47,923 nucleotides of DNA from Desulfuromonadales bacterium (GTDB lineage Bacteria; Desulfobacterota; Desulfuromonadia; Desulfuromonadales; BM103), in NCBI GenBank assembly GCA_035269105.1, contig DATFJP010000134.1, positions 1-47,923 of the forward strand, read 5' to 3'. Position 1 is the first letter of the stretch, and each line of letters opens with the position of its first letter. Under the pieces are notes generated by a model. That model was not told where the DNA came from and ran no database searches. It was given only the letters and a program-made list of their open reading frames with translations. Shown here piece after piece: positions 1-47,923 of this stretch. The position numbers and the translations under genes are program-made.

Positions 1-219
1 AACCATAGTTAGTTTTCATCCGGAAACGGTTCTTTTCCGCCATGGCTGCGTCAATCTGCGAACTTGCTTGTGCGGCGTACCGATGTACGCCTCCGCGCAA
101 GCCCTTGATTTCCTTGCCATGACGAAAAATTCCTCGTTTCCGGCTCGAAAACTTCACTGTGTTCATCCGGAGTTTCCGGATGGACACGAGTTACAGGCAG
201 AAGGAGGCGACGACGGTCC

Positions 220-816
220 ATGTCCAGAACTCTGGTGATCAATGGTTCCTACCGGTCAGGCGGTTTCACCGATCAGGTGGTGAACGTCATGGCTGAAACC
301 CTGGTTGAGGCGGGCGCCGAAGTCGAGGTGGTGCTGCTGCGCAGCCATCCCATTGAATTCTGCACCAACTGCCGGATCTGCACCCAGCCGTCGGGGAAGG
401 TTCATGGGACCTGCGTCATTCATGACGGCATGGCCGAACTGATCGGGAAAATCGAAAAAAGCGACAGTTACATTTTCGCGACGCCGACCAATTTCGGTTC
501 GGCCACCGCCCTCTTCATGCGCTTCGTGGAGCGGCTGGTGGTCTACGCGGACTGGCCATGGGGGAGCAAATGTCCAAAAATGCGTACAGCGGAGGCGGTC
601 CCGAAAAGGGCGGTGCTGGTCTCCTCCTGTGCTGCCCCCGGCCTGCTCGGCCGCTGGTCGTTCGGCACCCGGCGGCAGCTGAAAACCCTGGCCCGGATTC
701 TGGGGGCCGACCCGGTCGGCCTGTTGTTCGTCGGTCAGGTTGCCCTGCACCCGCAGCCGCAGGTTTCCGACCGGACCCGCAAAAAAGCCCGGCATTTGGC
801 GGGAAAGCTGATTTGA
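220..816 (+). CDS. Flavodoxin-fold NADPH-dependent FMN reductase-like protein (iron-sulfur flavoprotein-like)
   Basis: 198-aa ORF. N-terminal LVINGSYR beta1-loop, CTNCRIC Cys motif and SDSYIFATPTNFG segment are typical of the FMN-reductase/Isf family. AAGGAGG RBS at 201-207. Confidence 0.7.
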   Translation: MSRTLVINGSYRSGGFTDQVVNVMAETLVEAGAEVEVVLLRSHPIEFCTNCRICTQPSGKVHGTCVIHDGMAELIGKIEKSDSYIFATPTNFGSATALFMRFVERLVVYADWPWGSKCPKMRTAEAVPKRAVLVSSCAAPGLLGRWSFGTRRQLKTLARILGADPVGLLFVGQVALHPQPQVSDRTRKKARHLAGKLI

Positions 817-906
817 ACCGGTGGGTGAGGGACAAACCAGGGGGGACCTTCCAAGCCTTTCGCCCTTTGTTATAATGTGGGAAACCCTGAAAGGAGGATG
901 CTGCTC

Positions 907-1590
907 ATGAACACCTTTACCTGGTATGGCCATGCCACCCTCGGCCTCGAAACCGATGGCTACAAGCTGGTGATCGACCCTTTCTTCACCGACAACCCCG
1001 CGGCCTCGGCCAAAGCGGAAGAGGTAGCGGCCGACTTCATCCTGGTCAGCCACGGCCATGGCGACCATGTCGGCGATGCCGTAGCCATCGCCGAGCGGAC
1101 CGGCGCCATGGTCGTCAGCAACCATGAGATCGCCACCTGGTTCGACAAGCAGGGCGTGGCGAAAACCCACGGTCAGCATATCGGCGGCGGCTTCAAGCAT
1201 CCCTTCGGCTACCTGAAGCTGACCCTGGCTCTGCACGGCTCCCAGCTGCCGGACGGCTCGGACGGCGGCAACCCCGCCGGATTCCTGCTGAGCACCAACG
1301 ACGGCAAGAAGATCTACATGGCCCAGGATACCGGCCTGTTCGGCGACATGCGGCTGATCGGCGAGGAGGGCCTGGAGGTCGCGGTGGTCCCCATCGGCGA
1401 TAATTTCACCATGGGGCCGGCCGATGCCTTGCGGGCTGTGAAAATGCTGCAGCCGAAGACGGTGGTGCCAATTCACTACAACACCTTCGATCTGCTCAAC
1501 CAGGACGTCAAGGCCTGGAAAGAACAGGTCGAGCGGGAAACTTCGACCAAGGTCGTTGTTCTGCAGCCCGGCGAAAGCTTCGAGTTCTGA
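907..1590 (+). CDS. UPF0173-type metal-dependent hydrolase (metallo-beta-lactamase fold)
   Basis: Motif VSHGHGDHVGD (HxHxDH) and N-terminus MNTFTWYGHATL are typical of the family. ATG 907 lies 9 nt after GGAGG (893-897). The track ORF starts earlier, at GTG 877. Confidence 0.8.
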   Translation: MNTFTWYGHATLGLETDGYKLVIDPFFTDNPAASAKAEEVAADFILVSHGHGDHVGDAVAIAERTGAMVVSNHEIATWFDKQGVAKTHGQHIGGGFKHPFGYLKLTLALHGSQLPDGSDGGNPAGFLLSTNDGKKIYMAQDTGLFGDMRLIGEEGLEVAVVPIGDNFTMGPADALRAVKMLQPKTVVPIHYNTFDLLNQDVKAWKEQVERETSTKVVVLQPGESFEF

Positions 1591-1664
1591 TCTCTGCCGG
1601 CCATCTGCAAGCGGGGCGCAGCCTTCCCTGTGCCCCGGATTTCTATTTCAACAGCAAGGCAGAT

Positions 1665-2000
1665 ATGTCCACAACCAGCCCCTACAGCTATCATCCGACC
1701 CTCTGTTTCGAAGCAAAGCTCGGCCGCATCAAAAAGCAGGACCCGAACGGCTTCGAGCGCATCATGAAAGTCGTTCAGCGTCTGCTGCGGAATCCGGAGG
1801 ACGCCGACGGTCGCATGCGCGGAGCTCATCACAGCCGGTTCAAGAAATACGTCGGCCGGCGCGACTACCGCCTGATCTACGAATGGTGTGCACTCTGCCA
1901 CAAAAAAAGCCGAAAGCTCGAGGATCGTTGCGAGAAATGTGATGAGATCAGCGATAACAGCGTGGTTTTCTTCGATGTGTTTCACAAGAATGAGGTTTGA
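1665..2000 (+). CDS. RelE/ParE-superfamily toxin-like protein with CxxC...CxxC insertion
   Basis: 111 aa. Carries an LLRNPED helix, then KKYVGRRDYRLIYEW ... VVFFDVFHK, as in the RelE/ParE core. A CALC-x11-CEKC segment is inserted between the last strands. Confidence 0.55.
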   Translation: MSTTSPYSYHPTLCFEAKLGRIKKQDPNGFERIMKVVQRLLRNPEDADGRMRGAHHSRFKKYVGRRDYRLIYEWCALCHKKSRKLEDRCEKCDEISDNSVVFFDVFHKNEV

Positions 2001-2045
2001 TCTCGTGCCATTTCCCTTTTTTGATTAAACAGGCGGGGCAGTAAG

Positions 2046-2813
2046 ATGGGCCTGATCCGCGACTGGCAGCGGCGCCGCCTGCGCCGGGAGCCTTTCCCCT
2101 CCAGTTGGGAAGAACTTCTGCGACAGAGGTTCGGCTTTTATCGTCGCCTGCCGGACAGGGACCTTGAGGCGCTGCGCGCACACATCCAGGTTTTTCTGGC
2201 AGAAAAAGTTTTTGAGGGCTGCGGCGGTCAGGCGGTCACCGACCGGCTTCGGGTTGTCGTCGCCGCCTACGCCAGCCTGCTGCTTCTGCATCGTTCGAAT
2301 CAATGCTATCCGCTGCTCGGCACTGTCCTGATCTATCCTTCCAGCTTTGCGGCGCCAGTCTCCTATGTCGACACCCACGGTGTGGTGACCGAAGTCCTGG
2401 AGGAACGGCTGGGAGAATCCTGGGATATCGGCACCATCGTCTTTGCCGCCGACAGCCTGGAAGGATTGGGTGCGGATTACGGGGCGGGCCTCAATGTCAT
2501 CCTGCACGAATTTGCGCACCAGGTCGATTTCGAGGAGGGCATCAGTGCGGGCGCCGTTCTGCGCTGGCCGAGGGAGGGCTGTCGGGACTGGACCGATTTA
2601 TGGCGGAGCGAATACCACCGAATGCGCCGCCAGCGGCGGCGCGGTCGGCCCCAGGTGCTCGATCCCTACGGAACCGAAAGCGTGACGGAATTTTTCGCCG
2701 TGGCGACCGAGGTCTTTTTCGAACAGCCGGTGCGCCTCAAGGCCCATCATCCCGGTCTCTATCAGGAACTTCAGGCTGTTTACCGGCAGGACCCGGCGGC
2801 CTGGAACCGGTAA
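2046..2813 (+). CDS. mtfA: MtfA-like zinc-dependent peptidase (M90 family)
   Basis: 255 aa. HEFAHQVD zinc motif and C-terminal TEFFAVATEVFFEQP are typical of MtfA/DUF980 proteins. Confidence 0.75.
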   Translation: MGLIRDWQRRRLRREPFPSSWEELLRQRFGFYRRLPDRDLEALRAHIQVFLAEKVFEGCGGQAVTDRLRVVVAAYASLLLLHRSNQCYPLLGTVLIYPSSFAAPVSYVDTHGVVTEVLEERLGESWDIGTIVFAADSLEGLGADYGAGLNVILHEFAHQVDFEEGISAGAVLRWPREGCRDWTDLWRSEYHRMRRQRRRGRPQVLDPYGTESVTEFFAVATEVFFEQPVRLKAHHPGLYQELQAVYRQDPAAWNR

Positions 2814-2891
2814 GTGCTGGTAAGAAGATCGCTCTCAAGGCAGGTCGGCAGGAAAACGTTCCGGAAGCGGTCTTCCGATCGGGGATGCCTC

Positions 2892-3263
2892 TTATTTCGA
2901 ATTCCTGAACTTTTCCCCGAGTGCGGCGAAGGGAGAGTGAGCCAGGCCGGGAGTGTCCTCCCGGTCTCCGCCCGTTTCGGTGCTGCGCTGTTCCTGAATG
3001 CCGCGCGTGTGCTCATGGTCGTGGCAGTAAACGCAGAGCAGTTCCCAGTTGCTGCCGTCGGGCGGGTTGTAGTCGTGATTGTGATCTTTGTGGTGGACGG
3101 TCAACTCGCGCAGCTTTTTGCCCTCGAACTCGCGGCTGCAACGGGCGCAGACGTGCGGGAACAGCTTGAGAGCCCGCTCGCGGTAGCCGGCCTGGCGCTC
3201 GCTTTCTTCTCTGCGCATGGTGGCGATGAGCCGATCCTGCTGCTTGTCATCCGGGTGTGGCAT
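2892..3263 (-). CDS. yajD: YajD-family HNH nuclease
   Basis: 123 aa. CARCS...LTVHHKDHNHDYNPPDGSNWELLCVYCHDHEH is an HNH/zinc motif matching YajD-type proteins. Confidence 0.8.
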   Translation of the reverse strand: MPHPDDKQQDRLIATMRREESERQAGYRERALKLFPHVCARCSREFEGKKLRELTVHHKDHNHDYNPPDGSNWELLCVYCHDHEHTRGIQEQRSTETGGDREDTPGLAHSPFAALGEKFRNSK

Positions 3264-3354
3264 GCCGATCTCCTTGATCTGGGCTGGTAAAAGGTTCCGA
3301 TCCGCAAGTACCTTCCCATTTTACCATTTTCCCCAATGCCAGTAATCCTCTTCA

Positions 3355-3756
3355 TCATTCCTCGGCTATTTCTTTGCTATCCTGCCACTCGGGACTCCAG
3401 CCGCCAAGAGTCGGATGATACATCTCGTCGCCAGCATGCTGAGTAAACTCGACGTTCAGCCGGTTCGGGTCCAGGCCGAGAATGTCAGCGCAGTCCCTGC
3501 AGAGCGCCCTGGCCAGTTCCAGCCGCTGTTGCGCGGATCGACCACGGCGGATATCGCACATCAGCACTGCCGCCGGCTCCGGCTCACCGTCGATCATCCG
3601 CCAGGGCCCGCCCCCTCCCAGCTCCCGGATGGCAACACTGATGCGGCGGATATCCATGGTCATCAACCGCGCATAAGTTTCACATAACTGCTTTGCCAAC
3701 CGCTCTTTGGTCTCGGCTGGAAAGGGTCCGTTCACATCCAGTTGCAGGTAGGGCAT
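3355..3756 (-). CDS. Tautomerase (4-oxalocrotonate tautomerase superfamily) protein
   Basis: Chosen start gives MPYLQLDV..., with the catalytic Pro1 right after Met. The longer track ORF (to 3942) would overlap the osmC 3' end. Confidence 0.55.
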   Translation of the reverse strand: MPYLQLDVNGPFPAETKERLAKQLCETYARLMTMDIRRISVAIRELGGGGPWRMIDGEPEPAAVLMCDIRRGRSAQQRLELARALCRDCADILGLDPNRLNVEFTQHAGDEMYHPTLGGWSPEWQDSKEIAEE

Positions 3757-3907
3757 GATGGCCAACTTGTGGGGATGTTGGAGATATTGACGTTCAGCTG
3801 CGCCTTTGCTGGGGTCGGTCTGGATGTCAGCCAAGTTCCAAACCCAACGGGGACACCCACTGCGGAGTGCCCCCGGCCTGATGTGGTCCGCTGCAGAGAG
3901 CAGTGCA

Positions 3908-4336
3908 TTACTGGAGGACTGCCTGCAGGGTGATTTCGGCATCCAGCAGCTTGCTGATCGGACAGCCTTCCTTCGCCTGCTCGGCGAATGTCCGGAACTG
4001 ACTCTCGTCGATTTCCGGGACCTTGGCCTGCATGGTCAGTTGGCTGCCGGTCACGGCGAAGCCGCCGCCGACCTTGTCCAGAGTCACTTCGGCCGAAGTC
4101 TTGATGTATTCGGCGGCAAAGCCTGCTTCACCGAGGATTTTCGAAAGAGCCATGGAAAAACAGGCGGCATGGGCCGCGCCGATCAGCTCTTCCGGATTAC
4201 TGCCCTTGACGCCTTCGAAGCGCTGGGCAAAGCCATAGGGATATTCGTCGAGAGCGCCGCTTTCAGTGGAAATGGTGCCTCTGCCATCTTTCAATCCGCC
4301 CTGCCACTGAGCCGAGCCATGTTTTTTGATCGCCAT
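3908..4336 (-). CDS. osmC: OsmC-family peroxiredoxin
   Basis: 142 aa. N-terminus SAQWQGGLKDGRGTIS, active-site region LIGAAHAACFSMAL and second Cys in KEGCPISK are the OsmC signature. Confidence 0.85.
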   Translation of the reverse strand: MAIKKHGSAQWQGGLKDGRGTISTESGALDEYPYGFAQRFEGVKGSNPEELIGAAHAACFSMALSKILGEAGFAAEYIKTSAEVTLDKVGGGFAVTGSQLTMQAKVPEIDESQFRTFAEQAKEGCPISKLLDAEITLQAVLQ

Positions 4337-4404
4337 TTTCTTTCTCCCTGGTTGGTTGTTGTCTGTTTCTGCTTGCGACTGTAACAGGCTCCAAGCAAGC
4401 TGTC

Positions 4405-5040
4405 CTACTTGAGGACCTCCATGGCCAAGGCATGGTATTTGTCATGGAAGCCCTCACCCAGTTCCTGTTTCTCGATGCGGGCAAAGCCTTGCATCATGCC
4501 GGCCTTTTCTGCCATAGGCAGCCTGAGGTCGGCCTGTTGATAGAGAATCTGGTTCTCCTTGCCGATGTGGGCGCGGATCATTTCCGCATAGCGGTCGAGC
4601 CGGTCGGCGACGAGAGCCGGGTCGGCATTTTGTTTCTGCTCCAGCATATAGGCCACTTCCTGCAGCAGCGTACGGCCATAGTTGTGTTCGTTGACCAGTT
4701 CCGCGGTCAGATTTTCTATGGTCCTGCCATCGTAAAATTTCGCGGCCGGAAAATAAAAACGCTCTTCCTTGGCATGGTGGCATTTGTCGACGAAATTGCT
4801 GAAAAAATCGTGCATCTTGAGGATGCGCTGCACATTCAGGGAGCCGGTCTCGCGGATCAAGGCCGCTTCCTGGCGGGCGGCATCAAGCATTTTCAGGGTG
4901 ATGTCATGCTCTTTTTGCAACTGCGCACTGGGGTTTTGTGCGGGACCCTCCTGCTGGTCGGCAGCCAGGGCCGGTCCGGCGAGAACTGCCGGCATGGCGA
5001 TGACCAGAAAAACCACTCCTTTGGCAAGCAGATTTCGCAT
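4405..5040 (-). CDS. Secreted hemerythrin (HHE cation-binding) domain protein
   Basis: 211 aa. Signal peptide ends ALA-AD. EHD...H, HHAKEE and EH...H spacing resembles hemerythrin-like metal-binding helices. Confidence 0.65.
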   Translation of the reverse strand: MRNLLAKGVVFLVIAMPAVLAGPALAADQQEGPAQNPSAQLQKEHDITLKMLDAARQEAALIRETGSLNVQRILKMHDFFSNFVDKCHHAKEERFYFPAAKFYDGRTIENLTAELVNEHNYGRTLLQEVAYMLEQKQNADPALVADRLDRYAEMIRAHIGKENQILYQQADLRLPMAEKAGMMQGFARIEKQELGEGFHDKYHALAMEVLK

Positions 5041-5197
5041 AACAGGGCACTCCTTTCCCGGGAAAAAATCGATCGTTCTGTGACTAAAAGGCTAACAACC
5101 GGGCAAGGAATGTCAAATCGACCCTCCCTACGGAGAACGGTCCTGACCGGGTATGGAAAATTCTCTCGACATGAGAAACAGGGGTTGTCCGGCAAAT

Positions 5198-6121
5198 TCA
5201 GGGCGCCTCGTCCTGTGCTTGCGGGGTTACGACCTTCAGGGCCGCTGGTTGGTAGCGATAGCGCAGCGGGGGCTGCAGATCAACGAGTTCGCCGTCAAGC
5301 GCCACCAGCCGCTTGCGGCCGCCTTTAGGAAACCGGATCTCCAGTTTTTCCATGACCCGGTTTTCGATCCGTTCCTCCTTCTGCATGGGGTCGACGCCGA
5401 GAATCATGGCGTTGAAGGCGATGCGGAACGATTCCAACCGGCCGCGGCTTCTGATGGCAATCAGGTGCAGGCCCTCTCGGCCGTCCGGCTTTTTCTGCCC
5501 CAACAGGGGGAATTTCACGCCCCGCTCGTGGACACCGACGAAGACCAGCGGCGACCTCAGCCGGCTGCCGTTGAGGTCAATCCGACCGCTGCGAAAACGG
5601 AACAGACGGCCGAGGCCGGCCAGCAGGCTGGCCGAGTGATAACCGATCTGCTGTTCGTACTGCATGCGGGATTGGACGAACAGCACATAGGCGCCTACCG
5701 AGCTGGTGTTGAGAAACACCTGGTCGTTGACGCGGCCGGCTGCGGTCGGCCGGGCCCGGCCACGGAGGGCCAGTTCCAGGGCCTTCTCCGGATTATTCGG
5801 GATGCCCAGCTGCCGGGCGAAATGATTCAATGTTCCGCCGGGCAGGATAGCCAGTTCCGTGGTTTTGCCCGCCAGGTGGGATGCTGCCAGGCGCAGGGTA
5901 CCGTCACCGCCGCATACCAGGATTCTGTCTTTTCCATTGGCGACCTCCCGGGCAATGGCTTGCGACAATTCCTGCGGGGAAAGCCGGTGCAGATCGATGC
6001 GGGACTCTTTTTCCAGGGCCGGGATGACGCTTTCTGACCCGCCCGCAGCCAAGTTCAGAAAAACCGGCAAGGGGTTTTCGGGGTTGCCTGACGAAGAATA
6101 TTTTGACAAGTCGGCAGCCAT
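5198..6121 (-). CDS. Diacylglycerol/lipid kinase family protein (YegS/BmrU type)
   Basis: 307 aa. ILVCGGDGTL catalytic-domain motif and GTLNHFARQLGIP segment. Confidence 0.8.
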   Translation of the reverse strand: MAADLSKYSSSGNPENPLPVFLNLAAGGSESVIPALEKESRIDLHRLSPQELSQAIAREVANGKDRILVCGGDGTLRLAASHLAGKTTELAILPGGTLNHFARQLGIPNNPEKALELALRGRARPTAAGRVNDQVFLNTSSVGAYVLFVQSRMQYEQQIGYHSASLLAGLGRLFRFRSGRIDLNGSRLRSPLVFVGVHERGVKFPLLGQKKPDGREGLHLIAIRSRGRLESFRIAFNAMILGVDPMQKEERIENRVMEKLEIRFPKGGRKRLVALDGELVDLQPPLRYRYQPAALKVVTPQAQDEAP

Positions 6122-6126
6122 GGTTT

Positions 6127-6951
6127 TTAAGCTATTGCCCGGCAGGGTTTCGGATTTGTTTCAGCAGCGGACCAGCCATCTTCCGCGTGGTGGAAGGCAC
6201 AGCTCAGTTCGCAGTGAAAGGATTCTTCGTCCCAGGCCATTCGATCGATCTGCAAATGCTGACGGTCCCCCTTGACCAGATTGAAATTGTTGGGAAATCC
6301 AGGCACCAGACGGCTTGAAGTGGTGGTCCCGGCATGGGAGATAATGACTCCGCGAAGGGCCTTGATGTACGGCAGGTGGACATGTCCGCTGAGAATAATA
6401 TCGACCTTGCCCTGGAAGGCCTGCATGGCGGCGTCCCGGCGACCGATCAGGCCGCGATGCAGATATTCCTCGGGCAGCCAGAAAGGGTGGTGGGCGACCA
6501 GCAGGCCCAGTTGTTGCTCGCCGCGTTTTTGCAGGCGGGTCAGGACCCTGTCAATCTGCTGTTGATTGATGCGCCCCCGCGACCAGTCGAGGAGCGCCGC
6601 CCGCTTGCGGGCAGTGTTAATCCCGACGGCGACATAGCCAGCGGCTTCCAGGTCCGGCTCCAGGTCCGCCGAAATCGTTTTCTGCCATTTTCGCCAGGGA
6701 GAGCGGAAACGTTCGAACAGGTTGGTGGCGGACAGGTCGTGATTGCCCGGGACGACCAGATATGGCTGGTCAAGTTTCTGCAAAAATTCCCCAGCCGCAC
6801 GATATTCGTCATGCTTGGCCCGCTGAGTCAGGTCGCCGCTGATGAGGATCGCATCCGGCTGCACCTTGTGCAGGCAATCCAGCAACCCTTCGATTAATCT
6901 CGAGCGTTCGCGACCAAAATGGAGGTCGGAAATATGCGCGATAACCGTCAT
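6127..6951 (-). CDS. Metallophosphoesterase
   Basis: 274 aa. Motifs ISDLHFG, SGDLTQ, GNHD and SGHVH are the calcineurin-like phosphoesterase set. Confidence 0.85.
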   Translation of the reverse strand: MTVIAHISDLHFGRERSRLIEGLLDCLHKVQPDAILISGDLTQRAKHDEYRAAGEFLQKLDQPYLVVPGNHDLSATNLFERFRSPWRKWQKTISADLEPDLEAAGYVAVGINTARKRAALLDWSRGRINQQQIDRVLTRLQKRGEQQLGLLVAHHPFWLPEEYLHRGLIGRRDAAMQAFQGKVDIILSGHVHLPYIKALRGVIISHAGTTTSSRLVPGFPNNFNLVKGDRQHLQIDRMAWDEESFHCELSCAFHHAEDGWSAAETNPKPCRAIA

Positions 6952-6963
6952 TGCCTGGCGGCC

Positions 6964-7173
6964 TCAAGTCGGCAACGATCGCTCATCATGCTGGTCCGGA
7001 ACGTACATGCCATGGTCGTCCAGCAGGGATGGGTCGATGAGCATCTTCGCTTCTTCGACGGGCGTTGCCGAGAGCTTTTTGATAGCGTCACGGGTGGCAT
7101 ATTGCTTCGACAAGACCATTTTGCCGCTGTCCACATCGAACGTTTTAAACAGGAAGACTTCAACTTTGTCCAT
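6964..7173 (-). CDS. Small hypothetical protein
   Basis: 69-aa ORF from ATG 7173, preceded by GGAGAGAAAGG. Packed between the DUF924 gene and the phosphoesterase gene on the same strand. No recognised domain. Confidence 0.4.
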   Translation of the reverse strand: MDKVEVFLFKTFDVDSGKMVLSKQYATRDAIKKLSATPVEEAKMLIDPSLLDDHGMYVPDQHDERSLPT

Positions 7174-7193
7174 GAGCTCGCCTTTCTCTCCAA

Positions 7194-7730
7194 TCAAAAA
7201 CCGGAACCGGGCTGCTGTAAAAAAGCCTGCTCCGCAGGGGTCGATTGGCGGCCGAGAATCCGGTTGCGGTGCGGATAACGGCCAAACCGTTCCAGAATAC
7301 GCTTGTGCCTGATCTCATAATCGAGACTGCCCTGCAGGCCGTTTTGTTCGAACAGGGCAATGGCCACCTTGTGAATCTTCAGGGACTCGCTGTGCATGAA
7401 GGGCATGTAGAGGAAGTTTCGTTCCTGCCGGGAAAGTTCTTTTTCAACGCCCGCGGCGATGGCCTCCTGGGCCAGGGCCAGGGCCAAAGCATCATAGGCG
7501 AAGGCCCGGGATGACGCTCGGAACATGTTTCTGGAAAACTGGTCGAGGACAATGATTTCAGCCAGTCGTCCCTGGGCCTGATCACGCCAGGCAAAGAGTT
7601 CGCAGCGGGTCGCCTGCGCATGCAAGGCACCAAATCTGGCCAGGATCAGTTGGTCGAGCTCCGGGTTTTTCTGCCACCACTGTGCAGGTTCAAGTTCTTC
7701 GAACCAGAAATTCAAAACATCCTGATACAT
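7194..7730 (-). CDS. DUF924 family protein
   Basis: Start MYQDVLNFWFEE...QWW, then DQFSRN and RFGRYPHRN motifs typical of DUF924. The upstream part of the track ORF has no homology-like features. Confidence 0.8.
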   Translation of the reverse strand: MYQDVLNFWFEELEPAQWWQKNPELDQLILARFGALHAQATRCELFAWRDQAQGRLAEIIVLDQFSRNMFRASSRAFAYDALALALAQEAIAAGVEKELSRQERNFLYMPFMHSESLKIHKVAIALFEQNGLQGSLDYEIRHKRILERFGRYPHRNRILGRQSTPAEQAFLQQPGSGF

Positions 7731-7998
7731 GATTTGCTGCCCTCGAAAAGCCAAAGAAAACAGTTTGCCACTTAGGTAGAGCATACCTGATAAAGGGGAG
7801 CTTGCCAGGCGGTAAGGACCATTTTCCCGGGCCTTCCGGCCGTTCACTTGGGTTGGCAGCCCGGATGGCGAAAGACATTTTTGGTCACGCTGGCGTGAGT
7901 GGGATGCAGGCGCAATATTCGAACCAAAAAATATATTGATTTGTGAATATATATGTGGTAGTGGGTATATGCACAAAACAGTTTTTGGGAGATTCCTC

Positions 7999-8400
7999 AT
8001 GCAAATCTACCGAAACCAGACGGCCAAGCCGGTCGGGCGCTTCGTGCTGGACCTGGAACATGCCGCGCACCAGCGAGGCTTTTTCCTGCATAACCAGGAG
8101 ACGATGGCGATGGCGAACACCTTTGGCCAACATGGCATCGCCGTTGCCGAAGGTTTCGATCTGCACATGATTCATCTCTGTAAACCTGCAAAAGCCGCGC
8201 GGATTTTGGAAAATAACCCGGAACGCGCGGCCTTGATGCCCAAATTCATCATGGTTTTCAGCGCGCAGGCGACGACCCAGATCCGCTTTCTGCACTATCG
8301 CTCGGAGACGGTTTTCAGGCTGCTGGGCGATGCGGAATTCCCGGATGCGATCGCCGCCAGCTTGAAAGAAATCATTACCGTCATCGAAAACGCGCTTTAG
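7999..8400 (+). CDS. DUF302 domain protein
   Basis: 133 aa from ATG 7999 (GGGAG RBS at 7987-7991). The FDLHMIHLCKPAKA segment resembles the DUF302 core. Confidence 0.55.
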   Translation: MQIYRNQTAKPVGRFVLDLEHAAHQRGFFLHNQETMAMANTFGQHGIAVAEGFDLHMIHLCKPAKAARILENNPERAALMPKFIMVFSAQATTQIRFLHYRSETVFRLLGDAEFPDAIAASLKEIITVIENAL

Positions 8401-8462
8401 AAGTTTCCGGCAGGCGGTTGTTTTCCGTACCAAAAGAGACGATTTAACAGGAGGATCAGGCG

Positions 8463-9482
8463 ATGTTGAAGTTTCTCGTTGCACTGCAGAAAAATCTGGT
8501 TTACGCGATTCCGGCGGCGATGGTCTTCGGTTTGCTGGGCGGAGGGTTCCTGTTTGACGCCCAACCGCTGAAGGCTCTGATCATTCCGATCACTTTCGTC
8601 ATGATTTACCCGATGATGACCACTTTGAACGTGCGATCGATTTTCTCCGGGCAGGACTCCCGGCTGCAACTGGCGACCCAATGCATCAATTTTCTGCTGA
8701 TCCCGGTGATTGTCTTTGCCCTGGGCAAGATCTTCCTCGCCGGCGAGGAGCCCAAGTTCGGGCTCTGGGCAGTCGGACTGTTTCTGATCGGCGTGCTGCC
8801 GGCCTCGGGCATGACCATTTCCTGGACCGGGTTCGCCAACGGCAACAAGGAAGCTGCAACCAAGATGCTCATGTTCGGTCTGGTCATCGGCTCGGCGGCG
8901 GCTCCGGTGTATACCAAGGTATTCATGGGGGCCAACGTGGACGTGGATATGCTGCACATGTTCCGGCAGATCTGCATTTTCGTTTTCGTTCCCCTGGCGG
9001 GCGGCCTTCTGACCCAGACCTGGCTGATCCGGAAACATGGCCGCCAGGCCTGGCAAGAGGTCTACAAACCGAAGTTCCCGCCCTTCTCGGCACTCGGCGT
9101 GGTGATGATCGCCTTCGTCGCCATGTCCCTGAAAGCCAGAAATATTCTCGCCGATCCGGCGGATCTGCTGACCATCGTCACACCCCTGGTGGTCTTTTAT
9201 CTGATCTCCTATATTCTGCTGTCGGTGATCGGCAAACTCTTCTTCAGCCGTGAGGATGCCATCGCCATGGTGTTCGGTGTGGTGATGCGCGATCTGTCTA
9301 TCGCCCTGGCCATCGCCATGACCGCTTTCGGCCAGGCCGGGTCGACCATCGCGCTGCTGATTGCCATGGCTTATGTTTTCCAGATCCAGTCGGCGGCCTG
9401 GTATATCAGGCTGGTGCCCTGGATTTTCGGTTCCCCCGAGGAGAAGCCAACCCCGCCGATTTCCTGCCGTTCGGTCAATTGA
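8463..9482 (+). CDS. BASS/ACR3-superfamily permease (arsenic-resistance-protein-like / bile acid:Na+ symporter fold)
   Basis: 339 aa with about 10 predicted TM segments. N-terminal PITFVMIYPMM and GVLPASGMTISWTG segments are typical of ACR3/BASS-like carriers. Confidence 0.7.
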   Translation: MLKFLVALQKNLVYAIPAAMVFGLLGGGFLFDAQPLKALIIPITFVMIYPMMTTLNVRSIFSGQDSRLQLATQCINFLLIPVIVFALGKIFLAGEEPKFGLWAVGLFLIGVLPASGMTISWTGFANGNKEAATKMLMFGLVIGSAAAPVYTKVFMGANVDVDMLHMFRQICIFVFVPLAGGLLTQTWLIRKHGRQAWQEVYKPKFPPFSALGVVMIAFVAMSLKARNILADPADLLTIVTPLVVFYLISYILLSVIGKLFFSREDAIAMVFGVVMRDLSIALAIAMTAFGQAGSTIALLIAMAYVFQIQSAAWYIRLVPWIFGSPEEKPTPPISCRSVN

Positions 9483-9702
9483 GGCTTTCAAGGGCATCGG
9501 GCATCCTGCTTTCTAACGGTGCTCCGGGCCACGGGAAAGACGGTTGTCCCCTGGAGGTCCCGGTTTGCGCCGGCCTCGAGGAATTGAGTAACAAGGTCAA
9601 GCGGCTCGAGAATGGGTCGAGACAAACCGCGAAATCTGGAACCACTGGCTGAAGGAGGTCCGCCTGGCAGCCAAAAAGCAAAAGCCGTTATTCTGGAAGA
9701 GA

Positions 9703-9735
9703 GAACAGGCCGGAGGAAATCCCCCCGGCCTGTTC
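9703..9735. terminator. Hairpin between convergent permease and flavoprotein genes
   Basis: GAACAGGCCGG-N11-CCGGCCTGTTC, an 11-bp perfect stem. U-tracts on both sides are weak. Confidence 0.35.
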
Positions 9736-9760
9736 CAGTCTGGCCTCTGCCGATCTGTCG

Positions 9761-10354
9761 TTATCCCGAAGGGCTTTGCAGGTGTCGGACCAGCTCCTCT
9801 CCGGCCTGCTCGGCCCGTTGCAGAACCAGGGGCTCGGTTTTAACGCGGCCGGCTTCGAAAAAGCCCAGGACCTTGACGACATCGATCACCTCAAAACCGA
9901 TATCACGGGCGAAGTCAGTGAGCAGGACCGAGGTATTGCCCATCATGGCTTCATCCTGCTGTTCGTTGACGGCGGTGGTGACGCAAAGCTTGCCGGTCTC
10001 CTGGTATTTGCCGATCCACTGGTGGCGGCTGTGCGGATACTGGATCAGGCTGTAGCAACGGTCGATGAAGCGCTTCATGTCCGAGGTGACCGTATACCAA
10101 TAGGTGGGCGAACCGAGGATAATACCGTCCGCCGCGTCCATTTTCGCCACAAGCAGGGCAAAGTCGTCGTCGATGACGCATTCCCAGGATTTGCTGCAGC
10201 CCTCACAGCCGGTGCAGGCATCGATCGCGTAGTCGCCGAGATGCAAGGTTTCGACCGGGATGTCCGCCTGGATGGCCGGCTGCAGGATTGCGTCAATCAG
10301 GCACCTGGTGTTCCCTGCTTTGCGGCGACTGCCGTTGATCGCGAGAATGTTCAT
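9761..10354 (-). CDS. Flavodoxin-fold FMN reductase / iron-sulfur flavoprotein-like protein
   Basis: 197 aa. MNILAINGSRRKAGNT, CTGCEGCSKSWEC Cys cluster and ADGIILGSPTYWY motifs. Paralogous in type to the gene at 220-816. Confidence 0.75.
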   Translation of the reverse strand: MNILAINGSRRKAGNTRCLIDAILQPAIQADIPVETLHLGDYAIDACTGCEGCSKSWECVIDDDFALLVAKMDAADGIILGSPTYWYTVTSDMKRFIDRCYSLIQYPHSRHQWIGKYQETGKLCVTTAVNEQQDEAMMGNTSVLLTDFARDIGFEVIDVVKVLGFFEAGRVKTEPLVLQRAEQAGEELVRHLQSPSG

Positions 10355-10364
10355 GTCTTTTCTC

Positions 10365-10601
10365 CTAGGGTTTGCGGCTTGAGACGCACAGGGGGATCAG
10401 GAAGACCACGCAGGCCAGCAGAAACAGGATGCCGCCGATCAAGGTCAAAATATCCTGGTTCTTGACGGCGGAGGCAATGAAAAACAGGGCGCAGACCACG
10501 AACAGCAGCCAGCCGGCCAAGTGATAAGTGTCTTCAGACCGGACTCTGCCTTCGCCCTCTTTACCTGTTTTGTCGGTGTTCTCTTCGGCCATAATCTTCA
10601 A
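10365..10601 (-). CDS. Small two-TM membrane protein
   Basis: 78 aa with a charged N-terminus followed by two hydrophobic helices. Located 10 nt upstream of the flavoprotein gene on the same strand. Confidence 0.45.
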   Translation of the reverse strand: MKIMAEENTDKTGKEGEGRVRSEDTYHLAGWLLFVVCALFFIASAVKNQDILTLIGGILFLLACVVFLIPLCVSSRKP

Positions 10602-10817
10602 AACGTTCGGTAGCGACCGTCCCGGCCAATAACTGCGTTGGCTGCAAGTTGCCGCGACCTCAAATAATGCCCGATCTTAACGGGGAAGGGTGAAAAGCGC
10701 AAGCGGAGCCGCGCCGGTCCGGTCGCGATTTCGGGGGATGCCGTTTTCTTCTGGCCGGGAAGATGGCATACTGGAAGGGTACGGAAATGTCGCTCAAAAA
10801 GAGGATATAGCAAACCG

Positions 10818-11984
10818 ATGGCAAAAACTTCTGCCCCTTCTGAACCATACCAGGGCTTTGAACTGGGGCCGATCCGGCCGCCCAGCGAGGCGGCCAGCCT
10901 GCTGCTGCGGGTGACGCGCAACTGCCCGTGGAACCGCTGCACCTTCTGCGATCTCTACCGGGGCGAAACCTTCAGCATCCGGCCGGTCGACCATCTCCGG
11001 CGCGATATCGACCAGATCAAGATCTGGATCGATCAGGCCCGGGATCTCGAGGATTTGCCAAGGGATCTTCGCCAGCAGCGTCTTGCCGCGCTGCAAAACA
11101 GCCTGTCACCCCCCGAGCAGCTGGCCTTTCATACCGCCATGAACTGGCTTCGCAACGGCATGCGCTCGGTCTTCCTCCAGGACGCCAACTCTCTGGTCAT
11201 GCCGCCGGCCGAACTGGCCGCTGTCCTGGAATATCTGCGCCGGCTCTTCCCGCAGGTGGCGCGCATCACCTCCTATGCCCGTTCCCAGTCGGTGGCCAGG
11301 ATCAGCGACGCCGATCTGGCTCGCCTGGCCGCGGCCGGCCTCAACCGGATTCACATCGGTATGGAATCAGGATCGGACCAGGTGCTGGCCCGGGTCAGAA
11401 AGGGTGTCGACCAGGCGACCCACGTGGCCGCCGGCCACAAGGTCAAAGCTGCCGGTATCGAACTTTCCGAATATGTCATGCCCGGCCTGGGCGGTCGGGA
11501 ACACTCCGAGGAGCATGCCCTGCAGACAGCAATGGCCCTCAACCAGATCGACCCGGACTTTATCCGCATCCGATCCCTGGCGATTCCCGGCAGTATCGAC
11601 CTGTGTGCAGAGGTCCGCGCCGGGACCTTCACCCCTCTCAGCGACCAGGAGACAGCGGCGGAGCTGCTGTTGCTCCTGGAATCCCTCGAAGGCATCACCA
11701 GCATGGTCAAAAGCGACCATATCCTGAACCTGCTGCAGGAAGTCGAAGGCCGGCTGCCGGACGGTCGGGAGCGCATGCTGGAACCGCTGCGCGCTTTTCT
11801 GGCCATGCCCGCCGAGCAGCAGCTGCTTTACCAGGTTGGGCGAAGAAGCGGCATCTTCGCGCAGCTGGCCGACCTGGAGGATCACATGCTGCGCTGGCAC
11901 GCGGAAAAGGCCGTGGCGGCCCACCGGGTCACCCCGGACAATGTCGAACGCTGGATCGCGGAGATGCTGCAGCGGTACATCTGA
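10818..11984 (+). CDS. Radical SAM domain protein (unusual CX4CX2C cluster spacing)
   Basis: 388 aa. RNCPWNRCTFCDLY near the N-terminus, plus SYARS..., GLNRIHIGMESGSD and MPGLGG TIM-barrel motifs typical of radical SAM enzymes. Confidence 0.7.
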   Translation: MAKTSAPSEPYQGFELGPIRPPSEAASLLLRVTRNCPWNRCTFCDLYRGETFSIRPVDHLRRDIDQIKIWIDQARDLEDLPRDLRQQRLAALQNSLSPPEQLAFHTAMNWLRNGMRSVFLQDANSLVMPPAELAAVLEYLRRLFPQVARITSYARSQSVARISDADLARLAAAGLNRIHIGMESGSDQVLARVRKGVDQATHVAAGHKVKAAGIELSEYVMPGLGGREHSEEHALQTAMALNQIDPDFIRIRSLAIPGSIDLCAEVRAGTFTPLSDQETAAELLLLLESLEGITSMVKSDHILNLLQEVEGRLPDGRERMLEPLRAFLAMPAEQQLLYQVGRRSGIFAQLADLEDHMLRWHAEKAVAAHRVTPDNVERWIAEMLQRYI

Positions 11985-12061
11985 GCAGGGGGGATGATCG
12001 ATAAAAGTGCGTTCTGAGCACGGTATGATCTCACGCAAAGCCGTAATCCACGGCTGTCCAT

Positions 12062-12373
12062 CTAATTGACGTCCTCAGCCGGGTCTGCCCGTAACAAGCG
12101 GTCGATATGTCTACACCAGGCGTTGCTGCCGCGCTCGGGAACAGCCGGCCGGCCGCGAATCCCCAGCTTGAACTCGACCGTCGACTGCCACTCGAGTGAG
12201 CCGGGGTCCGGGCCGTGGCCCCGGCCGTCCCCGGTGGGCACCCGGCTTTCGACGGCACGGTACCAGGCCTTCGTGCACGGCTCGGCTGAGATCGGCCCCG
12301 GTTCCGGTGCGCTCCGGTTATTGGCCGTGGCGCAGGCGCTCAGCAGCAGAACAAAGACCGTCCAGATTTTCAT
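12062..12373 (-). CDS. Small lipoprotein, unknown function
   Basis: 103 aa. Signal peptide with lipobox LLSAC. Start overlaps the sirtuin stop by 4 nt (ATGA coupling). Confidence 0.45.
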   Translation of the reverse strand: MKIWTVFVLLLSACATANNRSAPEPGPISAEPCTKAWYRAVESRVPTGDGRGHGPDPGSLEWQSTVEFKLGIRGRPAVPERGSNAWCRHIDRLLRADPAEDVN

Positions 12374-13125
12374 GGTCTCTCCAGGCTGACCTGCTTCTCG
12401 AGCTGCCGGCAGAATTCATCGAGGTTGGCATTGACGACGCGGTACTTTCTGCCCGGCAGCAATGCCGCTTCGCCCTGGTTGACGACGATGACCGGCGCCG
12501 CCGTCACTTCCGGCAGCAGGGCAGCCGGGTAGACGGTCAGGGAGGTGCCGAACACCAGCAGCAAGTCACAGTCCCGGACGGCCGCTTCCGCGTCCGCGTA
12601 CCTGTCGACCATCTCACCGTAGAAGACAATGTCCGGCTTGAGCAGGCCTCGGCAGGCCGGACACAAAGCCACCTTTCGGTTCGCATCGGCCTGCAGGGCC
12701 AGCCGCCACCAGGGCAGGCCCAGGTCCGCAAAGTTCCGGCCGCAACTGCGGCAGGTCGCCGAGGTGAAGGAGCCATGCAGTTCGATCACGTCACGGCTGC
12801 CGGCTGCCTGGTGCAGCATGTCGATGTTCTGGGTGACCACAGTCGAGAGCCGTCCGGCCTGCTCCAGGCGGGCCAGAAAGGTGTGGGCGAAGGTCGGCCG
12901 GATGCGCTCCAGAAGATCCAGGAAATCGACGGCGAACCGGTAGAAATACCTGGGATCCTCTTCGAAGCCGCGAATATCGAACGTCATCTCCGGGTCGTAC
13001 CGCCGGGTGGCGTAGAGCCCCTGCGGTCCGCGGAAATCGGGCACCCCGGCGGCCGTGGACAAGCCGGCGCCGGTCAGGGCGACGATATTATCGGCCTCTT
13101 CAATGAGGGCGGCGATTTCTGCCAT
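12370..13125 (-). CDS. cobB: NAD-dependent protein deacylase (Sir2/CobB family)
   Basis: 251 aa. GAGLSTAAGVPDFRG, TQNIDMLH and the zinc ribbon CRSCG...CPAC, followed by KPDIVFYGE. Confidence 0.85.
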   Translation of the reverse strand: MAEIAALIEEADNIVALTGAGLSTAAGVPDFRGPQGLYATRRYDPEMTFDIRGFEEDPRYFYRFAVDFLDLLERIRPTFAHTFLARLEQAGRLSTVVTQNIDMLHQAAGSRDVIELHGSFTSATCRSCGRNFADLGLPWWRLALQADANRKVALCPACRGLLKPDIVFYGEMVDRYADAEAAVRDCDLLLVFGTSLTVYPAALLPEVTAAPVIVVNQGEAALLPGRKYRVVNANLDEFCRQLEKQVSLERP

Positions 13126-13244
13126 TTTTTTCCATCCCGCTCATAGCGAAGAAACCTCATGCAGGGTCTGATTCTAAAATCGACAATCAGTGAGGGGACA
13201 CTTTTGTCTATGTGCTCTTGGGAAGTGTCCCGGTTGGGAATAGT

Positions 13245-13868
13245 TTAGGTTCGGGCCTGGTAACTGGTCATGAGGTTACGGTAGTTCGGGATATGGTCCG
13301 AAAGCAGCTTACCGAGGCCTTCGATGTCGTTGCGCCAGTCGCGATGCAGTTCGCAGGCCACGCTGAACCAGTTCATCAGCTGTGCGCCCGCATGGGCCAT
13401 CCGGATCCAGGCCGCTTGGCGAACTTCCGGGTTGAAGGTTCCCGAAGCGTCGGTGACGATGAAAACCTCGTAGCCCGCCTCAAGGGCCGAGAGGGCGGGA
13501 AAAGCCACGCACACGTCAGTGACCACACCGGCAATGATAAGCTGCTTGCAGCCGGTTTCCTCGATGGCCCCAACAAAGTCATCGTTGTCCCATGCGTTTA
13601 TCTGGCCCGGGCGGGCGATGAAAGGCGCATCGGGAAAGGTCTCCTTCAACTCGGGGACGATCGGGCCATTCGGACCGTCTTCGAAGCTGGTTGTCAAAAT
13701 CGTCGGCAGCTTAAAGAATCGGGCAACGGTGGCCAGGGCCAGGACGTTGTTCTTGAATTCGCCCGGCGAAAAATCCTGGACCAGAGATATCAAGCCAGCC
13801 TGATGATCAATCAGGAGGCAGGCCGCCTGCTCCTTGGCGAGTCGGGTGTATTGGAATGACTTGTTCAT
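13245..13868 (-). CDS. ycaC: Isochorismatase-family hydrolase, YcaC type
   Basis: 207 aa from ATG 13868 (GGAGGAAACAG RBS). LLIDHQAGL, LPTILTTSFE.GPNGP, IIAGVVTDVCVAFPALSA and CELHRDWRNDIEG closely resemble E. coli YcaC as I recall it. Confidence 0.8.
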   Translation of the reverse strand: MNKSFQYTRLAKEQAACLLIDHQAGLISLVQDFSPGEFKNNVLALATVARFFKLPTILTTSFEDGPNGPIVPELKETFPDAPFIARPGQINAWDNDDFVGAIEETGCKQLIIAGVVTDVCVAFPALSALEAGYEVFIVTDASGTFNPEVRQAAWIRMAHAGAQLMNWFSVACELHRDWRNDIEGLGKLLSDHIPNYRNLMTSYQART

Positions 13869-13951
13869 GGCTGTTTCCTCCATTGCCTGTTCGACACGAA
13901 AGGGAACGTTCTCCACGACCGTCAGCGAGGCCGTCGTCAGATTAAGGCTTG

Positions 13952-14120
13952 CTAGGAGTCTGTCGGACTATCCATGAACCGGCTGGAAATCCGATCATTC
14001 GGCCCATATTTCAACTCCTTTTTGTCCCATAGCTATGGCTATGCACCTGCAAACAACCTGAAATCTGTGCTCGAAGGCTCGAATTTTCGCTTCAGTCCGT
14101 ATAGTCCGACAGCCTCCTAG
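13952..14120. mobile_element. MITE-like palindromic element with 17-20 nt terminal inverted repeats, TA-flanked
   Basis: CTAGGAGTCTGTCGGACTAT (13952-13971) versus ATAGTCCGACAGCCTCCTAG (14101-14120), 19/20 complementary. The interior folds as an imperfect long hairpin centred on CCATAGCTATGG. Confidence 0.5.
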
Positions 14121-14632
14121 GGGACGGCGACCAGCGCATAGCCCTGCCGCTGGTAGCCGAGGACCGAGATGAAGCCGTTGCCGACACGCTCGACTTCAGG
14201 CATCAGGGTCGCGGGGTCGACGCCGAGGGCGTTGACGGCGTACATGCAGACCTCCATGCGGATCCCGTCTGCCTTGAACTGCCGGATCAGGGCCGCGACC
14301 TTGTCGAGGGCTTCAACCTCCTGGGGCAGGAAGTCGCTGCGATCGGTGCTGATCAGCTTGACGGCCCCGCCGTGAAAGACCAATACGGTGCGCGGCGCCG
14401 CGTGCAGGCTGGTGACCGCCGGCGAACGATGGACATCCCGAACCGCGCCGAAGGTCACGACCGCCTGCCGCGGCGAACCCAAGGTGATATCGAATACCGA
14501 GTCCAGACCGGAAACGCCTTCGAGCGCGCGATAGTCTTCGGCCAAGGCAGGTAGGGCGGTCCACAGGAGACCGGCGGCGATCAGCGCCAAAAGCGTCCGG
14601 AATCTCCCTTCTGATAATGAGAAAGCATGCAT
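14117..14632 (-). CDS. Secreted DsrE/DsrF-like family protein
   Basis: 171 aa. Signal peptide ends ALA-ED. VLVFHGGAVKLI and MEVCMYAVNALG segments resemble the DsrE-fold family. The TAG stop lies inside the right terminal repeat of the adjacent MITE-like element. Confidence 0.5.
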   Translation of the reverse strand: MHAFSLSEGRFRTLLALIAAGLLWTALPALAEDYRALEGVSGLDSVFDITLGSPRQAVVTFGAVRDVHRSPAVTSLHAAPRTVLVFHGGAVKLISTDRSDFLPQEVEALDKVAALIRQFKADGIRMEVCMYAVNALGVDPATLMPEVERVGNGFISVLGYQRQGYALVAVP

Positions 14633-15054
14633 GGTTTTCTCCTGGTCAAAATGGCGAGGAAAGGTACCGGCAAGAGAAGCGGAATCTCCGCATCGCTTTT
14701 TACTTCGACTATACTACGGGGTGGGAGAATGACAAGAAACGACAGGGCAGGAGGAAGCGTTGACAGCACACATCGCTACAGGGGGCCTCGTCGTCAGGGT
14801 GGGATGAGAGAGTGTGTACCCGGAGCACAGGCCGAGGTGTCGATCGATGAACACTTTCTGCTCATGTGCTGTGCAATCTGTACGCATTCAGGCTTTCATA
14901 TCGCTTGTCCCTCTTCGCCAAGACCTTGAAAAAACAAAGTTTGTGATTCTTGGCATGCCTCGTGTAAGAAAGGAGCGCGAGGTGCGAAGCGTCAGATGAG
15001 AAACCGCGCAGCCTCATCATTCCGACACGCCGCTGTGTCATCCGTATGGCAATG

Positions 15055-15100
15055 AAGCCCGTTGTTGTGAACTCGTTCACAGACGCGGGCTTTTTATTTT
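15055..15100 (+). terminator. Orphan Rho-independent terminator on + strand upstream of nifH promoter
   Basis: AGCCCG..GTGAAC-TC-GTTCAC..CGGGCT two-tier hairpin followed by TTTTTATTTT. No annotated + strand gene lies upstream (the DsrE-like gene is on the - strand). Confidence 0.55.
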
Positions 15101-15210
15101 CTGCATGACATCATTCCGGCAGCGCCAGGGCGGCGCTGTCCCAGGCCAGGTTGCCCCGCCCGGACCGGACTCCGGGGCCCTGTCTGTAAACAGTTGGTAC
15201 TGTCAACATG

Positions 15211-15225
15211 CGGCACAATGAATGC
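15211..15225 (+). promoter_or_regulatory. Candidate sigma54 (-24/-12) promoter of nifH
   Basis: CGGCAC-AATGA-ATGC gives GG-N10-GC spacing and matches TGGCAC-N5-TTGC at 8 of 10 fixed positions. Lies 154 nt upstream of the nifH ATG. Confidence 0.45.
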
Positions 15226-15239
15226 GCCGCCGGGCATTG

Positions 15240-16257
<1,018 letters not shown>

Positions 16258-16268
16258 AGGGAAAACTT

Positions 16269-16405
16269 GTTTAACGCAGAGGCGCAAAGACGCCAAGAAT
16301 GAAGGTCCAATCAAATGCTTTAAAGGATGTTTTTTCTTTGCGCCTTGGTGTCTCGCCTACAGGCGCCTACTTTTGGTGAGTGAGCGCAGCGAACGGGCGT
16401 TAAAC
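16269..16405. repeat. Structured repeat element filling the nifH-nifD spacer (9-bp termini GTTTAACGC / GCGTTAAAC)
   Basis: Contains TTAACGCAGAGGCGCAAAGACGCCAAG, its partial complement CTTTGCGCCTTGGTGTCTCGCC, and GGTGAGTGAGCGCAGCGAACGGGCGT, which recurs reverse-complemented at 19488-19515. Confidence 0.6.
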
Positions 16406-16425
16406 CGTTATTAAGGAGCAAATTC

Positions 16426-17868
16426 ATGGTTGAGAGAAAGCCCATCAAGGGTGTGACCAAAGATAAAACTGAGAAACTGATCGCTGAAACCCTTGCGGAG
16501 ATGCCGGAGAAGGCGCAGAAGAAGCGGGCGCCGCATCTCGGCGCCAACGAGCCGGCCGCGGCCAAGTGTGCGGTCAAATCCAACAAGAAAGTGGTGCCGG
16601 GCGTGATGAGCCAGCGCGGCTGCGCCTACGCCGGCGCCAAAGGGGTGGTCTGGGGGCCGATCCGGGACATGGTGCACGTCTCCCACGGCCCGATCGGCTG
16701 CGGCGTCTACAGCTGGGGCACCCGGCGCAACCTGATGCAGGGCGTGCCCGGCGTGACCTCCTTCCCGATGGACTTCACCAGCGACTTCCAGGAGCGCGAC
16801 ATCGTCTACGGCGGCGACCAGAAACTGGAGAAGCTGCTGCGCGAAGCCGACGAGCTGTTCCCGCTCAACAAGGGCATGTCGATTCTGTCGGAATGCCCGG
16901 TCGGCCTGATCGGCGACGACATCAACGCCGTCGCCAGAAAGCTGGAACTGGAGCTGGAAAAGCTGGTGGTGCCCTGCAACTGCGAGGGCTTCCGCGGTGT
17001 CTCCCAGTCGCTCGGCCACCACATCTCCAACGACTCGATCCGCGACCATATCATCGGCAAGTTCAAGTTCGAAGAGGAACCCGGCCCCTACGACGTCGCC
17101 CTGATCGGCGACTACAACATCGGCGGCGACGTCTGGGCAGCCAAACCGATCCTCGAGGAGATCGGCCTGAACGTCAAGTCGGTCTGGACCGGCGATGGCG
17201 AAGTGGAGAAGATCGCAGCAACCCATTCGGTCAAGCTCAACCTGATCCACTGCTACCGTTCCATGAATTACATGTGCAAGGTCATGGAGGAACGCTGGGG
17301 CATTCCCTGGCTGGAATACAACTTCTTCGGTCCGACCAAGATCGAAGAGAGCCTGCGGGCGATCGGCGAATGCTTCGACGACACCATCAAGGCAAACGTC
17401 GAGAAGGTGATCAAAAAATACCAGCCGCAGATGCAGGCGGTGATCGAGGAATACAAGCCCCGCCTCGACGGCAAGACCGCCATGCTGTTCGTCGGCGGCC
17501 TGCGCCCGCGGCATACCATCGGCGCCTATGAAGATTTGGGTATCCAGATCACCGGCGCCGGCTACGAATTCGCCCATCAGGATGATTACGACCGCACTTC
17601 GCCGGAGATGGCCAAGGGCACCCTGATTTACGATGATGTTTCCGAGTTCGAACTGGAGAAGTTTGTCGAGGAGCTCAAGCCCGATCTGGTGGGCAGCGGC
17701 ATCAAGGAGAAGTACGTGTTCCAGAAGGCCGGCATCCCGTTCCGGCAGATGCACAGCTGGGACTACTCCGGGCCGTACCACGGCTACGAGGGCTTCAGGA
17801 TCTTCGCCCGCGACATCGACATGGCAATCAATTCGCCAACCTGGGATCTGGTAAAGAGTCCGTTTTAA
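16426..17868 (+). CDS. nifD: Nitrogenase molybdenum-iron protein alpha chain NifD
   Basis: 480 aa. [20 protein letters not shown] (FeMo-co Cys region) and [12 protein letters not shown] (His ligand region). No delta-subunit gene, so Mo-type. Confidence 0.97.
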
Positions 17869-17871
17869 AAC

Positions 17872-17977
17872 CCGTAAGCCGTTATCCGTGATCCGTAAGC
17901 CGTGATCCGTGGTTGAGTCCCGGAAAGTTTTTACGGATCACCGATCACCGATCACCGATCACGGATCACCGATCACG
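17872..17977. repeat. GATC-rich heptamer-repeat hairpin element (nifD-nifK spacer)
   Basis: Left arm has CCGTGATCCGTAAG-type units. Right arm is ACGGATCACC followed by tandem GATCACC/GATCACG units. The arms are mutually complementary. Ends 7 nt before the nifK AGGAG. Confidence 0.75.
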
Positions 17978-17994
17978 ATTTTAGGAGATAAACC

Positions 17995-19458
17995 ATGAGT
18001 GCAGAAACTGCTGTGAAATTCGTGACCCCGACGCCTCCCGAGGAGGTGGAACGGGTCAAGGAATGGATCAATTCCGAAGAGTATAAAGAGAAAAACTTCG
18101 CCCGCACCGCCCTGGTGGTCAATCCCGCCCACGCCTGCCAGCCGCTTGGTGCGCAGATGGTGGCCCACGGCTTCGAAGGCTCATTGCCTTTCGTGCACGG
18201 GTCCCAGGGCTGCGCCTCCTATTTCCGCAGCACTTTCTCCCGGCACTATCGGGAGCCCTCGGCGGCGACCTGCGACGCCATGACCGAGGACGGGGCTGTG
18301 TTTGGCGGCCAGAACAACCTGTTCGAGGGCCTGGAGAACGCCTATGCCCTGTACAAGCCGAAGATGATGCCGGTCTACACCACCTGCATGCCGGAGGTAA
18401 TCGGCGACGACCTGACCGCGTTCATCCGGAATGCCAAACAGAACAACCTGATTCCGGAGGACTTGCCGACGCCCTACGCCAACACGCCGAGCTTCAACGG
18501 CACCCATATCCACGGTTACGACGCCATGCTGAAGAGTGTCCTGGCGGACCTGACCGCCGGGCAGAGCATCGAGGGCAAGTGCACCGGCAAGCTGAACATC
18601 ATTCCCGGCTTCGACGGCAACGTCGGCAACCTGCGCGAATACAAGCGGATCTGCGAGCTGATGGGGATTCCCTACACCATGCTGGCCGACGTCTCCGACG
18701 TGTTCGACTCCGGGTGCGACGGCGAATACAAACTCTATCCGGGAGGCACGAAACTGGAGGATGCCGCGGAATCGGTCAACGGCAAAGCGACTCTCGCCCT
18801 GCAGAGCTACGCCACCAAGACCACCATGAAGTGGATCGATGCCGAGTTTACGGGCGAAAAGGCGGTGCTGCCGATGCCGTTCGGCATCAAAAAGACCGAC
18901 GAACTGCTGCTGAAACTGGCCGAACTGTTCGACAAGCCGGTCCCCGCCCAGCTCAAGGCGGAACGGGCCCGCGCGGTCGATGCCATGACCGACGCTCACC
19001 AGTACATTCACGGTTTGAAATTCGCCGTCGCCGGCGACCCGGACTACCTGCTCGGCATCATCTCCTTCCTGCTCGAAATGGGCGCCCGGCCCTGGCACAT
19101 CATCTGCTCGCGGGCGACCAAGAAGTTCAAGAAGGAGATGGACGCCCTGCTCGAGACCTCGCCCTTCGGCGCCGGCTGCACCACCTACATCAACAAGGAC
19201 CTCTGGCACCTGCGCAGTCTGCTGATGACCGACCCGGTGGACGGCCTGATCGGCGACACCCACGCCAAGTGGGCAGCGCGCGATGCCAAGATCCCGCTGT
19301 TCCGGGTCGGTTTCCCGATCATGGACCGGGTCAACCTGCACCGCTCGCCGGTGGTCGGCTACCAGGGCACCATCAACCTGCTGACCATGATCGTCAACAA
19401 GTTCCTGGATATCAAGGATGAGACGTGTGAGGACCAGTGGTTCGAAATGATGAGGTAA
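17995..19458 (+). CDS. nifK: Nitrogenase molybdenum-iron protein beta chain NifK
   Basis: 487 aa. ACQPLGA, FVHGSQGCASY and TTCMPEVIGDD P-cluster ligand motifs. AGGAG RBS. Confidence 0.97.
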   Translation: MSAETAVKFVTPTPPEEVERVKEWINSEEYKEKNFARTALVVNPAHACQPLGAQMVAHGFEGSLPFVHGSQGCASYFRSTFSRHYREPSAATCDAMTEDGAVFGGQNNLFEGLENAYALYKPKMMPVYTTCMPEVIGDDLTAFIRNAKQNNLIPEDLPTPYANTPSFNGTHIHGYDAMLKSVLADLTAGQSIEGKCTGKLNIIPGFDGNVGNLREYKRICELMGIPYTMLADVSDVFDSGCDGEYKLYPGGTKLEDAAESVNGKATLALQSYATKTTMKWIDAEFTGEKAVLPMPFGIKKTDELLLKLAELFDKPVPAQLKAERARAVDAMTDAHQYIHGLKFAVAGDPDYLLGIISFLLEMGARPWHIICSRATKKFKKEMDALLETSPFGAGCTTYINKDLWHLRSLLMTDPVDGLIGDTHAKWAARDAKIPLFRVGFPIMDRVNLHRSPVVGYQGTINLLTMIVNKFLDIKDETCEDQWFEMMR

Positions 19459-19487
19459 GTCACGGTGACCATTGTTCAAAGGCATTC

Positions 19488-19612
19488 TCACGCCCGTTCG
19501 TTTCACTCACTCAAGTTCGCGGAGTGCGCAGTTAAAGTCCGTTTTTGATTCGCTTGGTAAAAGGAATTGTCAAACAAATATGGTTAACCGCGAACTTTGC
19601 GAACACTGCGTG
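19488..19612. repeat. Structured repeat element in the nifK-nifX spacer
   Basis: CACGCCCGTTCGTTTCACTCACTCA is related to the reverse complement of 16375-16400. AAGTTCGCGG (19513-19522) pairs with CCGCGAACTT (19588-19597). Confidence 0.5.
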
Positions 19613-19704
19613 AAAAATTGGTTTTCGATAGTCGATTGCAGATGAAATCGATGATCAGAATACGCAGGTTTGAAATCGTCAGCACCCGCGAGAAAGGGTT
19701 GAGC

Positions 19705-20088
19705 ATGAAAGTCGCATTCGCCAGCACCGACAAGGTGCACATCAACGAGCACTTCGGCCAGGCCGAACAGTTCGCTATCTGGGAGGTCGGGCCGGACCAG
19801 GCTGCCTTCAGTGGTGTGGTGCAGGTCCAGGCTGATGCCGAGGTTGCCGGTCACAGTGACGAAAAGATCGAGGCGCGCAGCGCCGCGCTGAAGGACTGCG
19901 CCCTGGTCTACGTTGGTGAGATCGGCGGGCCGGCGGCGGCCAGGCTGGTCGCCAAGAAGATCCACCCGGTGAAGAGCAAGGGCCAGGAGCCGATCGAGGA
20001 GGTGGTGGCCAGGCTGCAGGAGGTGCTGAAGGGCAATCCGCCGCCGTGGCTGCGCAAGGCGATGCTGAAAGGCGAGAGGCCGGGGTAA
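19705..20088 (+). CDS. nifX: Nitrogen fixation protein NifX
   Basis: 127 aa from ATG 19705. MKVAFASTDKVHINEHFGQAEQFAIW and C-terminal GNPPPWLRKAM parallel A. vinelandii NifX as recalled (LKVAFASSD..VDQHFG..FAIY ... GPSAWLAKAI). Confidence 0.85.
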   Translation: MKVAFASTDKVHINEHFGQAEQFAIWEVGPDQAAFSGVVQVQADAEVAGHSDEKIEARSAALKDCALVYVGEIGGPAAARLVAKKIHPVKSKGQEPIEEVVARLQEVLKGNPPPWLRKAMLKGERPG

Positions 20089-20090
20089 GG

Positions 20091-20232
20091 CCGTGATCCG
20101 TAAACCGTGATCCGTAAACCGTGATCCGTGCACAGAGAAAGGTCGTTTCTTCAATTGGGCACAGTTTCATATCACGGATCACCGATCACCGATCACCGAC
20201 CACAGATCACCGATCACCGATTACAGCTCACG
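20091..20232. repeat. GATC-rich heptamer-repeat hairpin element (nifX-fdxN spacer)
   Basis: Left arm is CCGTGATCCGTAAA twice plus a truncated third copy (CCGTGATCCGTG). A spacer of about 41 nt follows, then ACGGATCACC and GATCACC units (some degenerate). Same architecture as 17872-17977. Confidence 0.75.
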
Positions 20233-20253
20233 AATAAAAAAAGGAGAAAAATC

Positions 20254-20523
20254 ATGGCATTGATGACCGCAAAAACCTATGGCGGCGAAGACTGGACGCC
20301 GAACTTCGTCATGTCGATCGACCCCGAAAAATGCATCGGCTGCGGGCGCTGCTTCAAGTCCTGCTCGCGCAAGGTGCTCGGTCCGGAGGACTACGAAGAT
20401 GAGGAGTCGGAATCGATCCGCATGATCATGACCATCGTAAACCAGGACAACTGTATCGGCTGCGTCGGCTGCGGCGTCGCCTGCCCGAAGAAGTGCTTCA
20501 GCTTCAAACCGCTGGAAGTCTGA
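20254..20523 (+). CDS. fdxN: 2x[4Fe-4S] ferredoxin, nif-associated (ferredoxin III/FdxN-like)
   Basis: 89 aa. CIGCGRCFKSC...C and CIGCVGCGVACP cluster motifs with a long acidic spacer. AAGGAG RBS. The track ORF start (20128) lies in repeat DNA. Confidence 0.8.
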   Translation: MALMTAKTYGGEDWTPNFVMSIDPEKCIGCGRCFKSCSRKVLGPEDYEDEESESIRMIMTIVNQDNCIGCVGCGVACPKKCFSFKPLEV

Positions 20524-20529
20524 AGAGGA

Positions 20530-20625
20530 ACCACCAAGACACTAAGACACCAGGAAAAGCCAGATTAGAAAGCAAAGATTTTTGTTTTCCTGAATTCTTT
20601 TTGTGACTTGGTGTCTTAGGGGAAG
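20530..20625. repeat. Hairpin repeat in the fdxN-(NifX-like) spacer
   Basis: CTAAGACACCA (20542-20552) pairs with TGGTGTCTTAG (20609-20619). Inner stem AGGAAAA/TTTTCCT. The AAGACAC motif is shared with the GACGCCAAG/CTTGGTGTC repeat at 16290-16355. Confidence 0.5.
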
Positions 20626-20641
20626 ACCAAAGGGGGGCATC

Positions 20642-21025
20642 ATGCTCATCGCTGTCGCATCGAAAACCGGTACCGCGGTCGATCAGCATTTCGGTCATGC
20701 CGAAAGCTTTCGCATCTACAAGTACCGCCAGGGCGAGCCGATCCAGGTTGGCGAAGTCGCCGTTGAAAAATATTGTTCTTTCGATCCGGACCACCCGTTC
20801 CGCCATGCGCAACTGGACGGCATTGCCACTGCACTCAAGGGCTGCCGGGCAGTGGTCAGCGCCATGATCGGCGACCTGCCTCGCCAGGAGCTTGAAAAGC
20901 GGGGCTTCAAGGTGGTCAGTATGGAGGGGCCCCTCGAGCCGGCACTCAAGGCAGCCCACGACGCGGTCTGCCGATGTCAGTGCGGAGGTCAAAACCTTCA
21001 GAAGCAGACATGTGAATATCGTTGA
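20642..21025 (+). CDS. Dinitrogenase FeMo-cofactor-binding domain protein (NifX/NifB-C-terminal-like)
   Basis: 127 aa. MLIAVASKTGTAVDQHFGHAESFRIY matches the Nitro_FeMo-Co fold start. Cys-rich tail CRCQCGG...C. Confidence 0.75.
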   Translation: MLIAVASKTGTAVDQHFGHAESFRIYKYRQGEPIQVGEVAVEKYCSFDPDHPFRHAQLDGIATALKGCRAVVSAMIGDLPRQELEKRGFKVVSMEGPLEPALKAAHDAVCRCQCGGQNLQKQTCEYR

Positions 21026-21094
21026 ACAAAGCAGAGGGAGCGGCCGGCAAAAGGGGATTTTTTTGATGGCCGCCGCACACTCCGGTTTTCCGGA

Positions 21095-21163
21095 TTTCCT
21101 GAGATGCAATGGCCCATGGCCCGGCAGGGCGGTTTTCTCGAGTTGGCCCCCTGCCGCATTTTT
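21095..21163 (+). terminator. Terminator module 1 after the nifHDK-X-fdxN-X gene string
   Basis: Conserved 16-mer TTTCCTGAGATGCAAT, then hairpin CGGCAGGG-N19-CCCTGCCG followed by CATTTTT. Confidence 0.5.
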
Positions 21164-21237
21164 GCAGATGATACAGGGTCGTATTCACCGCCAGAGCGGC
21201 AGCGAAACAATCATTCATTACTGATGAATTATTGCCC

Positions 21238-21305
21238 TTTCCTGAGATGCAATTGCCGACGGCTTGGGCAGAGTGCTTTAACGGCGAACACTCTGCCATT
21301 TTTTT
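21238..21305 (+). terminator. Terminator module 2 (paralog of module 1)
   Basis: Same 16-mer TTTCCTGAGATGCAAT, then hairpin GGCAGAGTG-N13-CACTCTGCC followed by ATTTTTTT. Confidence 0.65.
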
Positions 21306-21378
21306 CGATCGAAAAACGAGCGCTCAGGGAAATAAATCATATATTATTTCAGGTGTTTAAGGGAAATTTTTCGAAATC

Positions 21379-21407
21379 TTGACTTTTTGGGTATGGTTAA
21401 TGCTAAT
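21379..21407 (+). promoter_or_regulatory. Candidate nifB promoter (sigma70-like TTGACT-N17-GCTAAT, overlapping a weak -24/-12-like GGGTAT-N5-ATGC)
   Basis: Sequence match only. Lies after the tandem terminators and 130-160 nt upstream of the nifB ATG. Confidence 0.3.
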
Positions 21408-21471
21408 TGCTTGAAGCAGGACATAAGGGAAACCGCGATACAAAGCCGTGTCGCCTTTTATCTGGCAAAGA

Positions 21472-21508
21472 AGCCCCGCGAGCAGCCGCTCGACGGGGCT
21501 TTTGATTT
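21472..21508 (+). terminator. Terminator-like hairpin in the nifB 5' leader (possible attenuator)
   Basis: AGCCCCGCGAG-CAGCCG-CTCGACGGGGCT (11 bp with one bulge) followed by TTTGATTT. Ends 29 nt before the nifB ATG. Confidence 0.5.
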
Positions 21509-21536
21509 CTGGACGAACAACGAAAGGATCAGACCG

Positions 21537-22415
21537 ATGGCGACTGGCTGCCCGATGATGAAAATGCAAAACACCGAACATCCCTGCTTCGGCGGCGACC
21601 ATGCCCAGGCGGGACGCATTCACCTGCCGGTAGCGCCTGGCTGCAACATCAAGTGCGGTTTCTGCGAGCGGCGCTTCGACTGTGCCAACGAGAGCCGGCC
21701 GGGCGTGACCAGCCGGGTGCTGACTCCGGAGCAGGCCCTGCAAAGGGTGCGCCTGGTCAAGGGCCATATGCAGCGCCAGACCGGCCCGGAACTCAAGGTG
21801 GTCGGCATCGCCGGTCCCGGCGATCCGCTGGCCAATCCGAAGACCTTCGAAACCTTTGAACAGGTCAGGCAGGAGTTCCCCGACCTGCACCTCTGTCTTT
21901 CGACCAACGGTCTGCTGCTCACCGAGCATCTCGACCGGCTGGTCGCACTCGGGGTGCAAAGCGTCACGGTGACGATCAATGCCCTTACCGCGGCGAGCGG
22001 GGCGAGGGTTTACGAGTGGGTTCGCTTCAAAGGCGAAAAGCTGACCGGTGAAGAAGGCGCCGCCCTGCTGCTCAAGCGCCAGCTGGAAGGGGTCCGGTAC
22101 GCGGCGGCAGCCGGCATGATGGTCAAGGTGAACCATGTCACCATTCCCGGCGTCAACGATCATGAAACCCTGGACCTGGCCGTCAAGGTTCGGGGCCTGG
22201 GCGCGGCGGTGATGAACATTATCCCGGTGATCCCCATCGGCATCTTCAAGGACATCGAGCCGCCTGATGACGCAACCCTGGAGATGGTGCGCAACCAGGC
22301 CGAGCTGGTCGTTTCCCAGGCCCGTCACTGTCGGCAGTGCCGGGCGGATGCCGCCGGAGTGGTCGGCCGGGACATCGATCTGGACCAGCTGGAAAACCGC
22401 CGCCTGGTCGGGTAG
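21537..22415 (+). CDS. nifB: FeMo-cofactor biosynthesis radical SAM protein NifB (minimal form, no NifX-like domain)
   Basis: 292 aa from ATG 21537 (AAAGGA RBS). HPCF motif, CNIKCGFCERR (CX3CX2C), GIAGPGDPLAN and C-terminal HCRQCRADAAG. The track start at 21387 would translate a terminator-like hairpin. Confidence 0.9.
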   Translation: MATGCPMMKMQNTEHPCFGGDHAQAGRIHLPVAPGCNIKCGFCERRFDCANESRPGVTSRVLTPEQALQRVRLVKGHMQRQTGPELKVVGIAGPGDPLANPKTFETFEQVRQEFPDLHLCLSTNGLLLTEHLDRLVALGVQSVTVTINALTAASGARVYEWVRFKGEKLTGEEGAALLLKRQLEGVRYAAAAGMMVKVNHVTIPGVNDHETLDLAVKVRGLGAAVMNIIPVIPIGIFKDIEPPDDATLEMVRNQAELVVSQARHCRQCRADAAGVVGRDIDLDQLENRRLVG

Positions 22416-22439
22416 GGGGCCGGGAAAGTCCAGCCAGCC

Positions 22440-23495
22440 ATGCACCTTGATCTCGCACTCAAGAAATCATTCGGCCGTTTCGAATTCGCGGCCGCGTTTG
22501 CCGTTCAGGGCGAGCGGATCGGCCTGTTCGGCCCGTCCGGCAGCGGCAAGTCGACTTTCGGCAGTTTGCTGGCCGGCCTGTTGACGCCCGATTACGGCAG
22601 TATCCGTCTCGACGGCCGCTGTTTGTTCGACAGTGATAGCCGCGTCAATCTGGCGCCCGAGCGGCGCCGGGTGGCGGTGGTTTTCCAGCATGCCCATCTG
22701 TTCCCCCATCTCGACGTCCGCTGCAACCTGCTGTACGGCTATCGGCGCACGCCGGCCGACCGACGGCGGCTGAAACTGGGCGAGGTCAGCGAAGCTCTGG
22801 GTATCTGCGGGTTGCTTGAACGCCGGGTGCATGCGCTGTCCGGGGGTGAAAAACAGCGGGTGGCACTGGGCCGGGCACTGTTGACCTGCCCCGACCTGCT
22901 GATTCTCGATGAACCTTTGAGTGCACTCGACCAGCAGCTCAAGGAGCAGATCATTCCGTATCTCCGGAAAACCCTGCGCCGGTTTGCCATCCCCTACCTG
23001 TACATCTCGCATGCGCTGGACGAAATGCGCCTGCTCACCGATCAGGTGCTGCAGCTGTCCGGCGGCAGCCTGCGCCAGGTCACTGACGCCGAGACCCTGG
23101 CCCATCAGCAGATGACCACCGGTCAGCAGGGCTACCGCAACCACCTGCAGCTGACATCGCCCCGAGAGGTCGGCAGCATGCTCGGTTATCGCTGGGGGCG
23201 CAACGAACTGCTGCTCACCGATCATCCCGCACCGCAGGACGGCCTGTTCGAACTGTCCAGCCGGGAAATCCTGCTGTTCCGGAATCATCCACAGGCGCTT
23301 TCGGCGCGCAACCTGCTGGCCGGGACGGTAGTGGAACTGATCCCGCAGGGGGGGATGGTCGGCGTGGTGCTCGACTGCGACGGCGAGCGCCTGATCGCCC
23401 AGGTGGTGCGCGAGGCGGCCCTCGAACTTGAACTGGATCGCGGGCAGAGTGTGTACGCGGCGATCAAGGCCTCGGCGTTTCGACGCCTGGTCTAA
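22440..23495 (+). CDS. modC: Molybdate ABC transporter ATP-binding protein ModC (with C-terminal TOBE-like domain)
   Basis: 351 aa. Walker A GPSGSGKST, signature LSGGEKQRV, Walker B LLILDEP, plus a C-terminal extension of about 120 aa. Adjacent to modA and modB. Confidence 0.88.
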   Translation: MHLDLALKKSFGRFEFAAAFAVQGERIGLFGPSGSGKSTFGSLLAGLLTPDYGSIRLDGRCLFDSDSRVNLAPERRRVAVVFQHAHLFPHLDVRCNLLYGYRRTPADRRRLKLGEVSEALGICGLLERRVHALSGGEKQRVALGRALLTCPDLLILDEPLSALDQQLKEQIIPYLRKTLRRFAIPYLYISHALDEMRLLTDQVLQLSGGSLRQVTDAETLAHQQMTTGQQGYRNHLQLTSPREVGSMLGYRWGRNELLLTDHPAPQDGLFELSSREILLFRNHPQALSARNLLAGTVVELIPQGGMVGVVLDCDGERLIAQVVREAALELELDRGQSVYAAIKASAFRRLV

Positions 23496-23506
23496 CCTTC
23501 CATCGA

Positions 23507-24271
23507 ATGAGGCAACTGTTTATGAAGACAATGACGATAGCCATCTGGCTGCTGATAAGTTCTCTGCTGGGCCCAGTCAGCGCTGCTGGTGAGGAGGTTC
23601 GCATCTCCGCTGCGGCCAGCCTGACCGATGCGGTGAAAAGCCTGACCCTGGCTTACCGGCAAGACCATCAGGACGTTGAGATCCTGCTGAATTTCGCACC
23701 GTCGGGGACCCTGGCCAAGCAGATCGCGGCTGGCGCCCCGGCCGACATCTACATTTCCGCCAACCCCAAATGGATGGATCATCTGCGCAGCCAGAGCCTG
23801 GTGGACGAAGCCTCCCTGCAGGTCCTGCTGCATAACCGGCTGGTGGTGGTCGGCTGGTCGCAGCCGGTCACCAGCATGGCGGACCTCACTGGTATGTCCC
23901 GGATAGCCCTGGCCACACCATCATCTGCGCCGGCCGGCCGCTACGCCGAGCAGGCCATGCAGGCCGCGGGGCTGCATGGCGCCCTGCTGACGGAAGGCAA
24001 GCTGGTGCCGACCAGGGATGTCCGCCAGGCCCTCCTGCATGCCGACCGCGGCGAGGTTGACGGCGCCTTCGTCTATCGCACCGACGCCCTGCTGGCGCAG
24101 CGGGCGGTCATTCTCTTCGAGGTGCCCCAGGAACTTTATCCGCAGGTGGTTTACCCGGCGGCGCTGACCATCTCCGGCGCCGGACGACCGGTGGTCCGCA
24201 AAATGTACGATTACCTGACCGGAGCCGAAGCCAGCAAGCTCTTTGCGGGCTACGGATTCCTGACGCCATGA
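23507..24271 (+). CDS. modA: Molybdate ABC transporter periplasmic binding protein ModA
   Basis: 254 aa. Signal peptide, then ISAAASLTDA, APSGTLAKQI and DIYISAN motifs typical of ModA. Start could instead be ATG 23522. Confidence 0.88.
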   Translation: MRQLFMKTMTIAIWLLISSLLGPVSAAGEEVRISAAASLTDAVKSLTLAYRQDHQDVEILLNFAPSGTLAKQIAAGAPADIYISANPKWMDHLRSQSLVDEASLQVLLHNRLVVVGWSQPVTSMADLTGMSRIALATPSSAPAGRYAEQAMQAAGLHGALLTEGKLVPTRDVRQALLHADRGEVDGAFVYRTDALLAQRAVILFEVPQELYPQVVYPAALTISGAGRPVVRKMYDYLTGAEASKLFAGYGFLTP

Positions 24272-24281
24272 AGGTTGGTGC

Positions 24282-24977
24282 ATGCCTTATCTGACGCCGA
24301 CCGATGTGCAGGCGCTGTGGCTTTCGGCCAAGGTGGCGACTGCGGCGACGCTGGTCGCCCTGCCGACGGGATTTGCGCTGGCCTGGCTGCTGGTGTTCAG
24401 CCGCATGCGCGGCAAAGCATTGCTCGACGGGCTGGTCAACCTGCCGCTTGTGCTGCCGCCGGTCGTGGTCGGCTACCTGCTTCTGCTGGCGCTGGGCCGA
24501 CAGGGTCCGCTCGGGGCATTTCTGCAGGATCTCGGCGTCAGGGTGGTGTTCGACTGGAAGGGGGCGGTGATCGCCTGCGCGGTGATCGGTCTGCCGCTGA
24601 TGGTGCGTTCGGTCCGGTTGGGAATGGAACAGATCGATCCGCATCTGCTGCAGGCGTCGAGAACTCTCGGCGCCGGCTGGTTCGACACTCTGCGTTCGGT
24701 GGTGCTGCCGCTGTCAGTGCCGGCTCTGGTGACCGGCAGCACGCTCTGCTTCGCCCGCAGTCTGGGGGAATTCGGCGCCACCATCATCCTGGCCGGCAAT
24801 ATCCCGGGAGCGACCCAGACTCTGCCGCTGGCGATCTTCGACTACACCAACACCCCGGGTGGCGATGCCGGCGCCCTGCGGCTCTGCATGCTGTCGATTC
24901 TGCTTTCCTATCTGGTGCTGATGCTGAATGAACTGCTGATGCGCCGTTTTCGGAAAAGGTCCCTCTCCCCCCGCTAA
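24282..24977 (+). CDS. modB: Molybdate ABC transporter permease ModB
   Basis: 231 aa with 5-6 TM segments. EAA-loop-like ASRTLGAGWFDTLRSVVLPL, and GEFGATIILAGNIPG typical of ModB/CysTW permeases. Confidence 0.88.
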   Translation: MPYLTPTDVQALWLSAKVATAATLVALPTGFALAWLLVFSRMRGKALLDGLVNLPLVLPPVVVGYLLLLALGRQGPLGAFLQDLGVRVVFDWKGAVIACAVIGLPLMVRSVRLGMEQIDPHLLQASRTLGAGWFDTLRSVVLPLSVPALVTGSTLCFARSLGEFGATIILAGNIPGATQTLPLAIFDYTNTPGGDAGALRLCMLSILLSYLVLMLNELLMRRFRKRSLSPR

Positions 24978-24978
24978 T

Positions 24979-25143
24979 AAGTACTCTGTAACCCATAAAC
25001 TGTCGCATCTTGCTTGTCCTTTGACACGTCAACTGCGTTGTGACGAACGATACGTAGCGACGGCTATGCATCGTTCGACACGCCTTGTTGACCCGCCAAA
25101 TTCCTGCGCAATTTTGCGACATTCTGTCAGTTACAGGGTACTA
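24979..25143. mobile_element. MITE-like palindromic element, TA-flanked, immediately after the modB stop
   Basis: AGTACTCTGTAAC...TGTCGCA at the left end versus TGCGACA...GTTACAGGGTAC at the right end. The whole length is an imperfect palindrome (inner arms GTCAAC..CGAACGA / TCGTTCG..GTTGAC). Confidence 0.5.
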
Positions 25144-25153
25144 GCCGGCCGGA

Positions 25154-25708
25154 TCAGTTGACGTAGCCGCTGCCGATCGCCCGCCATGGCAGATCGACCT
25201 GCAGTTCGGGAACCTGTTCGGCGACCCAGGCGGTGAAAGTATTGCTGTTCGGGCCCGGGAAGACCTGGTATTCCCTGGGCCAGGGATAGCTGCGGGCGGC
25301 CTGGTCGACAGCCTCGATCAGGTGGTCGACGCCGGCGCCGCGGTGTTCCTTGAGCAGCCGCGGCTTTTCCCCGAACCAGTAGCGGTCCGGATGGTCCTCG
25401 GCGATGCGCAGCACCGGCTTGCCGCGTTTGGCACGCCAGCCCACAACTTCATAAACGGTGTAAGCTTCCGCGCCACTGCGTTTGACGGCGATCCAGGTGT
25501 GCACCGCAAACCAGCCGCGCCAACCCCAGGCGCGCGCAGCATAAACATGCAGTACCGGTTCTTCTGTGGCCTCGGCGGGCGGCGCGATCCCGGCTGGTTC
25601 CCGGCTGGCGGTGCGCCAGTCGCCCTGGCCGCTGCAGTTTGCCAGTGCCAAAACGGTCAGGGCGAGGACCAGAAAGTAGATTATGGTTTTCCAGGAAATG
25701 AATTTCAT
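25154..25708 (-). CDS. DUF3750 family lipoprotein
   Basis: 184 aa from ATG 25708. Signal peptide with lipobox LANC. HTWIAVK...YEVVGW and PGPNSNTF segments resemble DUF3750. Confidence 0.6.
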   Translation of the reverse strand: MKFISWKTIIYFLVLALTVLALANCSGQGDWRTASREPAGIAPPAEATEEPVLHVYAARAWGWRGWFAVHTWIAVKRSGAEAYTVYEVVGWRAKRGKPVLRIAEDHPDRYWFGEKPRLLKEHRGAGVDHLIEAVDQAARSYPWPREYQVFPGPNSNTFTAWVAEQVPELQVDLPWRAIGSGYVN

Positions 25709-25854
25709 CAGTCCGTCTCTCGATGGGGACAATTTTTTCAATTCTAGCGCAAAGAAGAAGGCCCGGTAAACAGGGTGCAGGACGAAAGCCGGCAAGATGC
25801 CGGCATTATGGTATCTTTAAGACTCAACCACTCATTCCAGCCGAGGAGACCGCT

Positions 25855-26190
25855 ATGCAGATTGACTGGGCCTACCTGCGCAAGGGCTGAACTTCCTGCA
25901 AGAACGCTCAGGAGTTTCTTGAGAGAAAGCAGATGAAGATTGCCGAAGCGGCCGACGCCCGCCAGGAGAAGTTCACGGCCGAACGGGCCTGGGACCTGTT
26001 GAAGGATGCTGAAATCATCGCCGTGGCCAAGGGCAAAAAGGTGATCAAATTCCAGTCGCCGGCGGACAGGGACGCGGTGCTGCAGCAGGTGATGGGGCCG
26101 AGTGGCAACCTGCGGGCGCCAACCCTCAAAATCGGCGAGCAGTTCGTGGTCGGGTTCAACGGGGAGTTGTACCAGGAGGTTTTTGGGTAG
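25855..26190 (+). CDS. ArsC/Spx/YffB-family thioredoxin-fold selenoprotein (in-frame UGA = Sec at 25888-25890)
   Basis: ATG 25855 with GAGGAG RBS (25843-25848). MQIDWAYLRKG-TGA-TSCKNAQEFLERKQ continues in frame into the 85-aa track ORF (25933-26190). U-T-S-C aligns with the family CxxC. The C-terminus LRAPTLKIGEQFVVGFNGELY fits the family. SECIS-like hairpins lie at 25890-25923. Confidence 0.7.
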
Positions 26191-26230
26191 ATCTGTTGGT
26201 CAGCTCCTGTTTTTAACCGGCTCTTTACGT

Positions 26231-26585
26231 TTAACCGTTAGGTCGCGGGGTTGCGCCCCCGCGCGACGCCCTCCTTTTCTTGCTCGGCCAAGAAAAGGAG
26301 GCAAAAGAAGGCCGCCCGACTGTCTTGCCTAGCACTGCCTGCGGCAATGCTTGGTGCCCTCCGCCGAAAAGATGAACGCCGGCCGGGCGAAAACTCGGCT
26401 GCGCCTCAGACAATTCGCCCAGCTGATCGGCGTTAATCAATTCGGCTCCGGCTGCGGCAGACGGGGAGGGAGGGCACCCGCAGGGCGACCTTTTTCGGGC
26501 GTGTTTCTTTGCTTACTTTCTTTTGCACGAGCAAAGAAAGTAAGGCGTCGGGCGGGGGCGCAACCCCGCGACTTTAGGTCGTTAA
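26231..26585. repeat. Inverted pair of two-hairpin repeat units, about 70 nt each, flanking about 210 bp
   Basis: Left unit: GTCGCGGGGTTGCGCCCCCGCGCGACGCC plus hairpin CTCCTTTTCTT/AAGAAAAGGAG. Right unit (reverse complement): GTCGCGGGGTTGCGCCCCCGCCCGACGCC plus hairpin TTACTTTCTTT/AAAGAAAGTAA. Confidence 0.7.
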
Positions 26586-26606
26586 TTTGCTAAAAAACAG
26601 AAAAAC

Positions 26607-27893
26607 CTATCCCTTGGCACGATAATCGGTGGCGGCGTTCGCTGCCTCGAACAGAAAATAACACCCCCCCTCATACAACACATCATTCTTCAACGCATTT
26701 CCAACCTGTTCCCAGTTCGGGAAACCGCGAACGACCAGTCCTTTGTGCAGACGATGGGCCAGCGCCTCGCAGTGGCCATTGCCGATGATCAGATCGTACT
26801 CATCGGCATGTGCTGCGGCGTCTTCCAGGTCGCCGACCAGAGCGCGGTCTGCGGCGATATCTGCCAGCTGCGGCGAATCGACCGTGCTCAGGGCGACCGT
26901 GACCCGGCCGCCGGCTTCGCTCAGGGCGGCGCATATGCCGGCCAGATGGTCCGGTTCCCCGACCGCCAGAATTCGCGTCTGGCCGAGGGAGAAATGGCTG
27001 TCGAGCAGGGCGTCCTGCAGGCGCAGACGCCAGCGGACGACATGGGGTCCCGGAGTGGTGCGGCCGGAGGCGGCAAGCAGAATGGCAACCAGCTGGTCGG
27101 TGGCCGCCAGACCCTGCAGGTGGGACAGGTGATGATGCACGATCTGCGGGTTCTTTTCCTGCAGGGCCGCAGCGCATTTCTGCATGGAGGCGCCGATCGT
27201 CAGAACCAGGCGCGCATCCCCAAGCCCGCGAATTTGCTCCACGCTGATGCCGCCGCTCGACAGGGCATACTGTTTCTCACTGAGGTGGCCGTCCAGCGCC
27301 GTGGACAGATCCGGCAGGGCACAGGCCTGGAAGCCGAAACCGGCGACCAGTTCCTTGAGCTTCTCCACCTCGATCGGCTGCAGGCTGACCTGCGGCAGGA
27401 TCACGAGCTTCTGCGGATCGACTTTTGCGGCCGGCTCGACCAGCTGCTCGAGCATGGCCCGGCAGGCCAGCGCCCAGCCGCTTTCCAGGCCGCCTTCGTA
27501 GTCAGGGGTATTGACGTAGACCAGGGGGGCGTCGATTTTGCCGGCGATGCCGCGCAGGTCATCGCCCTTGGTCTCCGGCAGGCCGGTGCTGTGCAGACCG
27601 ATCAACGGCGGGGAGACCTTGGTGGTGACGTTTTTGACGGCCTCGACGATGCTGTAGTCGCCGCCGTCCAGTACGGCGATCGCATCAGTGACTGCGGTGG
27701 TCTGGATGGCGATCGGTTCGCAGAAATGACGGGTGAAGTAGACCTTGGTGAAGCTGGTGCAGCCCTGACCGCCGTGCATCAGCGGCATACAGCGGTCGAC
27801 GCCCATGAAGGCCAACGCTGCTCCCATCGGCTGGCTCAGCTTGCACGGGTTGACCTGCAGCGGCTTGGCCGCCTTGCCGCTGACTATTGCCAT
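26607..27893 (-). CDS. nifN: Nitrogenase FeMo-cofactor biosynthesis scaffold subunit NifN
   Basis: 428 aa. PCKLSQPMGAALAFMG and LMHGGQGCTSF motifs. Start overlaps the nifE stop by 10 nt. Confidence 0.93.
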   Translation of the reverse strand: MAIVSGKAAKPLQVNPCKLSQPMGAALAFMGVDRCMPLMHGGQGCTSFTKVYFTRHFCEPIAIQTTAVTDAIAVLDGGDYSIVEAVKNVTTKVSPPLIGLHSTGLPETKGDDLRGIAGKIDAPLVYVNTPDYEGGLESGWALACRAMLEQLVEPAAKVDPQKLVILPQVSLQPIEVEKLKELVAGFGFQACALPDLSTALDGHLSEKQYALSSGGISVEQIRGLGDARLVLTIGASMQKCAAALQEKNPQIVHHHLSHLQGLAATDQLVAILLAASGRTTPGPHVVRWRLRLQDALLDSHFSLGQTRILAVGEPDHLAGICAALSEAGGRVTVALSTVDSPQLADIAADRALVGDLEDAAAHADEYDLIIGNGHCEALAHRLHKGLVVRGFPNWEQVGNALKNDVLYEGGCYFLFEAANAATDYRAKG

Positions 27894-29233
27894 GGCGGCC
27901 TCCGTGCGGCTAATCGGAACACCGGGTTCTGCAGCGCGTTCTTCAGGTCCTCGGCGAGGTTGACCAGTCCGGCGTAGCCGCCGTAGCTTTTCTTCTTCTC
28001 CTGGTTGACGTCGGCAAAGGCGATGCCCTGCTTGATCGCGGTGTAGAGGGAGCGGCCGCCGGCCAGCAGCAGGTCGGCGCTCCGCTCCCTGATCAACCTG
28101 GCCTGCTCGGCACCGGGGTTCATCATCAGCACGCCGTCCTCGCCCAGCACGCGGCGGGCCTGGGCGCGGTCCTCCTCGGTGGCTTTCTTGACCGCGGTGG
28201 CGACCACCTCGATGCCGAGGTCCTGCAGCGCCGCGGCGATCGACCAGGTCTTGTTGCCGCCGGTGTTGAGCACCGCTTTTTTGCCGGCGAACACCTGGCG
28301 ATAGGGCGCCAGCTGTTTTTCGAGCCTGGCCTCCTCGCGGGCGACCAGCTGGCGGGTGCGGGCGACCAGGTCGGCATCGCCGAGAGCTTCGGCGATCGCC
28401 AACAGGCCGTTGGAGGTATCGCGCTTGCCGTAGAAAGAGAGGGATATCCAGGGGATGCCGTACTGCTCCTGCATTTTGCGGGTCAGCGAGACCAGGGACT
28501 TGGCGCAGACGATGACGTTCAGTCTGGCGCGGTGGGCGGTGCGGATATCGGCCACCCGGCCGTCGCCGCTAAGAGTCGACAAGACCCGGATGCCCAGCTC
28601 TTCCAGCAGCGGGGTGTACTGCCACATGTCGCCGGTCACGTTGTATTCGCCAATCAGGTTGATGTCAAAGGGGGTGGTGAACTCCGGTTCGCGGGTGCCG
28701 ACCAGGTGCTGCAGCACGGCTTCGCCGCCGAGCCGGCTGCCGAGGTTCTTGCTGCCGACGAAGCCGGGGGCGTGGACCGGGATCATCGGCAGATGATGCC
28801 GGTCTGCCGCCTGCCGGCAGACCAGGTCGAGATCGTCGCCGATCAGGGCGGTGACACAGGTGGCATAAACGAACACGGCCTCGGGAGCATAGTGTTCGAC
28901 GACATAATCGATGGCCCGGGCGAGCTTTTGTTCACCGCTGAAGATCACGTCGTTGAGGCTGACGTCGGTGGTGAAGCCGACCTGGGTCAGGTCGCGCCCC
29001 GGCCAGCTGCTGCGGGTCGCGCGGGTCTCCCAGCTGGTGCCGAGACAGGTGATCGGCCCGTGGACCAGGTGAGCGGCATCGGCGTAGGGGAAAAGGGCGA
29101 TCTGCGCCCCTTCGAAGGCGCAGCCGCCGGTCGTTGCCCCCGGTGTCGGGGCGTTGCAGGCGGTCTGGCGGGCGGCGTTGTGGCTGCAGGAACTCTCGAC
29201 GAGCAGTTCGCGGATCTTCGGCTTGCCGGCCAT
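27884..29233 (-). CDS. nifE: Nitrogenase FeMo-cofactor biosynthesis scaffold subunit NifE
   Basis: 449 aa. GCAFEGA, LVHGPITCLG and ATCVTALIGDD motifs (NifD-like). AAGGAG RBS. Confidence 0.95.
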   Translation of the reverse strand: MAGKPKIRELLVESSCSHNAARQTACNAPTPGATTGGCAFEGAQIALFPYADAAHLVHGPITCLGTSWETRATRSSWPGRDLTQVGFTTDVSLNDVIFSGEQKLARAIDYVVEHYAPEAVFVYATCVTALIGDDLDLVCRQAADRHHLPMIPVHAPGFVGSKNLGSRLGGEAVLQHLVGTREPEFTTPFDINLIGEYNVTGDMWQYTPLLEELGIRVLSTLSGDGRVADIRTAHRARLNVIVCAKSLVSLTRKMQEQYGIPWISLSFYGKRDTSNGLLAIAEALGDADLVARTRQLVAREEARLEKQLAPYRQVFAGKKAVLNTGGNKTWSIAAALQDLGIEVVATAVKKATEEDRAQARRVLGEDGVLMMNPGAEQARLIRERSADLLLAGGRSLYTAIKQGIAFADVNQEKKKSYGGYAGLVNLAEDLKNALQNPVFRLAARRPPWQ

Positions 29234-29350
29234 GGACAGCGACTCCTTGTTGATGGTTCGGGTGCGAGACCCAGTTGGCTCCCATCCTTGGGAAAACGCT
29301 CAGTCGACCGGCGGCGGCGGCGGGAAACTGAAATGATCCCATCAGGTAAA

Positions 29351-29365
29351 GCAAGAGTCTTGCCA
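29351..29365 (-). promoter_or_regulatory. Candidate sigma54 (-24/-12) promoter of nifEN
   Basis: The reverse complement reads TGGCAA-GACTC-TTGC, one mismatch to TGGCAC-N5-TTGC with correct GG-N10-GC spacing. Lies 118 nt upstream of the nifE ATG. Confidence 0.55.
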
Positions 29366-29469
29366 GAGTGCCGACCGGGCGAGAACCGGCTTTTCCCCTG
29401 GTCCGGCGTTGTCGTCTAAGGGAAAAGAGCCCTGATGGGGTCAGTACTGCTTAAATCTTAACCATATTT

Positions 29470-29785
29470 TTTAACGCAAAGGCGCAGAGACGCAAAGACA
29501 AGCTTGGTATCCAGGCTATTTTTCTTAGCAAGGGCAGCATTAAATGGGATTCCATTGCCTTCTTTCTACTTTTGGCCATGGATATGTTTGAAACAGGCAT
29601 GTCATTTGCTCTAAAGAGTCCGAAAGGGTTTCAGACAAAGTTGTCGACCCGAGCAAAGTCGCTCCGAATCGCTCTCTGTGATTCGGTGTTTTTGTTTGCA
29701 GGGCAGACATATCGGGATGACAAGTGCTGCAGAAAAAATAATAAGACATCCCTTCGGAACTCTGCGTCTCTGCGCCTTTGCGATA
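29470..29785. repeat. AT-richer element of about 315 bp bounded by 22-23 nt inverted repeats, in the nifE/nifV divergent region
   Basis: Left TTAACGCAAAGGCGCAGAGACGCAAAG versus right CTCTGCGTCTCTGCGCCTTTGCGATA (CGCAAAGGCGCAGAGACGCA perfect). Same TTAACGCA.AGGCGCA.AGACGC motif as at 16271-16295. Confidence 0.65.
29664..29697 (+). terminator. Terminator-like hairpin 125 nt upstream of nifV (inside the repeat-bounded element)
   Basis: CCGAATC-N9-GATTCGG followed by TGTTTTTGTTT. Only the + strand reading has the U-tract. Confidence 0.45.
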
Positions 29786-29822
29786 CCCCAAAAGAGGACA
29801 ATCCAACAGCGAGGTGCCCCTC

Positions 29823-30962
29823 ATGGCCGACCGGAAGGAAAAAACCATCATTATCGGCGACACCACTCTGCGTGACGGCGAGCAGACTGCCGGCGTGGTC
29901 TTCAGTCTCGATGAGAAGAAGCGCATTGCTCTCCTGCTGGATGCCATCGGCGTTGGTGAGTTGGAGTGCGGCATTCCGGCCATGGGCCGCGAGGAGCAGG
30001 ATGCCATCAGGGCTCTGCTGGACCTCGATCTCCGCGCCAGGCTGATGACCTGGAATCGCGCGGTGATCGCCGACATCCAGGCGTCTCTCGATTGCGGTGT
30101 CCGGGCCGTCGACATCTCCCTGTCGGTGTCCGATATCCATATTCGCCACAAGCTGGGCAAGGACCGTTTCTGGGTCAAAGAGCAGCTCAGGCGGGCGCTC
30201 GGTTTCGCCAAGCGGCACGACCTCTATGTTTCGATCGGCGGTGAGGATGCCAGCCGCGCCGATCCCGACTTTCTGGTCGAGCTGACGGAAATCGCGCGTC
30301 AGGAAGGAGCCGACCGTTTCCGGTTCTGCGACACCCTCGGGGTGCTGGATCCTTTCGCGACTTACGATAAAATCCGCTATCTGACCGAACGGGTCGCTCT
30401 CGATCTGGAAGTGCATACCCACAACGATCTCGGCATGGCGACCGCCAATGCCATCGCCGGGCTGCGCGCCGGCGCCGGTTTCGTCAGCACCACGGTCAAC
30501 GGTCTCGGCGAACGGGCCGGCAACGCGGCGCTGGAAGAGGTGGTCATGGCTCTCAAACATGCCTGCGGCATCGACCCTGGTATCGACACACGCCGTTTTT
30601 TCGAGCTGTCCCGGCTGGTGGGGCAGGCCAGTTGCCGGCCGGTGCCGGAATGGAAGCCGGTGGTCGGCGAAAAGGCCTTTGCCCACGAATCAGGGCTGCA
30701 TGCCGACGGCGTGCTCAAGTATGCCGGCAATTACGAGGGGTATGACCCTGCGGAGGTCGGGCTGACGCGGGAGATGGTGATCGGCAAGCATTCCGGCCGC
30801 CACGGTTTGAGCGATCGTTTGACCCGGCTCGGTGTCAGCCTGGCCCGTCCGCAACTGGATGTCCTGATGCAGCAGGTGCGGCTCAGCGCCCAGCAGCGGA
30901 AGCGATCGCTGACCGATGCCGACCTGTTGGAATTGTGCCTGGCGGCCCAACGGGTCGCCTGA
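29823..30962 (+). CDS. nifV: Homocitrate synthase NifV
   Basis: 379 aa from ATG 29823. IGDTTLRDGEQ and HTHNDLGMATANA HMGL-like motifs. nif context. Confidence 0.9.
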   Translation: MADRKEKTIIIGDTTLRDGEQTAGVVFSLDEKKRIALLLDAIGVGELECGIPAMGREEQDAIRALLDLDLRARLMTWNRAVIADIQASLDCGVRAVDISLSVSDIHIRHKLGKDRFWVKEQLRRALGFAKRHDLYVSIGGEDASRADPDFLVELTEIARQEGADRFRFCDTLGVLDPFATYDKIRYLTERVALDLEVHTHNDLGMATANAIAGLRAGAGFVSTTVNGLGERAGNAALEEVVMALKHACGIDPGIDTRRFFELSRLVGQASCRPVPEWKPVVGEKAFAHESGLHADGVLKYAGNYEGYDPAEVGLTREMVIGKHSGRHGLSDRLTRLGVSLARPQLDVLMQQVRLSAQQRKRSLTDADLLELCLAAQRVA

Positions 30963-31005
30963 CCATGCCGATGCGTTTACCGCGCCAGGACGATCAATTC
31001 TGGGG

Positions 31006-32280
31006 TTATCGCCTGGCCGTGGCCGGCCGCGGCCGCTCCCGGTTCGGCAGCAGAATACAGAGGAGCACGGCCAGGGCCGTACCGGCGGCGGAGGCGAGGT
31101 AGCCTTGGGTGAAGGAACCGGTCCATTCAGCGATCATGCCGGCTGCCAGGGGACCGAGCGTCTGGCCGACCGCGAAACAGATTGTGATCATGGCAAAAGC
31201 GGCGGCCGCCCGGGCCTTGCCGAGGTAGTCGCCAACGGCGGCCGCCATGATCGCCGGAATGGCAAAAGCGGCAACCCCGTACAGCACCACCGAACCGAAC
31301 AGGGCCGTTTCCCCCCAGCGGCTGCCGGCCAGCAGGTAAGCCAGGGTCTGCACGCCGAAGACCGTCATCAGTCCAACCCTGCGGCCGACGCGGTCTGAAA
31401 GCGTGCCGAACAAGGTGCCGGAGAACAGGCTGAAGAAACCGACCCAGGCCCAGAAGCGGCCGGCACCTGCTTCCAGAAAGGCATAATCCTCGACCATGGT
31501 GGTGACGATGAACGTGCCGTAGATCACGTAGGTGGCACCGAAAATGAAATAAAGCACGCCCAGCGGACCGAGCACCCGCAGGGTACTGAAGCGGCCCCGG
31601 GTTTCGGCGGGATGGTAAGGGAGGGCGGATACTTCTCCGGCCGGCTCCAACCCCTTCTCGCCCGGATCGTTGCGGATCAGGAAGGCGGCAATCACGCCGA
31701 CCAGCAGCACGATGCCGCCCAGAAGCAGCCAGCCGGCCCGCCAGCCATCAGGCCCGAAGGCGGCATTCAGTTGCGGCACCACAAATCCGGCAAACATGAT
31801 GGCGAAGCCGCTGCCGACCACGATGCAGCCCGCTGCCCGCCCCCGTTTCTCCTGCCGGAACCAATAGGAGACCAGGACCATGAGCGGGATATTGGCCAGG
31901 CCGCTGCCGATGCCGACCGCGGTATAAAGGACCAGCACCGCTGCATAACTGCTGGAAGCGGCCATGCCCAGCATGCAGGCGGCGATCATGAACAGGCCGG
32001 TCGCGATCAAAATCCGGGGTGTCAGCCGGCGCAGCAGGAAAGGGATCAGGGTCACCGCTGCCAGGTAGCCGGCGAAGTTGGCCGTCCCGAGCAGGCCCAT
32101 CTCGTCGTAGCTCATGGCCAGGGCGTCGCGCATGGACGGCAACAGCATGCCGAAGGCGAAGCGCGCCAGACCCAGGCAGGCAAAGATGGTGAGCGTGCCG
32201 ACCAGAACGATGACCCAGCCGTAATGCAAGGCTGGCGGCGTCTTCTGTGATGGGGAGATTCTGTTCTTCATTGCCGGCAA
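31006..32280 (-). CDS. MFS transporter (YbfB/YjiJ-like)
   Basis: 424 aa with about 12 TM segments. N-terminal WVIVLVGTLTIFACLGLARFAFGMLLP is typical of this MFS subgroup. Confidence 0.75.
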   Translation of the reverse strand: MPAMKNRISPSQKTPPALHYGWVIVLVGTLTIFACLGLARFAFGMLLPSMRDALAMSYDEMGLLGTANFAGYLAAVTLIPFLLRRLTPRILIATGLFMIAACMLGMAASSSYAAVLVLYTAVGIGSGLANIPLMVLVSYWFRQEKRGRAAGCIVVGSGFAIMFAGFVVPQLNAAFGPDGWRAGWLLLGGIVLLVGVIAAFLIRNDPGEKGLEPAGEVSALPYHPAETRGRFSTLRVLGPLGVLYFIFGATYVIYGTFIVTTMVEDYAFLEAGAGRFWAWVGFFSLFSGTLFGTLSDRVGRRVGLMTVFGVQTLAYLLAGSRWGETALFGSVVLYGVAAFAIPAIMAAAVGDYLGKARAAAAFAMITICFAVGQTLGPLAAGMIAEWTGSFTQGYLASAAGTALAVLLCILLPNRERPRPATARR

Positions 32281-32409
32281 GTCTAGCCGGTTTTGCGGGT
32301 ATCTCCAACTTTATAAAAGCTCGGCGGGCGACCGGGCCCTGATCAAGGGTCGGGCCTGAGCGGCCCGGCAGTGAAGTCCTTGGTCAGGTCCTGCAGCCCA
32401 GCATCGACG

Positions 32410-32440
32410 AAAAAGCCGTCGGCAGATTCTGCCGACGGCT
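32410..32440 (-). terminator. Rho-independent terminator after the FAD-subunit gene
   Basis: On the - strand: AGCCGTCGGCAG-AATC-TGCCGACGGCT followed by TTTTT. Lies 33 nt after the stop at 32473. Confidence 0.7.
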
Positions 32441-32472
32441 GCCAGGGTTGGCCGAACACCTCGGCCGGGAAA

Positions 32473-33453
32473 TCAATTCTCCGCCAGATTCATCAACTCT
32501 TCTTCGATCAATCCTTTGAACAGGGCAATCTTGTATTGGTTGTGCTCCAGGGGCCGGGCATCGGCCATGGCCGCTGTGGCCGCCTCGGCTGCGGTGTCGG
32601 CATTCAGGGGCCGGCCCTGCAGAACCTTTTCGGCCTGCTCACTGCGCCAGGGGATCGGCGCGGCACCGCTGAGCACGATCCGGCCATGCCTGATATTGCC
32701 GGCATCCATGACCAGGGCGAGGGCTACGCCGGCCACGGCAAAGTCCCAGGACTGCCGGGCTCGGACCTTGCGGTAGCTGGACTTCAGGCCGGCCGGCGGT
32801 TTCGGCAGCTTGATCGCAGTGATGATCTCGCCGGCTTCCAGGAAGGTTTCCCGGCGTGGGTCTTCATTCGGGGGGACGTGCAGTTCGGCCACCGGCAGGC
32901 TGCGATCGCCCCTGGGGCCGGTTACCTGCAGGTCGGCGCCCAGGGCGATCAGCGCCGGTGCGGTGTCGGAGGGGTGGACAATATAGCAGGCACTGCCGCC
33001 GAGAATGCAATGGAACTGGTTCTGGCCTTTGAAAGCGAAGCATTTCCTGCCGCCCTTGCGCAGGCAGGGAAATTCGCCCCGGTAATACCAGCAGCGCGGC
33101 TTCTGGCAGAGATTGCCGCCCAAAGTCCCCTGCTCCCGCAGTTGGGGACTGGCCACTTCGGCCGCCGCCTGGGCGAGGGCGGCATAGCGGTTGCGAATAT
33201 CGGCGTCTGTCGCCACGCTACGGATGGTGGTCAGGGCGCCGATTTTCAGCCCGCCGTCGGCCAGCTTCTTCTTTCCTTGCAGTGCTTCGAGAGCGCTGAC
33301 GCTGACCAGCTTGCTCGCCGGAAAGACACCATCGTGCAGGCAGCCGAGCAGATCGGTGCCGCCGGCGTGCAGGAGAACATCCTCTCCGGACTTCAGTTCC
33401 TTGACGGCCTTCTTGAGCGTGTCGGGACGCGTGTAATTAAATCCTGGCAGCAT
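32473..33453 (-). CDS. Xanthine dehydrogenase-family FAD-binding subunit (CoxM/PaoB-like)
   Basis: 326 aa. HAGGTDLL FAD-binding motif and the C-terminal CO-dehydrogenase flavoprotein domain pattern. Followed by a hairpin plus T-run terminator. Confidence 0.85.
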   Translation of the reverse strand: MLPGFNYTRPDTLKKAVKELKSGEDVLLHAGGTDLLGCLHDGVFPASKLVSVSALEALQGKKKLADGGLKIGALTTIRSVATDADIRNRYAALAQAAAEVASPQLREQGTLGGNLCQKPRCWYYRGEFPCLRKGGRKCFAFKGQNQFHCILGGSACYIVHPSDTAPALIALGADLQVTGPRGDRSLPVAELHVPPNEDPRRETFLEAGEIITAIKLPKPPAGLKSSYRKVRARQSWDFAVAGVALALVMDAGNIRHGRIVLSGAAPIPWRSEQAEKVLQGRPLNADTAAEAATAAMADARPLEHNQYKIALFKGLIEEELMNLAEN

Positions 33454-33457
33454 GGTT

Positions 33458-35788
33458 TCAGCCCTCCTCCCGGCGGTTTTCGGTGAGCGATCTCATGACC
33501 TGCAGCGGATTGAGCGGACTGCTTGTGATGCGTACGCCGGTGGCATGATAAACGGCGTTGGCGATGGCGCCGGCCGTCGGAATGGTGACCGGCTCGCCAA
33601 GACCCTTGGCGCCGGCATTGTTGGCTTCCGGATCGGGCATCTCGATCGGCAGGGAGGTCATCTGCAGGGGCACATCGAGGGCCGTGGGCAGCTTGTAGTC
33701 ATGCCAGTTCTTGTTGACCAGCTTGCCGGTCTGACCGGTATCAAATTGCCGGAATTCGGTCATGCCCAGGCCGATGCCCATGGTGATGCCGCCGAACACC
33801 TGGTTGTCGAAGGTCAGTCGATCCATGACCCGTCCGCTTTCGTTGGTGCCGACAAAGCGCAGAACCTTGATCTCCCCGGTTTTAGTGTTGACCTCGACCT
33901 CGCAGAACTGCGCAGCGAAGGGGTTGACCGACTTCTTCTCCGGGTTGGGACCGCGGTGGCCGACGCCGACCGCCACGCCGCGCTTATTGAGCTGCTCGAG
34001 AGCCGTCACCTTGACGCTCTTGTCCGCATCTCCTTGAGCAGCGATGGTCGCTCCCTCGAAGCGCAGGTTTTCAACCGGCACGCCCAGCTCTTCGGCCGCC
34101 ATCTGCAGCAGCTGGCGTTTGACCTCGACCGCCGCCAGGCGCACCGTCGGCGCTTCGGTGGGAACCGTTTTGCTGCCGCCGCTCGGTGTGGCGTACTGGG
34201 TGGTGCCGGTATCGGCATTCTCGATCTGGATCATCTCAGGCTTGACGCCGAGTTCTTCGGCGACGATCATCGCCATCACGGTCTTGGTGCCGGTGCCGAT
34301 GTCCGAAGCGCCCATGTTCAGGTTGACGCTGCCGTCGGCGAACAGCTTGACGATCACCGTGGAAGGGGGTCCGCCGCCGCCCACGAACCAGACACAGCTG
34401 CCCATGCCGACGCCCCGCTTCAGATGGCTGCCGGATTGATTGGCCTGTTGGGCAGCCTGCCTGGCCTGCTGCCAGTTGAAAGCCTCCGCACCCTGCCGGA
34501 TGCATTCCTCCAGGCCGGTGGTGGTGTAGGGAATGCCGCCGCGGCCCTGGCTGACCTTGGGGATATTCTTCAGGCGCAGTTCGACCGGGTCCATGCCAAG
34601 CTCCTCGGCCAGTTCGTCCATAATCTGTTCCAGAGCCCAGGAGCACTGCGGGTGTCCCGGTGCCCGGAACGGCCGGGCCGGGCCACCGTTGATGAAGATA
34701 TCGGTGGTTTCACAGCGAACGTTGGCACAGGTGTAAAGGTCGCGTACCAGCCAGTCGAGAATCGCCGTGCCGCCGGCCGGGTAGGCGCCGCCGGTGCCGG
34801 AGGCAACGAATTCAAGGGCGGTCAGAGTGCCGTCCCGTTTGGCGCCGACCTTGATTTTCATGTTGGCGGGCGGACGGTTGCCGACGCAGAGGAAGGTTTC
34901 TTCTCGGCTCAGAAACAGTTTGACCGGTCGGGCCACCTGCTTGGCCAGCAGGGCGGCGATCACCGTGTACTTGCCGGGTTCCAGCTTGCTGCCGAAACCG
35001 CCGCCGAGATAATGGCCGATCACGCGCACCTTGGACAGGGGCAGGCCGAGAGTCTTCGCAACCTTCGACTGGACCGCGTAGACACCCTGGGTCGATTCCC
35101 AGATGGAAAGGCTGTCGCCGTCCCAGTTAGCGACGCAGCCATGCAGTTCCAGCGGCGTATGCAGCTCGGCCTCGGTGCGGAATTCGCGCTCCCGCACGGC
35201 GCTGGCTTCGGCAAATCCGGCAGCGACATCGCCGCGACTGTAGCTATCCTTTTTCACCTGGTTGCCGCCTGAGTGCACCTTGGCCGCACCGCTCTCCAGG
35301 GCCTTCCGCTCATCGACCACGAACGGCAGAATCTCGTAATCCACCTGGATGGCATGCAGCGCATCACTGGCCTGCTGGGGCGTATCGGCCGCCACCGCCG
35401 CCACGGCTTCGCCCTCGAAGCGGCAGTGCGGATCGAACAGCAGCACCTCGTGACCCTTGGCCCATCGCCACTTCACCCTGGCGGCCGGGTCGTCGTTCGT
35501 CAGGACGGTGCGCACGCCGGGCAATTTCTCGGCGGCCGAAATATCGACTTTCCTGACTTTGGCGTGGGGGTGGGGACAGCGCAATACGGCACCGTACAGC
35601 ATGCGTGGCAGGGTGACGTCGCTCGGGTACACCGCCGTGCCGCTGACCCGTTCGTAGCCATCCACCCGCGGCTTGCGCTTACCGATGACATTGGTCTTTT
35701 CCCAGGGAGCCGGTTCCTTGCCGGCGGGCGGGGTCTCGGGAACGGGCAGGTCTTTGGTGTAATAGAGATCTTTCTGGTCGTCGGCCAT
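33458..35788 (-). CDS. Xanthine dehydrogenase-family molybdopterin-binding subunit (PaoC/CoxL-like aldehyde oxidoreductase)
   Basis: 776 aa from ATG 35788 (GGAGG RBS). RVDGYERVSG a/b-hammerhead start, GGGFGSK and MGIGLGMTE/ESG motifs of Moco hydroxylases. Confidence 0.88.
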   Translation of the reverse strand: MADDQKDLYYTKDLPVPETPPAGKEPAPWEKTNVIGKRKPRVDGYERVSGTAVYPSDVTLPRMLYGAVLRCPHPHAKVRKVDISAAEKLPGVRTVLTNDDPAARVKWRWAKGHEVLLFDPHCRFEGEAVAAVAADTPQQASDALHAIQVDYEILPFVVDERKALESGAAKVHSGGNQVKKDSYSRGDVAAGFAEASAVREREFRTEAELHTPLELHGCVANWDGDSLSIWESTQGVYAVQSKVAKTLGLPLSKVRVIGHYLGGGFGSKLEPGKYTVIAALLAKQVARPVKLFLSREETFLCVGNRPPANMKIKVGAKRDGTLTALEFVASGTGGAYPAGGTAILDWLVRDLYTCANVRCETTDIFINGGPARPFRAPGHPQCSWALEQIMDELAEELGMDPVELRLKNIPKVSQGRGGIPYTTTGLEECIRQGAEAFNWQQARQAAQQANQSGSHLKRGVGMGSCVWFVGGGGPPSTVIVKLFADGSVNLNMGASDIGTGTKTVMAMIVAEELGVKPEMIQIENADTGTTQYATPSGGSKTVPTEAPTVRLAAVEVKRQLLQMAAEELGVPVENLRFEGATIAAQGDADKSVKVTALEQLNKRGVAVGVGHRGPNPEKKSVNPFAAQFCEVEVNTKTGEIKVLRFVGTNESGRVMDRLTFDNQVFGGITMGIGLGMTEFRQFDTGQTGKLVNKNWHDYKLPTALDVPLQMTSLPIEMPDPEANNAGAKGLGEPVTIPTAGAIANAVYHATGVRITSSPLNPLQVMRSLTENRREEG

Positions 35789-35881
35789 GAATACCTCCGG
35801 CGCGGGTCGCAAAGAGTGCTTTTTGAAAAATCAAACCGACGAAAGCTGCGCCGCTGATTTGCGCAACAGTCGCGGCGACGT

Positions 35882-36511
35882 TCAGCTCCGGTTCTTCTCA
35901 GCCGCGGTTTTGACGGCATTGAAAATATGGGTGTAGGCGCCGCAGCGGCAAAGGTTGCCGCTCATGCCGGTGGCGATTTCCTCGGCCGTCGGCGCCGGGT
36001 TGGCCCGCAGCAAGCCTTCGGCTGCCATGATCTGACCCGGCGTGCAGTAGCCGCACTGGAAAGCGTCCTCTTCGAGGAAGGCTTCCTGGGTCGGACCAAG
36101 CTGCTCACCCTCCATCAGCCCCTCCAGGGTGGTGATCTTACGGCCGGCGGCTTCGACCGCCAGGGTCATGCAGGCATACTGCGGCCGGTCGTCGATCAGT
36201 ACGGTGCAGGCGCCGCACTCGCCGCGTTCGCAGCCGACCTTGGTGCCGGTCAGGCCGAGACGGTCGCGCAGGACGAACAGCAGTGTCCAGCGCGGCTCGA
36301 CCAGCAGTCGCTGCGGGCGGCCGTTGATCTCCAGGGTCACTTTGGCCATCTCTTCGGAAGTGATTTCCGTGGCGGCCGCCTGGGCGACGTTGACATTGAC
36401 CCGGCCGCCGACGGCAACCATGGCGGTGGTCGCACCGGCGGTGGACAAAAAACCGCGGCGGGTCAGGCCCTTGCCGCAGGCGCAGTCATGCTCTCCGGTT
36501 TTTTTAGACAT
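35882..36511 (-). CDS. Tat-exported (2Fe-2S)-binding small subunit of the molybdoenzyme (PaoA-like)
   Basis: 209 aa from ATG 36511. Twin-arginine motif TRRGFLSTAG. CERGECGACTV and CGYCTPG...CRCGAY 2Fe-2S motifs. Confidence 0.88.
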   Translation of the reverse strand: MSKKTGEHDCACGKGLTRRGFLSTAGATTAMVAVGGRVNVNVAQAAATEITSEEMAKVTLEINGRPQRLLVEPRWTLLFVLRDRLGLTGTKVGCERGECGACTVLIDDRPQYACMTLAVEAAGRKITTLEGLMEGEQLGPTQEAFLEEDAFQCGYCTPGQIMAAEGLLRANPAPTAEEIATGMSGNLCRCGAYTHIFNAVKTAAEKNRS

Positions 36512-36713
36512 GGGGGCTCCGTTTGCAGAAAATTGAACGGGATGGTCGGCGACGCAAAACCCTTTGAGATACAAGAGCAAGTATGAAAGATATTTTCGGG
36601 TTGTCAAATTCCGGGAGGTCTTTGGGCTATTTTGTGAGACGGATTGAAAGTGCCGGTGAAGAGGAGCTCTGCGTCGGCTGAGGGGCGAAAGAAGGGCCTT
36701 GAAACAGGAGGAA

Positions 36714-37199
36714 TCAGGAGCCGCAGTCAGCCGGGTCGCCCTGCAGCTTGGCGATGGCATGGGGGATCGCCGGCCAGATCACGGCCAGATTTTCGACAGC
36801 GCCCTGCGGACTGCCGGGCAGGTTGACAATCAGCGTACCCTGCCGGATGCCGGCGATGGCCCGGGAGATGACGGCATGCGGCGTCACCTTGAAGCTGGCC
36901 ATCCGCATCGCCTCGGCAAAGCCGGGCAGTTCCCGGTCGATGACGCGGCGGGTCGCCTCCGGGGTAACGTCGCGCGGTGAGACCCCGGTACCGCCGGTGG
37001 TCAGAATCAGGTCGGGGGCTTGCCGGTCGACCCAGTCGGTCAGGGCCGCGGCAATCCGCTCCCCGTCATCCGGCAGCAGGGCCGTCTCCCGGACAGCGAC
37101 ACCCTGCCGGGCCAGCCAGTCGGCAAGGGCCGGTCCGCTCAAATCTTCCCGTTCGCCCCGCGCGCCTTTATCGCTCAATGTCAGGATCACGACCTTCAT
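36714..37199 (-). CDS. mogA: Molybdopterin adenylyltransferase MogA
   Basis: 161 aa from ATG 37199. LSDKGARGEREDLSGPAL, TTGGTGVSPRDVTPEA, LPGFAEAMR and LPGSPQG parallel E. coli MogA. Confidence 0.85.
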   Translation of the reverse strand: MKVVILTLSDKGARGEREDLSGPALADWLARQGVAVRETALLPDDGERIAAALTDWVDRQAPDLILTTGGTGVSPRDVTPEATRRVIDRELPGFAEAMRMASFKVTPHAVISRAIAGIRQGTLIVNLPGSPQGAVENLAVIWPAIPHAIAKLQGDPADCGS

Positions 37200-37310
37200 G
37201 GTTGAATAGCGATTCCATTGAAATTGCGGAAATACCCAGGGAAAGGCGGGTTGCATTTCCCTTCCCCCTTGCTGCGGCTGCTGCAGGCCGCGACGACCCG
37301 TCCCATTGCC

Positions 37311-38357
37311 TCAGCCTCCGATGGTCGCCATGGCGAATGGTTCAGGGCCGGAGGTCTGGCCGGACAGATCATGACAGGCCTCCTTGGCACCGATCACGGC
37401 GAGAAGCCTGGTCTGCAAGGTGTGTTCATCACCAGAGAGAAAAGGCTTGAGGTCCATGGCACTGCCGGCGAACAGGCAGCTCTTGGCCATGCCGGTGGCG
37501 GTGACCCGGATCCGGTTGCAGGAGCTGCAGAAATGTTCACTGATCGGGGTGATGACACCGATCGTGCCCAGGGCCCCGGCGATCCGGAAGGGTCTGGCCG
37601 GCCCGCACATGCGGCTGGTCGGCAGGGGCATGAGCGGAAACCGCTGCTGCAGCCGGTGCAGGATAGCGGCGCCGGGGACGATACGACTGCGCCAAGCCTT
37701 CTCGCGAATGGTCGGCATGTACTCGATGAAGCGTACCGACCAGGGCTTTTCCAGGCTCAGCGCGGCAAAATCCTCGACCTCATGATCATTGACGCCGCGC
37801 ATGACGACCATGTTCAGTTTCAGCTTCAGTCCGCTCCGTTCGGCGGTGTCAATGCCTTGCCAGACCTGCCTCAGCTCGCCGCCGCGGGTGATTTTTGCAA
37901 AGGTGGCCGGCTGCAGGGAATCGAGGCTGATATTGAGCCGGTCGACGCCGGCTCGTTTGAGTTTTTGGGCTGCGGCAGCGAGCAGGATGCCGTTGGTGGT
38001 CAGCGAAACCTCGTTCAGCCCGGGGATGGCACTGAGCTGCTCGAGAAAACGGATCAGGCCTTTACGGACCAGCGGTTCGCCGCCGGTGACCCGGACTTTT
38101 TCGATCCCCAGGCCGACGGCCGCGCGGGAGATTTTCAACAGCTGCTCGTAGCGCAGGATGTCCGCATGGGAGCAGGCAGCGACCCCTGCGGCCGGCATGC
38201 AGTAGCAGCAGCGCAGATTGCAGCGGTCGGTCACCGACAGGCGCAGGTAGTTGATGGTCCGGCCGAAACGGTCCTGGTTGACAGGAGTACAGGCGTCTTT
38301 GCCGTCGGCAACCGCAGGAGCGTTCTGGATGAGGTGTCGATCTTCAGCCTGTGGCAT
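37311..38357 (-). CDS. moaA: GTP 3',8-cyclase MoaA
   Basis: YLRLSVTDRCNLRCCYC (CX3CX2C), second cluster CSSCNRIRVTATG, C-terminal GG. Start uncertain: ATG 38357, 38408 or 38435, the last overlapping the narK stop. None has a strong RBS. Confidence 0.85.
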   Translation of the reverse strand: MPQAEDRHLIQNAPAVADGKDACTPVNQDRFGRTINYLRLSVTDRCNLRCCYCMPAAGVAACSHADILRYEQLLKISRAAVGLGIEKVRVTGGEPLVRKGLIRFLEQLSAIPGLNEVSLTTNGILLAAAAQKLKRAGVDRLNISLDSLQPATFAKITRGGELRQVWQGIDTAERSGLKLKLNMVVMRGVNDHEVEDFAALSLEKPWSVRFIEYMPTIREKAWRSRIVPGAAILHRLQQRFPLMPLPTSRMCGPARPFRIAGALGTIGVITPISEHFCSSCNRIRVTATGMAKSCLFAGSAMDLKPFLSGDEHTLQTRLLAVIGAKEACHDLSGQTSGPEPFAMATIGG

Positions 38358-38412
38358 CTGCGTCCGTGCACATGGGGTGCGCTGTCCTGACTGCCGGCTT
38401 TGCCGCATTGGA

Positions 38413-40017
38413 TCAGGGGTTTTGGATGTAAGCATTTTTCCGGGTGTAGAACCACCAGTTTAACACCAGACAGGCAAAATAGAAGACTGCAAATCCGTAC
38501 AGGGCATATTCCGGGGTGGTCGCCTTGATCTGTTCACCGAACACCTGGGGAATGATGAAGGCACCGTAGGCGGCGACCGCCGAGGTCCAGCCAAGCACCG
38601 GCCCGGCCTGCTCCTTGTCGAAGATGATTGCGATCGAGCGGAAGGTCGAACCGTTGCCGACGCCGGTCGCAGCGAACAACAGGATAAACAGGATCAGAAA
38701 GGGCACGAAATAGTTTTCCGGGGTCGGCGAGGCATAGGCGGCCTGCATAAAGTACGCGCAGCCAAGCGCCGACACAATCATGACGAGCGACACCCACTGG
38801 GTGACGATGGCGCCGCCCAGCTTGTCGGCGATCTTGCCGCCGACCGGGCGGATCAGGGCGCCGATAAAAGGTCCCATCCAGGCGAACATCAGGGCGCTGG
38901 GGCCATTGGGGTTGATGGTGTCGTGGGTCAGCGTACCGTCGACCATGATATGCGAGAACCCGAAAATCACCTTGATCGACAGGGCGAACGCGGCCGAGTA
39001 GCCGATAAAGGAGCCGAAAGTCATGGTGTAGATGACGGTCATGGCCCAGGTGTGCTTGTTGCCGAAGATCCGATACTGCCGATCGAGGTTGGCACGCAGG
39101 TTGCCCCGGGTCAGGTACTTCATGCCGAACACCGTGGCGGCAATCACCAGCGGCAGGACGATCCACTTGCTGAGCAGGCCGAGGCCCACCGGCTTCGGCA
39201 GCAGCAGGTAGAGGCCGATGGCCGCGGTGACGAAGGCGATCGACAGCAGGCCGGTGATTTTGCCGAAGGCGACCAGGGGGGAGCCGAGGTTCGGCGAAAC
39301 CGCCTCCGTGGTGATGTTATTCATGCCGAAATAGCTGGCGATCGCCAGGGGGATCAGCAGCAGCAGCCAGACATAACCGGCGTTTTGAATATAGGTTTCG
39401 GTGCCGGCCGGGATCTTGCCGATCAGGGTGCCGCTGGTATTGATCAAAGTCTGCGGGTCGCCGCCGAAGACGCCCATGGTCATCACCAGCGGGATCAGAA
39501 TCTGCATGGTGGTGACGCCGAAATTGCCGAGGCCTGCGTTGAGGCCCAGCGAGGTGCCCTGCACCCGCTTGGGGAAGAAGAAGCTGATGTTGGACATGGA
39601 CGAGGCGAAGTTGCCGCCGCCGATCCCCGAGAGCAGGGCGAGCAGATAGTAGATTTCGATGGGGGTTCCCCGGTTCTGCAGGGCGATGCCGGTACCAAGA
39701 GCCGGCAGGATCAGCAGTGCGGTTGTGAAGAAGATGGTGTTGCGGCCGCCGGCGATGCGGATCAGGAAGGAACTCGGTATGCGCAGGGTAGCGCCGCTGA
39801 GGCCCGCAATCGCCGACAGGGTGAACAGCTGCGCCTGGCTGAAGGGATAGCCGAGGTTGAGCATCTGCACAGTAATGATGCTCCAGTAGAGCCAGACGGC
39901 GAAACCGCAGAGCAGGCTGGGAATGGATATCCACAGATTGCGATTGGCGATCTTTTTCCCTTGCGATTCCCAGAACTGCTGGTCTTCCACATCCCACTGG
40001 TCGAGGTTGATCGGCAT
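38413..40017 (-). CDS. narK: NarK2-type nitrate/nitrite transporter (MFS)
   Basis: 534 aa with 12+ TM segments. N-terminus W.VEDQQFWESQGKKIANRNLWISIP is typical of the NarK2 subgroup. nar operon context. Confidence 0.88.
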   Translation of the reverse strand: MPINLDQWDVEDQQFWESQGKKIANRNLWISIPSLLCGFAVWLYWSIITVQMLNLGYPFSQAQLFTLSAIAGLSGATLRIPSSFLIRIAGGRNTIFFTTALLILPALGTGIALQNRGTPIEIYYLLALLSGIGGGNFASSMSNISFFFPKRVQGTSLGLNAGLGNFGVTTMQILIPLVMTMGVFGGDPQTLINTSGTLIGKIPAGTETYIQNAGYVWLLLLIPLAIASYFGMNNITTEAVSPNLGSPLVAFGKITGLLSIAFVTAAIGLYLLLPKPVGLGLLSKWIVLPLVIAATVFGMKYLTRGNLRANLDRQYRIFGNKHTWAMTVIYTMTFGSFIGYSAAFALSIKVIFGFSHIMVDGTLTHDTINPNGPSALMFAWMGPFIGALIRPVGGKIADKLGGAIVTQWVSLVMIVSALGCAYFMQAAYASPTPENYFVPFLILFILLFAATGVGNGSTFRSIAIIFDKEQAGPVLGWTSAVAAYGAFIIPQVFGEQIKATTPEYALYGFAVFYFACLVLNWWFYTRKNAYIQNP

Positions 40018-40055
40018 GGCTCACTCCTTGCGGTTTACGGGGCGTTGTTTGACAG

Positions 40056-41546
40056 TCAGCCCTGTTCGATTTTCTGCATGTCCTCTGGATGCTTCTTGCG
40101 CATCATCGACTGTACGGTCAGGTGCATCCAGACCAGACAGACCAGGGACAGGGCGAACATGAACATCCAGCAGCTGGTCCAGAGACCCGTCCACTCGAGC
40201 AGGTAGCCGAAGATGATCGGGCAGATAAAGCCGCCCAACCCGCCGAGCACGCCGACCATGCCGCCGACCACGCCGACTTCCTCCGGGAAATAGTCGGGGA
40301 TCAGCTTGTAGACGGCCGCTTTGCCGATGCCCCAGATGCTGCCGAGCAGAATGACCAGGATTGCGAAGATCCAGACGTTCGCCTGGAAGAAGATCCGGGT
40401 CACCCCCTTGGCCAGCAGCTCCTTCTTTTTGACGGTCTGGCCGACCTCGACCACCGGCTCCTGCCAGGTCTGCTTGCTGGGAAAGATCAGCATCTGGTCG
40501 TCGGAAAAACGGTCGATCTTCGGCTGCGGCTTGACCGCATAGGCTGTCTCGCCGACCCTGACCTCCGTCGCCGTGACCGCAGTCACCGTCCCGCCTCGCT
40601 GGGCCATGACACCGCGCCCGGGGGAATAGATCTCCATCTTGGGGATGATGACCAGGAAACTGATCAGGACCGAGGCTCCCAGCACCCAATACATGATCGT
40701 GCGGCCGCCGAACTTGTCGGACAGCCAGCCGCCCAGGGCGCGGATCACCCCGGAGGGCAGACTGAAGGCGGCAGCGAACAGCCCGGCGGTGACCAGCGGC
40801 AGGTAGTAGACATTAACGAAGTAGGGCACCAGCCACTGGGAAAAGGCGACGAAACAGCCGAACACCAGGAAATAGTAGAGCCCGAACCGCCAGACTTTGA
40901 TGTCGCTGAGCGGCGCCAGCATCTGGCCAAAGCTTTTTGTGGATGAGGCCGGTTTCTTGTTCTCGGCAAAAATGAAAAAGATCACGCCCATGGCAGCGAG
41001 CATGAGCGCATAGTAGACCGGCAACTGCCGCCAGCCCTCGAGGGTGGTGCCATGGTCGGTCAAGCGGTTGAGCAGGGTCGGCGCAAGCAGGGTGGTCAGC
41101 GCCGCGCCGGCGTTGCCGGCGCCGAAGATGCCGAGCGCCGTGCCCTGGTTCCGGCGGGGATACCAGACCGAAGAGAAGGCGATGCCGATGGAGAAGCTGA
41201 CGCCGGCCAGGCCGAAGCCGAAGCTGCACAGGGCGAAAGTCAGAAAGCTGTCCGCCCGGGACAGCAGGAACATGGGAATGGCGCAGAGGAAAAGCAGGGA
41301 GCCGTAGACCGGTTTGCCGCCGAACTTGTCGGTCAACATGCCAGCCGGCAGCCGGAAGAGCGAACCGGTCAGCACCGGGATGCCCATCAGCCAGCCGATT
41401 TCCACCGGACCCCAGTCGAACACCTGATTGTCGGCCAGGAAGGTCACCAGCACGCCGTTGAACATCCAGGCGGCGAAGCAGACCGTAAATGCCAGCGTGT
41501 TCAGGAAAAGGATTTTATGGGATTGGGCGGTGGCGACGTCTTGCAT
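40056..41546 (-). CDS. narK: NarK1-type nitrate transporter (MFS) with large TM9-TM10 loop insertion
   Basis: 496 aa with 12 TM segments. Duplicated MFS loop motifs LTDKFGGKP and LSDKFGGRT. GxxxNxG-like FGAGNAGAA nitrate signature. Confidence 0.85.
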   Translation of the reverse strand: MQDVATAQSHKILFLNTLAFTVCFAAWMFNGVLVTFLADNQVFDWGPVEIGWLMGIPVLTGSLFRLPAGMLTDKFGGKPVYGSLLFLCAIPMFLLSRADSFLTFALCSFGFGLAGVSFSIGIAFSSVWYPRRNQGTALGIFGAGNAGAALTTLLAPTLLNRLTDHGTTLEGWRQLPVYYALMLAAMGVIFFIFAENKKPASSTKSFGQMLAPLSDIKVWRFGLYYFLVFGCFVAFSQWLVPYFVNVYYLPLVTAGLFAAAFSLPSGVIRALGGWLSDKFGGRTIMYWVLGASVLISFLVIIPKMEIYSPGRGVMAQRGGTVTAVTATEVRVGETAYAVKPQPKIDRFSDDQMLIFPSKQTWQEPVVEVGQTVKKKELLAKGVTRIFFQANVWIFAILVILLGSIWGIGKAAVYKLIPDYFPEEVGVVGGMVGVLGGLGGFICPIIFGYLLEWTGLWTSCWMFMFALSLVCLVWMHLTVQSMMRKKHPEDMQKIEQG

Positions 41547-41598
41547 GGTCCATCCCTCCGTTTTGTCTACGCTCGGGTCGTCGCAAAACCTGCCGGGA

Positions 41599-42276
41599 TT
41601 AACCGGCCTTCCGCTCCCGGTACCAGGTCACGACCTGCCACGGCCGCGCGAGGTAGGTCAGCGGCACACTGATGACGTGCACCAAGCGGGAAAAAGGCAG
41701 CAGGGCGAGGATCAGGAAGGCATTGAAGGCATGCAGCTTGACCACTGCCGGCATGGCCGCCAGGTACTCGACCTGCGGATCGAATTTGACCAGTGACCAG
41801 AGCCAGGGCGTGGCCGTATGCAGGTACCAGACCGAGCCCCAGCGCAGGCTGAAGGCGATGTAGACCCCGGTGGCAACCTGCAGCAGCAAAGCCGCCAGGA
41901 CCAGCCAGTCCATGACGGTGGTCGCCGCCGAGACCCGGTGGTTGACGGCGCGTCGGACCATCAGCAGCGCCACTGCGATCACGGTGCTGACTCCCAGAGC
42001 CAGGCCGGTGACTTCAAGCAGGTAGAGCCGGAACGGCCGGCCGAGCAGGGCCCCCCAGCCGGCCGGAAACAGAAACGCCAGGAAATGGGCCAGGAGAATA
42101 ATCAGGATGGCGTAGTGCCAGGGGACCGAGCCCCAGTAGAGCGAGCGGCTCTCCAGAAATTGCGAGGAATGCGAGGACCAGGAATAGCGATCGACACAAT
42201 AGCGATACAGGCCGACCCCCACCATTAAATTTACCGCAACATAGGGAAAAACGCCGAACAGGATCAGATCGCTCAT
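41599..42276 (-). CDS. narI: Respiratory nitrate reductase gamma subunit NarI
   Basis: 225 aa with 5 TM segments. N-terminal FGVFPY...; conserved His-containing helices (WHYAIL, KLHAF, RLVHV). Confidence 0.9.
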   Translation of the reverse strand: MSDLILFGVFPYVAVNLMVGVGLYRYCVDRYSWSSHSSQFLESRSLYWGSVPWHYAILIILLAHFLAFLFPAGWGALLGRPFRLYLLEVTGLALGVSTVIAVALLMVRRAVNHRVSAATTVMDWLVLAALLLQVATGVYIAFSLRWGSVWYLHTATPWLWSLVKFDPQVEYLAAMPAVVKLHAFNAFLILALLPFSRLVHVISVPLTYLARPWQVVTWYRERKAG

Positions 42277-42857
42277 GATAAAGACTCCTTTTGCCGGTCC
42301 GGGATCGGTCGCGCGTCGTCGCCGGCCAGGCTGTCGTTCAGAAAAGTCTGCAGGGCCTTGAGGAGGTGGAGATAGGCAGAATCCCCGGTTTCGATCCCCC
42401 GGGTCATTTTCTCCAGGGCGGGCAGCAGGCCGTCCCGGATGATCTCCAGGCGCGCGCCCTGCGCATCGATGGCGCCGATGAAGCGCAGGACTTCGCAGAA
42501 ATGGTCGGGAAGGTCGCTGGCGGCGGCGAAGCCGTGGTCACGGTAGATCTCCTGCAGCTTGATCATGAAGAAAGTGCGCTGTTGGCTCTCCCCGCACAGT
42601 TGATAGCCGACATAGGGGTGACAGGCCGCCTGCAGGTCGAAGCTGTTGGTGAAGGCCTCTTCGACGGCGGTGGGCGCGCTGGATCCGACATACTGCAGGA
42701 AGGGCTCCAGCTGTTTGCGGCCTGCGGGGCTGAATTGATCCAGATGCGTCGCACAGGCGGCCGCCCGGGCGGCGATGCGCTCGTCCGGATAGCTCAGCAA
42801 GGCGGCAAACTGCCGGCAGATGTCCTGATGAAGGGACAGTGCGTGCATGGCTACCAC
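42273..42857 (-). CDS. narJ: Nitrate reductase molybdenum cofactor assembly chaperone NarJ
   Basis: 194 aa, TorD/NarJ-like and helical. 4-nt overlap with narI and 7-nt overlap with narH. Confidence 0.85.
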   Translation of the reverse strand: MVAMHALSLHQDICRQFAALLSYPDERIAARAAACATHLDQFSPAGRKQLEPFLQYVGSSAPTAVEEAFTNSFDLQAACHPYVGYQLCGESQQRTFFMIKLQEIYRDHGFAAASDLPDHFCEVLRFIGAIDAQGARLEIIRDGLLPALEKMTRGIETGDSAYLHLLKALQTFLNDSLAGDDARPIPDRQKESLS

Positions 42858-44338
42858 CGTCGCTTCGGCGGGCGGCGGTTGCCGAAGCCCATATGCCGAC
42901 GATGCTGTTCGGTCTCTCCCGTCGCCTCGATGGCCTGTTCCCGCATCATCGGCGGGATCACTTTGCGTTCCCGCAGCTTGGTCAGGGCGGTCATCCGGTA
43001 GATCGCCTCGATATCGGCGACGCTGACGCCGGCGGTTTCACACGCTTTCGCCACTTCGCCGGCCGGCACGTCGCCGACGCTGACCTCGCGACGCTGCAGC
43101 CGTACGGCGATCAGCTTGCGGTAGACAGCCCGGACCTCCTCGGTGTTGCCGCCGGCAAACAGGCCGGCAAGGTATTGCATCGGCAGCCGGGCCTGTTCGA
43201 GGGTCGTGAAGAAGTCCTCGGCCAGCTGCTGGTTGCCCTCGTGGGCCTTGGACAGCACCGGCAGCAGCGGCGGCACGTAGAACAGCATGGGCAGGGTTCT
43301 GAATTCGGGATGCAGCGGCAGGGCGATCGCCCACTCCTTGACAAACCGAAACACCGGTGAACGCTGCGCCGCCTGCAGGACCTGCTCGGCGATGCCGGAG
43401 CGGCGGGCCTGCGCCTGCACCTCGGGATCGTTGGGGTCGAGAATCAGCTCACGCTGGGCCGCGACCAGGTCCTGGTCGGCCCGGCCGGCGACCTCCTCGA
43501 TGCGGTCGGCGTCATAGAGCAGCACCCCCAGGTAGCGGATGCGGCCGACGCAGGCCTGGAAACAGGCCGGGCTCTCGCCGGCTTCCTGGCGGGGATAGCA
43601 GAGGATGCATTTCTCCGATTTGCCGCTCGACCAGCCGTAGTAGGTTTTCTTGTAGGGGCAGGCCGAAACGCACATCCGCCAGCCCCGGCACTTGTCCTGA
43701 CTGATCAGGACGATGCCGTCCTCGCCCCGTTTGTAGATGGCCCCGGAGGGGCAGCCGGCGACGCAGCCGGCGTTCAGGCAGTGGTTGCAGATGCGCGGCA
43801 GGTAGAACATGACCAGCTTCTCGACGGCGAACATCTGCCGCTGCTCTTCGGCGTCTAGCTGGAGTACGCCGGGATCATTGGCGGCATAGATGTTTGATCC
43901 GGACAGGTCATCGTCCCAGTTCGGGCCGGCTTCAATCTTCATCGGCTTGCCGCTGACCATGGAGACCGGCCGGGCGGTCGGCTGATCGTCGCCGGCCGGG
44001 GCGCTGGTCAGGTGATCGTAGCGGTAGGTGAATGGCTCATAGTAATCGTCCATGGTCGGCAGGGCGGGGTTGTGAAAAATCTTGCCGAGCAGCCCGCCCT
44101 TGCCGCCGAGCTTCAGCTTCACCTGGCTGCCGGTCTGTTCCCAGCCGCCGCGGTATTTGTCCTGATCCTCCCACTGGGTCGGGTAGCCGGTGCCGGGCTT
44201 GGTCTCCACGTTGTTCCACCACATGTATTCGGCTCCCTGGCGATCGGTCCAGAGATTCTTGCAGGCGATGCTGCAGGTATGGCAGCCGATGCATTTGTCC
44301 AGGTGGAAAACCGATGCGATTTGTGCGCGTACGTTCAT
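42851..44338 (-). CDS. narH: Respiratory nitrate reductase beta subunit NarH
   Basis: 495 aa. Fe-S motifs CIGCHTCSIACK, CNHCLNAGCVAGCPSGAI, CRGWRMCVSACPY and CILCYPR. Confidence 0.95.
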   Translation of the reverse strand: MNVRAQIASVFHLDKCIGCHTCSIACKNLWTDRQGAEYMWWNNVETKPGTGYPTQWEDQDKYRGGWEQTGSQVKLKLGGKGGLLGKIFHNPALPTMDDYYEPFTYRYDHLTSAPAGDDQPTARPVSMVSGKPMKIEAGPNWDDDLSGSNIYAANDPGVLQLDAEEQRQMFAVEKLVMFYLPRICNHCLNAGCVAGCPSGAIYKRGEDGIVLISQDKCRGWRMCVSACPYKKTYYGWSSGKSEKCILCYPRQEAGESPACFQACVGRIRYLGVLLYDADRIEEVAGRADQDLVAAQRELILDPNDPEVQAQARRSGIAEQVLQAAQRSPVFRFVKEWAIALPLHPEFRTLPMLFYVPPLLPVLSKAHEGNQQLAEDFFTTLEQARLPMQYLAGLFAGGNTEEVRAVYRKLIAVRLQRREVSVGDVPAGEVAKACETAGVSVADIEAIYRMTALTKLRERKVIPPMMREQAIEATGETEQHRRHMGFGNRRPPKRRW

Positions 44339-44365
44339 GATCGAGGCTCCTCGTTCCGGGTCGGG

Positions 44366-47300
44366 TTACCAGTTCGGCTCCCCCTGGAGTTTGCGCACCA
44401 GGATGAAGGTGTCGCGGTTGGCGCCGGTCGGGCCCCAGTAGTTCCAGGCGTAGGTGAACTGACCGTAGCCGCCGAGCATCAGGCTCGGCTTGAGGCGGAT
44501 GCGGTTGAGGCTGTTGTGGCCGCCGGCCCGCCGGTTGCCGCGCAACGGTGATTTGGGGACGCCAATGGTCCGCTCCGGAGAATGGTAGAGGAAGGCGATG
44601 CCCCGCGGCAGGCGAGCGCTGACCACCGCCCGGGTGACCACCACGCCGTGATCGTTGTAGACCTCGACCCAGTCGTTGTCGACCACGCCGATTTCCTCGG
44701 CATCGTGCTCGTTGAGCCAGAAGGGGTGGCAGCCGCGCGACAGGGTCAGCATGCGGTGGTTGTCGCCATAGGTGCTGTGGATGCCCCACTTGCCGTGCGG
44801 AGTCAGGTAGTTGAGCATGATGCTCTTGCCGCCGGTTTTAGTGACCACCAGGTCCTGCAGGGTGTTCGGGTCGGGTTTCGGCTTGTAGGTCGGCAGGTGC
44901 TCGCCGGCGGCGATATAGCCCTGGTGGTCGAGGTAGAAATGCTGGCGGCCGGTCAGGGTCCGCCAGGGCACCAGCCGTTCGACGTTCAGACAGTAGGCCG
45001 AGTAAGCCCGGCCGTTGCCGGTCAGGCCCGACCAGACCGGGCTGTTGAGCAGCCGGCGCGGCTGGCGGTCGAGATCGGCGAAGGTGGTGCGCACGTCGCG
45101 GCTGCCGGCTGCCAGGTCGGTCAGCGGCAGGCCGACCTTCTGTTCCTCAGCGGCATAGGCCCGATGCGCCATTTCGCCGTTGGTCTCCGGCGCCAGCTGC
45201 AGGATCGCGTCGGCGGCATCCTTGGCCTCGGCCAGGGCCGGATAGGTTTTGCCTTCCCAGGTCACCGATTTATGGCTCTGGGCCATTGCATCGTAAACGT
45301 CATCCACCGGCCAGGACAGGCCGTGGGCGCCGATGCCTTCCCGGGCGCCGGGACCGAGGGAGATGAAGCGGTTGTAGAGGTTCTTGTAGTCCCGTTCGAC
45401 CACGGCCAGGCCGGGCATGGTCTGGCCGGGAATCGCTTCGCATTCGCCTTTGCTCCAGTCCTTGATCTCCGGCTGGGCCATTTCCGCGGGCGTGTCGTGC
45501 TGCAGCAGCACGGCGACGACGTCGCGCACCGGGTCCGGCAAATGGCTCGCCGCCAGCTCGCTGACCTTTTTCGCCAGGCCCTTGAAGATGTCCCAGTCGC
45601 TCTTCGACTCCCAGCAAGGGGGCACGGCCGCCTGCAGGGGATGGATGAAGGAGTGCATGTCGGTGGTGTTGAGGTCGTCCTTCTCGTACCAGGTGGCGGT
45701 CGGCAGGACGATATCCGAGTAGAGCGCCGAGGTGTCCATGCGGAAGTTGATGTCGACCACCAGGTCGAGCTTGCCCTCGGCCGCTTGCTTGCGCCAGACC
45801 ACGTCCTTGACCGACTCTTCGGCGGTCTCCGGGGCGACCGTGTTGGTGTGGGTGCCGAGGTAGTGCTTGAGGAAGTACTCGTGGCCCTTGGCGCTCGACA
45901 TCAGGGCGTTGCCGCGCCAGATGATCCACAGCCGCGGCCAGTTCTCCGGGGCGTCGGGATCCTCGACGGCGAATTTCATCTGTTTGTCAGTCAGCTGTTT
46001 GACCGTCCAGTCGACGATTTCCTGGCTGCTGCCGGCACCGGCGGCTTCGGCCTGGCGCACAACCTCCGCCGGGCTGCGGTCGAACTGCGGGTAGAAGGGC
46101 AGCCAGCCGCAGCGTACAGCCCGAACCTGGTGGTCCATGGTATGCCCGGCGGTGATCTTGTTCTGCTCCGCGACCGGCTGGATCAGCTTTTCGTCCGCGG
46201 TGCGTTCGTAGCGCCACTGATCGCTGTGCACGTAATGGTAGGAAGGGGCGTTCTGGAAACGCGGCGGCTTGTTCCAGTCGAGGGCACCCATGATCGTCGC
46301 CCAGGGCGCCATCGGCGCCAGCTTCTCCTGGCCGACGTAGTGATTGAGGCCGCCGCCGTTTTTGCCGACGCAGCCGCACAGCATCAAGGCCGAAATGCCG
46401 GCCCGGTAGATCAGGTTGGCGTGGTACCAGTGGTTGACGCCGGCGCCGATGATGATCGAGCATTTGCCGCCGGTCTTTGCGGCGGTGCCGGCCCATTCGC
46501 GGGCGAACTGCAGCACGTTGGCGCGATCGATGCCGGTGAATTTCTCCTGCCAGGCCGGCGTGTAGACGGCGTCGTCGTCGTAGCTTTCGGGATAGTCGCC
46601 CGGCAGACCGCGATCGACACCGAACTGGGCCATCAGCAGATCGAACACCGTGGTCACCGGGACCCGGCCCTCGGCCGTTTCCAGGTAGCGCACCGGCACG
46701 CCGCGCGACACGGGCCGGCCGGTGCCGAAATCGTCGAAGGCTACCGGCAGGACCTCTTCGGCGCCATCGATCAGGGTCAGCGCCGGGGCGATCTCGCTGC
46801 CGTCTTTGCCATCCTTGAGCTGCAGGTTCCATTCGCCCTTTTGCTGCTGCCAGCGGAAGCCAAGGGTGCCGAGCGGCATGCGCGGCGCATCGGCGGCTGC
46901 ATCCCAGACCAGGTATTTGAAGGCGGCGTTTTCTTCATCCCGGTAACCGTCCACCGTCGCAGCCGAAAGCATCCGGCCGGCGCGGTGATTGTCCCCCTGG
47001 TCATCGAGCCGGACCAGGAAAGGGGTGTCGCTGTAGCGTTTCAGGTAGTCGAGAAAGTAGGGGGTTTGCTGCCGGTGGTGGAACTCGCTGAGGATGACGT
47101 GGTTGACCGCCATCCAGAAGGCGCCGTCCTGGCCGGCATGGGCCGGGATCCACCAGTCGGCGTGTTTCGAGGTCATGCTGAAGTCGGGGGAGAGGACCGT
47201 GACCTTGGAGCCGTTGTGGCGGGCCTCCACCAGGAAATGGGCGTCGGGCGTGCGGGTCATGTTGACGTTCGAACCCATCACCGCGATGTACTTGCTGTTG

Positions 47301-47923
47301 TACCAGTCGGCGCTTTCCGCGACGTCGGTCTGCTCGCCCCAGATCTCGGGAGACGCGTTGGGCAGGTCGCAGTACCAGTCGTAGAAGCTGAGATTGACGC
47401 CGCCAAGCAACTGCATAAAGCGGGAACCGCCGGCAAAGCTGAGCATCGACATGGCCGGGATCGGCGAGAAGCCGACCAGGCGGTCGGCGCCGTACTGTTT
47501 GATGGTGTAGATGGTCGAAGCGGCGATGATCTCTTCGACCTCGTCCCAGCTGGAGCGGCGGAAGCCGCCCTTGCCGCGGGCCTGCTGATAGCTCTTGCGG
47601 CGCTCGGGATTTTCGACGATCGAGGCCCAGGCGGCCAGCGGATCCTCGTGCTCCGTCCTGGCCTGTCGCCAGAGGTCTGTCAGCACGCCGCGCAGATAGG
47701 GATACTTGATGCGCAGCGGGCTGTACAGATACCAGGAAAAAGCGATGCCGCGCTGGCAGCCGCGTGGTTCGTAAGGCGGCAGGCCCGACTCGAGTTCCGG
47801 GTAATCGGTCGCCTGCAGTTCCCAGCCGACGATGCCGTCCTTGACGTGCACGTTCCAGGAGCAGCCGCCGGTGCAATTGACCCCGTGGGTGCTGCGCACC
47901 ACCTTGTCGCACTGGTTGCGGTT
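44366..47923 (-). CDS. narG: Respiratory nitrate reductase alpha subunit NarG (5' end outside window)
   Basis: The frame stays open to the window edge (..[22 protein letters not shown]..). [11 protein letters not shown] is the FS0 motif that sits about 45 aa into NarG, so the N-terminus is missing. C-terminal ...[13 protein letters not shown]. Confidence 0.95.

Follow-up and report, generated by a model that had tools for sequence, protein, structure and literature searches.

The window, by which we mean the whole 47,923-nucleotide (48-kb) stretch of DNA that was analysed, is a molybdenum island (nif/mod/nar). Its nitrogenase and molybdenum genes comprise nifH/D/K, nifX-like genes, a nifB-like radical SAM gene, modCAB, nifN/E, and a homocitrate-synthase-like gene. 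The window also carries a gene for a xanthine-dehydrogenase-type enzyme, mogA- and moaA-like genes, two MFS (narK-like) genes, and narIJHG. The candidate selenoprotein gene is located between modCAB and nifEN, as the initial annotation had stated. The modC/A/B genes are positioned upstream on the + strand, a DUF3750 gene on the - strand separates modB from the candidate, and nifN/nifE follow downstream on the - strand. Since the flanking genes are on the opposite strand, the candidate gene is not co-transcribed with the nif or mod genes and is probably monocistronic. A scan for sigma-70 promoters and terminators around the gene returned nothing informative on the + strand, and no sigma-54 (GG-N10-GC) promoter was found upstream when looked for by eye.

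The reading frame of the candidate gene, read directly from the sequence, starts with an ATG codon at positions 25855-25857 of the + strand, which is preceded by a Shine-Dalgarno-like motif (Table 1). Motifs of the GGAG type occur at the same spacing in most relatives. The frame encodes MQIDWAYLRKG, reaches a TGA codon at 25888-25890, continues as TSCKNAQEFLERKQ, and passes unbroken into an 85-residue open reading frame (ORF). The codons directly 3' of the TGA are ACT TCC TGC (T-S-C). The product of the complete frame would have 111 residues with the layout M1...U12-T-S-C15...G81-P-S-G-N-L-R87-A-P89...G111, followed by a TAG stop codon at 26188-26190. The initial annotation had proposed the start at ATG 25855 with GAGGAG 6 nt upstream and the in-frame TGA, and all of these coordinates were reproduced on re-reading.

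At this locus, the mechanical ORF list has no entry other than the 85-residue ORF (25933-26190). The same 85-residue product is present in exact copies on six public metagenome contigs, and in all six the sole ORF called was this truncated one, starting at the position of 25933. This fragment contains neither strand 1 nor the redox motif of the full-length protein, in agreement with the earlier remark that the N-terminal redox part is missing from the listed ORF. The fragment alone gave no Pfam match above threshold.

Table 1. Features of the candidate gene and of its transcript, in window coordinates
Feature	Position	Strand	Basis
Shine-Dalgarno-like motif GAGGAG	25843-25848	+	6-nt spacer to ATG 25855
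Proposed full coding sequence of the selenoprotein, 111 residues	25855-26190	+	Translation; NF041106 match; family alignment; variation mainly at wobble positions 5' and 3' of the TGA
UGA, proposed selenocysteine codon, residue 12, position 1 of the U-x-x-C motif	25888-25890	+	Invariance; Cys homologues; alignment with Spx Cys10
Tentative lower SECIS stem, CUUC (25892-95) and CUGC (25896-99) with GCAG (25929-32) and GAAG (25935-38)	25892-25938	+	Minimum free energy (MFE) folds
TGC, Cys15, presumed resolving Cys of U-T-S-C	25897-25899	+	Cys in 99/103 relatives; aligned with Spx Cys13
Putative SECIS upper hairpin, stem CUCAGGA (25907-25913)/UCUUGAG (25917-25923), loop GUU (25914-25916)	25907-25923	+	MFE folds; covariation
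85-residue ORF lacking the redox centre, regarded as an annotation artefact	25933-26190	+	Public gene calls; Met27 poorly conserved
Codons G81-P-S-G-N-L-R87-A-P89, most conserved motif of the family	26095-26121	+	Family alignment; Spx alignment

Conservation of the TGA codon and of the frame around it

A TGA is present at the aligned codon in 108 of 111 related loci, and the remaining three encode Cys. All 31 loci from species genomes, sampled as one genome per species, have the TGA within the context MQIDWAYLRKG-TGA-xSC. These loci belong to Malonomonas, Desulfuromusa, Geopsychrobacteraceae, Desulfobacterium, SAR324, and many Desulfobulbaceae. The other 80 loci were added by a metagenome scan, and 77 of them have TGA at the aligned codon. 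The scan was seeded in part with [MLI]G[PR][ST]G[NT]LRAP, a motif from the C-terminal region that does not depend on the N-terminus. The loci with TGA include some with divergent N-termini, for example MKVEWAYLRKG and MSKHINWGYFRNG, each directly followed by the TGA.

Codon statistics were calculated from 103 non-redundant Sec-form relatives, in which the TGA is invariant. Over the ten codons 5' of the UGA, the entropy is 0.54 at the first, 0.29 at the second, and 1.44 at the third codon position, and residues W5, Y7, and R9 are invariant. The variation is thus concentrated at wobble positions, and therefore the segment encodes a translated peptide under purifying selection. Met27, which is the annotated start of the 85-residue ORF and the codon +15 past the UGA, is not conserved and is mostly replaced by Ile, Val, or Leu in relatives. 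According to the initial annotation, orthologues that all began at this downstream Met would have spoken against its proposal.

It is extremely improbable that the real gene is the 85-residue ORF starting from ATG 25933, with the upstream 78 nt serving as an untranslated leader and the TGA irrelevant. This ORF is the one called in the mechanical list and on the six public contigs, and a purine-rich stretch, GAGAGAAAG, is positioned ahead of its ATG. Nevertheless, the coding-type variation upstream, the poor conservation of Met27, the truncated architecture of the fragment, and the extent of the NF041106 family model, which requires residues 3-106, all argue for the longer frame.

The possibility that the TGA is a true stop, created by a nonsense mutation or a sequencing error, and that the locus is a pseudogene derived from an ArsC-like gene of the Cys type, has next to no probability. 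A single sequence would be compatible with such an event, and the window contains no sel genes. Against it stand the 108 loci that have the TGA among 111 independent ones, which represent several orders and have intact frames on both sides, the exact copies on six separate metagenome contigs, and the covarying hairpin 3' of the TGA.

Genuine Cys forms of the protein are represented by L039/P0094 (AGCTSC), L085, L108, and P0111 and P0117 (KHCDSC), of which P0111, P0117, and P0094 are database proteins with the Cys aligned at the Sec site. The search for Cys-containing orthologues, which had been suggested as a check of the proposed Sec codon, was therefore positive both among the related loci and in the protein databases. 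The genomic context of the Cys-form locus P0094/L039 is unrelated to that of the candidate gene. Together, the conserved in-frame UGA and the Cys homologues aligned at its site display the pattern of a bacterial selenoprotein. The second Cys of the motif is missing in a few members (U-x-S-S, U-T-T-A, U-N-S-G), which points to Sec as the essential one of the two residues.

Several database proteins contain Trp at the Sec site. The one that was checked, P0015, has TGA in its DNA and a gene call that reads the TGA as Trp, and the Trp-bearing entries appear to have arisen in this way. These entries could be taken to indicate that the UGA is read through not as Sec but as another residue, such as Trp, Cys, or Gly, whether by near-cognate decoding, by suppression, or in a reassigned code. 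Furthermore, selA, selB, selC, selD, and tRNA-Sec were not found within the 48-kb window, nor was a second selenoprotein gene. We consider read-through of this kind highly improbable. TGA terminates 12 of the 27 Pfam-confirmed genes of the window and is the commonest ordinary stop codon there, and therefore the code is not reassigned and the recoding is local. In addition, the homologous site is a redox Cys in the Cys forms and in Spx, forming a classic Sec/Cys pair, and an element with the geometry of a bacterial SECIS (bSECIS) is located downstream of the UGA. Among organisms with related selenoproteins, Desulfotalea psychrophila and Desulfuromonas acetoxidans possess SelD and other selenoproteins (PMC1794560). 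SelB-dependent insertion of Sec would be expected in the source organism of the window.

The hairpin 3' of the TGA codon

The initial annotation proposed two alternative hairpins directly 3' of the TGA, at 25907-25923 and at 25890-25917, and only the first of them is supported by comparison across the family. It has a stem of 7 bp, and its apical loop starts 23 nt past the UGA. The MFE fold of the segment 25885-25945 has an energy of -19.2 kcal/mol (z = -2.1, matched by 7 of 200 shuffled sequences) and includes the 25907-25923 hairpin placed on top of a lower stem. The single-sequence signal is modest, and the strength of the evidence comes from the comparison across relatives. The hairpin at 25890-25917 can be drawn, but it shows no covariation, its observed score was reached by 441 of 500 shuffles, and it was discarded.

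In a gapless alignment of 101 sequences, compensatory changes occur in six of the seven pairs of the 25907-25923 stem, with 44 double-change cells. The covariation score of 0.247 exceeds the 0.149 +/- 0.008 obtained in shuffles, none of 500 of which reached 0.247, and it is above all slid controls. The stem variants observed include CUC/GAG, CCC/GGG, GCG/CGC, GUC/GAC, and CUU/AAG, and in some cases the compensating substitutions also change the protein sequence (FLE to FLG). The variability of third codon positions is lowered at codons +7 to +10 past the UGA. The 48 nt past the UGA have a mean z of -1.15, compared to about 0 in four control segments from the same genes (paired tests p <= 1e-10, with p-values inflated because the relatives are phylogenetically related). 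When hairpins from the MFE folds of the 103 sequences were pooled, counting stems of 4 bp or longer, the loop centre was positioned 21-25 nt past the UGA in 79 of them, and the loops were nearly always G-first (GUU, GGU, GGC, GGA). Chance would be far too weak an explanation for a TGA that is invariant in 103 relatives and is accompanied by a covarying hairpin.

The published bSECIS criteria cover loop, stem, spacing, and an energy limit of -7.5 kcal/mol (PMC13188914). The element has a G-first loop of 3 nt, a 7-bp stem, a spacing of 23 nt, and, when the lower stem is included, an energy of -14.0 kcal/mol. The upper hairpin alone, at -7.1 kcal/mol, is slightly short of the limit, and the element passes only with the lower stem, which is partly supported. 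The CUGC/GCAG part of the lower stem is paired in 53% of cells family-wide, and its pair 15-45 alternates between C-G (16) and U-A (16). The lower stem is likely a clade-level feature. The element resembles the fdhF-type SECIS of Escherichia coli in being a stem-loop inside the coding region with a G-first loop, here GUU, and a 7-bp upper stem, whereas the sequences of the two elements are unrelated. Its spacing is within the 16-37 nt between the UGA and the loop specified by the bSECISearch consensus model.

No consensus fold of the whole family emerged from the column-wise RNAalifold analysis, because the hairpin of the Desulfobulbus clade, GCACAGGNUGUGC, is in a shifted register; named structures were tested one by one instead of as a single consensus fold. 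The Desulfobulbus-type hairpin (hairpin B) is nearly invariant and clade-specific, and it was rejected as a family-wide structure. A scan of the whole window against Rfam at gathering thresholds returned no matches. The DNA of the Cys-form loci keeps the pairs of the 25907-25923 stem to different degrees, with six of seven pairs in L085, four in L039, and two in L108. The L085 stem is a possible remnant of a SECIS.

Family, fold, and proposed redox mechanism

The family of the protein was determined using the 111-residue product with U replaced by C. It matches the NCBIfam model NF041106, "ArsC family (seleno)protein", with 125.8 bits against a cutoff of 85, and residues 3-106 align to profile positions 1-107 of 107. 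The U/C-x-x-C motif after strand 1, which characterises NF041106, is present as U12-T-S-C15. The match to the Pfam family ArsC (PF03960) reached 11.7 bits and is below the gathering threshold of 24, which indicates kinship at the level of the superfamily only. The models of Spx and MgsR also scored below their cutoffs: TIGR01617 at 23.4 bits (cutoff 75), NF002459 at 13.7 (123), and NF009885 at 15.1 (152). Residues G81, G84, L86, R87, A88, and P89 are invariant in the family alignment.

A comparison of the family profile with the PDB identified Spx (7e-8), YffB (1.5e-5), and ArsC-related proteins (2e-4). In the profile alignment, U-T-S-C is placed exactly on Cys10-T-S-Cys13 at the N-terminus of helix 1 of Bacillus subtilis Spx (PDB: 1Z3E, 3GFK, 6GHB), and L-R-A-P is placed on the L-R-R-P of the Spx segment G-L-L-R-R-P. 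A structure was predicted by AlphaFold2 for P0002, the closest full-length homologue in the databases (64% identical, with Trp at the Sec site), together with 24 relatives. The P0002 model has a pLDDT of 95.1 and contains a strand at residues 2-8, with residue 12 positioned just before the helix 13-24. A beta-hairpin is predicted at residues 54-66, in the region that follows strand 2 and precedes the LRAP loop. The best PDB matches of this model in Foldseek were Spx, ArsC-related proteins, and glutaredoxins, with TM-scores of about 0.5 and a probability of 1.00 for Spx. The model of this homologue thus displays a thioredoxin-like fold, the redox position at the N-terminus of helix 1, and the R-x-P loop. 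We infer that the R87-A-P89 loop corresponds to the cis-Pro loop of the thioredoxin fold.

These results agree with the initial annotation, which described an ArsC/Spx-fold gene with U-T-S-C at the position of the Spx C-T-S-C. Given the scores below the ArsC and Spx cutoffs, the profile matches, and the TM-scores of about 0.5, the protein, as modelled through its homologue, is a divergent member of the Spx/ArsC/glutaredoxin superfamily, which fits the label "distant ArsC homolog" given in 2006. The protein shares the thioredoxin-like ArsC-superfamily fold with Spx, from which it differs in having Sec in place of the first Cys, in its identity of about 15-18%, in its length, which is shorter by about 20 residues, and in its central subdomain. 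With the glutaredoxin-coupled ArsC proteins (PF03960), of which Sec forms are known, it shares the superfamily and a Cys or Sec nucleophile that follows strand 1 at the corresponding site. ArsC binds arsenate via an arginine triad. The genes annotated around the candidate gene do not include an ars operon.

The position of Spx at the top of the profile and Foldseek matches, and the exact alignment of its CxxC switch, could indicate a transcription factor that binds RNA polymerase and uses Sec in its redox switch. Such a role is very unlikely in view of the scores of 23.4 bits (cutoff 75) for TIGR01617 and 14-15 bits (cutoffs 123-152) for the Spx equivalogs, the TM-score of only about 0.5, the beta-hairpin predicted at residues 54-66, and the shorter chain.

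The sequence comparisons and the predicted fold make it very probable that 25855-26190 encodes a 111-residue NF041106 selenoprotein in which the UGA is decoded as Sec via a SECIS, and that the product is a small thioredoxin-like redox protein. The hidden Sec codon put forward in the initial annotation has gained support from the NF041106 match, the PDB profile alignment of U-T-S-C with the Spx C-T-S-C, the TGA in 108 of 111 loci, the Cys homologues, the coding conservation upstream, and the covariation of the hairpin. Translation would begin at ATG 25855, and the hairpin 25907-25923, possibly together with the lower stem, would recruit SelB and Sec-tRNA(Sec) at UGA 25888-25890, leading to the insertion of Sec rather than chain termination. 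The resulting divergent thioredoxin-like protein of the Spx/ArsC/glutaredoxin superfamily would have Sec12 and Cys15 at the N-terminus of helix 1, with the invariant R87-A-P89 loop probably positioned beside them. Judging from the motif, the fold, and the analogy to Spx, U-T-S-C may cycle between the selenol/thiol form and a Sec12-Cys15 selenenylsulfide, and a small selenol/thiol oxidoreductase would be the most defensible mechanism.

Selenoproteins described as "ArsC-like" and "distant ArsC homolog" were reported in 2006 from Desulfotalea psychrophila and Desulfuromonas acetoxidans (PMC1794560). The GOS metagenome data contain the families "Arsenate reductase 2, UxxC" and, as a Sec form, "Arsenate reductase 1, UxxS" (PMC2398784); the motif of the protein described here is UxxC and Spx-like, unlike that of the latter. 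NF041106 is listed as "Arsenate reductase-like protein, UxxC" (PMC9312934 and the 2026 review PMC13188914), and such selenoprotein families were identified by bioinformatics, with functions that are largely uncharacterised (PMC13188914). Judged by its taxonomic range and its name rather than by aligned sequences, NF041106 probably corresponds to the ArsC-like selenoproteins of 2006 (PMC1794560).

The candidate shares with NF041106 the full-length match above the cutoff, the position of U-x-x-C, a bacterial SECIS immediately downstream, and the distribution in Desulfuromonadales, Desulfobulbales, other Desulfobacterota, and SAR324. Nothing essential distinguishes it from other members, and its particular features are the position in the nif/mod/nar molybdenum island and the truncated public annotation. 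By its sequence, the locus 25855-26190 genuinely belongs to a selenoprotein family that had been catalogued before, although it was mis-annotated, and the finding is therefore an annotation correction and not a new mechanism. Public gene calls here and for many relatives consist of a truncated ORF of 80-100 residues or have Trp at the active site, and therefore the redox centre is missing from the databases. Judging from the roughly 110 loci compared here, 97% of which have Sec, NF041106 is almost obligately Sec-containing in Desulfobacterota and SAR324, and it can therefore serve as a marker of Sec decoding. Its SECIS occurs in two registers, and because some compensatory changes in the stem alter the encoded amino acid, the family offers a small, tractable model for the evolution of a SECIS inside a coding sequence.

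Linkage to molybdenum genes and comparison with NifO

The molybdenum island may or may not be relevant to the function of the selenoprotein. Apart from the window, nif/mod neighbours are found only at L001, L004, and L005 among about 111 loci, and at the latter two the selenoprotein gene is located behind a nifB-like gene on the same strand. These neighbours are absent at the other loci, about 108 in all, among which are many close Desulfuromonadales-type homologues with flanks of 5 kb. Other neighbours, named by reading their sequences, are bioF/bioG-like genes at about 25 loci of the Desulfobulbus clade and argC-like genes at 13 loci, and no partner gene is conserved family-wide. Since the neighbours differ between clades and the nif linkage is narrow, the genomic context does not define the function of the family.

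NifO is an ArsC homologue encoded in the cluster nifB-fdxN-nifO-nifQ and has been linked to the partitioning of molybdenum and to N2 fixation in the presence of nitrate (PMC5249018). The statement of the initial annotation that nifO is ArsC-like and linked to molybdenum agrees with this report, whereas the NifO-like role that it considered did not find support as a property of the family. Like NifO/DraB ("nitrogenase-associated protein"; PMC5249018), the selenoprotein is a small member of the ArsC superfamily encoded in a nif cluster near nifB, and it differs in its Sec residue, in the linkage to nif genes being limited to one small lineage, and in having no NifO-type model among its sequence matches. 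The nine NCBIfam matches with E <= 1 do not include a NifO or nitrogenase-associated model. We take TIGR01616 to be the NifO-type model of NCBIfam. Neither membership of the protein in the NifO subfamily, as judged by these NCBIfam matches, nor a consistent linkage of the family to nif genes was found.

In the lineage of the window, the selenoprotein could act as a functional analogue of NifO, a redox protein of the nif cluster that influences how molybdenum is shared between nitrogenase (FeMo-co) and nitrate reductase (Mo-bisPGD), a role that would be compatible with the thioredoxin-like selenoprotein proposed above. The ArsC homology of NifO itself and its ties to molybdenum partitioning and nitrate, the position of the gene between nifB-modCAB and nifEN, the presence of moaA, mogA, narK, and narGHJI in the same window, and the nif linkage kept at L001, L004, and L005 are consistent with such a role. 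It is nonetheless unlikely, given the lack of a NifO match among the NCBIfam models, the opposite-strand flanks, which argue against co-transcription with nif or mod, the roughly 108 family loci without nif/mod neighbours, and the bioF/bioG-like or argC-like neighbours in other clades. Because the nif/mod neighbourhood is confined to the closest relatives of the window, a NifO-like role is weakly supported. A more specific scenario, which we regard as distinctly improbable, is that in one lineage of Desulfuromonadales, comprising the window, Malonomonas, and Geopsychrobacteraceae, the selenoprotein was recruited into the nif cluster beside nifB, modCAB, and nifEN as a selenium-dependent counterpart of NifO. 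It would tune how molybdenum is allotted to nitrogenase and to the neighbouring respiratory nitrate reductase, or the redox protection between the two. If true, it would link selenium status to nitrogen fixation.

SECIS variation within the family

The loci of the Desulfobulbus clade (L010–L029, L083, L116, and L117) have their own SECIS register, GCACAGGNUGUGC, located in columns 22–34 of the alignment of family sequences. The sequence of this element is almost invariant, and its loop centre lies approximately 3 nt nearer to the UGA. Many of the Desulfobulbus-clade elements additionally contain an outer stem, as exemplified by UUCGUGCA...UGCAACGAA in locus L026. Within this single protein family, the SECIS has been remodelled.

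Alignment columns 24 and 38, which correspond to window positions 25908 and 25922, display compensatory changes of the U-A pair to C-G or G-C, for example in loci L046, L050, L055, and L064. The compensatory changes in the stem alter residue 23 from Glu to Gly, or from Glu to Ala or Asp, and therefore the protein sequence in this segment is constrained by the RNA structure. Locus L085 encodes the cysteine form with TGT at the Sec site, and six of the seven SECIS stem pairs still form there, possibly left over from a recent change of Sec to Cys.

Redox motif and database records

Loci L023, L025, L073, and L092 retain the Sec codon and lack the second cysteine; over the four codons that start at the Sec site, their motifs read U-V-S-S, U-A-S-S, U-T-T-A, and U-N-S-G. 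These few Sec-containing members hint that Sec can function with no resolving cysteine in the same molecule.

Protein databases systematically misrepresent the NF041106-type selenoprotein family. Many of the public entries contain tryptophan at the active site (among proteins P0002–P0036; locus L038, 937–945), because the contigs were translated using a genetic code in which TGA specifies Trp, an origin verified on one entry, P0015. Other public entries from the P0002–P0036 set are cut to 80–100 residues.

Genomic surroundings of the selenoprotein gene

The selenoprotein gene of the window lies in a densely packed molybdenum island (Table). The island contains both nif and narIJHG gene sets, and thus nitrogenase adjoins respiratory nitrate reductase. 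The DUF3750 gene is divergent from the selenoprotein gene, and its start is placed at 25708 (184 residues) in public calls versus 25795 in the table. DUF3750 was detected as a neighbour only in contigs from the same organism and not beside the selenoprotein gene in relatives. The selenoprotein gene and nifN converge, and the intergenic DNA that separates them contains a GC-rich imperfect palindrome, followed by a perfect 12-bp inverted repeat, CTCCTTTTCTTG-ctcggc-CAAGAAAAGGAG; the two may jointly form a bidirectional terminator.

Features of the molybdenum island and flanks of the selenoprotein gene
Feature	Window position	Strand
Molybdenum island	15283–47902	
nifHDK and nifX-like genes	within 15283–47902	
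nifB-like gene	21387–22415	
modCAB	22440–24977	
DUF3750 gene	25154–25795	-
Imperfect palindrome	~26242–26267	
Inverted repeat	26271–26300	
nifNE	26607–29233	-
Homocitrate-synthase-like gene	within 15283–47902	
Xanthine-dehydrogenase-type Mo enzyme gene	within 15283–47902	
mogA/moaA-like genes	36714–38435	-
Two narK-like MFS genes	within 15283–47902	
narIJHG	41599–47902	-

In two Geopsychrobacteraceae loci (L004 and L005, ~4898–6327), the selenoprotein gene comes after a nifB-like gene that shares its strand, with roughly 100–160 nt separating the two. This order is reminiscent of nifB-fdxN-nifO-nifQ of Azotobacter vinelandii. In approximately 25 Desulfobulbus-clade loci (L010–L029 and others), a bioF-like ORF (8-amino-7-oxononanoate synthase) and then a bioG-like ORF (esterase) come after the selenoprotein gene in the same orientation, ~0.9–1.8 kb downstream, and in 13 loci from another clade an argC-like ORF comes after it; the bioF, bioG, and argC likenesses come from sequence reading, not from a family search.
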